Shown one piece after another: positions 1 through 64,000 of a DNA stretch of 64,000 bases. The DNA is from Spironucleus salmonicida. Taxonomy: Eukaryota. The stretch's first letter is position 1. Each line of letters starts with the position of its first letter. The stretch is taken from the NCBI RefSeq assembly GCF_000497125.1, contig NC_090603.1, positions 372,001 through 436,000 on the forward strand. The letters run 5' to 3'. A model generated the notes under the pieces. That model was not told the DNA's origin. It did not search any database and saw only the letters and a list, made by a program, of their open reading frames with translations. A program made the position numbers and the translations under genes.

Positions 1-1
1 T

Positions 2-784
2 GGAATCGACGCCAAAATTTTTTTCGACTCTATAGACCACGTTCCAGCGTATTTAACCAAAAACATAGCGTCCCAGCAGCAAAACGCCGCGCGCCACCCG
101 CTCCCCCGCACATTCACGTCCTTCCAAATCGATCAGCACCCCGTCCAGTTCCAGCCTTTCAAGGCCCCAGAGGTGAACGAGGAGTTCTACAAGCTATCGG
201 GCACGCAGAAGCTGGGATATTAGCGCTTTCTGGACGTGGTGCAGGCCAAGTTCATTCACGTGCGCGTGAAGGAGCTCGCTGAGTACGTTTTCAGCTGCAA
301 GTCCTTCAGCGACCGAGCGAGCTACTGCACCAGCTACAGCTTCGTCACGAAGCCCATTTCGCGCGAGGAGTACGTCCAGATCCAGTACGTGATGCACCAC
401 TGGAAAATCGTGCAGCTGTACCCGATTCTGGCGCTATTTCTGATCGCAGATGTGCTGCACCAGTACGCGATAACGTACCAGGAGCTCCTGAAGGCGTTTT
501 AGGCACATTTCGGCTCCACCGAGAACGTGTTCATACGCAACTTCCAGATCTCGAAGAAGCAGCTGCATCATAAGGGCACTATCGAATTCAAGGCCCTGCT
601 GGCCAAAATAGCCGAAATCAGCGAGCTTTTCCCGGAGCAGAACCCGTTCCAGGACGAGAGCTGTTACAGCGATACGCTGATGCGGGCGTTGGACAGCGAT
701 ATGAATTTCCCGCTTGTGAGCACCCTGACGCGCCTGGAGCCGCTCGCGGTCGGTGTGTGCAGCAAGGAGACCAGTGCGGAGTGA
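2..784 (+). CDS. hypothetical protein, 5' partial
   Basis: Frame 2 is open from the window edge through in-frame TAG (Gln) codons, joining ORFs 236-502 and 527-784. Strong GC3 bias; ends GAG-TGA. Confidence 0.8.
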
Positions 785-801
785 ATATAGTACAAAACGC
801 C

Positions 802-1194
802 TCACTGGAGCCTCTGGAGTGTGTTCCAGCAGGCTTTTAGAACGTCCGCGGCGCGGTCTGGCGTCACAGCGTCCTGAATCTCCTGGGCCCGCTGCTGAAT
901 CGCTTGAATCGGCGAGTTCGGGGCTTGAAGTTGGGCAATTTTGACGTCGTTAGATGCTGATCCGATTTATGCCTACGACATAAGTTGGTTTATCTCAGAA
1001 ATGCAGTGGGTCACATGGGCTTCTAGCTGAATTATCTGGGGGTACTTTTAAATGCAGGCGTCAAGAGTTTTCTGTGAAAATTACGACATGCCGAGCGTCT
1101 AAGCATAGGCCTTCTAAATCTTTTCGTCATGCTGCTATAATGGCAACTGTGTTGTGGCTTGCTGCTATGGTTGCGCTAATTATGTCTAGAACAT
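802..1194 (-). CDS. hypothetical Gln-rich protein (130 aa)
   Basis: MFQTQLAQPQQQATTQ...KACWNTLQRLQ*; open only with TAR=Gln; ends CAG-TGA. Confidence 0.7.
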
Positions 1195-1269
1195 TATTAT
1201 ATGAAATTTATCCTATTCATATTATTTTAATATAATAATATATATTATTTTCATTCCTTAAATTTTAAA

Positions 1270-1926
1270 ATGATTCCATTACAAACCCTACAGGCTATAC
1301 TTCCTGCTACACCACATCTTATCACTGCTCACTAGTACAAAAATTAATTTGCAGCCGCCTGTTTAAACATGATCTATATATTTGACGACTTCTAGTTCAA
1401 ATTCACAATCGCTGTACCTTCAAAACCAACACAGCTACTTTTCAGTGAGAACCTGCTATACATCGCTACTGAATCTGGTTTTTATGGTGAATTTTCGGTC
1501 CAAACCCAGCTTTTTGTCTCTAAAAAAGATTTCTCTCAAAAAATCACAGCCCTCACAAATAAACACATTTTCCTTGGTAACGTCCTAGTTTTTGAAGACG
1601 AACACATGCCACTATCCACATCAATCAACTTTGCTGTAGAGTTTAATAACAATTACCTATTATTTGATATATAAGGTAATATGTTTGAATTAAGAGAAAA
1701 TAAATTGAGTTTACTCGCAGAGTTTCGGCCAATAATACAAGTAACCGCAAACAGTCAATTCCTTGCTATTTTGACGGATCAAAATCACGTTTTGCTCATA
1801 AATGACCAGTTTCAAGTCGTCAAAGAGCTAACAAAATAAGGTGTCGTAATCCGGTCCATTTCACTCAACCAAATTAATGATATTTTGTACGCGGCGGAAA
1901 ATGAGATTTTTGGAATAATGGAGTGA
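1270..1926 (+). CDS. hypothetical protein (218 aa)
   Basis: ATG after an AT-rich spacer, MIPLQTLQAILPATPH...; ends GAG-TGA. Confidence 0.7.
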
Positions 1927-1947
1927 AAAATCATTTTAAATTTGCAA

Positions 1948-2679
1948 TCACTTAAAAGTCATTTTTCCCCAGCATTCTTCGGCGATGTCCAAATCGCCGT
2001 AAACTTGAGCGCACTCTCTGACACAGTTTGGCATCACGGATTTTGCCTCTTCTTCAGTCCAAAGGAGCTAGAATCCGAAGCTAGTTACGCTCGCAAGATA
2101 AACATCAGCGAGGCAGACTTCTGCGCCGCAAATGTAGTTGTTGGAGCCGATAACGCTCTCGATTTCAGCGATTTGTGCCATTACTGGACCCTTCAAAGAC
2201 TCAGCCTCTTCACTGTTGTCCAAAACTGCAGTCGCATACTTGAAAAAGCTCTTCCTGAACTCTTCGACGATGGTCAAATTCTTGTAGACCATGCTCTTCT
2301 AGGCCTCTTCCCTGTCGTGCATGCAGGGACATTTAGACTTAAGACCTATATGGCGGATGATGTCAGGCATCGATTCGGATGTGAAATCCAGGTCCTGGAA
2401 ACAAGGTTTATTCTGGCAGTCACCCTCAGCATTTTTGATTTCGCATTTGCATTCAAAGAGCTGAACGAGGAGCTTTACAACGCGTTACTGGCAAGGAGAT
2501 CCTGTAAAGTGCATTTGCGAGTCTACGGGGTAGAGTTCAGCGTAATTAGGAGCTACAAACCCTACTGGCATTGGGCAGTCAGGATGTACTTGTGCAGATG
2601 GAGAAGAGGATGCGGCTGGTATAGCTGATGGTGCAGATTGCATCGCTGGTGAAGTCTTATTTGATGCAGAGCAACCCAT
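1948..2679 (-). CDS. glutathione S-transferase-fold protein with N-terminal MGC acylation motif (243 aa)
   Basis: Starts MGCSAS. GST-N-like GSPCQQRVVKLL...KPCFQDLDFTSESMPDIIRHIG and GST-C-like IESVIGSNNYICGAEVCLADVYLASV; ends AAG-TGA. Confidence 0.65.
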
Positions 2680-3169
2680 TTTGTAGGGAGTGGATGATAA
2701 TAAAATATATTTAAGTGTTATAAATATTTATTATTTTTGAAAACAAAGGTTGCGAAACCGATATTAGTATAAACTAAATTACAAGATTCTAGTAATGTAT
2801 TGCTTGTTAAATAAGTATACAGTATCTAGTAAATTCCTTTTGATAAATATTTATTAAATAATATTTAAAACTATACAAAATTATTATAACCATATATAAT
2901 TACATAATAGAAGAAAATATTAGATAAGTAAGATTTACGAAAATATATTATTTTTATACCTAATAGATGGTGACCATTGGGTATTTAGAATCGTTTGAGG
3001 AATTAACGTGATTTATATATTTTAATATCTATTAAATAGGTCATAATTTAGTCTAGGTTATACATATAATCTACGCTTTAAAAGTAGAAGACTAATAACT
3101 TATTTATGTTGAATATTGTATAAATAAAATATAATACATTAAACTATTTTTAAGCACAGCTACAACCAA

Positions 3170-3473
3170 TAAGGTGGTCCATGAGCTCTGCGTACGCGCT
3201 GATCTGCTGGTACGTCTTCTTAGTGGTCGGGCCGACGAAGCGCCAGAACTCCTCGTTCAGCGCCAGGACATGCTGCGCCGTATTGCGGCTGTCCGTCTGG
3301 CCCAGGAAGTCGAACCTAAGCTAATCCTCAGGGACCTTCATCATCGTCATCCCGATGAAGCCCAGGCGCTCGATCTCGGCAACGCCGTGCTCAGTATGTT
3401 GCGGTTCTGCCCCGATGTGGATTTATACTAGAAACTTTTGTTTTTAAATATCGGTATTACCGCCAATAATGCA
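3170..3473 (-). pseudogene. orphan GC-rich coding-like fragment
   Basis: High-GC3 frame EHGVAEIERLGFIGMTMMKVPEDQLRFDFLGQTDSRNTAQHVLALNEEFWRFVGPTTKKTYQQISAYAELMDHL ends abruptly in very AT-rich DNA with no nearby TGA. Confidence 0.35.
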
Positions 3474-3550
3474 TATTTTCAGTTTCGCAAAAAATAAATT
3501 ACGATTTGTACCGTTCCAATACCGCGTCCCAGGATATTTCCAAAATAAGA

Positions 3551-4174
3551 ATGGAAGCAGGCACCTCGGCCAGAATTATGTGCACCACGAACAAGCAGTG
3601 CCGCGAGGGAGACTCTGGGTCTAGATACTGCGACACTACTACCAAGAAGTGCATGCCGTGCTCTGCGGGATGTCTGGTCTGCACCTCCTCCACCTTCTGC
3701 GCAGCCTGTGATCCTGGAAGTGGTGCTGGCTTGACCACATTCAACGGGCAGTGCGTAGTAGAGTGTAAGCGGTAGGTGACCAACAAGTTTTGCCATGACA
3801 ATACTAGCGGTTTCTGCTCCGCAAACTCCCCGATCCCATGCTCCTGCGACGACGTCTCCGACTGCGCTACGTGCGCCTACGTGAATAAAGAATGGACATG
3901 CGATGCGTGCTTTAGGAACATGACCAAGGACATGCAAGGGCTATGCACACTGTGCCAGCCTGGCTTCGAGAAGGTCGGGGTCCTGTGTCTCGCGGTGGAA
4001 GTGGACCCAAATCCACCTGGTCCCGTTCCAGTGCCTGGCCCATCGGACCCTGCAGATCCCAGCAACAAGCTTTCAACCGGCGCGACAGTGGGCATCGTGA
4101 TCGGAGCCCTGGTAGCCGTGGGTGCCATCGGTGGGGGCCTCGCATTCTACTTCATCAGGAGGTCCAAGAAGTGA
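3551..4174 (+). CDS. cysteine-rich membrane protein (CRMP1/VSP-like, 207 aa)
   Basis: Many CxxC motifs, Pro-rich stalk, TM LSTGATVGIVIGALVAVGAIGGGLAFYFI, tail RRSKK*. ORFs 3506-3775 and 3776-4174 join through a TAG. Confidence 0.9.
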
Positions 4175-4459
4175 TCGATTGTTTTCAGTTGAGCTCGCCC
4201 TCGGGTCATGGAAAGTGCACCCTTACACTCACTGGCCCTGCTGCGCGCAGTTCCGTCCCAGCCCAGGGCCGATGCCCGAAGGCAGGCGTAAACATAATAC
4301 TTGTCACTCCCTTTTTGCCCTTTTTGGGGCTCTTGACCTCCACGTACAGCGCCCGTTTGGGGATCTTCACGAACTTGACTCCGAACTGGCCCAGGGCCCG
4401 CGAGACGTAGTCCCCTTGGTCGTGGATGTCCGTGAGGATGCTGGCAGGCCGCGTCCTCA

Positions 4460-5224
4460 TCACCCCGTCGTACTCACGAACCTGCACCTGGCGAGCGTGA
4501 TGAAGTGCGCCCCGGCCTTGGCGGCCACGATTGCGTTGAGCGTGGGGACGACGTGCTGGGGCGGCGCGTCGAACAGCTCGATCCCGCTCAGCGAGAAGTT
4601 GTAGAGCGCCGGGTCGTACAGCGCCGCGAGGAGGCGCGCGTGGTCGACGGCGCAGCGGGTGAGTCCCAGGAACTGGTAGGACTGGGCCTGGGCCTGCTGC
4701 AGCTCGCGCTGGAGGGCCTGCTGGTCCAGCGTGCAGTCGGTGAAGCGGAGCGACATCCGGTTGAAGTAGCCCATGAAGGCGAGCGAGTCCAGCATCTGGG
4801 GGCCGATGGCCATGCGCTCGAAGGACAGGTGGATCTGCCTCTCGTTCTGCGTGAAGTGGAGCACGTTCTGCAGCGTGTTGCCGGGGAACTGGCAGTCGAT
4901 GATGCGCAGGCTGCCCACGTCGGCGCACTCGGCCAGGGCGAGGCCGATGGCGAGCGAGGAGGGCAGGTCCATGATCGCGGAGTGGATGGTCACGCTGGAG
5001 GTCTGGCCCTGGGGCTTCAGCAGCAGGTTTGCGAAGCAGGGCAGGAGGGCGAGGTTGAAGGCCGCGCAGACCTGCTGGTAGCAGTCGAAGAAGAGCTTCT
5101 GCTTGGACAGCTTCTCGGGGGCGAGGGCAATGGGGAACTTGGCCTGCGAGGCGCCGAAGTTCGCGACGTTCAGCGCCGTGGAGTAGAAGGGCGGCTGCAC
5201 CGGCTGGGCGCTTTTGGGGGGCAT
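4460..5224 (-). CDS. hypothetical protein (254 aa as written; probably frameshifted, continuing toward 4206)
   Basis: MPPKSAQPVQPPF... with very high GC3; GC3 bias continues in another frame beyond the stop. Confidence 0.7.
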   Translation of the reverse strand: MPPKSAQPVQPPFYSTALNVANFGASQAKFPIALAPEKLSKQKLFFDCYQQVCAAFNLALLPCFANLLLKPQGQTSSVTIHSAIMDLPSSLAIGLALAECADVGSLRIIDCQFPGNTLQNVLHFTQNERQIHLSFERMAIGPQMLDSLAFMGYFNRMSLRFTDCTLDQQALQRELQQAQAQSYQFLGLTRCAVDHARLLAALYDPALYNFSLSGIELFDAPPQHVVPTLNAIVAAKAGAHFITLARCRFVSTTG

Positions 5225-5641
5225 TTTGCTAATTGCGGAATGGCGGGGGTGCGCCAATCCATATATTACGGCAAAAATATTTTGCGAGCTGGCAGCAATG
5301 CGCCCTGGTATCCTGCCCACCGCAGGCTCGCTGGGCAACCCGGGTGGCTCTCTGCAGACCACTGGTGCGTGCACGGGTTCCTAAAAATATTACCCTCGCT
5401 GCACTCCTGCCCTATGGCCGTGCGTGGCCTGACCTTCTGGCCAGGGGATAAATACCTGGGCTGAAGTCCGCCTGGGCCTAGGCGTGAGACAAGAGGCATC
5501 TGGAGGTCGCGTGACGAAACCGAACATACCTGGGTATTGTATTAATGTAACAGCAACTCCCTCCTTATTCGCCCTTATTGAAGATGTGCTGCAATTGTAT
5601 CATAATATCATCCCCGTCATATAATCCATTTCACCTTAAAA

Positions 5642-8600
5642 ATGATGATCTAGAGCATTGAAGAGCAAACCAGACTTGTCGACGCCATCCTGGCATCCGA
5701 TTCTGTCCCGATAGACATCGATCTCGCTAGACTCTTCAGGTCCATCAGGACGCACAAGAACATAGAAGCCCTCAGGAAGCTCCTCTGCCACCCAGTGTAT
5801 AACATCTACAAGCGCGCCAACACGCTTGCCAAGGTGTTCAAGACACAGTTTGCTGGTGAGCTGGCAGCTGCCACCAGGCCACCAGTGCTGTTTGCCCAGG
5901 CCATGGACCAAGGGGAGTTCGCGAAGGCCTACGACCTTTTCAGCCAGAATGACTTTAGCAAACTGGTCATAGGAAAGGCACAGATAAACAAGTCCCAACT
6001 GGTTGGCGACGTCATCTTCCAGCTGTTCCAGGCGGACGCGAAGGTCTTCCGCGCAGAGGCCGAGTTGGCAGCCTCTGGCGCCACCACTAGCCACGAGAGT
6101 GCCACGCGCATGGTAAATTACTTCAAGTTCCTCACGAGTAACTCCAAGCATATCCAGCTCGCGCGCTTCACCGCCGTGTACGACAGCGTCAAGCTCGAGC
6201 ACGAGTGGCTGGTCGACATGAAGGTCCCCAGCAAAAAGATAGTTGAGACCTTCAAGATGCTGCAGGCCGGGAAGCTAGCCAGGTATACCTATGACGCGGA
6301 CGATACCATCTCCGCCAAGCTGTACAAGCTAGATATTCTGAATGAGTTCTCCATAGTTGAATCGGGGGACGTTGGCCACAATATCAAAAAGTTTCTGTGC
6401 CGCGTGGACCTGCTGGATCACTATAGCCCGGACCAGATTGAATATCTGCATGATGACTAGCGCCACTACATCGCCGCCAAGAAGTACGGCTGCGACCAGG
6501 CAGCCCGTATGGTATACTTCCAGTCTCTCAGTGGCCAAAGCAGCGACATCACTCTTGATCCCCACGCGCTTCGCCAGCTCAGAGCCCGGATGACCGGAGA
6601 GCCCAAGGCCAGCCTGCAAACCGTAATGGACGCCCTGCTGTTCCCCGGGAGCGCGGAGAAGCTGGAGCAGGTGCCACTCATCTAGGAGAAGGCGGAGCAC
6701 GTGGTGGAGTACGCGCTCTTCAACAAGAAGTCCCGCTTCTTCAACTCGGACCAGCGCTACTCCGCCGTCACCGCCTATCTCGCGGCCGGATACATCCATA
6801 AGGACCTCAACCTCCTCTCCCGGGCCGCCCGCTACTTCATGCTTGCGGTCCAGCAGACCTCGGTCGCCCAGGAGAAGCTGCTGCTGCTCCAGGCCGCGCC
6901 GCTTTCCAAGGTCGTGTGCCTATTCGTGGCCCTTTGCGCGGAACTGAAGCAGGCCTTAGCCCCCCACCTCCAGAGGCTGGTGGGCCCACTTTCCGCCCTC
7001 TACCGCGCCACCGCGGATGCGAAGCCACTCGTCACAGGTCTTCCCAGCACCATATTTGAGCTTCTCATTACCTTCCACTCCGTCAACGATATTCCCGCGG
7101 AGATGTCCCTGTAGGTGTGTGAGTTCCTTCGCGCCCTCCAGTAAGAGATAGTCGGGCTCTAGTATTCGCACGCTAAGGTATCAGCCACCGTCCCCGCCCT
7201 AATCTCCGACCAGCTAAAATTTGACCAAGCGCACGTTTCTATCACCGAGAATGGCGTTACTGCCCTATTCTCGCTCGCCCAATATGCCCGCCGCTCAACC
7301 AAGGCCCAGCTGCAAGATGCTATCATACAGCGCATTGACGCGTCCGCAAATTACCAGCACACCTTCTTTTCCTGGGTGATGGATGTCGTGGACCGCCTTG
7401 GGAAAAAGATGCTCGACATACAGCTTATTAAGCAGAAAACCGACGCCTAAACTCTTGATGCCACCCTCATCCGAAAGCTCTTGGCAACTATCACTATAAG
7501 CCCCGTCATAGGATTCTAAGCATCAGAAGATAAGCGCGTCCGGGATCTTGAGAAAAATCTGGCCAGAAAGAGTTACATGCCAGCCCAGATATACCAGCAG
7601 TACGTCAGCAACGCATTTGCCGCAAGGATCAACTTTGACGTGGTCACAAGCGAACCAGCTACCATGACGTGCGTTAAAATCAACGTGGACATGATCCAGC
7701 GTCTCGTTGACAGGTTTGTCCAGATGGTGGGGATGTACGATACCAGCAGGGTCGACCTTCCGATCCAAGGCATGCTGAACTTCCATACACTCGCGGTGCG
7801 TCTTCTTACTATCTCGGGCCGCATGTATGAGACAGGTATAGCCTCGCACGCTCAGCTCCTTGCCGTAGTTACCTAGCAGGCGAAGTCTCTGCAGAAGCTG
7901 GTGCCGATCAAGCTCGACTGCCAGGAACACTACCAGGCCTTCTACGAGCAGTTATTCTCCAAGAAGGCTATTAAGACCGAGTTAAACATTCTGCCTTTCC
8001 TCAAGCAGATTCAGGTCACGGCCAACATGACGACCGCATCCAACTCTCTGGCCCTGCTCCACGCCATGATGAACTTCTTCCAGTTCACGTCCATGGCGGT
8101 CCATGTCTCCTAGCGCATGTCCAACCAGCTCCGCGTCGACCCAAAGGCAGACATTACGATCCTCTTTGAGCAGCCCATGCCGATGTCCGTGCTGAAGGCA
8201 CTTATCAAGGTGTTCTTCTCACAGAAAAATGTATCCAGCGCGTACATCTCCAAGCTCTACATCAGATCCTCCACCGATGCCAAGCAGTTCATCCTGCTTC
8301 ATTTCTACGAGAAGGCCATGGTCGAGCCCCAGTACGAGCAGATTTTCCTGGACCTCCTGAAGAACAACTGCCAGAAGTCAGCCGACGCGATGCTGCTCTT
8401 CTTTGGCAAGGTCTACAACAACGAGAACCTAAACTTCAACCTCAGGGTGTTCGATGCCATGGCCGAGCTGCAGAAGGCCCCCACGCCGTACCTGCTCAAC
8501 TACGCTGGCTGCCTTGGGCGGAAGCTCGCCATCAGCGACCAGGCCGCCTTCGACCTGTTCTGCCAGTTTTCGCAGGACGACAAGCAGGCCCCGCATTCGG

Positions 8601-9088
8601 TCGACTACCTGCTCCAGCTCGAGAACAGCGGCGAGCTCATCATGCGGGAATTTGCCAGGATCTCTTACAAGCATGCCTGCGGTTCCGCGTAAAGCAGGGT
8701 CGTCTACAGCGCCATCTACCAAACGCTCAGCCAGCCGCTGCAGACGCTCTTCAACGCAGAAATGTACGCGAAGAACGCGGCCAAGCTGCTCTTCGCGATC
8801 TTGGAGTACCTGACGGCGAGCCGATGCAGTCATTTCCCCTTCTGCTCCAGCATCCCGCTCAGTACGTTCACCCCGAGCCAGCTTGAGGCCTATGCCGTGT
8901 TCAGCGTATTCTTCTCTCTGGTTACCCCGGACGGACTCAGCCTCGCGCAGCTGAACCTCGCCGGCACCAGCCAGTACTGCCAGCTCTACTACCAGATCCA
9001 GTGCAAAGTGGACGTCACCGACGAGCAGATGGCGGGCCTTAGCCACTTGGAAAGAGTGCAGCTCGTGGGAATCCAGTCCAGGAAGTGA
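5642..9088 (+). CDS. large hypothetical helical protein (~1148 aa)
   Basis: Same-frame ORFs 5795, 6701, 7577, 7901, 8117 and 8762 are separated only by TAA/TAG; C-rich motif upstream; ends AAG-TGA. Confidence 0.85.
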
Positions 9089-9877
9089 TGATCATTTATG
9101 CACTTATATAGGCAGGGCGGGCTTAGCTACACTCTGCGCCCTCGAAATTGTCAAATTAGCATCGCTGGTAGTTTGGAGTGCAAGCAATCGCGAATGCGCG
9201 CATTGGTGAAATAGACGCGCAAAGCTTGCGGTTTCATCTGCAAATAAACCCATTTAGTGCAGTATTACATAGCTAATTTTAACTATAATGCCAAGTTCTG
9301 GTTATCATGAATGGACTATAATAATAGAACTCCATTCATAATGAGTTCATGTAATAATGACTTTATTACAGTAATTACAATATAAGTTATACTCGTTTTA
9401 TTGATACTTGAAGAAAAAATGATCTCATTTGTGGTCAATGACATAACACGCTAAGCAAATTCTCCCCTTAGCTACTGGTTTTCGGACTGTTATATTAGCA
9501 TTGGGTTACACTAAAAATTAGCTGAAGTACACCACACCTGTAGCGAAACTAATGCAATATTCTGATAGTTTCTTCTACTAAACTTAGCATTATTATATAT
9601 TACCAATCATTACATTTTCAAGTATATAACTTACACAACTTTTTATTTTCTTATTATTAATTATCACCAGATATAAAATATAAAGACAGTTCTCATTCTT
9701 AATTTACCTTGGTGGTAAACTGAATACCGAATTAATCTTTAAATCAGCCCCAGTTTCTTAACATTCTATATTACCAGCAATCACCATATTTCATCACAGT
9801 TCCCAATCTATCATTTTAACATTATGATCCCACATCCATAATTATATTATACCCATCACATTCCACTATTAACTAAA

Positions 9878-10897
9878 ATGGCGTCAGCAACTAACACATG
9901 CTCCAACTCCTTCAACAAGTGCGTCGGCACCAGCTTCTGCCCGAGTAACGTGGGATAAGTCACAGTTTCCTGCATCGCCTGCAAAGAAAACTGCGCCTCC
10001 TGCTCGGGCGATTCTGCAAACACAGCGACCTGCGAGAGGTGTAATCCTGGGTACTACCTCACTAGAGGCAGTAACTGCGACAGGTGCGATCGGTCCTGCA
10101 AAACCTGCACAGGATCCGAGAGCACTCAGTGCATAACCTGCAGTGACGGCAACAAGCTATCAGGAACCTTCTGCTTCGCCTGCACCGATGGCCAGACAGA
10201 CGCATGCAAATGCGGAGATTCGATTAACTGCATGACCTGCAGCAGTTCAGAGACCCGGAAGTGCGCTCTGTGCCTCAGTCCATTTGCGATCGACGCGACC
10301 GGAAGCTGCACGGAGTGCATAACTGGTTATTTTAAGGAGAACTAGCAGTGCAAAAAGTGCCAGTTACCTTGCAGTACCTGTTCCAAAGGGAGCGGGACCT
10401 GCGATACATGCGAGTTCCCAAAGACGATAACGATTCACCATGACTGCTAAGATTCGTGCAACATTGTCGTGAAAGATGGAGAAGTGTGCGTAAAAGGCTC
10501 GGTTAGGGCGTGTGGCAGTGTATAATAGGTCACAAGTTGCAAGTGCGGGAATGCAACTAACTGCCTTACATGTTCAAGTTAGAGCAACGTTTGCGGTTCC
10601 TGCCTGCCTGGCTTCAAGTTCAGCGGACAGTAGTGTTCGGATTGCACTGATAAAGCTGAAAAAATTGGTTTTTTGTGCTTTTTACCTGCTCCTCCGGCAC
10701 CGCCTAGCCCTCCAACACCACCTAGCCCTTCAGGCCCAGTAGATCCATCAAATCCAGTCTCACCGCCAGACCCAAATGTCCCTGACAGCAACCTTTCTGG
10801 TGGAGCTGTTACTGGCATCGTAATTGGTGTTTTAGCCCTAGTTGGTGTAATTGGCGGTGGAGTAGCATTTTATTTCATTAAGAAGAGTAAAAGGTGA
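9878..10897 (+). CDS. cysteine-rich membrane protein (CRMP1-like, 339 aa)
   Basis: [23 protein letters not shown]..., CxxC repeats, Pro/Ser stalk, [31 protein letters not shown], tail KKSKR*. Confidence 0.9.
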
Positions 10898-11829
10898 TAT
10901 TTTTTATTTAAAATAGCGAATTAACTATATAATTTTTTCTATATTCGAATTTATCTGAGTTAGTGTAATAATGTTAAGATTCATATAAAAATTAGTTAAT
11001 AATTTTGTATAAATTGATATAACTGTAATTTGTTCTATTCTTTCAAGCTATAGTTGGATTATAAAAAATAAGGATGATTTAATTTTTATATTATAAAAAT
11101 ATAAGTTGAATTTATTAAAGATTGATAATAAAATCAGTGCTCGGTAATTCTTTCAAAAATTTAATAAATGAGACTAGCAGGATTCTGTTAACTAATTAGA
11201 TTTCTTATTAAACTATTTAATATAAATTTAATATAGAAACTATATATTATTAGCATTAAAAATAAAATTTATTAAGTAACGAATTTTATCAGGCAATTAT
11301 GAATATTAGAGATGTATTTAATATCTAAATTTATCTGTTTATTATAAAATTATACATTATTGGTGATATAGTTTAGATAGAAAATTTAGTAACATAAATA
11401 TACCTTGGTTGAAAATGTATCTACTTTCCGTAAATATTTTCGGGATTAGTTTTCCTATTAGATATTTTATAATAATGAAAATTTAGTTAATGTATTTTAC
11501 TCAATAGCAATAGGAATATATCTAAAATTTTAAGTATTTATATAATTAAATAAGAGAATGATATTTTATTTTTTAACATAAATCTGACGAAACAAGTAAT
11601 ATAATTAGGATAAATTCATAAGATTATTTACTATACAGAAAATATACATATGTACAAGTAATTTTCAATTTGACCTTAATATTCAATTTTAATTTTAGAG
11701 TTTCCATCTTACATTTTATTTATTGTTATTAATAATTTTTAATATAAAATATCTATCCAGACTTCTATTTTAATAATAATAATTATATTACTAATGATAA
11801 ATAACTAAATAATATGATAAAAATCATGT

Positions 11830-12351
11830 TCAGTCCAACGCCAAGCTGCCCGGTCTGGTACCCGCTGCGTCTACAGCCAATATTCTATTCTTTCTTAATT
11901 CTCTCCAAACCAGGAAACAAAGGGCTCCAAGAGCGACAACTGTAGCGATAGTAACACCAGAAATAACACCAATACTTGCAGTTGCTTAGTTACATGAATT
12001 TCCTGATGCAAAAAAGTCCTTAGTACAGTATGTACAATCAGTAGCAGATGTACATTAAGTACAGTTTTCTTTACATGGAGCGCATACTTTGGTAGACTTG
12101 AAGAAAGATACATTACAGATGTCACACTCAGATTTATCACTATTAAGGCTGGTACAGTTATCTTCTGGTTTAACACAAAGAGGCCCGGCCAGTGTATAAC
12201 CACTACTACAAGTAGCGCATTTTGTAGTAGTACTAGTATCACATGCCTAGCAATTAGGTACATTAGTCTTACATTCATCAGCTTTAGCCTATGAACTACT
12301 AGATTCCTTAGTTAAAGCTTTACAGTTTTAAGTAGTAGGGTTGCATGCCAT
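11830..12351 (-). CDS. short cysteine-rich membrane protein with atypical longer tail (173 aa)
   Basis: MACNPTTQNCK...CQACDT...CTQCTSATDCTYC; TM ASIGVISGVTIATVVALGALCFLVW; tail RELRKNRILAVDAAGTRPGSLALD*. Confidence 0.8.
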
Positions 12352-13345
12352 TTTTAAATAACTTGAAATTAACAAAAATAATTTATTAGTATATATAACA
12401 ATAAATGAAGAAAAAATTATTAAACTATAATTAAAAAATACATAATTTTTATATATACAAATCACAAATGTCCGGTTCAAGTATACGTGTTTATTTATTA
12501 TCATATACTAATAAATACTATATAGATTCTTCAAAAACTAAAAAATTTAACTTTACTTAAATATTTTCATTAATAAGACCTAAAAGTTGTATTTAATTCG
12601 TTAAAGAATTGATATTAATATAATCGTCATTAAGTTTAGCTGTTAAAACAAAGCTATGAAAAATTCAGCTAAATCGATTATAAACCGGGAAGATCAAGAC
12701 TTGGCGATAGTTCTCTTTTAAAATATAATTTTATTTTTGTTAAATTAATATTTAGTAGATTTTTGCATACAAAATATAATTGAGAATAATTAATAAGACT
12801 ATATAAATATAATAGTTAATTATGAATTATTTAACTATAAGTAAAGTTTTATAATAAATTAATTGTTATTATACATAAATTCATATATATTGCTTTCGAT
12901 AATTAATTTATTGATTTTACTCACATACCTTTATTTTAATATGTAAAATATATTCATTTTGTTTATATATGCAATAATATAACATTAACTATATATCCAT
13001 AGGTTACCTGAGAAATTTTTCAATAAAGTAATTCAAAATTTAATATATAATCATAATAATAAGATTTATTAATAAACTCAAATATAAATGATTTAATAGA
13101 TTTCATTTATTAAAGTAATTTATCTAATATCTAAAACAAAAGTTCATTTTTAAAACTATCCTTATTGATTATTAGTCTAAATAATATACGTTTTATCTTG
13201 TAATTTCATTTTATAAAATCAACAATAACTTAAGATTCTATTATACATAATGAATCAACAAATCTACAGTACTTTTCTGAAATTCCAGTATAATTATTTT
13301 ATAATATTATACTATAATACTTAAAGTACGTTTTATTAGTTTTTA

Positions 13346-13846
13346 ATGGACCATCAGCTGATAAACGATGAAATGATAGGCTCCTAGCTAAATCAGCTAT
13401 CGCAGCTTATATAGCAATTAGAAAGGTAGCAAGAAAATACATAAGCTGCAGGTATCGACTTGCTAACGCGAAAGTAGAAACTGGCACCAAAATGGACCAC
13501 CGAAGAAGACACAATTTTGTAGTAAATCGTAACGGCCTAGGGCCCAAAACGCTGGAGAACAATAGCTCAGTAAATCGCAATGCATACCAAGCAGCCCGAG
13601 CGGCAGCCGGACGCGGTCTCGCAGAGATGGTCGCGCGTCATCAACCCGCTAATCTGCAAGGACAGATGGTCGCAGCAGGAGGACCAGCACCTGATCAGGG
13701 CCGTGCAGGACTGCGGCCCGAAGCAGTGGAAGGACGTGGCCGAGAAGCTGCCGGGCCGGACGGACATCCAGGTCAGGTACAGGCTGCAGAAGCTGAAGGC
13801 GGATCTGGTAAGCAGGGGCACGCTGGCCGAGGAGTACCTCCCGTGA
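13346..13846 (+). CDS. two-repeat Myb DNA-binding protein (166 aa)
   Basis: KWTTEEDTILQQIVTAQGPKRWRTIAQ...QRWSRVINPLICKDRWSQQEDQHLIRAVQDCGPKQWKDVAEKLPGRTDIQVRYRL. Confidence 0.92.
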
Positions 13847-13857
13847 GCAACTCAAAA

Positions 13858-16146
13858 TCACTAATTGCACGCGCGCTTCAGCGCGACGACGTGGCGTGCG
13901 AGCGCGCCCTCGTCGGTCTCCACCAGGTACGCTGCAACCTCAGCGAGCGCTGCATCGGCGCGCCCCAGCAGCGTGCGGTGCCCCTACAGCCCCGCTACCG
14001 CGCGCTTCACCTCGGCGCGCAAGGCGTCGAAAAACGCCAGAAAATCGGCCCCCGCGGCATCGCGCACGCGCGCAACCGCCTCAGCGCAGACGAGAACGCC
14101 GGCCTGGAACGCGCCGCTCAGCGCGAGCCGCAGGCGCCAGAGCGCGAAGTTCGCGATGCGGTCGCGGCGCAGCGTCTGGCGCTTCAGCTTCAGCGCGAGC
14201 CGGTCAGCCTGGTGCACCCGGGACGCCAGCGGCATCAGGAGCCCGAAAGCGGCCAGCAACTCGGCCTGGACGGGCGAAATCACGCACGCCAGAAATTTCG
14301 AAAAAGGAGTGGAAAATCGAAATTGAATTGGAATCTCATTTGTCTCTAAAAACTCGGAAATAAGAAGTGAATTTTGGCAGAAATAGAAGTCCAGAAACGG
14401 CAAAAGCGACGCCAGAAAGTTCTGCTTTTGGCAAAACGTCCCGAGGCAGAAATTGAGGATTTCTCGCATTTTGCGAATTGGGATCGCGACAAATTCGACC
14501 AAAATCGCGTTGTTGAAGAAAAAATCTTGAGGCGTTAAAGCTGGGATTTCGATTCCAGGCGCAGAAATTTGAGTTTTTTGAATTGAATGAAAAGAAGCGG
14601 AAAAGGAGTGGAAAGTGGAAGGGAGGCCCATTTCATTTTCGATTTGGACGTGTTGTTTGGGGTCAAATTCTGTGGGAATGAGGTCAGAAATGTTCATTTC
14701 TTCGATTTCAGCAGATTACGAGTTTTGAGGATTTTGAATTTCACTTTGAATTTGATTTTCCACTCCTTTTTCGTTGTTTTCGTAATACAATTTTAAGAGA
14801 TGCGGTGCTGATTTCTTCAGAATTACGAGGAAATCTGCCTCGTTTTGACTGATTTTTTAATAAAACTCGCCCCGCATCTCCTCTATGAGGTCCAAAACGG
14901 TCTCTTTATCGCATTAAAACCCCAAAGAAATTTCGACTTTTTCTACCAAATTACGATCAAGTTTAAGATCAAAATTTTACAATCTATTATATATATTTTA
15001 ATTGTATAATAATGTGTTTTCTACGAGTTTTTACTTTTGAACCAACTGACAATTATCGAGCATTTCCTTGTAAATTTTTTGCTTTTAAAGCTCTTTTTAG
15101 CGCGAATTGAACGCTATTTCGTACTAATTTGCGTTAAAATTTATCGATTTTTCAAGTAAGTTTTGGAGTGAAAACTCAATATCTAAATCAAATGAATTTT
15201 TAATTTTTTCTTAGAGAAATTCCAAATTTGTAGAATTATATTAATATATGTTAATAATACTATTTAATATTTCCAAAAATGCCAACTTCAAATGCGACGA
15301 ATTTGTCAAAGAAGCCAAGAATACAAAATGATATGCGAGGTGGAACTGCTGGAAGATACTCACAAACATTGATTTGGAGTGTGCCTTTGTAAAAATTTCA
15401 CGCTCAAAAAGCGTGAATTTTGAGAACTCGTTCTCTACGTTTGAGGAATTTAATACTGCTTTTAAGCTGTTGATTTTCAAAATTAAAAATTACCGGAGGG
15501 AACTTTCTACTAGCTCTTATATACATTAAGATGTAATATCATTTATTCTACAGGTTTTTATGAGTTGGAGCGAAGATGCTATTATTATATCTAAATTAGT
15601 TAAATATGCAAGTTTCTTTCCGGTTTCTTGGAGTTGAATTATGTCTAAATATGAGAATTAGTCTGTAATGTGGGCGTGCTGAAGTGCTATGTATTTTGTG
15701 AATGTCGCTTGGACTAGAGGGTTGTAGGCTGTGAATGGCTAGAAAAATTTTGTTTCTATAAGGTTGTTGATTTAAAAATTTTTATAGAGATTTGTTTGGT
15801 TGTAGATAAGTTTCAATACTGTTGGCTGCGTAGATTTGTTTAAAAGAATAGATGAATCAGCTTGTTGAAGTTTAAAGGGTTTGTAAATTTTTATGCCTAA
15901 AATGACCTTTAGTAGGTTGAAAACTTCCAAATTATCAAAGTTTTCATGAGCTATGTCAGTGATAAGTTGCTCTATACGAGGGTTTTGCAATGGTAAAAAT
16001 GAAGCGACAAATTTTGTCTGCAGAGTATTGAAGTCAAAGTTTCTAATAGATTATGTGGGCTTACTGAACTATTTCTAATTCAGGAAATAGATGAAAGGTT
16101 CACTATTTTGCACTTTTAATAGTGCTAAAATTTTCTATTTCATCAT
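13858..16146 (-). CDS. hypothetical protein (762 aa)
   Basis: Same-frame ORFs 15772, 15241 and 13984 join via TAR; starts MMKQKILALL; ends TAG-TGA, convergent with the Myb gene. Confidence 0.75.
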
Positions 16147-16210
16147 TTTTAGGAAAGAACAAAAATTTATATATATTATATTATAAATATAATTTTTGTA
16201 AAAATGAATA

Positions 16211-16489
16211 TCATTATACCTATTTTTCTACTTCATTATTTACTATTTATTCCATGATAGTTTTCGATCTGCTCATAATTAATAGTTAATCTATTTATAG
16301 TTAAAGCATCATAAGTTGATTCTAAAGATCAAATATATATGACTTTTAAATATAGATGGATTCTGGTGTATTTATTTACTATGGAGTGCTATAGTTATAA
16401 GATAATTGTTTAGAAAAATTATAAGATACTGGTGATAAAGTGTCTTTTGAAAATTTTGGGGATAGTAACTCATGAAGATTTATATTCAT
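16211..16489 (-). CDS. small hypothetical protein (92 aa)
   Basis: MNINLHELLSPKFSKD...QLMMLQLQIDQLLIMSRSKTIMEQIVNNEVEKQVQ*. Confidence 0.55.
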
Positions 16490-16524
16490 TTTGTATAACC
16501 CTACAATAATTGAATTATTTCGAA

Positions 16525-18528
16525 TCACTCACTATAACTACTATCATCAGTACTTTGGGCTTGAATTTTTAAATTTAGCTTATTTGTGGAATTTTAAACC
16601 TTAGAAACATCCCTAACTATTTATTATCGTTCATGCTAGAATTATCGGAATATCGTTGATTATGGTTTTTCAAGAGTACGTAATGGTAAATATCTGGCAG
16701 TATTAGTTTATTAAGTACTTCCAGAACTAGAATTTTCTGAATTATCACTAATATTTGTCTATATTTAAAGAGGTTAAAATCTTGCAGTTAATGGAGGTTA
16801 GACTTATCCCTAATCCAAAATTTAATTTACAATTTTTTCTATAAGATGAGGATCTGAATCAGTTAAAGATGAAAATTCTTAATAATCGTTGATAATCGAT
16901 TATATATTAGAATTTTCAGTATCCTCTCCAAAATTAAGAATTAATTCTGGTAGTAATGCTATAGACGGTAGTTATTATTTGTCTAACTTATTATATTATG
17001 ATATAGATTATTACATGATATTGATTTGCTTTTGATTGTCTGAGTTATTTCCTAGTTTGATTGACATTTTCGTTTTATCTTTAGCCTAGAATCTTGAGAT
17101 TTTAGAAATTACAGATAGTGATGAGATTTCAGAAAAACTATCTTCTGAATCAGTAGAGTGCATGCTGACCTTATTTGATATGCATTCAGTGGGTAAAGTC
17201 TCATATGGTAGCATTGGAAGTTAAAATATGTTAAAGCTCTAATCAGATTCATCATCAGTAAATAATGCTGTTGAAAGAGATTCATTATTAATCTTATTAT
17301 CACCAAAAATAATACTTTCATATTCAACGTAAGTAAATTCAGACTACGTTTAATTTTTGTTAACATAAAACAATAGATGTGAAACTACAGAAACTTCTTT
17401 TTAACTATCATCTAATAAGAATACAGGGCTAATCAATTAAACGGAACTATTTTCTTCAGAATTTAGTTCAGTTATTACCTAAGGAAAAAGGTAACTTAAT
17501 AGTTTATTGTTATCATCCTCATAGAAATTCTTTTAAACAATAGTTGAACTTTCAGCCTCCTCGATATCATTAACCATCTTATTCATAATCATTTCTTGGT
17601 GATACATTAATTAATCCATGTTCATGATATTAGTTCCATCATAGTGTTCTTTAGCTTAAAAAAGAGCGGCTTCTAATTTATTAAAGAAAAGATATTTTAA
17701 TATGATTTGTTAAGTCCTTAGACTAAATTTTGATACAATTAATTACTTATTTAAATATAAAATTCCGTATAGTAAACATACTATGCTAATGGTTAGTAAA
17801 ATTGACCAAATGATAAAATATTGAGGAATAATTTTTATATCTATTTGTTATTCGTATGTGTCAATAATAAGTTACTTAACTACATAACCATGGCATGGAA
17901 CATGAAATTTTACAAACATAATCTTTGATTGTTTGGATTATGGGGCTAAAGATAATAATTATATGTATTTCTCATTATTTTCTAGTTCAATCTATGCATT
18001 ACTTAAAACAATTGAGTTATTAAATATATCTTTTATTACCAATGAGAATACTGTATACGGTGAAAAATGTAGAGGAATAACCTAATAATAAGCCTATTTT
18101 GGATATCTAGTAGATTTACTTCTATCTATCATGATATCTTTATATACAATAAAAATTGAATTCTAAACAGATCCTGCTATACTAAATTGATATTAAATTA
18201 CCCTTGGTAGCTTATTTGACTAGCATGTGAGAATACATGCAGTCTATCTTGTTTTAAAAATGTACATCAAATAGGAAGTATTGTATTTATTGCACGTATC
18301 TCCCTATGATATGATGAGGTTAAAGTCATCTTGATCTCCTTAAATCTCTACATTAGGGAACTGAGGCATCAGTCGTTAATTTAGTTCAAAACTAACATTT
18401 TGCATCAATTCATCAGGAGTAAAGGTACTAGCTTATCTATTAATACAAATCCATAGAGGAAGATCAATTTTATATGTAGGTTAAGTAATAAACTTGTCTC
18501 CAAAAATTTATAGCATTAGTGTTATCAT
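16525..18528 (-). CDS. single-pass transmembrane protein (667 aa)
   Basis: Frame traced line by line with no TGA; TM YFIIWSILLTISIVCLLYGILYL near 17755-17820; Ser-rich C-terminus; ends GAG-TGA. Confidence 0.8.
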
Positions 18529-18562
18529 TTTATGGATTACTAATTATTTTATAATAATACAT

Positions 18563-18814
18563 TCACTACTTAAGCCGTTTTATTTTCTTTAAATTTTACA
18601 TCAAACTAAAGGTCTGCTCAAGCGTCAGAACGATAACAAAGCATACCGTCAAAGCCAAGCAGATTCCATTTACAGCTTCAATAGAGTTTACTTAAATGCA
18701 CTTGTATATAGATTTTTTATTGAACACACATACTTAGTCACAATGTGATTAGCACCATGCTAAATCTTCTTTATTCACAGTTTTAGCGCTCGATAATAGA
18801 ACTGTCAAAAGCAT
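18563..18814 (-). CDS. small Cys-containing membrane protein (83 aa)
   Basis: MLLTVLLSSAK...WCQSHCDQVCVF...KC...GICLALTVCFVIVLTL...KKIKRLKQ*; ends TAG-TGA. Confidence 0.65.
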
Positions 18815-18869
18815 TTTTTTAAAATCTGTTTTGATTTCTTTCCTGAATATAATTATTATACAAATACTA

Positions 18870-21338
18870 TCACTTTTTAATTCTACCAACATTCCGCATC
18901 AACGGCGAACTCTACAACGTCCTCATCATTTTGTTCTGCTTTACAGACTTGATAGGAGATTTACAATTATAATACAGTGGCTCATCTGTAACTTGTCTAG
19001 TAAATGTGAGTGAAGCATTTTGGTTTATGGTGATAGATTCCTTACAATCATCATTTTCATTTCCAATTTTAGGTTCGTTTTCTACGTGTTATTTTAATCT
19101 ATTTTCACCCTCGCTTTTTGTTTCGTGTAGATATTTAAACTCTCCATCAGTAACTTTTTTGATATATTTAATAATATCTTTTTATGTGATTTAAGGAAGT
19201 TCTTTAACGACTTTCGGTTATTTTTTGATTTAAAAAATAGGTTACACCTCGATGTTAACGACTTCAATGATTTTCTTGATCTTTTTGACAGGCAAATTGG
19301 TGTATCTGAGCTCAAGATTTTCAGGCTCAGACGATAAGTCATTTTCATCTTAGTAATCAACCAAAACTCGACCTTTCTGCACAACTTAGAAAATTTATTT
19401 TTGTTGCTAAAATTTTAAGTTTTACTACTTTTTAAGCTCATACCTCTACCGCTCTATCTCTTTCTTTCGTTCATCTTCAGCTCTTTTTCTGGCTTCAAAT
19501 TGAATAATTTTCATTTTTAGCTCATCTTCTGCAGCCTACTAATACTTAACTTTGTCTCTGACTGATTTCATAGTATGGTCAAACGATTTAAGCTTATTCA
19601 GTGACTATAATTCGAGTTCTTTTAATCGTTGCTTTTCTATATTCTATTTTTCAAGCTTTTCTTGCTTAATTCGCTCATTTTCGATACGTTCGAGTTCCGC
19701 TTCCTCTTAAATTCGTTTTTCTAGCTCTAGCTAACGCACAAGTCGTTCAGCTTCCTCCCCCTCCTTCTTTTTACGACTTATTTCTTCTTATTATTGCTTT
19801 ATTATATCAGCATAGTAAACACTCTTCATTTTCAAAAACCCAGCACCGCACTTATCCGAACGCTACAAGACCTAATTTTCAGCCGCAATGTAGTTTTGCA
19901 CCTCATTTATCTGAAATTCTTAATTTTAAGCCTGAGAAAACGCGATTTCGTCCTAATTCAGCTCAATGCTGTCGTCTTTCTTGACAAAAAATATCAACTC
20001 GAGACGATCAAGTTTAACGATAAAATAGCCTTTTTGGCAGCCCAACTTGACCATTTCTTTGCTGATATTCACATTTTGCGTGAAAAATTATTCGCTTCGC
20101 AAGTAGCCGGAAACGTCGATTTTTATGCCGTTTTTAACGCTTTCGAGCAGTTTTTTCTGATTTCCAACAATTTTGACGATTTGGTTCGTGTTTCCGATGT
20201 TGATTTCCTGCAAAAAATTGCTGTTTTCCAGCAGCTTCACAATGGCCAAATTGCCAGTCCCGAGCTCGAATTCTTACTCGCCAAAATCGACTTCTTTCCT
20301 GACGTTGAAAATCAGGAAAGCGAAGTTTTCTGGAAACTTCAAAACGGAAAACGCCAAAACGGAATTGAAATTTTGCTGAAATTCTGCAAAACTTGAAAGG
20401 GGCGAAGTGAGTTAATTGAGGAGTGGAATTTCAAAATTAAAGTGAATTTGGCCTTAAAAAACGACAGTGTCTGAAAGCGACACTCTGGACTTCTTGATTA
20501 GCGTTTCGAAGGTCTCTGCGAGCTTTTGGAGCTTCTTGCTGTCCGATTGCGCGTTTAGCGTCACTTGTGTGTATTCTGGAAGATTGATTTCCTTTGTTTT
20601 AAATTGCGTTTGCTGGGCTAAAAACTAATAGAACACCTGTGATTAGTTTTTATTTTGCTCGAAAATATCGGCTAGGTTATTCTCAAGTTTGATGTAAATG
20701 TTTTTAAGCGTGAAAAACACGCCTTTTTTGTTGTCTGGAATCACCTAGATACGAGTGGAAAAAAGCGATAAAGACTAGAATTTGTAATTTAAAACGCACT
20801 TTAGAAGAAACTCTTTCGCAAATGGAATGTGAATATCATGCAGAATAAATTGCCCCTTGCTATTGATATTAACCGTTACTTTAAATTTTACTGACTGTAT
20901 TTCTACTGCTAAAAAATTAGTAAGTGAGAACGGTAAGATATCTGGCTCAAAATTGATAAATCGTATAAAATTATTATAATCTGGATTAATTATAGAAATA
21001 TCTAGCTAAATTTCTTGTTTATTACATTTAAAGATTAAAAATTATTCTTTCATAAAAGGTAGGAACTACGACTACCCTGTAAAAATAATAGGAGCCGCTG
21101 GCAATAGATCATTATCAACTTGTGTGATAGGTGTTATTTCAATTAAAAGAATAACATCCGTTTAATGGGCTTTGAATATTAAATTTTAAAAGAAGGATTT
21201 TTAATATGAAGTTACTGTCATAACTGGTGATTCATAAGTGATATTATCTCCAGCTATTAAGATTGATCGAATTTACAAATGCGATCCTTAAAACGCCATA
21301 GTATGCTTTAAATCAAAATTAATAGTTGCGACTTGCAT
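18870..21338 (-). CDS. hypothetical protein with charged coiled-coil region (822 aa)
   Basis: Starts MQVATINFDLK; Glu/Arg/Lys/Gln-rich segment at ~19400-19810; ends AAG-TGA. Confidence 0.75.
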
Positions 21339-22550
21339 TTAACTTGAAGAATAATATTATATAATATTATAAGAATTATTTTACCTGCTTTATAAACAAT
21401 TACAGTATACATTTTATATAAGAATGATATTAATTTCAATAAAATATATAAATTGTTGGTGTATATTAATTACGATTTAGTTTTACCTTTCTTGCTAAAT
21501 AGTAAGACTACCAATAATTATTCGTAATGATTTGCACCATAGTTTATGTAAATATCAATATTATTAATTTTATTAAATAATTGTGTGTGTATAGTATAAT
21601 TTTATTTATTTCTACTGGTAAGCATAATCATTAAATCATTGCATACCTTAATATTTACATTTTATATATAAACTTTTCATATTTTTAGTTCAAATATTAT
21701 TTATTATATACTAGTAATTACTATTTTGGGGTAATGTTATTTAAACATTTATGATAAACAACTAGGAAATTTGATTTGAACGACTAATTATAATATACAA
21801 GGTTATTATTAAAGATAGAATATTTTGAAAGAAATATAGATGAAGATCTCTGGACTTATTTAGATGCAATCGCGATTTATGTCGTTGATTATGAATAGTT
21901 GTTTAACTTAGTTAAAACAACGTCTTAAGTCTGTATTACCAGACTGATTATTTTAATTACTATAGTTAAAAACTAAAGTTATATAGTAAAACTAACACAT
22001 TTTAGGAATAAATAATAACAATAAATTATAAATATCATGAGTATTAAACATTTTGATCATCACTTTAGAAATTCTCATTCTAATTAACTACATAATATAT
22101 TATTTTATAAGTATTGTTTAAAATTTGTTCTTTTAATAAATTGAGAAATTGCTATTATTATTAATTGATACGTTTATATTTATAATAAGAATAAAACTTT
22201 GAACAATAAGTATTAAACAAAATATCTAATACATGCTAAAAAGTGTAGCTTGTAAAACTATAATATTCTTATTGCCCGGATATTTCGTTGTATTTAATTT
22301 TTTTAAAATAAATGATAATAATATAGTATATGAAATAGGGCATAGTTCATAAAATCACAATTAATTTCCATATTTGTTTAATTAAAAATCCCTATATTAA
22401 TTATTATAGTTTATAGATAATATTATGTCTATTTATCATTAAATAAATAGTTAATTTACCATAATAAGTAACTAAGATTCTTAAACAGAATTTAAAATCA
22501 AACTTATATTGCTATTTATCAATCAATATACTTTCGTTCTAAATCAAATA

Positions 22551-24728
22551 ATGAACAATAAAGATTTCTAAGTTTAAATAGAGTTAACTGCTGCCTATAT
22601 TGCTAAACATGCCCTTATTCAACCCAAAGTGGCTATAGTTCTTGGTTCTGGTCTTGGTACGTTCACAAATCATGCCTTTGATGCACCGCCGCAAATTTTT
22701 AACTATAAGGACATCCCCAACTTTCCTTAAACCTCCGTCCACGGACATCGTGGGGCGCTATTTGTAGGTATGATCAGATCTAAACCAGTAATTTGTTTCT
22801 CTGGCCGCTTCCACAGTTACGAGGGCCATGATAGCAGAATCCTTACGTTGCTCCCACGTATTGCTTCCTAGTTAGGATGTAAAGCGTTTATTCTCACCAA
22901 TGCTGCTGGTGGTACGCTTAAAGGCATGCAAACTGGTTGTCTAATGATCATAAAGCAACATAGCTCAACCGTACGCTTCAATCCTCTTTATGGATACGAG
23001 GGAGACTTTTCCATAGAAAGCACCAGTAATTTGAAGGAGTTCATCCAATAGCTCTCGTAGTCAACATACCCCATTACAGTAAGTTCTGACGACATTTACA
23101 GTGAGGAAATGCAGAGAATCGCTTAGGAAATCGTTACTAAGGACGAGTTTATCCAGAAAACTAAGTTCACCTTTTAGAATATCGAGAGGGAAATCGTTCT
23201 CCATTCTGGTATCTATTCCTGGAACTCTGGGCCGAACTATGAGTCCCATTCGGAGACAGCTTTTGCAGTGGATAATATTCCTGGAGCTGTGGGTATGAGC
23301 TCCGTTCACGAAGCTTTGATGGCTCGTGCATTAGGAATGCACGTTTTCGGAATGAGCATCATTACAAACTTAGCATCTGGGCTTAGCGATGAGGTAATTT
23401 GCCATGAGGATGTGCAAGTGATAGGAAGCAAAGTATCTCTCGCTGTTAACGAAGTTATTTTAGAAATTATTGAGAAAACGGATTTTGATTAACTCAAAAA
23501 GGTCGAAAAGCTGGTTGATGTAAAAAATAACAATAATGAGCTTGTTTAAGTCAATGAAAAGGCTCCCACTTAAGAAGAGGTTAAGACTTTCGCTAAGCAT
23601 TTCAAAAATATCAACAAAGTTGTAATGTATTCTGGAAGTAAATTTTAAACCTATTAACAGGACGACATTTTATTTGTATAAATAAGAAAATCAGAATCTA
23701 CTTTTAATATACTATCTGTTATTGATAGTTGTGTTTTACATAAAATAGACTAAATTTTAGTAGTAGATTAGTCACTTCCACTTGGTACTCAAATACACTG
23801 TTCTAATGTTATTAATTTAACAGGTAATCATGTGACTTTTTACGATCAGGCAACATAGTAGTAGAATTAGAAATCAAAAGTATTAGCAGTTTTTGATGGA
23901 ATTGAAGAACCGTCAACTAGTACTTATTTCAAAAATTTATAAAATTACGTTAAAGCAGATTTCCTAACCAACAAAGTTTCAGCACTCCCAGCAGTACATG
24001 CTCATCTTAGTGGTCTAGATCTTTTCTATGTATCAACTGACATGCTTCACTAAAAATTCATTAGCAACCATCCAGCTTCAGTTCAACGCCGCACTGATAT
24101 ACCTAAATTTAACCTTTTCAGTGTCAAATAGCCTAGTTATGAGGCAGCTGAAGCACTTTTTAAGACACTTCCACCATTTAAAAATGTCGTTATTTTAGAC
24201 TTTATTTCATCGAATTACACTGCAAATCTAGCAAAAATGATTAGCAAATCCACCAAACTTTCAGATAATTTATATATTGAGTCAGATATCCTTTACATTA
24301 CACTCCCAGCTCTTAACTAAAACAGTGATTTTGAATAGTAATCTGCTCTTTTGCGTATCCTTAAATTCGCATCCCCCAAAATAATCTATCTTTGCAATGC
24401 TGCTCACGGTGCATTTATCGTAAAAGACGTGATAAATTCCGCGGCAATCAACCCTCTTAGAGGTGAGAATGATGACAGATTTGGACCCCGCTTCCCAGAT
24501 TTAAGTGAAGTGAAGACTGCAACGAACTATCTGAATTTAGATAAGAAAGTTGCAGTTTTGACACTTGAACCATTCGTCAGATGTGCATGCAGAGAAGAAT
24601 TAGTCAGCGAGGGTGGTTGCATGGGAGTATTAGTGTTATGCTAGCAGAAAAGCAATTTTGACTGTGTAGTGGGAAGCATTGAAGTTTTAACCGAGGTCTT
24701 GAAAGAGTTTCTTGGCTTGAAAGAGTGA
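22551..24728 (+). CDS. PNP: purine nucleoside phosphorylase (trimeric NP-I type) fused to two degenerate PNP-like domains (725 aa)
   Basis: Domain 1 has AIVLGSGLG, YKDIPNFP, GHRG, GRFHSYEG, LTNAAGG, GPNYES, AVGMS, IITNLASG and HEDV. The frame continues ~410 aa to GAG-TGA and includes NVINLTGN and NAAHG...DVIN...NPLRGENDDRFGPRFPDLS. Confidence 0.92.
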
Positions 24729-24835
24729 GGAATTTAATAATCTTCAATATATTCAGTAAATAATAATTGAATAATTGTCACTTAGGAAATTTTGATTTGT
24801 TATTATCTGATAGGGTATGGATACAAATTTAATTG

Positions 24836-25315
24836 TCATTTAAAAGATTAAAGCTTTTTCAATTGAGTCATTTTTAAAATATTTGATGTGCTCTTATATC
24901 TAGGTTTTTTAGCCTAAACAATTGCTATTTCCTCTTACCGCACGCGCATATGAATAATTTCAAATCTTCTGGGAGAAAATGATATCAATCCCTCGTTACT
25001 TTCATCTACAGATGCAAGTTGAAGCTAATATTTGTATTTCTAAAAGTTGTTTAATATAAAGTTTACAGTATGTGTAGAATTATTGTCCTTAATAAATTTC
25101 TTAGAAAGTCTGTCTATTTCTACTAAATCTGGTTTAGAATTTGCATTTAAGAGAAATTGATTCTCTTCACAAAATCCCTTAAAATATATAATTTCTTATG
25201 CATGTTACCTACGCTTTTTAAGGGCCTAAGCTTTTACTTGCGCCTTTGCTATAAAGTTATCGCTTAGCATGTTAGGATTTTCAACGGATAAAATTGCTTG
25301 GTTTAATTACTTCAT
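24836..25315 (-). CDS. hypothetical protein (159 aa)
   Basis: MKQLNQAILSVENPNMLSD... open to AAA-TGA. Confidence 0.6.
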
Positions 25316-25539
25316 TTCTAAAAAAATACTTATTTGTATTTTATGATTTAATAATGATAAATAAAAAGTTTTTATTTCTAAAATTAATATTATATTTTAT
25401 ATACATAATATAAGATTAAAAGAAACAAAAGAAACTAGAAGAAACTTACTATAAACTAAAAAGTATTATTATGCATAGTATAATAAAATATAGATTATCA
25501 ACTAAAACTGAGAAAACTAAACTACAGAACTGTAAAAAC

Positions 25540-27018
25540 TCATCCTATCCACTAAATATATCCACGACCACTGATATCATGAAGCCCGAAATCAATTTTT
25601 GCTTTGTAATAAATTAATCTATCTGTAAGTATGAGTGATTCTACTATTTAACCTAAAAATTATCGGATCAATACATGAGTTTAGTACTTTCTTAATGACT
25701 AAATATTTTTCCCCATGAAACTGATAACTTATTATTAAGCTACTTCAAAGTCAACAAATCCGTCTTACGTGAAAAAATGTCGTGGTAAATCATATGATTT
25801 ATGTCTAAATTGAGTATATCTAGTATCTTTAATCAATTCTAATACAGCAGAAACATCTTCAGTTAACGGAAAATACTTTTAATCTAGATGACTATAACAA
25901 CATGGTATAGTTATCACTGCTCTACATTAGCTTTTAAAACTTAACAATGTAGGGGACAAATTTCCACAAGCATGGAGCCCAATAATAATAGTATTTGTAA
26001 CTGGTTAATCGCCAGTAATTTTTTCTCCAACGGCACCTTAAATAAATTTAGTATCCTAGTGATTATCAGTGATATTATAATCAATCTAATCCATTTGCTA
26101 TTACAATTCTTTTAAGTTAACTGCATTATTAAGAATATTATTGATACTGGTATCAATGTCAACAAAGCTTGCACAAAAATTGATATTATTGTAAATTTAA
26201 TTAATTAAAACCTAACTTGGTTTGTTTTGTATAAACTTTTAATCAAAAATAGAAGAGTATGTCTTACCGTAGAATCGTTTTAAAAATCCCATATTTCTCT
26301 ATAAGAAGGACCTTGAATGCTTTAGTGAGGCTTCAATCGCTACTACCTTCTCATTTTTATCATATGCCAGGAATGAACTCACATATCCTTTCCCAGCCCC
26401 TATTTCTACAAAAATTTAACCTTATCCGTAGAGATTTTATCTTCCTAGAAATTTATCAATTTGTAATATTTACTAAGCCTTATCCGCAGATATTTGGTGT
26501 TATGTTGTAGAGTAAGATGTAATTTCACATGGAGTACTTGTTTATTTTGGTAATATCAGTTTATTAATCATATTCAAGAATTTATTATCTGGAAAATCGC
26601 TGAAATCATTATCAAATAATATTTTACGGTATAGCTCCTTATTGGTAAATAAAATTTCCAATTCCAGCATCTCATCGCTAAACTAAATATCTAAGAGATC
26701 TGTATGAAAAGTCAGCAATTAAAAGCTATATATTTTAAAAAATTCATTCAAATCAGATATGTATTATGCAAATAGTTTATCTGTAACATTAATATCATAT
26801 TTATAACCAGGAAATAAACTAAACATTTTTATTAATGATATAAATTGATATAATAATATAGTATACTTCCCTTTTCCACTTTTAAATGAACCTACCTGAA
26901 TTAACATTTCCAGCATCATTAGAGGTTATAACTAAGCTATAGTTAATTTCCTTAACTAACCATCTTCCTCCAATATATGAATCCTATTTTAATATTAGTT
27001 TCGCTTTATAATAGACAT
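25540..27018 (-). CDS. METTL25/RRNAD1-like SAM-dependent methyltransferase (492 aa)
   Basis: Motif I IFVEIGAGKGYVSSFLA, KVVAIEA, IIIGLHACGNLSPTLL, VITIPCCY. Confidence 0.85.
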
Positions 27019-27056
27019 CTAAACACATAAAATAGTAGCTATTAGGCGCAGCTATT

Positions 27057-27746
27057 ATGCGATTCTGTAATTCATTCTTAGAAGACTATAATTCAGAAGG
27101 TAAGAAAATTGATCTTAAAATTGCAGCACATAAACGACACATCAGTACAGTTGTTACAGATGTCAGAAACGCATTTTCGCATACATAGATTCCAAAATAT
27201 GGAATAATTTTGAAAGCCGCCAATGAAGTTTTAAAGTATTTATAAAAAGTTTATACCCCACAAAAACTTTCAAATTATAATCTATTATAAAATAAATTAA
27301 ATTAGTTTCTCAATGCTAATACTATTAGTGTTTCACAGGAGATTTTAAACTTAATAGTTGATAATGAATTACATAATAAATACTGCTTATAAGTAATATT
27401 TTGTGGATTTTTCTATAGAAATCCTGAAATTGCATATAAAACAATGCGTTCAAGCGATAATTTCTTATCTAATGATCCTATGTCAGGGTTAAAACGGGTG
27501 ATTTAATATGTTAGAAAAACAATTGAGCTACCAATTTTTGATTTCATTCTAGGATAAACATTAAATTTCGAAAATATTTAAAAAGATCCAAGAATCGAAT
27601 TTAGTTAGGAATTTGCTGAAGCTATGAAGATTGAGATAATTGGAGAAATTGAAAATGTTTAAAATAGTGGACTTTAAATGAAAGAAAGTCATGGAACTAC
27701 ATCAGAAAGCATAAAATTGAAATGGTTTTATGGAGTTTCAGTATGA
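27057..27746 (+). CDS. hypothetical protein (229 aa)
   Basis: MRFCNSFLEDYNSEGKK...KLKWFYGVSV*; divergent from the methyltransferase with a 38 bp spacer. Confidence 0.7.
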
Positions 27747-27951
27747 GGAGTTGCTTATTATAATGTGAAAAATTATTTTTACTAATTTAAAGATTTGGTT
27801 AGCAGTTGTAAATATAGAATATTAATTAAATATTAATTGATAAAATTACAATGCATAAATTATATTAAAATAATATATTTGAAAATAAAGTTAGTATAAA
27901 TATTATTATTATATTGTTAAGTGCATAATTTATTTGTTTGTTTATTTTATA

Positions 27952-28728
27952 ATGTAGACAATATTTGACTACCTTTATGCATTAAAGAAAAACAACAAGC
28001 ATCTATTGGATTATATGAATGCAATAGGATAATTGAATAAAAGTTATTCTGCTAATTTAACTAGTATATAAAAGAAATATGAAAAATTTCCTTACTAATC
28101 GGATATTGATCTAAAATAATATACTAATTGCATGGTTAAACCAACATTAGATTATGCATACAATTTACTTGCAGCTAAAGAATAAATGGAAAAATAAAGA
28201 AGGCAATCGTCTGAAGTTGTCAGATTAATATAAACAAACTATCAGAAACTACTTAAAAAGACTGACACCACTTCTAAGTATTAAACTAATCCTATTCTTA
28301 ACTAATTTTATATTAGCTATAAATGTTAGCTATAGACTTGTTCAGATAACTAGAATTTGTTACTTAAATAAATTCTAGCTGACCTCGAAAGAACGAAAAA
28401 TGAATTTACTATAAATATTTAAAAATAGTCATTAACTTTTTATTAGCAATAAAAAATTTAGTCTAATCCTCCTGTTATTTAATCATAAGTTGACGAGTTT
28501 TTACCAGACCGACTCTCAACAGCTTAGGTCAATAGTTTTTAAGATAAGCAATAAAATTTTTAATTATTATAAACGTCAGGCTCAGATAGCATTAGTATTT
28601 TATAACATGAAGGGTCTATAGATAATAGCAAGATGGATTATTACCTAACCAGAAATCCATCCTAGCTATAAAAATAAGTCATTAACAATATCATTGAAGT
28701 TGAATTTGGCTCTGCCCCAATATTATGA
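27952..28728 (+). CDS. coiled-coil protein, F-BAR/FCH-like; distant paralog of 29073 and 32252 (258 aa)
   Basis: MQTIFDYLYALKKNNKHLLDYMNAIGQLNKSYSANLTSIQKKYEKFPYQSD...MEKQRRQSSEVVRLI aligns by eye with the neighbouring gene. Confidence 0.7.
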
Positions 28729-29070
28729 TTGTATGATTACTTTTTCTTTTGATTAATATATTTAGATACAAGGTAACTATTTTAGTTGAAAATTTAATTA
28801 TAAGCAAAGGATTGTTTCATCTATTTATAACATTTTGTATCATGAAAGATAATAGTTAGTATTAACTCTAATTGGTTACAAGAAAACACAATAATAAAAT
28901 TTTCTTAAAATCTCATAATATCTTATTACTTGGTAGCTAATCATGTTTCCTAGTTTTTACAAATCAAAGAATATTAAACCAAAATAATATAAAACATGTT
29001 TTAGCGATCTTTATAACCACATTAATATATAAGTTAAAAAATATGATACTATAATAATACTAGTGTAACA

Positions 29071-29915
29071 AAATGAAAAAAGTGGACCCTGGCGTGAACA
29101 GCCAGATCAGCCAGCTGTGGCAGGCGAAGAAGGTGCAGAAGTGGTACCAGGACTACTTCCTGGACCTGGCGAAGGTGCAGGAGACCTACCACCGGCAGCT
29201 CCTCCAGCTGGCGGACCGCTACACGGCCTGCAAGTTCCAGGCGGACCACCTCTACTCCATCGACCTCTTCCGCTTCACCAGCGATATTGCGTGCGCCCAG
29301 TATGTGCAGTGCCGGCGGCTGGTCTCGGAGCAGCGCGAGCTCGAGATGCAGCGGCGCACGCTCGCGGACACCCTGGACCTCATCAAGCGCCAGAAGCGCA
29401 GCCGGGACCCGCAGCTGCAGATGGTGATGGACGACGCGAAGAGCGCGCAGAACAAGCTCGCCCGCCTCACCTGCCAGCGGCTGCACGCGATCACCCTGGA
29501 CCCGTGCCGGTCGCAGCTGGAGCTGGAGCTGCAGGACTCGGTGCTGCACCAGTCCCAGCGCGCGGGCCGGTCCATGGGGCTGAACCAGGACTTCCTGGGC
29601 CGGGACGCGGTGACGGACAAGTTCCACAAGTTCTCCATCCCCGAGGTGAAGGGCCCGCTCAACTTCTTCGACCTCGGGACCTACAACATCTCCTTCCCCA
29701 GCGCCACCACACAGAACGACATCCAGGACCTGGAGGCGCACATCGAGCACGTGGAGGACTAGCAGCTGCGGCTCCAGATGCAGCAGACCTTCGACCGTAT
29801 CTTCAAGAAGAACGAGACCACCAGCAGCCTCACCGGGCTGTCCGTTTTCGGGCGCAACATCGACCAGTGAGCCCGCAGTGAATTAGCACCTCACTTCTTG
29901 AACAGTTGCAGGATC
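29071..29915 (+). repeat. ~845 bp direct duplication, copy 1
   Basis: Matches 32250-33094 (offset 3179); ORF-track translations are identical in more than one frame. Confidence 0.95.
29073..29870 (+). CDS. coiled-coil protein, F-BAR/FCH-like, copy 1 (265 aa)
   Basis: ORF 29073-29762 reads through TAG to CAG-TGA; very high GC3; YQDYFLDLAKVQETYHRQLLQLADRY. Confidence 0.85.
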
Positions 29916-30436
29916 TGACCTTCTAACTATTAGTGTTCATGTTGATAAGATAATAAATATTCCTAAACTTTATTTGCTCTCTCTTAGTATGTTTGCTCAC
30001 ATTTGTTCAGTCGGTCAAGACATTATTTACACTCCTATTAGAAGATCTTAGGATCAACATCAGTTTTGAGTATTAAGTCCTCTAATGATTAACTGTGAGC
30101 TTCAATTTATTTTAAAATCTTTTCTGTTTAATCTACTGCTTTAACTGCCTCTTACACATCAGATATATTTTTTTCTTCAATAAAATCGAACTTATCTTAG
30201 AAACCTTTATACTATCGATGGGCTTCATCATCTACCATATTAGTAAGTTTAAATTATTTCATTACATGTCGATATTATTAGTCAAGTTCTTTCATTAATT
30301 CATCTACTTATATTTAAAGCTATTCCACATTACCTTGATTGTTGAGATACTATTTTACATCTAAATGAGCTATTTTATATGTAATATACTCACGTACTTC
30401 ATCAAACAGACGTTTCAGACAATCACATTATGACAT
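29891..30436 (-). CDS. coiled-coil hypothetical protein (181 aa)
   Basis: MSQCDCLKRLFDEVREYI...LEGQILQLFKK*; C-rich motif upstream; ends AAG-TGA. Confidence 0.75.
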
Positions 30437-30478
30437 TTGAAGTGGAAATGGAATGACTCACAAATTTAAATCATTTTT

Positions 30479-30865
30479 TCATTATCTATACTATACGGAA
30501 TAAACTTTAATGGGATTTATGGTTTCAACTTTTGGCTTCTCTTAATGATCATATATATTCTCTTCCACTTTATCATTGGTATCTCCAAAATAATCAACTA
30601 AATTAAAAGAAGTTTGTCTATTTCTGAACTACCGAAATTGCTTATCTACAATGATATTCCTTCTAACTTTAAGCACGTCATTTCTTACATGGTGCTACAT
30701 GTCAACTCGCATTCGCTCCTTTCCGATCAAAATTGACGCTTGATCTTTCCAGGTGTTACGCGTGTTATTTATCCATTCTAATTATTTTGACTATATTATC
30801 GGAGACCTTAGTGGTATATTTTCATGCTTAAACACCTCAATTAGCGGAGAGTCTGCTAAAGTCAT
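30479..30865 (-). CDS. hypothetical protein (128 aa)
   Basis: MTLADSPLIEVFKHENIPLRSP...; open with TAR=Gln. Confidence 0.6.
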
Positions 30866-30984
30866 TTTACTACTGAGCCCAATTCATAATTTAAATATAC
30901 CATATTACAGTATTTACGATTTCTATTTTAATATTAGATATAATTTATAATATAGAATACCAGATTTTTCTGTACTTTTATCAA

Positions 30985-32109
30985 ATGATCACCTTTCAAC
31001 CCTCCAAAACCTACAGCGAATTTTTGCTTTAAATCAAAAACTAGGGTCTGATAACACAGCAGGAATATGATTTCGTACAGCATCAGCAGCTAGGCTCACA
31101 CAACCGCACGGTGAAATACGTAGACGCAGATGCCAGGACGAGCGGTATTTGCATCTATTTACCATCCTAGTACCGGAAGGCGGCAAGCAAGTAAATTCTG
31201 AAGACGCTTGAGCTCGAGGACGCCATTATCGTCTACCTGCACAAAGGCGGCGACTTCTTGCTGCACATTCCGGCCGTCCAGGCTCATTTCCGCCGCATCC
31301 CACTCGTAATCGTGACAAACTTGGAGAATCTAGCTAGACGGTCAAGTTTCTCTGTGATAACTGATTTGGCGCAACTTCTCGCGCCCGAAATCCCGGCCGG
31401 TGCGGCGTCGCTCGTGGGGCCGTTCGAGGGCAGTTTCCTGCTCCAAATTGACACTTCCGCAGAAGCGTGCTCCGTTGCCGGGCTGATGTGCAAGGCCTTC
31501 CACGACGACCCCATTTTCGGCGTCATTCAGCCCAAAACGCTGCAGCGCGAGGCGCTCCTTTTCGACGTAATCCGCCACATTGCAGAGTAAACAGGCGTCC
31601 ACGGCCTGAATTATCTACTGGTGAGCCAATTCAACACGTTTGCAGCCTCTGCGGGCGTGCTCGCTGCGCCTGCAGGGATGCTCAAAAATCACTGGGGGAG
31701 CCCGGTACGGCTGGCGCAGATCTTCCTAAAGCACGGCCTGAGCGTTAAGAACATCGGAAATCTTGCGTTTCTGGACAAATTCCACGCCAAAAATTGCGGC
31801 GATTTGGCGAACTCGGTGTACGTTGCCTGGATCAGCGCCGCCTTGGGGTGCCAGGGGAAGGGCTTCGGCGGAATATTTATGCGATTGCTCACCGATATGG
31901 CCGATTAGTCGAATTCTTACGTCTATTTGGAGAACTCAAAGGAAAAAAATTTACAGTTTTATGAGAAATACGGGCTGCAGGTCACTTAAAAATTTGGTAT
32001 GGTCAGGGGAAATTTGAAGGCCCAGGGGTGGGGGATGCTGCGTGGAAATTCAGAAAATAGGAGTAAAATCGTGGAAACTGACGTAGCAGAACAGCTCCAT
32101 TTCAAGTGA
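30985..32109 (+). CDS. GNAT-family N-acetyltransferase (374 aa)
   Basis: AFHDDPIF; VYVAWISAALGCQGKGFGGIFM (motif A); VYLENSKEKNLQFYEKYGL (motif B); ends AAG-TGA. Confidence 0.85.
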
Positions 32110-32249
32110 GCTATTTTGTAATATTGTATTATAATGCGTTAAATCTATGTTTAGCTTATAATTAAAATAAAGTTTAGTCCACTTTTCAATCTTTAAAATT
32201 TCTTTAAAAATAATAAATTTAATATAATAATAATTTTACCGTAGTGGTA

Positions 32250-33094
32250 AAATGAAAAAAGTAGACCCTGGCGTGAACAGCCAGATCAGCCAGCTGTGGC
32301 AGGCGAAGAAGGTGCAGAAGTGGTACCAGGACTACTTCCTGGACCTGGCGAAGGTGCAGGAGACCTACCACCGGCAGCTCCTCCAGCTGGCGGACCGCTA
32401 CACGGCCTGCAAGTTCCAGGCGGACCACCTCTACTCCATCGACCTCTTCCGCTTCACCAGCGATATTGCGTGCGCCCAGTATGTGCAGTGCCGGCGGCTG
32501 GTCTCGGAGCAGCGCGAGCTCGAGATGCAGCGGCGCACGCTCGCGGACACCCTGGACCTCATCAAGCGCCAGAAGCGCAGCCGGGACCCGCAGCTGCAGA
32601 TGGTGATGGACGACGCGAAGAGCGCGCAGAACAAGCTCGCCCGCCTCACCTGCCAGCGGCTGCACGCGATCACCCTGGACCCGTGCCGGTCGCAGCTGGA
32701 GCTGGAGCTGCAGGACTCGGTGCTGCACCAGTCCCAGCGCGCGGGCCGGTCCATGGGGCTGAACCAGGACTTCCTGGGCCGGGACGCGGTGACGGACAAG
32801 TTCCACAAGTTCTCCATCCCCGAGGTGAAGGGCCCGCTCAACTTCTTCGACCTCGGGACCTACAACATCTCCTTCCCCAGCGCCACCACACAGAACGACA
32901 TCCAGGACCTGGAGGCGCACATCGAGCACGTGGAGGACTAGCAGCTGCGGCTCCAGATGCAGCAGACCTTCGACCGTATCTTCAAGAAGAACGAGACCAC
33001 CAGCAGCCTCACCGGGCTGTCCGTTTTCGGGCGCAACATCGACCAGTGAGCCCGCAGTGAATTAGCACCTCACTTCTTGAACAGCCGCAGGATC
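32250..33094 (+). repeat. ~845 bp direct duplication, copy 2
   Basis: Matches 29071-29915; visible differences are GTG/GTA at codon 4 and TT/CC near the 3' end. Confidence 0.95.
32252..33049 (+). CDS. coiled-coil protein, F-BAR/FCH-like, copy 2 (265 aa)
   Basis: Protein identical to 29073-29870. Confidence 0.85.
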
Positions 33095-33704
33095 CAGTTT
33101 TCATTTTATTTACTTAAATATCTAAGACAAGTATAATGAATACTAATTTTGGTTAGAGATCAGTATTTTTAAATAAAGCAAGGTATAAATAGCTTTAAAT
33201 CAAACTATAATTATATTAAAAAAACTTATTAATGCATTCATACGTATGTGAATTAAAAATTTTAGCCATTACTGCGTGAGTTTTATATGGTATTGTTACA
33301 TTTCGTTATAATTAAAAATTACAGATTAGTAAATATAGTAATACTTCCATATCTAAAAAAATGTAATTAAATAATCTAAATTCAAAAAGGTATTTATTTT
33401 AGAAAATTAGATTGACGTTAATTTATCTTGTTGTTGATACTATTAAATGCAAACGTTTGATCCTATTTAATTCCTTCAGAATAAAATAGATTAGTAAAGA
33501 TACACTAAAAATTTAATAAAATAACATAAATATATGGTTATCAAGTTCAATTTTATCAATCTATATTATTAATCATAATATCCTAAGAATTAAATTATTT
33601 TGAATTTAAAGTAACTAATAATATCTATAAATTTTATAGTTGTCTCAAATCTTCATCCTATTCCTTACTATAAATACAAAAAATTTAGATACAAATTCCC
33701 CAGT

Positions 33705-34640
33705 TCACTTTTTGCTTCTTTTAATTAAATAGAAAGCAAGTCCACCTCCAAGAGCTCCGAGTACAACTAAGACAGCTACAACAATACCTGCAATGGCGCC
33801 ACTAGAAAGATTGGTTCCAAGAGGTGCAGGGAAGAAGCAGGAATCCTCAATTTTTTCAGCATTTTCGACACACTAAGAGCACTATTATCCTTCTAGCATA
33901 TAACTAGCAAGGCAAGAACTGCATTTTTTATTAGTCTCATCGCATGATAAGCAGTTTTTCGTAAAATCGCACGCACATGAAGTGATCTATTTAGCACTTC
34001 CACATGAAATAGGGCTCCCATTCACGCAAGCCTGACCTTGCTTTAGACCACCACTACAGTCTGCCTGACAGCTTTAGTAAATTGTGAGCTCGAACTGCAC
34101 CTTGCAACTATCACACAGCGTTGCTGACTTAGAGCAGGTTTTGCAGTTTGTACTACACTTTTAGCATGTTGCTCCGTCTTTGAAATACCCATTAGCACAC
34201 TCAGAACAACTAGATTCTGAGTCGAGTTTATAGCCTTCTAGACACAGGGCGCAGTTATTAGTCTAGGCAGCCCCGCATGTTGCACAGTTTATAGATGCCC
34301 CGCACTTACAGGGGATAACTTAGCCGTCAAAGCACGCCACACAAAAACTGCCAGATAAGTTATGGCCATTACTGCAGCTGAGACATTGCGAATTGGATGG
34401 ACCCGTACAAGTCGCGCAGACATTATCACAGTTATTGCAAGTTTTATCGGCAAGCAAATATTTACCCGGATTACATGACTCGCACACTGCATCGGCACGG
34501 CTTGTTCCTGAGCACGTAGCGCATTCGCTCTTGCATATTTCACAGTTGATTGGTTTATCTGCAGCAGTTGAAGGACAGAAATTATTTCCAACACAATAAT
34601 TCATGGTTAAAGTGCAACTATCTGTTAAATCATCTTCCAT
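33705..34640 (-). CDS. cysteine-rich membrane protein (CRMP1-like, 311 aa)
   Basis: [24 protein letters not shown]..., CxxC repeats, [31 protein letters not shown], tail KRSKK*; clear paralog of 9878. Confidence 0.9.
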
Positions 34641-35582
34641 TTTACTTGATATGAATTTTGTTATATTAAAATAAATACATGGGAAAAAAAATAATAGGAA
34701 ATGTAAAATTACTGAAATAGATATATTTGCAATTATAACACCACTTCAACCGAAAATTAGTTATTATACATATAAGCACTAAATACTTATATAAGTACTA
34801 ATTTAATTATCTTTGATAAATAATATAATTTGATTTAAACTCAATTCGTATGTTTTATACGTAAATTATTACTATTTTGATATACAATAATTATAATATT
34901 TCCTTGAGATGTAAATAACAAAAACTTAAAAATTGAAGAATTTCGTAGATTATTAATTAATTTGAAGTTTCCCGTTTTTGCTTTCGTAAGGATATTAACA
35001 ATTTACAGTATAAATAATAATTAAATCCGCAAAGATACGTATACTAGTACACACATACCTATATGTTAAAATATCATAATAACTTTCGGTTATTTGACAA
35101 GATATTTTAAAGATGTAGTAGTTTATAATACAATCTATTATGAATATGTATTCATAGCAAAAGCAGTAGAATTAATGTCAAAGTTTAATAACAAATACAA
35201 ATAAGTTAAATAGGAATATCCTTCTCATTTTACTTAATTATATTAATTAGTAACTCTATATTTTTATTAATATAATTCACCATCAGAAAAATCGGTAATT
35301 TATATCTTATTAATAATTTCGATTAATATATTTCCTAGAATATGCGTATAGTAAAATATGATTATCAGTGATAAATTAAATGCTCATATTTCATTGCTAT
35401 GTTATTATAAACAAGAATAATAATATTGTTAAGTGGTATTTATTTATTAAAAATTTAATATAAAAAATAAATTAAAAATTAACTGGAATTATAATAACGA
35501 CTTTTAATTTGATAAAAGTTATTAAATTAATTACATCAAATACATAATAATTTTTATGGTTTACAACAAATACTAAAACTGT

Positions 35583-37070
35583 TCATTAACGCTTTTTATA
35601 ATTACTTCTTTTACGTCTTTTAAGTGCTACTAAAGCATTAACAATCCCATACAAAGAATATATCATAGAAAATACTATCCATACTACACCAACAATAGAT
35701 GCAAAAATAACTGTGAAATTTATTTGTTAATCTTACAGATCATCTATAAAAATTAAAAATTAGATATCTTTTAAACGCATCTCTAATGTATAATTGATAC
35801 TATCAAAAAATTGATCTTCACCTTTAAAATTAAGACTTGTCGATGAACTATCTTGATTTATTGAAATCTATTGATTTATATTATTCGTAAGAGTAAATTG
35901 AGCAGATCCGGTATTACATTTTCCGTTTAGTTACAAAGTTACCTTCAGTTGTTTTTTATGTCTTATTCCTGTTACCTTAGTCCAACATGTTGGAAACAAT
36001 TTTGGTGTTTGCTTATACATGGATTTAAGATTTTAGTCCAAACTGATAGAAATCATGTCAATAACAATAAGATCAAAAGTTTACGAAAGTACAATTTATT
36101 TACAAATTGAATTGAGTTTAATAATTTAATTATCACATGATAATTTAATTATTACAAGGTTTTATAGTGGTTAGTTGTGATTAACTGAAAAAGAATAATG
36201 GCTACCATTTACCACAAATGAAACTTTAAACGTAGTAACATCACCTAAATGCTTAATATAATCATCATACTTAGTTTAATCCAACTATACTTGTATATAA
36301 ATATTATTATTCTACAAAGATAATTATATACTTTAAAAGAAGCCAATAACTGTTTCAAGTTCTGTTTTCTATATGTCAACTTAGAATTATACCTATTGTC
36401 CAGATTAATTAGTTGAAAATATTATAAGTGAGTTTAAAAACGGCTATTGTTATGCAAACTTTAACAAATCAACATTAAATACTAATTGTTATTTTTTCAC
36501 ATTATAATCAAACCCTAAACTAAGATCTAACTCAACGAGATCTTCACTAAGAGTTAATTGAACTCCTTATAGATAATTATCTAAGCTTACATCTTTTAAT
36601 GCCATTTAAGTAGAGCAAAGACCAGTTGGATATAGTGTTATCTCAACTCTATTTCTAAAAACTTATGCAATTGATTTATGCTCATAGCATTCTTATAAAT
36701 TCGATTTTTATATCAAAAATTTTGGAATTAATGTAGTTAAAACTGAGCCAAACGTAAAGATGTCAAGTTACATAGAGTAAACTAAAGTGATTTTCTGACC
36801 TGGCGGCAGCACAGTTTGAAATGTAATATTTGTTGTAGTTTCGTAAACAAAATTTGATATAGTAGTGGTAATGATTGGTATATCACTGCCCTCAATACTG
36901 TTAATAGTAAGATTAACCTGAACACCAATAGGCATATTTGAACATATAGACACATTTAGAGGTGTAAGCTGTACTACCATTTAATTAATATTTTCATCAT
37001 ACACAAGAAAAGATTTTTAATCATAGCAATCTTCCAATACCTACTAAAATATTTGCAGAATAATGATCAT
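35583..37070 (-). CDS. type I membrane protein (495 aa)
   Basis: Short hydrophobic start MIIILQIFQQVLEDCYD, C-terminal TM (~35630-35720) and basic tail KRRKRSNYKKRQ*. Confidence 0.75.
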
Positions 37071-37735
37071 TTTTCAGAACAAGATTAAGTTTAATATATT
37101 TTCTATTAACTTATAAAATGGTAGAATATTATCTATTGCAGTAAAATATAAGAAAGTAATTAGTATTTAAGATTATATATTACTTAAAAATTTTATTCTT
37201 AATTATTATCTTACAGTGTAGTATATTTTATTATAATAATTTGACAATAAATAATAAAAAGATTAGATTAATATTAATTTATAAGAATAACTTATCTCAA
37301 AAAATGATAATATATATTGATAATAAAACATGATATAATGAGATTTATATTCGGCAATTTTATCTAATTTAAAATTAAAAAGTAATAATACTTTGTTAGT
37401 AGAATAGATTTGTAAAAAGTATTATTTGATTTACAAAATTTGAAAATAGAATTAGTTGATTTGTTAAATATATTTATTATAACATAATTATTAAATTAAA
37501 TTTATTACATATTTTGTATATTAATTCCACATTATTATGTATGATTGTATATTTATGCAAACTATAAAAATCAAATTTATATTTCTGGTAATTAGTTAAA
37601 GTTAATGTTATTCAATAATTTTTAATTTTCAAAACTACTACTTAATTTTTATATTATATCGTAATTTCAAAAATTAATTTCCTTAAATATATACATTATA
37701 TTTATAGTCTATTGTATCTTTACTTTGAGACTAAA

Positions 37736-39295
37736 ATGTTAATCATTATTTTAACATTAACCTGCTTTGAATAAACTGGTTAGATATTGGGGAGAGAATA
37801 ATAATCAGTTATCAGTTTAATTCTATAACCCCAGGTGGATAGTGAGCCTCTATGTTAAGCTTCTGATAATATAGAGGCAATTGCAATACTAAACTATAAT
37901 GGTAAGAAAACTGAGACTAAATTCATTTTTAAAAAAGATATTGATAACTCTATCTTATTTGATCTATCAGCAGATATATCTACTTTTACAGAAATCTTTA
38001 AAACTAATGTAATCTCATATTAAATTAATCTAGCAGGGTCACTGCAAGTTAAAGGTCCGATCTAAACAATCAATCTTGTACGATTAAATACATCAGCTTG
38101 TTGGGAAAATCTCAAATTAGTATATTCCCGTTCATTTGGATAAGAATTTATATAAATGACTGGAATGCCTCTTTTATGTGAAATTACTAATCCTATCATA
38201 ACTTTTAGATTCGCATCAAATAACTAGTAGAAGTAAATTCGTATTATGGGAAGTAGTGACGGAAATGAATATTACAGCTCAACAGGGATATATGACTATA
38301 GTTAAATAACATTTTACAAGCAGGAACTATCTACTTTGATAACTGATGAAGATAAGCAGAGTATGAAAGATTTCTTTACTGAGTTTGAAACAAATAGGGA
38401 TCTTAGGGTCTCATTTGTCTTTATAACTGATGCGTATCAAATTAGAGCCCAAATTGATATAATTGAAAGCAGCAACACAAAGTGCTTGTTAAATTTAAAT
38501 CCAGATGTATTTATCGCGTCCAGATATGTTGACATAGGTTTGGATAATAATAAGTACTCAACGGATCCAGATTGCGTTTCTATGCCTGTTACTTTTAGAT
38601 AACATGCTATTGCTAGAACAAATATGGGAGTTTTCCATGCAGCAATACTAAAACAGACGAAGGACGATTTTAACGCACGTGGAGGAGTTGATATGTCATT
38701 CGATCATCCGATTCCTAGCTTTCATGAAGTTACTACTGCTGATCTGTTTTATTATCTAACATCTTACGATTTAAATGGAAATATCCTATTGGAAACAAGT
38801 TATTAAGGGCCGTTAGCTCTCAGCTGTATTGACTATTTTGCAACTATTGTAAGCTAAATTAAAGGAGGATGTGTCATAATAAACTTTTATAACACAGAAT
38901 AATGTTTAAGTAGAAAAGTTTAAGAGCTAGATCTTATTTTCACATCATAAATTAATGGTTTTACATCTCGGACAACGTTTTTCTCATTTCATTTGCAAAT
39001 TGTTCCATCACCTAATATACTATAATATTGCAGTGTAAAAACCACTGGGATTATTTATGGAAACGATGCTACATAAAAAACATATTATGATCGTATTATA
39101 GCGTATGCAAATATAATACGAAAACAATAACCAATATATGTAGCCTTATCTGGTAAACAAGAATTCTTTAATTGGTATGGATGCAATTTAGATATAGGGA
39201 GTAATATAATATTCTAGATTGTTGGTATTAGCATAGGAATAGCGATTTTAATAGGAATCTTAATATTTCGTTAATCAAGATAACTTTTCTAGTGA
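37736..39295 (+). CDS. type I membrane protein (519 aa)
   Basis: MLIIILTLTCFEQ...; ORFs 38336 and 38624 are in frame; C-terminal TM IVGISIGIAILIGILIF; ends TAG-TGA. Confidence 0.78.
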
Positions 39296-39627
39296 TATTT
39301 TTAATATAGTAAGGTTTATAGTATTATTGACTATATGTTATTAATATTTAGAACAACTCTTATCATATTAATAATGTTCAATTTTTATTATATTGAAAAA
39401 TAAATACATCTAATATTTTTGATGGAATATATGCATTCGATAATCTAATTAGTATGGTTGTAAGTAAAAATATTACAATAATCCTAAGTCTTACGTAAGT
39501 TTGATTTGGCAATCCTAAAAGTAAATTTAAAACGGAATGTTTTAACAAATTTAAATTTTATTAATACCTAAATAGTAAATTGTAATATTTTAATATATTT
39601 GGTTATAATAAATATTAACACAGATAT

Positions 39628-39701
39628 GCCGGTATAGCTCAGTTGGTTAGAGCGCGACACTAGTAATGTCGAGGTCTTGGGTTCAAATCCCAATATTGGC
39701 T
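39628..39701 (+). tRNA. trnT-AGT: tRNA-Thr(AGT)
   Basis: Acceptor GCCGGTA/TATTGGC, D arm GCTC-AGTTGGTTA-GAGC, anticodon stem CGACA/TGTCG with loop CT-AGT-AA, T arm TTGGG-TTCAAAT-CCCAA. Confidence 0.95.
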
Positions 39702-39861
39702 ATTTTTTAATAATTATAGTGTCTACAATTGCAATAAAGTATTAAAATTCTTTCGTGCCGGATATTATTATACCAGGATGAATAATTAAATAAACCTTAA
39801 GAAAATAAAGGAGTTTCCTACAATAATAATAGACCAATGGCTACATTAATACCATCAAATA

Positions 39862-40260
39862 TCACTTCATTAATTAACATATGTAACCTTTAACTGCATA
39901 TGCACCTTATATTGGTAACTAAATTAAATAGAAGCTTTCAGATGTAAGTACAACAACATCGTCTCTAATATCTTTATATTACACGATACTTTTTATCACA
40001 ATACCATCACCAACACATTATTAGCTCCATTACAACACATCTATTTTCTTGCAATACTTCAATAGAAATTAACTCATTCCAACAGAAATATCATCAAAAT
40101 TCGTAACTTTATATTATTTTTTTTCTGATATTGGAGTTGAAAATTAGATAGTTGCATCTGATACAAATAGCTAATTTAAGCATGGTAGATCAGTTAAAGT
40201 ACTCTCGTAAAAGTTGTACAGGAATGATTCTGCAATTTACATTGAAGTTAGGGGAGCCAT
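39862..40260 (-). CDS. small protein, possibly NTF2-like fold (132 aa)
   Basis: MAPLTSMQIAESFLYNFYESTLTDLPCLNQLFVSDATIQF... resembles the NTF2/p15 N-terminus; ends AAG-TGA. Confidence 0.6.
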
Positions 40261-40499
40261 TTATGGAAAGCTTTACTACGATAATGTATTATATGTATTT
40301 AAAAAAGGTAAATGAAGTTTGATTTTTTATGGATTAGTAAATGGTAGAAAAAATGAATTGACTTAAACATATTTTAAGAGTAATAGAAACATTATACAAT
40401 GGACGATTAAAATATAATTCTCATATAGTATGTTTTACTACCTACCACGTTTATATCTAATACGCCTTCGTTTTTATAAAAATTATCAATTTTTAATCT

Positions 40500-43400
40500 T
40501 CACTCATCCTTAAACCAGTCCATTTCCAACATCTTAGATGGATCGTTCCTATTGCTAAAATCAAAGACCCAACATGCCTCTAAGAACTCGATGCACTCAG
40601 CACTAACGAATTCCTAAAGTGCATCAAGAACGTACACTCCTTCGCGCTGCGCGCCCTCAACTTCTTCCTGCCAGGGAAGTTTTCCAAAGGCGCTAGTGAT
40701 TTCGATTTTACCGTTGTAAATTGGCATGATGCTATTCATTTCCTCTAGACTGTAAATCACAGCCATGCCGTCACGAACCCTAACATCTGTAGACTGGCTA
40801 ACCTAGTTCATTATCAAAACTGCGTTATTTGCAGTAGATTAGCTGATTTACTCGCCCTACCAGCTTTTCAAATCGCAATCTGAAGAAAATTCGCCAAATT
40901 CGAAGAGATTGAGAGGCTCGTCAATGAAAAGAAGCTCAATGAGCTTGTAAATCACCGTTCCAATAGCCCATACGTTACTAGAATGGCTAGCAATCCCACA
41001 AATAATTTCTGGCGGCTGATAACAGGTTTGTAAATATTATACTTCTTCCTTATATTATTGAATAAAACCCGTAGAAAAAATCTTAACTTAATTATTTTAT
41101 ATATCATATAATATATTATTTGGATCAAGTTCTCTGTGAATTATTTTTAAATTATTTAAGTATTATATTACATATAATAATTGCTTTGCTACATTTTTGA
41201 TCATTTTTTCAGATTTGAAGAGCTTAATGCGATTTTCAAGAACTGTTTTAATCGAAATCTGAGGCGCTTTTTCAGTAAAAATTAAACACGAATTTTCAGT
41301 TTCCGCGAAAGTGAAAATCTGAAGCAAATTATCGTGCTTTAAAGTCCTGAAAAAGAGCTAATTTTCGCGGTTTGCCATAAATTTTGGCATTATTTTACAG
41401 GAAACGAACTTGTGCTAAAACGTGTCATACGCTAAAAGGAACGGAAAATCAAAATTCGCAGGAAATACGATAAATCTGTCTTTGAAAATTTGAGAAGTAG
41501 GAGCGAAAAGTTGAATTTGATTTCTAATCTTGAAAACGATTTCCTGCATCAGCTAATTTTCCTGAAACCTCGCATATTGATTGAAAATATCAAACTGCGC
41601 CAGCGCGAGTGTTTTGATGCCTTTCATGATCGAGTTTGATGTTGTTTCGTAGCTGATTTCGGCTTAGCTGTCGGGGGCAAATTGGCGAGATGTAAAAAGT
41701 TTCTTGTGTGGGTTCGACTCCTAGAAATTGAATTAAAATGGTGAAGTGAAAAGTTGTGGGAAGGCCTCTTCCGTCTTCTGCTACACTTTTTGCGTCAGAG
41801 TTTGAGCGACAGATTTAAAGTTTTGTAACGCGTCGGAAGTGATGTTTCTGGTAGTTTAGGTGAGGTTTTGCGTTGTTTTGGCAGTTTTTTGAGCTAAAAT
41901 TAGGGGGCTTTGGGTGTCGTTTTGCTAGAGGAATTATAGAGGTTAGCTTTGGTATTGCTGGGCCGCGACAGGCTATTTGGAAGATTTCTGAGTCGATAAA
42001 ATGTCGTTTTCGATGGGGTCAGAATCTTCGCTTTTGGTCTCTATTTGAGCTTTTTTGGGCCTTTTTATGACTACTGTATTGATTGCAGCTACTTTTTTGA
42101 TTTTTGAGGGTTATTTTGGCGCTGGAGCATCTTCTTGCTTAATTTCCATATTACTGGGTTAAAGTGATTGTTTCTTAGCTGGTTGCTTAGGAACAGCTTC
42201 TGTATCTGTAGTGTTCAGATTATTAGTTGCAGGTTACTAATTTTCGGTTTTCTCGCTGGACTTGATGACTTTTTTAATTACTTTTCTTATGATGACCACC
42301 TTTTTAACTACTTTAGGGGTATTTTCAGCGAGTGGATCACTTTGGGGCTCAATAGATTCCAAAATCTAGTTATCTTAGAAAGTTAAACCAGCTTCAAAGC
42401 CGTAAAAGCAATCTTCCATAACGATCCTCTTTCTGCTAACTGAGGTGCTTAACTATTGGATTTAGTTGTTTTTCTCTTGTAAAAGCTCGTCTTTAAGCTC
42501 TTAAATGCATTTTGCACGGCTTTTCTCATAGTCTTCGCTGTCAAAATTCAAGCAAAAATCAGAAAATACGGTTTTGTTGAAATCTAAATTTTAAGACTTT
42601 TCAGGGATGTCACTTTATATACTTTATATATAGCTGTCTTGTATTAAATTTAATTCAGCTTCTAATTCATTTTAGCAGCACAACTCATTACCACACTGAT
42701 TATACAATGCATTATTATATCTTTCTTAATATTACTTGAAAATACTACAGTAAAGTTCGATTTCGTCCTTAAAAGGCTTCTCACCTTAAATTATGTTACC
42801 AATACCTTATATTACTGAGCTAACAACAGCAGCATCTACTTCCTTTCCTTCACGCCCTATAACCTCTTGACAAACGTCAAATTAAAAGCGATAATTTTCT
42901 ATTTCCTTTTTACTAATTTTACTTAAAATTTCTATATAGCTAATACAGGCAACACTTTATGCCCTCATAACAGCAATTCCTAGTTCTCCAGCTACGATTT
43001 TAATCTTGCATTTTTCCTAAATCGCAGCACCCTACATCCAAATTGGTGCAGATAACTTTCCTATAATTTTAAAAACTACACGTTAGCCTTATAATTCAAT
43101 ACCCAGTGTTAGCAATTTCTCACATTTTGTAAAACAAATTATTATATTATTATAAATCGTATAAGAAGAAATTTTAAGATTTTATTAAAGATAACCTCGG
43201 CAATTATTCTTCAAATCATAGCAGGATAATCTATTATGGTGATTAATGCCGAAAATGAGACTTTGCGTGATTTGTGGCTAGCGTAATTTCGAAGTTGTAA
43301 GGAGTTCAAGTTTCTTGTTTATTTTTATTATTTTGGTTGGTGTTCTAGCATAAATTTCATTGTTAAACGTAAGAATTTCAGTAGCTTGGAAATGAATTTT

Positions 43401-43739
43401 TTAAACTTTATTATACTCAATAATATGGATATTATCTTCAGACAATGCAGAGATGCCATTTGGGGTAGGGAAAATTTTAATTATCTTTTCCTTTAAGTCA
43501 TAAGAATTCGTTATAATACCATCTTACCAAGTTTGTACAAAAGTTTCATTGGCAATATATAGTATTTTATTCGAGAAGCAAGCTAGTTTTACGATCTACG
43601 GATTACGAACGGGTTATTAGGGTACAAAATCAACTAAAGTTTCCAATTATTCTTGAGTAATAACTTAAAGTGGATTTGAGTAATTGATATCAATTGGGCT
43701 AGTTTACAAGAACTAAAGCTCAGAAATAAGATAAGTCAT
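40500..43739 (-). CDS. multidomain protein with C-terminal divergent (pseudo)kinase domain (1079 aa)
   Basis: Frame traced with no TGA. Kinase motifs FVSCKIM, LKHDNLLQI, IIHRELDPNNILY, VKIFSTG, YQPPEII, NVWAIGTVIYKL, FLEACWVFDFSNRND; ends GAG-TGA. Confidence 0.85.
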
Positions 43740-43891
43740 TTTGTGTATGGAGTGGTTGATTTATTTTGATATGAACAATATTATATAAGTATTACGATAA
43801 TATTGAAAAATTTTATAAATGTATTAACGTATTATTTATTACAGTCTATGCGTAAATTGTATTATGTCTACATTAATTTACACGATATATA

Positions 43892-44962
43892 ATGAGTAAA
43901 GTACGAGTTGCAAGAAATATATATGATTCTTAATAAGAAACTATGTCAATAGACTTTTCTCCTGATATGCAGTATATAGCGTAAGGATGTTCGAATGGGA
44001 GTGTTTATCTTCATTCAGTACCAACCCCAACAATTAATAAAGCACTTACCTCTCCATACTCTAAACCAGTGACTGGAATTTCTTTTGGTCCAACAGGATC
44101 AAAATTAGTTTCTGTATAGTCAAATGGAAGTATGTGCACTTGGAACTATCATGGTTAACTTATAGATCACTAAAAGCTTAATACTGAGTTGTATACTATA
44201 AAATATAATAATTAAGGTAATTAGTTTGCTGTAGCTGGACGAGATTAAATAGTTCATATATTTGATGATGCTACCAATAAGGAAACTTAAAAACTATAAT
44301 GTGGTCATAATAACAGAATTTTTGGATTAGCTTATGATAGTTAAACATCATCTGTGCTGTATTCTGGAGGTTGGGATAATATTGTGTAAATATGGGATCT
44401 TCGTATTGGTTAGCCTGTTTAATCCATTCATAGTGTTTAAGTTTGTGGTGATTCCATTGATGAATTAGACGGTAAACTACTTATTGGATCTTGGCGCCCA
44501 AATGATTGTCTTTAAGTATACGATCTACGCTAACTTAAGTAAAAATTAATAAGTATTCAAGACTTAACTATGGAATCCGATAATGAAATAATTGTTACTA
44601 ATAATTTACCTTTTAATAGATAAATATCACCTGCAATAATGAAAAATGATTCATTCATCAGGCAAGACTAAGTTGAAAAATCATCAAATTCTGATGATAG
44701 CTAAAAGTAATCTAGTAACTAATAACAAAATAATCCAACGCTTATTTATACATGTAAATTTAATAGAGCATAGCCCCGTTTAATTTTTGGAGCAGGTAGC
44801 GGAGGAAACATGATGAAAATTTTTGACTTGGATAGCAATTCACTTAAAGGCGTGTTAAAGTGTCAGTCTAGTATATATTGTTCAGCATTGTCAGCAAACG
44901 GTGCCTTGGGCGCTGTAGCTGGAGATTCGTTTGGAATAAATATTTTTAATTTTGACAAATGA
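43892..44962 (+). CDS. WD40-repeat protein (356 aa)
   Basis: GHNNRIFGLAY...LYSGGWDNIVQIWDLR; SIDFSPDMQYIAQGCSNG. Confidence 0.88.
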
Positions 44963-45002
44963 GTTACTTATTATTCATTTATAGTTATGCATATTTGTTA
45001 AA

Positions 45003-45521
45003 ATGGCCAGCACCATTTCCCAGCTGGTTGAGCTACCTGCACTGCGCCGTATTTAGGTATCCCCATACAAGCCATTTAATGCTGTAATCAATCCAGGACT
45101 TCGCGCTTAGAAACCCATAATACAAAAACAGCGAAAGTCGTAAACTAACCACTTTGGTACCACCCTCAACATAGACCCGCCTGTTCGGCTCCCAGCATTC
45201 TCCAAAGTGCCGTTTTTATCGGAATTCATCGCCCGCTATCTAGGCGCTGATGTAGACTACATGTCAGTTTAAATTGACAACTGGATGCATCTCCCTACCT
45301 ACTATAAGCTGGGCAAGGCCGAAATCACCAGCGCTATTCTACAGAATTTCGCAGAGTGCAAGGACACGTAGCAGCCGCATATCAGCGAGTTAATCCCTCG
45401 CGATAACCTGAACAAGTACCTGCTCGGAAGCCGCATCCTAATCAACCCCGAGAACACGCTCAAGCGTGCGGCATTCCGGTAGCTTGCGGAGCGCGTTTTC
45501 TACCAGGGCCGCCTGAAATGA
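45003..45521 (+). CDS. hypothetical protein (172 aa)
   Basis: MASTISQLVELPALRR...RVFYQGRLK*. Confidence 0.75.
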
Positions 45522-45543
45522 CGTAGACGTCTACATAGCAAAA

Positions 45544-46194
45544 ATGGGGCACGCGGAGCGGCGTAACGCCCTCAAAATTCTGTATACTATGCCATCATTT
45601 CTGGTACTAGCAGCTGTGTTGAGCTTCAGCTACATCGAGAGGCCTGCCAGGCTGCGCCCGCGGGAACTAGGAATTTTCATTGTTCTGCTGCAGCTTCCGG
45701 CGGTTTTCACGCTCCCCAATACCACAATTTGCGTGGTTTTGAACATTTTTCTCGCCTCAGCGCTTGCTCTAAACTTCAACAGGATAGGGATTGCGTCGGT
45801 AGCTGTGGCAGGCTGCGGCTTCATGTTAGCCACCGGCTTCGCACTATGCGGCTGGCGGGGGAGGCGATAAGGTTCGATGCTCGCGTTCAGCGCACTGGGA
45901 TTCGGCGTGTTGGCGCTCGTTTTCGGCTTTGCAGAGCTCGAGCTAGCGGTCTGGGAGACGGTCTGGGAGGAGGAGAACGCAGAAATGCTATTTTGCGAGA
46001 TTTCATCTTTTCTGGTAGGTTTCGTTGGGTTAGCGTGCTTGTTTCAGAACGACTATGTGATGGTGGTCGGATTTTTGTATTTTTCGCTTCTAGAGGTCAC
46101 CCCGTTCGATTCATGGCTTGTCGGTGGTGCGCAGGTGCTGCTTCTGGGGCTGCTTGCGATTGCTGTTTTGGATAGGGGTGCAATGACAAAGTGA
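45544..46194 (+). CDS. multi-pass membrane protein (216 aa)
   Basis: ORFs 45544 and 45877 join via TAA; several hydrophobic helices; ends AAG-TGA. Confidence 0.75.
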
Positions 46195-46351
46195 TAAATT
46201 TATTGGGTTAAGGGCAGCGAAGTTATTGACTTTGAATTTTAAGGGAATGTGTAGGTGTTAAAAACAATCTTTGCCGGTAAAAGAAAGTTTCGAGTCTGAG
46301 CGGTTATAAGCGGTAGACTATGGTATAAATATCACAATATAAAATAACACG

Positions 46352-48556
46352 TCACTCAAATACACCAAGCTTGACCCTTTACCTCAAGTTTTTATTTATG
46401 CCATAGCATTCAATTTTTTCCTCGCTGATAAAATCGCTCATTGCAATATTGAAGTCAATTAACATTCTTTTGGAGATAGCGATGACATTTCCATTTTCTA
46501 TGCCAGCAATTTCAATCTAAAACTATACATTGAAGGCTGAGAAATTACCTTATATTAGGCTTTCGTCGATATCTACATCATAGTTGTTAATCGATGTAAT
46601 AAGTGTAGAATTATGAAGTAAACATGTTAAATTAAGTTCTGCGATTGCTACTTCTTCGTTAAAGCGGTTTAAACCACCACTTTAAGCGTTAAAATATTAG
46701 CAGTCTTAGGATACCAATGCATTACCTTCATTGTCAAAAATAGAAAATTTCAGATTCTTCTAATTGGTATTGTAAGAAGATATTATACTAAGCTTTAGTT
46801 GATCTTAAAATTCGTTGTAAAATGTATTGGAAGTTTAATTATAGTAGAAATTTGTCAGATTATCTGAGTCAGTTAGCTTAACAGCAAGTGCCAGTTTTCC
46901 TGGTCCAGTTGCAGTAGAAATTGCAGTTAAAATACCAGAAATTGAGTTATCAATCAGTTTATTTTCAAACAAGAATCTGTTATAATTTAGAATTTCTTAA
47001 ATAAATTTTTATTATAAAATTGCATACGCTTTGTCGTTTATTGGGGATTGATTTAATGACAAAAATATAATAAGCTCAAAATTTAATTAAACCTAAGTAA
47101 AGTTAACAGGAAATTCATTATTAACGCGTTCGTCTTTAAATTCAGAGTCAACTTATTCAGTAATAGTAGATTTACCTTTCAATACATCTAAAGAAAATTT
47201 TTAACCGCTTTCTTCCGTTTAATACTTATTTTGAGGTACTTTATGGTTGATTTTAGTTTGAGTTCCACTATAATTTTCGCTCATTATATTTAAAAGAAGT
47301 TACATATTTTCAAAAGAAAATGGGTAAACTTCAGGTTGTTTTATTTATGTTTAATGAACATTTTATCTATTCACAGTAGATACTAGTAATTTTTATGTTA
47401 TATTTTTTTAATTAAATAACTACCTAGAACTCATTGCCTACTATTATACTTTGCTAATATTTAAATTCATATTAATTTCCGCTTGATTTCTGAGACCAAC
47501 TTCTACATTAGAGATAGATAATGTATAAATTTTATGTCCTAATAAATCACAAAGTGCAACTTAGTCGTTAAAGGTACACATTTATCCTAGTTTAATAAGT
47601 CCAACAAGTTCCTTGACTTCATAAATTTAGCATAAATCTGGGCTGATATAATGCACACATCCATTACTACAAGATACTAGCAAAGCTTAGTCTTATAGTT
47701 AAGCAATTCCTTCCGGTTAACATAATGATTTTTAATAATCAAATATTTGATGCTTCCCAGGTTTTTCTGAGCAAAATACATGATATTTACCTTCTAAACT
47801 GATGCTATTGCATTTGTAGTTATTATTATATACGAATTTTATTAATTAATGTTTTATACCTTTCTCTCCAATAACAGTAGTAACAAGCTTTGCACCTACA
47901 TGAATATGTCTAATTGCATTATTTCCAGTATCACATACAACAATATTTCCTGTTTTAAGAACAGTTATTTACCCAGGATTATTAAATTGTGCAGGTTTGC
48001 CTAATACTTCATCAGTTTTATCTATGAATCCAGGACGATTTGGAATACCACAAAGTGTGTAAATTTAGGAAGAGTTATAAGGTATATAGCGTATGACATG
48101 ATTTTACGAATCGGATATATAAATAGTTTTATCAATTGGTGACTAAACTATTGAGGACGGTTTATGGAGACGGGCAGTATGAAATTTTCCATCTAAATAA
48201 CCTGGCTCGGACCCACATACACTGATAGTCATCCCCGTTTTTCCACTTAAAAATCTGATCTTAGAGTTTTCTGAATCACATATAAATACTCCTTCTTCAT
48301 CATTAAATATCCCTTTACAAATTCCTTTTGGCTTCTACAAGTGAATGGTATTTTAATTTTTATCTTAAATATCAACAGTAGTAACCAAGTTATTCGCTAA
48401 ATCTAAAAGTCGTAACTAATCATTTTTTGAATCTGAAACTATAAACTGGTTATCCGTTATCGAAATTATTGAAAATGGCTAGTTGAACTACGAGGCAAGC
48501 AACTCAGAGTCTAAATACCCTTATTTCTAACCAGCAGTATGCCGCTGGATGAACAT
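46352..48556 (-). CDS. NHL-repeat containing protein (734 aa)
   Basis: GYLDG...ARLHKPSSI...IYISDSQNHVIRYI; AQFNNPGQITV...IVVCDTGNNAIRHI; ends GAG-TGA. Middle of the frame spot-checked only. Confidence 0.8.
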
Positions 48557-48607
48557 TTGAGAATTTAATACAATTTTCATATAATATCCTTATAAATAAT
48601 TTTTAAA

Positions 48608-50044
48608 ATGACATTAGAGGAAGTACAGCGAAAATACGCTAATATGTGTTTACTAGAAGCTCACGAAACCACCAAACAGCTCCTTGACTCTATACATAAC
48701 TTGGAAACGGACATTAGTAGCTTAAAAACCGAATTTAGCGCTTTGGACGCCTTCATCACAGTGTACAACGAGGATATCGTCCCCCGCAGCTAGGCGCTCA
48801 TTATAGAGCATCAGAAACTGTCCTAGCTCTTATTGACGCAAACAGCTCTTTCATTCCCAGAAGCTCAGTTCCGTCAAGTGAAGGCCCTCCTTCCGGGATT
48901 CCCAAACCTGGCATCGTTCCTCACGTTGGATCAGTGCCTGAACGCTGCGTTTGTGCAGCTTTTTCTGCAGTTTTTCCCAGCACCTGTAGGAGCCGAAACT
49001 GTTCACAATTCTACTTTCCACTCCATCTTAACGGAATACCTCAAAAACGTGTTTTCGCAGCCAATCCAGACACCAGAGCTTGCGCGCGTGACGAAGGCGT
49101 TCCAGCCGCAGCGCTTCAGGATCGGCGCAAATGGGCGCCTTTAGAGTGTCCCGTGCTCCGTCCACGCCGGCAGCGCCTGCGAGCTCCTGACCGAAATTTA
49201 CCAGTTTCTGATATCTGCTAATCAGATGTTGTTGTAAGAATTTGGCGATAATGACGAGCTTTTTGTGGTTTTTTCACGGTACCAGCAGGACTTCTAGCAC
49301 AGCTTCTATCGGGCGGTAATCGCAGAGCGCAAGAGGGCCAAAGTGGCCGGCCTCGTGGGGGTCATGCGGGATGCGAAAAATTTCATCAGTAGTCTTCATA
49401 AAATCGAGTTCGAGGAAGTTTCAGACTTTAGGGCGCTGGCGCTGAGCTGCTTGCAGAAACTACCAGATTTTATAAAATAGCTGATTTAATCATAGGTGAC
49501 CGACTTACTAAATATTTAAGGCTAGACATTTGCTTAGTAGGCAGGGGCGTTTATTAGTTACATAGTATCTATTATTGAGACTGAGTTCGAGTCCGGGTTG
49601 AAAGAATTATAATTTTCGGAAATCTGTAGCGAGCAGCTCATTTTCAGCCTTCAAGAGCTTGAATCATCCCATGACGCTTTCACAAGGATTTTCATCGAGA
49701 AGATTCCGAAATCGACGAAAGTGATGGAGCAAGCCGCCACTGTCGACCAGATTCTGCGGGTGTATTTGATGCTGAAGGAGGGCGCCAAAGCAGGTAGCCT
49801 ATTGTGTATTTTGACCAAATCTATAAATAATTTGGTACAGCTGTCAGTTCTCCAGCGTGCGGAGCTCTACGGGCACCGGTTCAAGTCCATCAAAGAGATG
49901 TAATAGGGAGATCGAAGCGATTTCATGTCTATCTTTAGCGAGAAATTCTAGCGGTAAATCAGGGAAATTTTTCAACGCTTTAAGAACTTCGTAGAAATTG
50001 ACGTGGAGTTTGAAAATGACGTTTATTCGCTTTTTGAATAGTGA
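48608..50044 (+). CDS. hypothetical helical protein (478 aa)
   Basis: ORFs 48608, 48833 and 49721 are in one frame; ends TAG-TGA. Confidence 0.8.
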
Positions 50045-50161
50045 CAATTATTTTTGAGAGTTTGAGGATAGAAAATATATTGAAATGGAAAATTAAAATG
50101 TTTATTTAAACACATTAGTATACAATAATGATAATATTAATTTCACTCCACATACTATACA

Positions 50162-51274
50162 ATGGAGCAATATTTACTCATCGTCGCTGTCCAGAGGCAG
50201 CTAAAATAATCGTCACCAGAGGAGAGACTCACTCTCATTCCAGCCCTGCTAGCCCAGTGCAACGAGCTGCATGCCTACTCAATTTCGAACTAAATGCTCT
50301 CAAAAAACGAAGAATTCGATGAGCTGAACGAGGACCAGCTCGCATGCCTGCTCTCAAACTTCCTTATCGCCAAAGCCCACTCTGACTTTTACACGGCCAG
50401 AGATACACGGCTGCAGTCCGTCCAGCTCGCGCTAGAGTCGATGCGCGCCTACGTGGACCTGCTTCTGCTGCTGGATTTGTACTCCAGTGATTAGATTAAG
50501 CTACTAGCGAACGAGCTGGATCCATCGCGTGCACGCGATGTGAAGCGCAATCTGATTTTGGAGGAGGAGAAATATCGCAAGGAGGCTGATAACGCTCTGA
50601 ACACAATCCTGTCTGGCAACCTTGGCGAGGAACTAGCAGCAATGCGCAGCTGCGTTCACCATGCCAAGTTTGAAGCTATTCGCGAGATAAGGTTCCTGGA
50701 GGAGGAGCTGGAAATGCTTGAATTCGAGCGCAACAACCCTAGGGAGGCTGAGAACGCGCTGAAAGAGCGCGAGCTTTTCCTGCTCTAGAATGCATCCAAG
50801 CCCATCCAAATGGTCTAAATGGACGAAAATCTGGTCAGCAGCATCCAGAAAAAGGGCAAATTCGTACCCCTGGACACGGTGGAACTGATGAAGTTGGAAC
50901 AGGAAAAGGCCGCTACCAAGAAGCAGATTACCGGAAACGACGTCAATGCGGTGATCCAGAAGCAGTGCAACCAGGACGTGAGCCAGAGCATCAACTGGGG
51001 CACGGTGGACCTTGCCTACGGCGGCGGCAACCCGGATGTGGACTGCTACTATGACAAGGAGTACAAAATTGTGCGAACTGACACTTTTTACCCAGGCCAG
51101 GAGGACCCTGAGCCGGAAATGGACTGGAAGCGCTACACGGAGAAGGACATGCTCGAGGAGGGTCGGGGTGACGAGGAGGACTACGACCCAGCGAAAATAT
51201 AGGAAACGAGGGACTGGGACGACTGGAAGGACCAGCACCCCACGGGTCAGGGCAACAAAAGGAGGATGGTCTGA
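50162..51274 (+). CDS. TAP42: TAP42/alpha4 (IGBP1) PP2A-family regulatory protein (370 aa)
   Basis: N-terminal LSKNEEFDELNEDQLACLL and diagnostic C-terminal RDWDDWKDQHPTGQGN. Confidence 0.88.
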
Positions 51275-51283
51275 GAGATTAAA

Positions 51284-53425
51284 TCACTTGCTGAGCTGCT
51301 TTTGCAGCAGTACCAACTCGTTCTGAAGGTTCTTTATTTCCACTTCTTGGAGTTTCGCAAAATTCTCCAGAATTTGATTTTCGCGCTGTACAGAATTTAG
51401 CTTCTGCTTGGATTCTTATTTGGACAGCTCGGGATTATTCTGCAAGTAGGAAACCTCCAATTGGCCAATTAGTGTGATTAAATAACTAATCTCTAGTGTT
51501 ACGTTATCGTCATTAATTGGCGTCGATTCTGACGAAATTGTATGCTCTATTTGCAAATTTGTCTAGTTGATAATTTCTGCAATAGCGGCTTCGTTTGCTT
51601 ATGATGTAGGTGTTGATTGTTTTTCTAACTCTACTGGACGTTTATCTGTTTAACTAACCGTTTGCTTAGCATGCTTTTTAGAGGGTTTTGGCTATTCGGG
51701 GCTTGAAATTGCCTTCTAAACAGGCTCCTAAGCAATGCTAATTTGTGGTTAATTAATTTCTCCATGATTCCAGAATTTAAGCAGCAATTTTGCATATTTT
51801 ATTTGGTTCTAGGTAATCTTATTATTTGATTTTGTGTAGTTGCTGTCTGCATAAAATAGTTGCGGGTCGCAAAGTTTATTTACCAGTGATTATTTATATA
51901 CATTTTAAAACAGCTTCTCTTTAATGAAATTAAGATCTACCAGAATGTCAACAGACGATTTTAGCGTTGCCACTATATTTTTCATCACTTAATGTTTTTA
52001 CTAAATCAGGCCTTCCGTGATATCCCCAAATTAGCACAAAAAATCTTTTATATTGGGGTCTTTATCCTCAAGCAGTTCAATAATGCCATCCGCAATATCA
52101 CTGGCTGTAGAGCCTTTTGGAATTTTAAACTGATTCCAGATACCGCCAAAATTGGCCATGCCAGATTCGTACGATACAAGTTATTATACTAATTTAAGAT
52201 CAAAAGTAAGCACTGCAAGAGTCATATTCGTCACACCCTTCGGACTATAAATGCGAAATTGGGTGTCGATCAGAGACGGATTTTGGTAGTTCAGAATCTG
52301 CTACTGCAAATACGGCACAGCTTTGCTCTGCGGTATGAAGTCCCAACCACGCGAAAATGCTTAATACTCGATCTGCTTTTCGTACTCGAGTGTTTTAAAA
52401 CTCACCAAATCGAACTTGTTTTCTTTGCGCTTAGGAGATATCTTTAGCAAAAGTTTGTCCTCCACAGCCTTGCTGATGAAGCATGAAAACGAGTGTTCGA
52501 AAGGCACCAACTGATTCGCGTAGTACGCGTTGGCACTGAACTGCGCAATAAAATACTGCGTCGATTTTGGCGGGACGAAGTTGAGGAACGAATGCTGATT
52601 TATGACGACGGTGGAATGCTCAAACGGGACCAGGAAATCGAAAATCTCCCTTCTGTCAAAAATGACCGCTAGGGTGAGCGCGGTGTAGCACTAAATTGCC
52701 TGAATTCTTGCGTACTTGTCGGTCAAAAGCTTCACCAGGGCAAACTGGTCGAAAAATACCGCTAAATGCAGCGGTGTTACTGTGTTGTAGAAGACAATTC
52801 TGCTGGTCGACTGTGCGTGTTCCTGAACCTTTTAGACGGATCCCTATTTGATTTACTGTATTAGGGGGTGATTCAGGCTCCCGATTTCCTGCAGCAACTA
52901 AGTGGCATCTGTTCGCAGCAGCTGGAAGCATTCCTGGTCTGATAGCTGCTGATCTTGAGCTTCTTCAGATATGCTTATCTGATGTTTAGCAGTCTTTACC
53001 CCATCAGCTTATGACTTTTGGCCATGGTCATTTGGCTTGATATTACGTTAAATCAGAAGCTTAATTTCTTATAAATTGTACAGTTTATTGTCTTCCAGCT
53101 TGAGTTTGGCTATGATATGGCAGCAAAGCTATTGGAAGTTTAGCAGGTTATTGTTTTTCTTAACCAATTGTAGGACTTGTGTCTTGATTTCCTACGGCCA
53201 TGGAGGGGAATAAGTTACTTTGTAGGTGTTGGTAAAATATTACATTAACTATACCGCCGATAGCGATAGATTCTTGCAGAGAAACTCATCTATTCGTACT
53301 TATTGCTACTCCTCGATCTGAGAATAGCTTTCTAGCAACATACTTGGATCGTACGGTAGCTCCATATTGATAATTTGTTAAAATGCTAGCTAAAACTGTT
53401 TAGTGAACTCATCCAACTCCAGCAT
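51284..53425 (-). CDS. ankyrin-repeat protein with C-terminal coiled coil (diplomonad protein 21.1-like, 713 aa)
   Basis: TPLHLAVFFDQFALVKLL, YTALTLAVIFDRREIFDFLVPFE, TNMTLAVLTFDLKLVQQLVSYE; ends AAG-TGA. Confidence 0.78.
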
Positions 53426-53551
53426 TTTCAAAATAGACTACACATAATTTATTTATTTATTATATATAATTTTAAAGGAACTATTTGAATTCCAAAATAA
53501 TATAATATTATATAATAAACAAGATTATAATTTGTTTTCCATTCCTCAAAC

Positions 53552-54976
53552 ATGACGTCTTACACTTGCAACATATTTGTCAACGACGACCCGATGCCGC
53601 AGCTACAAAATTTAACATTACCTGCCAATACGACACCATAAGACCTATAAATGCTCCTTAATGACCTCACCGAGGATTCCGACAACCAGCTGCTCTACGA
53701 GTTCTACATCGACGCCGCCCCCATTATTTCGAGCCTACAGCAGCTCAATCTGAACGCTGAGCGCCAATTAACCATAACAGCCGTCCCACAGTCCGCACAC
53801 AAGGTCACAGCCCTGTCGCGCTGCTCCAACGACCTACCGGGCCACGAGGAGGCCGTTCTGGCGCTCCAGTTCTCCCCAAACTCCTAATTTCTCGCTTCTG
53901 GCTCCGGAGATACCACCATACGGATCTGGGACACGAACTCGTGCACGCCTGTCCGCATCCTGGACGCGCACAAGGCCTGGGTCCTGGCGCTAAAATTTTC
54001 GCCAGATTCGCAGTTCCTGGCTTCAGCAGACTTCGACGGCGTCCTGGCAGTCTTTGAGACCGCAAATTGGACCCAAATCGGCGGATTTAACGTCAAAAAG
54101 TCAATGAATCGTTGGATCACGTCCATTTCGTGGCAGCCGGACAGCCAGGCCTTCTTCACGGGCGGAAAAGACGGCTCAGTGAAGAAGTGGTCGCGGAACG
54201 GAGCGCTCCTGAAGGTCGTTTTTTCGGCCTCAAAATGCGTCACGGACGTCTGCTGCGGCGGCACGCACCTGATCGTCAGCTCAGAGGACTGCAAAGTGTA
54301 CATTTTCGACCTGATTTCGTTCAGGCTGCTGCACGAAATCCGGCACGCGCACTGGTGCAATTCCGTGCAGACCAGCCAGTGGTACCTCTGCAGATTCGGC
54401 GTTTTCGGCCTCCTGAAGCTTTTTGAGGCCTTCAGGCCCGAAATCCGCAAAATTGCGCCAGAAATCAAAAATTTGGCCGATTTTGAGGCCCTCGCGCCCG
54501 AAAAATAACTCGCCACGTACTTGAAACTACTGTAGAATAGGAAAGAAATGCTAATTGTCACTTCGGACGATCATACACTTTCTATTTACGAAATTCAACC
54601 GGACATAAAATTCGTCAAAAAGCTCACAGGGCACGTGAAGGCGGTCGCGCACGCCTGTTTTTCACCCGATGGGACGGCGATTGCGAGCGTTTCGTTCGAC
54701 CGCTCCGTGCGCCTCTGGGGCGCAGATGGAACGTTTTTGGCGAAGTTCCACAACCACGCCAGCGAGGTCTACCGCGTCGCTTTTAGCGCCGATTCGCGCT
54801 ATTTCATCACCTGCAGCAAGGACTCCACCTGCATGCTTTTCAGCGTAAAAAAGAGGAAAATGATCCGGGAACTTCCAGGACACGCGGACGAGGTTTACTG
54901 CGTTGACTGGAGTCTCCAGGGCGAGCTCGGCGCGAGCGCTGGAAAAGACCGTGTGGTCAAAATATGGCGTTAGTGA
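53552..54976 (+). CDS. NLE1: Notchless/Rsa4 ribosome assembly WD40 protein (474 aa)
   Basis: NLE domain LPANTTPQDLQMLLN...YEFYI, SRCSNDLPGHEEAVL...FSP, C-terminal LPGHADEVYCVDWS...ASAGKDRVVKIWRQ*. Confidence 0.9.
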
Positions 54977-55099
54977 GTGAAATTTGGGTTTTTGGGAGGA
55001 TTTGGTGTAATTTGAGCTATTTGGGGAAGTTTGGGGGTTGTAGACGGGCGAAATGAGTCAGATTCGGGGCTATTAGATTACATTATATGAAATGAAATT

Positions 55100-56225
55100 A
55101 TATGATATGATATGATATGATATGATATGATATGATATGATATGATATGATATGATATGATATGATATGATATGATATGATATGATATGATATGATATGA
55201 TATGATATGATATGATATATGATATGATATGATATGATATGATATGATATGATATGATATGATATGATATGATATGATATGATATGATATGATATGATAT
55301 GATATGATATGATATGATATGATATGATATGATATGATATGATATGATATGATATGATATGATATGATATGATATGATATGATATGATATGATATGATAT
55401 GATATGATATGATATGATATATGATATGATATGATATGATATGATATGATATGATATGATATGATATGATATGATATGATATGATATGATATGATATGAT
55501 ATGATATGATATGATATGATATGATATGATATGATATGATATGATATGATATGATATGATATGATATGATATGATATGATATGATATGATATGATATGAT
55601 ATGATATGATATGATATGATATGATATGATATGATATGATATGATATGATATGATATGATATGATATGATATGATATGATATGATATGATATGATATGAT
55701 ATGATATGATATGATATGATATGATATGATATGATATGATATGATATGATATGATATGATATGATATGATATGATATGATATGATATGATATGATATGAT
55801 ATGATATGATATGATATGATATGATATGATATGATATGATATGATATGATATGATATGATATGATATGATATGATATGATATGATATGATATGATATGAT
55901 ATGATATGATATGATATGATATGATATGATATATGATATGATATGATATGATATGATATGATATGATATGATATGATATGATATGATATGATATGATATG
56001 ATATGATATGATATGATATGATATGATATGATATGATATGATATGATATGATATGATATGATATGATATGATATGATATGATATGATATGATATGATATG
56101 ATATGATATGATATGATATGATATGATATGATATGATATGATATGATATGATATGATATGATATGATATGATATGATATGATATGATATGATATGATATG
56201 ATATGATATGATATGATATGATATG
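55100..56225. repeat. (ATATG)n pentanucleotide satellite, ~225 units
   Basis: Directly visible; near perfect, with three ATATATG phase slips (~55217, ~55419, ~55930). Confidence 0.99.
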
Positions 56226-56901
56226 TATCATTAGGTTACAATGGGCAGAGTGTAGTGCAGCTTATTTGGGTTGGGCAGAATGGATTGTTTTAAATAAATG
56301 CTAGCAGGTTGTTAGTCTGGGTGTATGAAATATATGCGGTGTTTGTGCTGTAATTGGTAGAATTTAAGGGTTGGTAAAATTTAGGCAGATGGCTGATACA
56401 AGTTATTTTAAGTTAGTTCAGTTATGTGAATGGGAATATTAGTTATAATGGCTTTAAATGCGTTGATTTGGGTCGTTTAACTCAATTTTGGGGGGATTTA
56501 TGTGTGAACCATTACTATAGGTTAGATATGTTAATTTGGCAGATTATTAGCATACATTGGCGAATAAAATAACTGAATAGATAAGGGAGATTGTCTATTC
56601 GAGCGGTTGATGTGAGCTAGTTTACGATAAACTGGGTTAACTTATTAGATATTTTGTCTATGAACTAAATTATTTGTGTGGTGGGTGAATAATTAATCTG
56701 GTTATGTGATGTTAGATACATGAGTGGTAATTGATTTAAAGTTTTTTCTTAATTATTACAATGATTGCTATTTTATTTCCAAGACTTCAATAAGCATTTA
56801 AAATTTACTAGAATAATTTCTTATTTCAGCTGAATCTCCTTAAAAAAATCAAACTTAGTTCTTTAATCACTCAATCCGTATAATTTAGTTATTTATATAA
56901 A

Positions 56902-57213
56902 TCAGAACTCGTTTACCCTCCAGAACTGATAGGCCGGCTCCTCGTACGGATGTACCGTGTGCAACGCAGCTAGAACTTCATGAATGTATTATTTTTGCAC
57001 TATACACTGTAACTACACCTCATCTACGATCTCTAGAACATCCTATTTTCCTAAAAACGGATCTGCATTTCCCAAAGCCCTAAATTGACCTTTTCCGTGA
57101 ACTTAAAAGCAGCAAGAATCATAGTTACCGAACTTTCCAGCCCCAGCATCAAATATAGCCTTCTTTACCAGCTCTACATGCTAATCTGGTATGTAAATAT
57201 CCAATCTGTACAT
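56902..57213 (-). CDS. stand-alone YqfO/NIF3 PII-like-domain protein (103 aa)
   Basis: MYRLDIYIPDQHVELVKKAIFDAGAGKFGNYDSCCFQVHGKGQFRALGNADPFLG...HPYEEPAY. Confidence 0.9.
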
Positions 57214-57275
57214 TTTTATTATAACATAACTATATAATTATATAATAATAATAATATTTATTATCACCACTCCTA

Positions 57276-57620
57276 ATGGATACCGACATCTCATTTTAAC
57301 ACGAAGCAGTAATGCAGACACTAGCTATCGAAATAGCAAAATTAGAATAATAAAAAGAGGATCTGACAAGTCTCACAATGTAAATTTCTGCACAGCATTC
57401 TCTTACACATATTGGCTCGAACTGCTTCCTGAACACCACGAGGGATCGCTCACAACCAGTTCTGGTGAATTTAGGTTGCGGGATTTATGTAGAAATGACA
57501 GATTCGTAGATTGCGAAGTTCGCTGAAAACCGGCATTTGGAGGTCGAGGTCGAGCTCTCGCATGCAAAAAGGGACCTAGCAGAAATTCAGTTGTTGGTAG
57601 GAATACTAGAAGCAGAGTGA
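57276..57620 (+). CDS. prefoldin alpha-type subunit (UXT-like, 114 aa)
   Basis: HIGSNCFL...VLVNLGCGIYVEMT flanked by coiled coils; ends GAG-TGA. Confidence 0.78.
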
Positions 57621-57765
57621 TATCGACGGAAGTTGTGGATGGCTTAAATTGTATACTTGTTAATTTATGTATAATAATTAATAGATAATAATATTAAAAT
57701 ATAATTCTACATGACGTTTTTTAGGATATTATACCAATATCTATATAATAATAAGATTTTTAAAA

Positions 57766-58536
57766 ATGGATAATATACAATCTATAGTATCCAGTCAAAT
57801 TTCGCAGGAGTAGAACGATGAACGGCGCACACATCTCTAAGTAATTCTATAAGCAGTTTAAAATCTTGAATTTTTTGACTTTCAGGATAAATATTAATAG
57901 CTAGCCTAAATTTTTGAACAGAATAAGAAGACCCTAAGGTTCTTTGACGAGTTTTTCAATGCTTAAAACACCCAAAACTAACTTATTCCTATTTTTAATT
58001 CGTACGAGAATGAAAAATACTCACCAGGAATTTATATTTTCAAATTCAATTCAAATTTGAATTTTCACTCCACAATCGCTTTCGATGGTTCAAATGACTA
58101 AAAAGGTCCATTTTCTACGGATTCTAACGCCATTTTCGCTTTCGATGAGGAATTTTTCTACAAAATCGAAATTGTTAGAAATCATTGGAAAGGTGGGGAT
58201 TTCGGGTCTAATGCAGATCAAATTCTACTTGCAGATTTAGATATTTAGAGTGCAAATGAGCAATTTTAAGATTTCAAAAAAGGAATGAAAAATGTAAATT
58301 AAATTCGATTTTTGGATGACTTTCAGCAACATTAAATTGTTTATTTTGGAGAATATATTTAAGATTTATTGGGAATTCACGTTTTGGATGGGACATTGCA
58401 TGGGTGCTACAAAGCAATATAAGCTGCTTAGAGTGTGTATAACGCGAACAAGGACATCAAATTTAGGTAAAATAGCGTTGAATATACTTAATTATTGATA
58501 TTGGAAGAAATTAGAAACTTACGAATCGGAAAATGA
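57766..58536 (+). CDS. hypothetical protein (256 aa)
   Basis: MDNIQSIVSSQISQEQ... open to AAA-TGA. Confidence 0.7.
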
Positions 58537-59034
58537 ATAAAGTTTTCTTATATAATATTACAATTTAGAAATACAGGTTGTTTATAGAATAAAATTTAAA
58601 TATAGGTATAAGATATATTAATAATAAAAATTTGTCAAGTTTACAGTTTTTACTAATTTGGAGAAGTTGAAATCTTTGTAATATATTAAATTTAGTAATC
58701 ATAAGAACGGGAGCTAATCATATTTTATTTATATATTTTGAATAATCTATGATATGAAAAAATTGCCAGTATACTTGACTCAGAACACTAAAAGTAAGAA
58801 CTATTACGTTTTATTATTAATGTCTAGTTATCTATCGAAAATGAAATGCAGTTAAAATGTATAATTGAAAATCATAATGATATCGTAAATATACTTATTT
58901 ATTATGATTTTATATTTTTTTGAGATACGGTTATTTTATAGTTACTGATATTAGGGGAAACTTATTATGTCAAATAAACATTAATTTTATGAATGCTTTA
59001 TTAGTTATATTAGATGTATTTATTTTTTTTCAAA

Positions 59035-59271
59035 ATGGTTGGCAAATAATTGCTTTCGTTCGAACAGATAGAAATTCTCCTTTAAGCACTTAAGTATGGC
59101 CAGTCATGGAAACATATACATAAAGAACTTTTACCGTAATTCACAGTATTGTAACTACGAAATGCATTTTACAAGATGAAGAACAAATACCCTGAAGTAT
59201 ATAATCTCTACAATACAACATAAATTGTGCAGCTTTAGCACAATGATTTATTTGCAGAAGATCTCTTTTGA
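59035..59271 (+). CDS. small single-repeat Myb/SANT-like protein (78 aa)
   Basis: LSFEQIEILLQALKYGQSWKHIHKELLPQFTVLQLRNAFYKMK, isolated in an AT-rich tract. Confidence 0.6.
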
Positions 59272-61027
59272 AGAGCAATTATTATTATCAAGTTTGAATG
59301 ACTAGATAAAATATTTTGTGTATTAATATAATCACAAATTAGATTATTAAGATAGAGTCAAATTCATATATGTGCGTACTTATAGAACATGATAAAATAT
59401 TTTTCAATGAATGACATAACTTTGCAGTATTTACATAAATTCATGATTTAATAATAAAATTTCATAATATAAGTTCCTAAATTTTAACTAGTAATTATAA
59501 TAACTCAATGTATAGGATTATTTTTATTGTTTATAAATTTTATTAATCGCATTTGTTTTACTTATGTTCTGTCAAGCAACTATAACTAGTCAAACAATTT
59601 CATCTTAAATCAATAATGAGATATATTTTCTAGATTGGTTATTAGTGATATTCAAATAAATGAACACTGAACTTATATTGAACTAATTTATATTTATTAT
59701 AGAAATTAAATTTACTGGGTAAAGAAATTAAATATTAAATTACTATGTAACTAGTAAAAATGTTACTTAATAAGTAATATAATATTATTTGTTAATTTTC
59801 TTGAATAATATTTTATAATTAGCTTCATAAGTTCGTCAACTTAAGCATGTTCTTTAGGAAAAACTAGAACCATAAATTAAGCAAATTCCATATTAAATTA
59901 TTAGTTTATGAAATAATCTATTTCTATAAGTTATACAATTTATTTGTAGATAAGATATTATAAGTTAATTTTATAAAAATATACTTATTTATGAGACTAA
60001 AATATATCAAAATTATTGATAATAACGAGTATTTGTAATAATTAACTGTAAATATAGTATTAAATATTAAATTGTCATATAAATTGGCGAATAAAATCTT
60101 ATTATTACTAACATAACCTTAACCAAATAACATGAATTCAAGAAAAAATTATATTGTATTAGTGTATATTTTAATTTCGCAAAATTTTTAACTAAGATAA
60201 CAATATTTATTTAACATAAATCTAAATATTATTTTGTAAAAGTTTGCTCAAATAAGTTAGGTATTTATTAACGCATTGTGTAAATTCATTCACAGCTAAT
60301 AGAAAACAATCACTTAATGAAACTAAAAGTATAATACAATACAATAATTATTATATATTTTTATCTACTAATATTTATACCTTTCTCTTTAACTACTTAA
60401 TATTAATCAAATGAATATCCATTAGTTAAAAATATTTAATTATAACAAAATTTACAGCAGTTTAATTTAGAAGAATTTGATTTAAATATCTAAATCACAA
60501 TATAAAGATTTTACTTTTTGGAAATATATACTTCATAGGGATAGGTGTTAATGAGTTATAATAACCATAGATACAGCTATAAACATATAGCTGTTAGTGT
60601 TATTTAATTTCTATATGTAACATTATTAAATAAGGTTACAGTACTACTAATTTTCGTATCTATTATAAACAATTTTAGTAATTATATAAAATGTGTATAC
60701 TTTATATATTAAGCAATAGATGAGATTCCGATTTCTAATAGATACTAATTTTTAGTAATTATCTATATAAATACTTCACACCTATGATTTTTTAAAATTA
60801 AGCATTCAATTCATTGATACTTAATTCTCATAAAATAATGAATATCAAGTAAGTAATATGGAAAATAAAGAATTTGATTAATTTAATAATGGTTATTTAT
60901 AATTTTTAGTTAATAATACTATTTTTAGCATCTATATGTAGATATGAATCAGTTTCTTGTTTTAACTTTATAAAGTTATTAAGTTTTCATTTGTAATCTT
61001 TAAAATAAAATATAATAAATTTTAATT

Positions 61028-61047
61028 CATCACTCCACTCCTTAAAG
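61028..61047 (+). promoter_or_regulatory. C-rich upstream motif (representative copy)
   Basis: CATCACTCCACTCCTTAAAG-ATG. Similar C-rich tracts directly precede ATGs at 2679(-), 5642, 9878, 30436(-), 43739(-), 50162, 53552, 57276 and 62454(-). Confidence 0.7.
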
Positions 61048-61686
61048 ATGTCTATCTAACATGCTATTTCATAACTTTCCGCTCTTATCACAAAGATTGA
61101 GGATCATACTGGCACATCCGCTATATAAGTTCCTAAATAATAAAAATAAAGCAAAATTGTCTCTCCAAAAATTGAACTTCCCCCTTTAATCACAGCTTTC
61201 TCCAAATGTGAAATACGTGTCTCCCAGATAGTTGAATGCACCCGTGTGGATTACTCAGATAAGCTACTTGTGTGTAAGCTTAAAGTTTCTGAAACTGAAA
61301 TAAGAGATTTTGCTGCTGGAGTAGGTCCATGGTATAGCCCCGAGGAACTTCTGAATAAAAAAATCGTAACTATTCTGAATCTTAAAGCCAGACCAATGGC
61401 AGAAGGAAGAATTATTAGCTAGGCCATGCTTTTTGCAGGATCTAGTGCAGACCATTCTGTCGTAAAGTTATGCTTCCCTGATTAATCAATCCCAGTTGGA
61501 ACTAGGGTTTTACCTGAAGGATATACTGAACTTCCTGAGGCTGAAGGCTAGCCTAAGAAAAATTTCGATAAGGTTTTGGATGTTTTGAAGTCAAAAAATA
61601 GAGAAATGACTATGGACGGTGTCAGATTGCTCGCGAACGGCAAGAGCATTTCCGTTAATGTCGAAGACGGTTTCAGCTTGGGATGA
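61048..61686 (+). CDS. tRNA-binding OB-fold protein (Arc1p/EMAP II/Trbp111-like, 212 aa)
   Basis: EIRVSQIVEC...SDKLLVCKL...RDFAAGV...YSPEELLNKKIVTILNLKARPM...SQAMLFA...PVGTRV. Confidence 0.85.
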
Positions 61687-61812
61687 GAATGAGAATATTC
61701 AAATTGTGTAAAGTTATATATAAAAATTTATTTGCTAAAAGCATCATAAATCATTCGTTTTATATAGAACTATAAATTTTATAGATGCCCATCATTTCTC
61801 TCACTTAACCCC

Positions 61813-62454
61813 TCATTTAATCCCCATATAGCCGCTAACTTTCGTAACGTCGAAACTCTCTTTTGGTCTCATTATAGGCTTTACACTGCTCTTAAAGCTG
61901 ATTTTGTCTGTATGCTTAAACTGGTCTCCCTGATCGTAGCAGTCCTTCTTATTCTCAATTTCGCACAGCCTTTCATCCCTATATTCGGGGTGTTTCTTGC
62001 TGATCACGTTAAATTTGAACTGGTAGAACTTTGTCTCATTATTAAACAGGAATACGCCCACTCGTCCACATTGTATTTTAACGTTAAAGCCTTGCCTGCA
62101 AAATGAGCCTAAAACTTAAAAAATGTTACGTAGAATGCAGTCAGTGAATTCGCGAGTCAATGTTCCTACTGTTACGAGACAAAGGTTCCTGGTAGAGTTA
62201 TTTGGCATAAATCTCTTAATTTGCTACGAAATAGCATGCTATGTACAGAACTAATTCGTTAAAAATGCGTTAGGAAGGCCCTTAGAGTCAAATCCACAGT
62301 CTGCAAAACCACGGATCATAGTGCCAATCGAATCCAGGTAGTTCACATAAACAGCGTCCCATATACCATTCCAGACAGTCTAGACATCTTCAGGTGTATC
62401 ATCAATAATAGTTTGTTCAGCTGTGACAACATAGAGGTCCTAGTTCGTTTTCAT
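61813..62454 (-). CDS. CCDC81-like protein with tandem HU-like domains (213 aa)
   Basis: DVQTVWNGIWDAVYVNYLDSIGTMIRGFA...AFLTNQF and TREFTDCILRNIFQVLG...GFNVKIQCGRVGVFLF...FKF match the CCDC81 pattern by eye. Confidence 0.6.
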
Positions 62455-63396
62455 TTGAATTGTGGAAGGGAGTGCGCCAAAATAGAATATATGAATATAA
62501 CTATATAATAATCGTAATATAGGTAAAATATATATAAAAACATAAATAAGTAAGAAATATAAATGTGACTGTCCTACTAAGTTGGCTCAGATGAAAATGT
62601 TGTAAAACATAAACTTTAAAATCATATGTAATGTATTTACATAGCATAATTGATATGATTACTCTAATAAAATTATAAAAATTATTAACGGAATTGCTAG
62701 AGTAAAATTTAATTTATTACCACATTATAATATGTTAAAGAAAAAATATCTTAATAATGATATTAGTTTATCTAGGTTAATGGATAAATAATTCTGATTC
62801 GCTATAATTTAACTGAAGTTTTGGTGTTGCTTTTTCCAGCGCAATCCTATTTGGATCATTAAGTGGCAAAACTCACACAGTACATCAAATTAAGCTCAAA
62901 CTACGGAAAGAAGGCTAGCAGGCCAAACTTCCCCTTTTTGCCAGTTCGCTAGCGCAGACTAATCTCTTGCGCTGCAACACGTTAAGAGCAGACCCACTCC
63001 GAACCTAGAATTCGCTCTAGCTGCTTCCCTATCTGCAGTGATCTGGAAGGCGCATCCACTTAGATCTCCTCTCTGCGCGGCACGGTGGTTCTGGCTGGAG
63101 TTCGGCAGTATTTTAGTACTGCTTCGCAGCGCACATTCAAGATGAGTCAAGCGAGCAGCCCGCATTGGGCCATCTTTGACGCTAAACTGCCGCTGTCGGT
63201 TTCCGCAGTCCCGCCGGCCTCGCATCCAGCACCATACCGTCCGGCTCGAAGCCGCTAGCCTCGTCGCGGTTATGAAGCCGAATACAATAAGATGCCTATC
63301 TAGCAAAAACAAAATTGTATACTTTCTAGCTGGAGTATACTCCCCTTAATAGTAGCCTATGCGGCCGCTGCTGCAAATCGAGGCGCCCCTCCACAA

Positions 63397-63825
63397 ATGA
63401 GCATGAAGCAGGCCATGATCCTGGAGTTCAACTTCTACAACAGCAGGAACGCGCTCATCTCCTACACCGCAAAGGCCGGCACCCCGGAGCTGACCCCGAT
63501 CGTCATCTTCAACGACGACGCCAGCACCCTGTACTTCAACTTCTCCACCAAGTCCCGCCACTACGCGGAGATCGCGAGCGCCGTGCACAAGCGCATCACG
63601 GTGGGCAACATCTACACCAACCGGCGCTCCACCTTCCAGTACGAGCTGGAGCTGCTGGATAGCAAGGCGCACGAGGACCTCTACGACCTCTGCTGGAGGG
63701 AGGAGGTCTTCGAGATGTTCGACGAGGACGAGTTCCGCGCCGACAGGGTGGTGTTCAGGATCGTCATCAAGTCCGCCCAGTTCATCGACGAGGACGACCA
63801 GATCCTGGAGGAAGTGAAGTTCTGA
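63397..63825 (+). CDS. FMN-binding split-barrel (pyridoxamine 5'-phosphate oxidase-like / general stress protein 26-like) protein (142 aa)
   Basis: GTPELTPI...LYFNFSTKSRHYAEI...LYDLCWREEVFEMF...VVFRIVIKSAQFID; high GC3. Confidence 0.65.
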   Translation: MSMKQAMILEFNFYNSRNALISYTAKAGTPELTPIVIFNDDASTLYFNFSTKSRHYAEIASAVHKRITVGNIYTNRRSTFQYELELLDSKAHEDLYDLCWREEVFEMFDEDEFRADRVVFRIVIKSAQFIDEDDQILEEVKF

Positions 63826-63828
63826 TTC

Positions 63829-64000
63829 TCACTCGCCGAGCCGCGTCTACTGGTTCTCCAGCTCCAGGATCTTGAAGAAGTCCAGCTCCGACAGCGAGAC
63901 GATGCACTGCTTGATGTTGTAGACCTGGCTGCTCTGCTTGATCTCCGCCACGGTGATCACCCGCTTGAGGTAGCGGACGAAGCGCACCACCAGCGCCTCC
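63829..64000 (-). CDS. hypothetical protein, 5' partial
   Basis: ...EALVVRFVRYLKRVITVAEIKQSSQVYNIKQCIVSLSELDFFKILELENQQTRLGE*; ends GAG-TGA, 3 bp from the convergent stop. Confidence 0.75.

Follow-up and report, generated by a model that had tools for sequence, protein, structure and literature searches.

The Spironucleus salmonicida protein encoded at positions 22551 to 24728 of the forward strand of the window, which is the whole stretch of 64,000 nucleotides that was analysed, is quite likely a 'single-chain trimer', a purine nucleoside phosphorylase (PNP) of the trimeric type (NP-I) that works as a monomer and goes back to an old triplication with fusion. Textbooks present PNP as an obligate homotrimer, and the enzyme is a drug target. 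In the proposed arrangement, the triplication and fusion would have placed three PNP domains on one chain, and the three units would form a ring with pseudo-threefold symmetry, the loop of each unit reaching into the one that follows (3 to 1, 1 to 2 and 2 to 3). Selection would act on the 3-to-1 loop alone, since that loop alone would meet a live active site, and unit 2 would be the scaffold that closes the ring. A ring with one live site would give a monomeric enzyme of ~80 kDa (a mass from our own arithmetic) with a single site per chain.

Unit 1 (residues 1–313; 22551 to 23489, forward strand) is the catalytic PNP domain, as defined by Pfam, a phmmer search of the PDB and its catalytic residues. 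PF01048 (PNP_UDP_1) is matched over residues 26–308 with 103.2 bits against a cut-off of 25.1, and the best PDB PNP match of the query has an E-value of 3.2e-41. This is the sole Pfam domain of the 725-residue protein; no second PNP and no extra domain or motif was returned by Pfam. The motifs GSGLG (32–36), GRFHSYEG (85–92), TNAAGG (116–121), SGPNYES (226–232), VGMSS (247–251), ITNLASG (271–277) and HEDV (285–288) are present, and the catalytic residues are Ser33, His66, Arg86, His88, Tyr90, Asn117, Tyr230, Glu231, Met249, Ser250, Asn273 and His285. Their human counterparts (Ser33, His64, Arg84, His86, Tyr88, Asn115, Phe200, Glu201, Met219, Ser220, Asn243 and His257) were assigned to profile columns from the motifs, with the residue list of an excerpt of PMC9916683 as a guide and not by alignment of the human sequence. 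The family-profile match, the PNP alpha/beta fold and the phosphate-, ribose- and base-binding residues together assign unit 1 to the trimeric-type NP-I PNPs. All 12 catalytic positions are occupied in unit 1 and almost all are missing from units 2 and 3, which bears out the first-pass annotation in its proposal that unit 1 is the only unit with an active site. Judged from these residues, inosine and guanosine would undergo phosphorolysis at this one site per chain. The inter-subunit loop with Phe159, which belongs to each subunit of a trimeric-type PNP, is not found in unit 1. It is replaced by a loop region (residues 140–216; 22968 to 23198, forward strand) that starts with NPLYGYE and lacks the G-x-RF-x-D motif. 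At the place equivalent to NPLRGENDDRFGPRFPDLS of unit 3, unit 1 has NPLYGYEGDFSIE.

Unit 3 (residues 530–725; 24138 to 24725, forward strand) is PNP-derived and has lost the catalytic residues, as judged from hhalign, HMM and atlas structure comparisons. It contains YLCNAAHG and DVIN. Against a cleaned single-domain PNP profile, unit 3 aligns over 188 columns (hhalign, 99.0%, E 2.5e-18), and its own profile matches the PNP domains of other proteins with domain E-values of 1e-14 to 1e-17 (hmmsearch). In the atlas structure search, unit 3 matched a PNP cluster with TM 0.71 across 194 residues; the atlas feature search gave 0.82–0.83, which counts as no more than a lead. In the phmmer search of the PDB, the PNP loop segment was aligned twice on the query, with 1vmk placed at residues 9–133 and again at 622–654 (i-Evalue 2.7e-05 for the latter). 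The comparison of unit 3 with unit 1 inside the 8-sequence alignment gave 0.4% (hhalign); the link is visible only with better profiles.

The inter-subunit ('lid') loop of unit 3 (residues 629–652; 24435 to 24506, forward strand) was delimited from conservation, the PDB alignment and the structure model. It comprises Asn629, Asn634-x-Leu636-Arg-Gly638, Gly645 and Arg647-Phe648-x-Asp650-x-Ser652, and NPLRGENDDRFGPRFPDLS spans residues 634–652 (24450 to 24506). Phe648 is the counterpart of human Phe159. Across 51 sequences, Gly638, Gly645 and Phe648 are the only invariant residues outside unit 1, at the same level as the catalytic residues, and Asn629, Leu636, Arg647 and Asp650 are conserved in at least 90%. 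The earlier claim that unit 3 alone retains the inter-subunit loop with its Phe is upheld by this invariance and by the missing motif in unit 1. The complementary conservation of the two units suggests that Phe648 sits over the unit-1 site.

In the excerpts of PMC9916683 considered here, Phe159 is described as the sole active-site residue contributed by the neighbouring subunit, loop 141–168 contacts the active-site segments 87–91 and 196–205 of the adjacent subunit in the homotrimer, and calf PNP is concluded to require its trimeric architecture for both stability and activity. The same excerpts state that Phe159 makes no contact with the substrate, and they quote an earlier study in which the F159A substitution little changed the activity of human PNP. 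A purely catalytic reading of this Phe is weakened by the nearly neutral effect of F159A (PMC9916683, excerpts). Given these two properties of Phe159, the loop may be more important as a buttress of the active-site segments 87–91 and 196–205 than as a 'cap'.

The same division of labour recurs in a wider family of fused triple PNPs. Proteins of at least 690 aa with at least two PNP matches were collected by an exhaustive profile search and hmmsearch, which yielded 55 proteins. Many of them carry three full domains, such as P0123 (residues 7–278, 308–528 and 588–818). Anaeramoeba ignava (933 aa), Barthelona sp. PCE (893 aa), Pygsuia biforma, Diphylleia rotans, Lapot gusevi and Bolivina argentea are represented among the 55, beside others, and the proteins of these species and of Eukaryota sp. 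TZLM1-RC have the same unit order and labour split as the window protein. Outside the diplomonads, hhalign connects both unit 2 (41 segments; 99.9%, E 9.3e-35) and unit 3 (47 segments; 100%, E 5.9e-50) to PNP. All 12 catalytic positions are kept in unit 1 of 51 of the 55 proteins, in none of 52 second units and in none of 55 third units; in units 2 and 3, the median number left at the former pocket is 0/12. The lid Phe is distributed the other way round, being found in 53/55 third units and 3/55 first units, and the full G..RF.D motif occurs in 48/55 and 0/55, respectively. As a control, 70 rows of 255–300 aa were taken as single-domain PNPs; 69 of them keep at least 10 catalytic positions, and the lid Phe lies in the same domain as these positions in 61. 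An ordinary PNP subunit bears both the lid loop and the active site, whereas the two are split over two units here. The window protein follows the family pattern, with catalysis residues in unit 1 only and the lid motif in unit 3 only.

The fused architecture looks old, because unit 1 of all family proteins forms one clade. In a FastTree analysis of 129 rows, 54 unit-1 rows, those of the diplomonads included, group together apart from single-domain PNPs and are separated by a branch of support 99; the method is a fast one, other parts of the tree have long branches, and 35 rows were sampled from the single-domain set. The architecture is neither specific to diplomonads nor linked to parasitism. 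It is shared by free-living Hexamita, Trepomonas, Anaeramoeba, Barthelona, Pygsuia, Diphylleia, Lapot and Bolivina. Compared with the fused PNPs of other protists, the diplomonad form is ~100–200 residues shorter, and its unit 2 is cut to ~160 aa and barely recognisable. Its unit-1 loop is also rewritten, whereas many wider-family members retain an N-L-D...R-H-D remnant at this place. Within a family that extends across distant protist lineages, the window protein is a diplomonad member in reduced form. It appears reasonably probable that an early eukaryotic triplication produced an asymmetric single-chain pseudo-trimer, so far undescribed in the nucleoside phosphorylase superfamily, which persists in Metamonada, Breviatea, CRuMs and Rhizaria, with one site and its feeding loop surviving and with the diplomonad version as the most reduced one known.

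AlphaFold2 with the 51-sequence alignment produced a model with a mean pLDDT of 89.0 and a pTM of 0.92 for the whole chain, and the lid loop (631–650) has a pLDDT of 90–94. This pTM would correspond to one compact body. With the 8-sequence alignment, the values dropped to a pLDDT of 64.5 and a pTM of 0.61, with the lid loop below 35, and the good model thus depends on the wider alignment. Foldseek on the 8-sequence model matched unit 1 only. When the 51-sequence model was compared with the PDB by VIA-align, 50/50 rows lay within residues 1–314, so that this comparison covers unit 1 only. In the model, linker 1 (residues 314–340; 23490 to 23570, forward strand) has no regular secondary structure between the helices at 285–309 and 341–348, and linker 2 (residues 501–529; 24051 to 24137, forward strand; pLDDT 76) has none between the strand at 492–494 and the helix at 530–538. 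With ~27–29 residues, the linkers are long enough to allow the unit-3 loop to serve unit 1 of another chain, which would create a domain-swapped dimer, trimer or chain in place of a closed monomer. Such a swap is improbable, as the monomer model combines its high pTM with a confident loop and a closed ring requires exactly three units, which is the number kept in the family.

Dead enzyme domains are often re-used. Units 2 and 3 could on this precedent be pseudoenzyme domains with a new role, such as the binding of a regulatory ligand or a partner, which the unit-3 loop would serve. The unit-3 positions that are conserved in at least 90% of the sequences lie, Arg602 aside, in or beside one loop, and a possible binding motif might be read from this clustering. 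However, these residues are the N-x-L-x-G...G-x-RF-x-D of single-domain PNPs, in which the lid Phe is present in 61/70 rows. No conserved residues are left in what were the pockets of units 2 and 3, and Pfam detected no added domain or motif. A new role is therefore a distinctly improbable explanation, and the retention of an ancestral inter-subunit loop in a single-chain trimer is preferred.

The first-pass annotation had described the chain as three PNP-derived units. This description stands for unit 1 (Pfam) and unit 3 (hhalign); for unit 2 the profile links to PNP-derived units are weak (E 6e-7 to 2e-4), and the direct tests gave no PNP match. Unit 2 (residues 341–500; 23571 to 24050, forward strand) is a shrunken alpha/beta unit that contains FAKHFKNINKVVMYSGS, NVINLTGN and ADFLTNKVSALPAVHAHLSGLDLFYVS and lacks the catalytic and lid residues. 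The hhalign profile of the diplomonad unit 2 matched unit 3 (92%, E 6e-7), the unit 3 of the wider family (83.7%, E 8e-6) and the unit 2 of the wider family (44.7%, E 2.3e-4). A weak match to unit 1 (8.6% probability, E 0.0039) fell at the equivalent C-terminal helix-strand. In the model, unit 2 has a pLDDT of ~83–96, and its helices and strands come in the same order as those of unit 1. No significant match to single-domain PNP profiles was obtained for the diplomonad unit 2 with hhalign (1.3–1.5%), and hmmsearch against PNP domains returned nothing below E 0.3. An iterative HMM walk from unit 2 reached only eight diplomonad-type proteins and the fragment P0139. The atlas structure search found only GT4-like alpha/beta domains (TM 0.36–0.42), where the atlas's own model of the unit is poor, and the atlas feature search gave no usable match.

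Taken by themselves, the missing match to single-domain PNPs, the failed HMM walk and the GT4-like structural neighbours (TM at most 0.42) would favour an unrelated alpha/beta insert in the middle of the diplomonad protein, which would then be a pseudo-dimer of units 1 and 3 with a spacer. Against such an insert, the segment is colinear with the wider-family unit 2, whose PNP nature is clear, and it is linked by hhalign to unit 3 of both the diplomonad and the wider-family proteins; its weak unit-1 match lies at the equivalent element and its element order is that of unit 1. A spacer of unrelated origin is considered very improbable. The weak profile-profile matches, the colinearity and the secondary-structure order tentatively point to a PNP origin, and the diplomonad unit 2 is probably a degenerate PNP domain that acts as a scaffold.

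The coding frame of the fused triple PNP consists of 725 codons followed by a TGA stop and is read with code 6, in which TAA and TAG specify Gln. Translation with NCBI table 6 decodes 27 TAA/TAG codons of the frame 22551–24728 as Gln, and translation with table 11 interrupts the frame 27 times; the frame is open only under code 6. The 725-residue frame and every motif named in the first-pass annotation were recovered in this translation. Contigs over the gene were available from four runs (X1–X4) of one study, which are putatively RNA, the RNA nature being a guess of the software. They span 22483–24740 (X1), 22556–24730 (X2), 22559–24740 (X3) and 22579–24730 (X4), and all four are colinear across units 1–3, with 0 joints and 0 differing letters. 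The longest, from X1, is a single contig on the forward strand, and the first ATG 3´ of its 5´ end (22483) is the ATG at 22551. After 24740, this contig has a loose end of eight A and adapter, which hints at a poly(A) site 12 nt beyond the stop codon. A transcript that ends near 23500 is disfavoured, since the colinear, unjointed contig of each of the four putative RNA runs crosses all three units. Contig cover is absent at 21368–22471 and low downstream of the gene; this was not counted as evidence. A ciliate gene with AT-rich introns inside the frame was considered and rejected, as the contigs show no joints and the closest named relatives are diplomonads.

Full-length relatives come from Hexamita inflata (723 aa, 40% identity, 99% coverage) and Trepomonas sp. 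PC1 (716 aa, 36% identity), and 8/8 diplomonad-type relatives share both the layout in three parts and the motif of unit 3. Relatives from Trepomonas, EukProt and MMETSP are full-length, transcript-derived ORFs. An artefact in which a normal 313-residue PNP gene is read through into downstream sequence or a neighbour gene is scarcely credible: although TGA is the sole stop in code 6 and leaves nearly any frame open (this one stays open upstream to 22233), and although a single Pfam domain is found, the C-terminal 400 residues are conserved in seven relatives (28–40% identity over 90–99% of the length), unit 3 is homologous to PNP, each run has an unjointed contig over 22579–24730, and complete transcript-derived ORFs exist among the relatives.

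Compared with the homotrimeric NP-I PNPs (human, calf; EC 2.4.2.1; PF01048), in which three separate subunits assemble, the subunits are fused into one chain here and one active site out of three is left; a monomer that holds a single site would be expected in place of a trimer with three. The other PNP fusions among the search matches are different. PNP-phosphopentomutase (~660 aa, Clostridia), TIR-PNP and cytidine deaminase-PNP are likewise longer than single-domain PNPs, but each has one PF01048 domain, and the added part is another enzyme or signalling domain and not degenerate PNP copies. In hmmsearch, the PNP domain of the PNP-phosphopentomutase fusions gave a single match to the complete single-domain profile, and these proteins showed no further PNP match. 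A parallel in principle is offered by dUTPases, in which a homotrimer with interface sites was recast as one chain by duplication and fusion. According to excerpts of PMC12524310, the Drosophila virilis dUTPase is a catalytically active 'pseudo-heterotrimer' of three nearly identical domains, and the herpesvirus dUTPase is monomeric, with two domains, lost motifs and a single active site left. The dUTPases differ in their jelly-roll, an unrelated fold with unrelated chemistry, whereas the triple PNP has three domains with one live site and is cellular and widespread (comparison with PMC12524310, excerpts).

No published description of a fused or pseudo-trimeric PNP was found in the open-access literature. 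The non-diplomonad fused PNPs exist as database entries only, under the names 'hypothetical protein' or 'purine-nucleoside phosphorylase'. In the available parts of the diplomonad papers, PNP is mentioned just as present or absent; their supplementary trees or tables might show the long proteins. The excerpt of PMC7762791 classes key purine-salvage enzymes as lateral-transfer candidates, and that of PMC11437800 reports PNP across eukaryotes. The present analysis places the diplomonad PNP in an old eukaryotic clade and not among recent bacterial acquisitions. The architecture is invisible to standard pipelines, because Pfam gives one domain in the reduced forms, and presence/absence tables count the window protein as an ordinary PNP.

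A pseudo-trimer that is naturally monomeric and has one live site would indicate what the trimer cannot do without, namely a single active site, a single loop from a neighbour and a scaffold that closes the ring. The same question underlies the engineered monomers described in the excerpts of PMC9916683. The family would provide a clean natural case in which redundant sites decayed asymmetrically after fusion, parallel to that of the dUTPases in an unrelated fold (PMC12524310, excerpts). If the single-chain trimer reading is true, these proteins represent a natural and widespread oligomer that was first 'hard-wired' and later cut back to the least asymmetric set of parts that still functions.

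The fused PNP gene (22551–24728, forward strand) encodes 725 residues under NCBI table 6 and ends at a TGA stop. Twenty-seven TAA or TAG codons are read as Gln in this frame and break a table 11 translation at every one of the 27; translation with table 6 bears out the open 725-aa frame that the first-pass annotation had read under code 6. Four contigs lie across the frame with no joints and no differing letters (X1, 22483–24740, which holds the whole frame in a single contig; X2, 22556–24730; X3, 22559–24740; X4, 22579–24730). Each contig comes from one public run, all runs belong to one study, and their RNA nature is a guess. Past 24740, X1 continues into eight A residues and adapter sequence, both absent from the genome. 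These features hint at one unspliced, polyadenylated message, a hint and not a proof because the RNA nature of the runs is guessed. ATG 22551 is the first ATG downstream of 22483. Under code 6, the frame stays open for a further 318 nt upstream, to ATG 22233, through a region of ~17% GC (22233–22550); the contigs on the gene begin at 22483 or later, compared with 22233 for the open frame. This upstream stretch shows how genes come out too long when ORFs are called under code 6.

Unit 1 (aa 1–313) is the catalytic domain. It scores 103.2 bits against Pfam PNP_UDP_1 (cut-off 25.1), matches solved PNPs in the PDB with E values down to 3.2e-41, and carries all 12 catalytic positions (S33, H66, R86, H88, Y90, N117, Y230, E231, M249, S250, N273 and H285). 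Because E231 and N273 are kept, unit 1 is predicted to be specific for 6-oxopurines (inosine/guanosine), as trimeric PNPs are. Positions were matched to human numbering by motif and with the residue list in PMC9916683. The usual PNP loop, N-P-L-x-G...G-P-R-F-P-D, gives way in unit 1 to NPLYGYEGDFSIE..., with a longer, rewritten stretch after it.

The lid loop is found in unit 3 (aa ~530–725), which has no catalytic residues and keeps the motif N634-x-L-R-G638...G645-x-R647-F648-x-D650-x-S652. In a phmmer search against the PDB, PNP residues ~128–169 align a second time, to query 622–654. A unit-3 profile from eight relatives matches PNP domains elsewhere (domain E 1e-14 to 1e-17), hhalign against a cleaned single-domain PNP profile gives 99.0% (E 2.5e-18, 188 columns), and the protein atlas model of residues 526–723 matches a PNP cluster with TM 0.71 over 194 residues. 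The core of the earlier proposal, a fused pseudo-trimer that has a single active site and keeps its lid in unit 3, is supported by the 12 catalytic positions of unit 1 and the F648 loop of unit 3.

Its further claim of three PNP-derived units holds for units 1 and 3, and weakly for unit 2 (aa ~341–500) of the diplomonad-type proteins, i.e. the window protein and its close relatives. Diplomonad unit 2 aligns with unit 3 (92%, E 6e-7, 85 columns), with unit 3 of the wider family (83.7%, E 8e-6) and with unit 2 of the wider family (44.7%, E 2.3e-4); its match to unit 1 is of low probability (8.6%, E 0.0039, 12 columns) and falls at the equivalent C-terminal helix-strand. In the model, unit 2 follows the helix and strand order of unit 1 but lacks an early strand and the long helix at the C-terminus. 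Profile searches with diplomonad unit 2 gave no significant match to single-domain PNPs, and an iterative HMM walk stayed within diplomonad-type proteins. An atlas structure search with a poor query model returned GT4-like alpha/beta domains alone (TM 0.36–0.42). Together, these data weakly suggest that diplomonad unit 2 is PNP-derived.

The closest named relatives of the window protein are from Hexamita inflata (723 aa; 40% identical at 99% coverage) and Trepomonas sp. PC1 (716 aa, 36% identity); five further relatives of 774–853 aa show 28–32% identity across 90–98% of the query. These matches place the source organism among the code-6 (Hexamitinae-type) diplomonads. A profile search run exhaustively over 1.84 billion representatives recovered 11,912 PNP-related proteins (E up to 0.001), and among the best 150 of these, dozens are 800–1000 aa long with three to five matched stretches each. 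The 133 collected proteins of at least 600 aa were scanned with a profile of 70 proteins of 255–300 aa taken as single-domain PNPs, and 55 proteins of at least 690 aa had at least two PNP matches. Many of the 55 have three full PNP domains, such as P0123 (7–278, 308–528, 588–818), P0132, P0020, P0013 and P0082 from Anaeramoeba ignava. Named sources also comprise Barthelona sp. PCE, Pygsuia biforma, Diphylleia rotans, Lapot gusevi, Bolivina argentea, Eukaryota sp. TZLM1-RC, and MMETSP and EukProt transcripts. A. ignava and Barthelona belong to Metamonada and kin, P. biforma to Breviatea, D. rotans to CRuMs, and L. gusevi and B. argentea to Rhizaria. Four proteins of 628–689 aa (P0151, P0164, P0075 and P0251) have two PNP-profile matches alone, the first strong and the second weak, and could be triple forms cut short or genuine two-unit proteins. 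Metagenomes commonly contain PNP fusions of other kinds, with phosphopentomutase (~660 aa, named from Clostridia), TIR (PF13676/PF01582) and cytidine deaminase (PF00383+PF08211) domains (P0014–P0096, P0105–P0115 and P0065/P0097/P0109).

Outside the diplomonad type, PNP ancestry is clear for both other units: unit 2 (41 segments) and unit 3 (47 segments) match the single-domain profile in hhalign at 99.9% (E 9.3e-35) and 100% (E 5.9e-50), after removal from that profile of P0139, which is a diplomonad-type fragment of 299 aa. A FastTree tree of 129 rows was built from 94 units with at least 150 filled columns and every second single-domain row (35/70, including P0139); diplomonad units 2 and 3 were left out as too gappy. 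A branch of support 99 has all 54 unit-1 rows on the same side, and units 2 and 3 need three and four label changes, respectively, among long branches. The topology fits one origin of the fused family, and a single triplication is not proven.

The division of labour extends across all 55 fused proteins, none of which was dropped (52 for unit 2); the set includes possible non-triple forms (P0245, P0137, P0140 and P0206). All 12 catalytic positions are present in unit 1 of 51/55 proteins, in unit 2 of 0/52 and in unit 3 of 0/55. At least 11 are kept by unit 1 in 53/55, and the median is 0 in both unit 2 (maximum 7) and unit 3 (maximum 4). Conversely, Phe occupies the aligned lid position in unit 3 of 53 of the 55, compared with 3/55 for unit 1 and 6/52 for unit 2, and the full G..RF.D motif occurs in unit 3 alone (48/55; 0/55 and 0/52 in units 1 and 2). 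Among the four unit-1 exceptions, three have an unaligned N-terminal part, two of them beginning partway into the PNP profile. The fourth, P0008 (806 aa, diplomonad-type), has Asp in place of the base-binding Asn (human N243) and is the sole full-length relative with this substitution. N243D turns human PNP towards 6-aminopurine nucleosides, and P0008 may prefer adenosine. In the 70 single-domain controls, 69 keep at least 10 catalytic positions and 61 the lid Phe; thus, an ordinary subunit carries both. The full-length alignment of 51 sequences contains 14 invariant residues in unit 1, none in unit 2 and three in unit 3 (G638, G645 and F648), with N629, L636, R647 and D650 conserved at 90% or more. 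In the unit-1 loop, His stands at the Phe159 position in 13/55 proteins. Many dead unit 2 domains of the wider family retain a relic F/Y/L-P ... G-I/V/M (profile columns 194–195 and 212–213) at the positions equivalent to F200-E201 and G-M219, which may be a docking surface for the unit-1 loop.

According to PMC9916683, the long loop 141–168 of each calf/human PNP monomer packs against segments 87–91 and 196–205 of the neighbour, Phe159 is the one active-site residue that comes from the neighbour, and the authors conclude that stability and activity need the trimeric architecture. The same paper states that Phe159 makes no substrate contact and quotes an earlier study in which F159A changed activity little. 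The whole chain of the window protein is modelled from 51 sequences as one compact body (mean pLDDT 89.0, pTM 0.92; residues 631–650, pLDDT 90–94); a model from eight sequences reached pLDDT 64.5 and pTM 0.61. Every row in the structure comparison of the model spans unit 1 alone. Unit 1 thus holds the live site and unit 3 the loop. The best explanation, which we regard as likely, is a fused single-chain pseudo-trimer with one active site in unit 1 and a lid loop from unit 3. The three units would form a pseudo-threefold ring, closed by unit 2, in which each loop would feed the next unit, so that selection would persist only on the loop feeding unit 1. Both the unit-1 loop, opposite dead unit 2, and the unit-2 loop, opposite dead unit 3, would be free to decay, matching the observed loss. 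Keeping the Y90 and Y230/E231 segments in place would probably be the main role of the unit-3 loop.

The gene is isolated between spacers of 17–25% GC, and none of its neighbours is related to purine metabolism: they are a Methyltransf_32 protein (25540–27075, reverse strand), a Las1-like protein (26766–27746, forward strand) and, upstream, long ORFs without a Pfam family. A tRNA-Thr (AGT) gene (39628–39701, forward strand) is the sole Rfam/ARAGORN match in the 64 kb. A 1.1-kb microsatellite, (ATATG) x 227 (55085–56225, 98% matches), causes the GC-skew spike of 0.935 at 55001–56000. GC content is very uneven, with blocks of 52–64% adjoining spacers and genes of 17–30% (for example at 4001–9000, 29001–30000, 31001–33000, 45001–46000, 54001–55000 and 63001–64000); the 57% block at 29–30 kb holds ORFs of 298–342 aa on both strands without a Pfam family. 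This unevenness may reflect biased codon use in highly expressed genes or DNA of foreign origin.

In relatives, the gene is annotated as plain purine-nucleoside phosphorylase, and the accessible parts of diplomonad genome papers give PNP as present or absent alone (PMC11437800, PMC7762791, PMC4967989). Full-text searches of open-access papers and bioRxiv turned up no PNP described as fused, tandem, triplicated or pseudo-trimeric; subscription journals may contain such a description. PMC12524310 describes a Drosophila virilis dUTPase pseudo-heterotrimer with three domains in one chain, and monomeric herpesvirus dUTPases with two domains and one site; these share the principle with the fused PNP but have an unrelated fold. 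Enzyme and evolutionary trick are each known, and their combination appears undescribed for nucleoside phosphorylases. The suggested tie of this architecture to parasitism is not supported. The complementary pattern of the fused PNP is unusually clean, and its distribution is wide and probably old.
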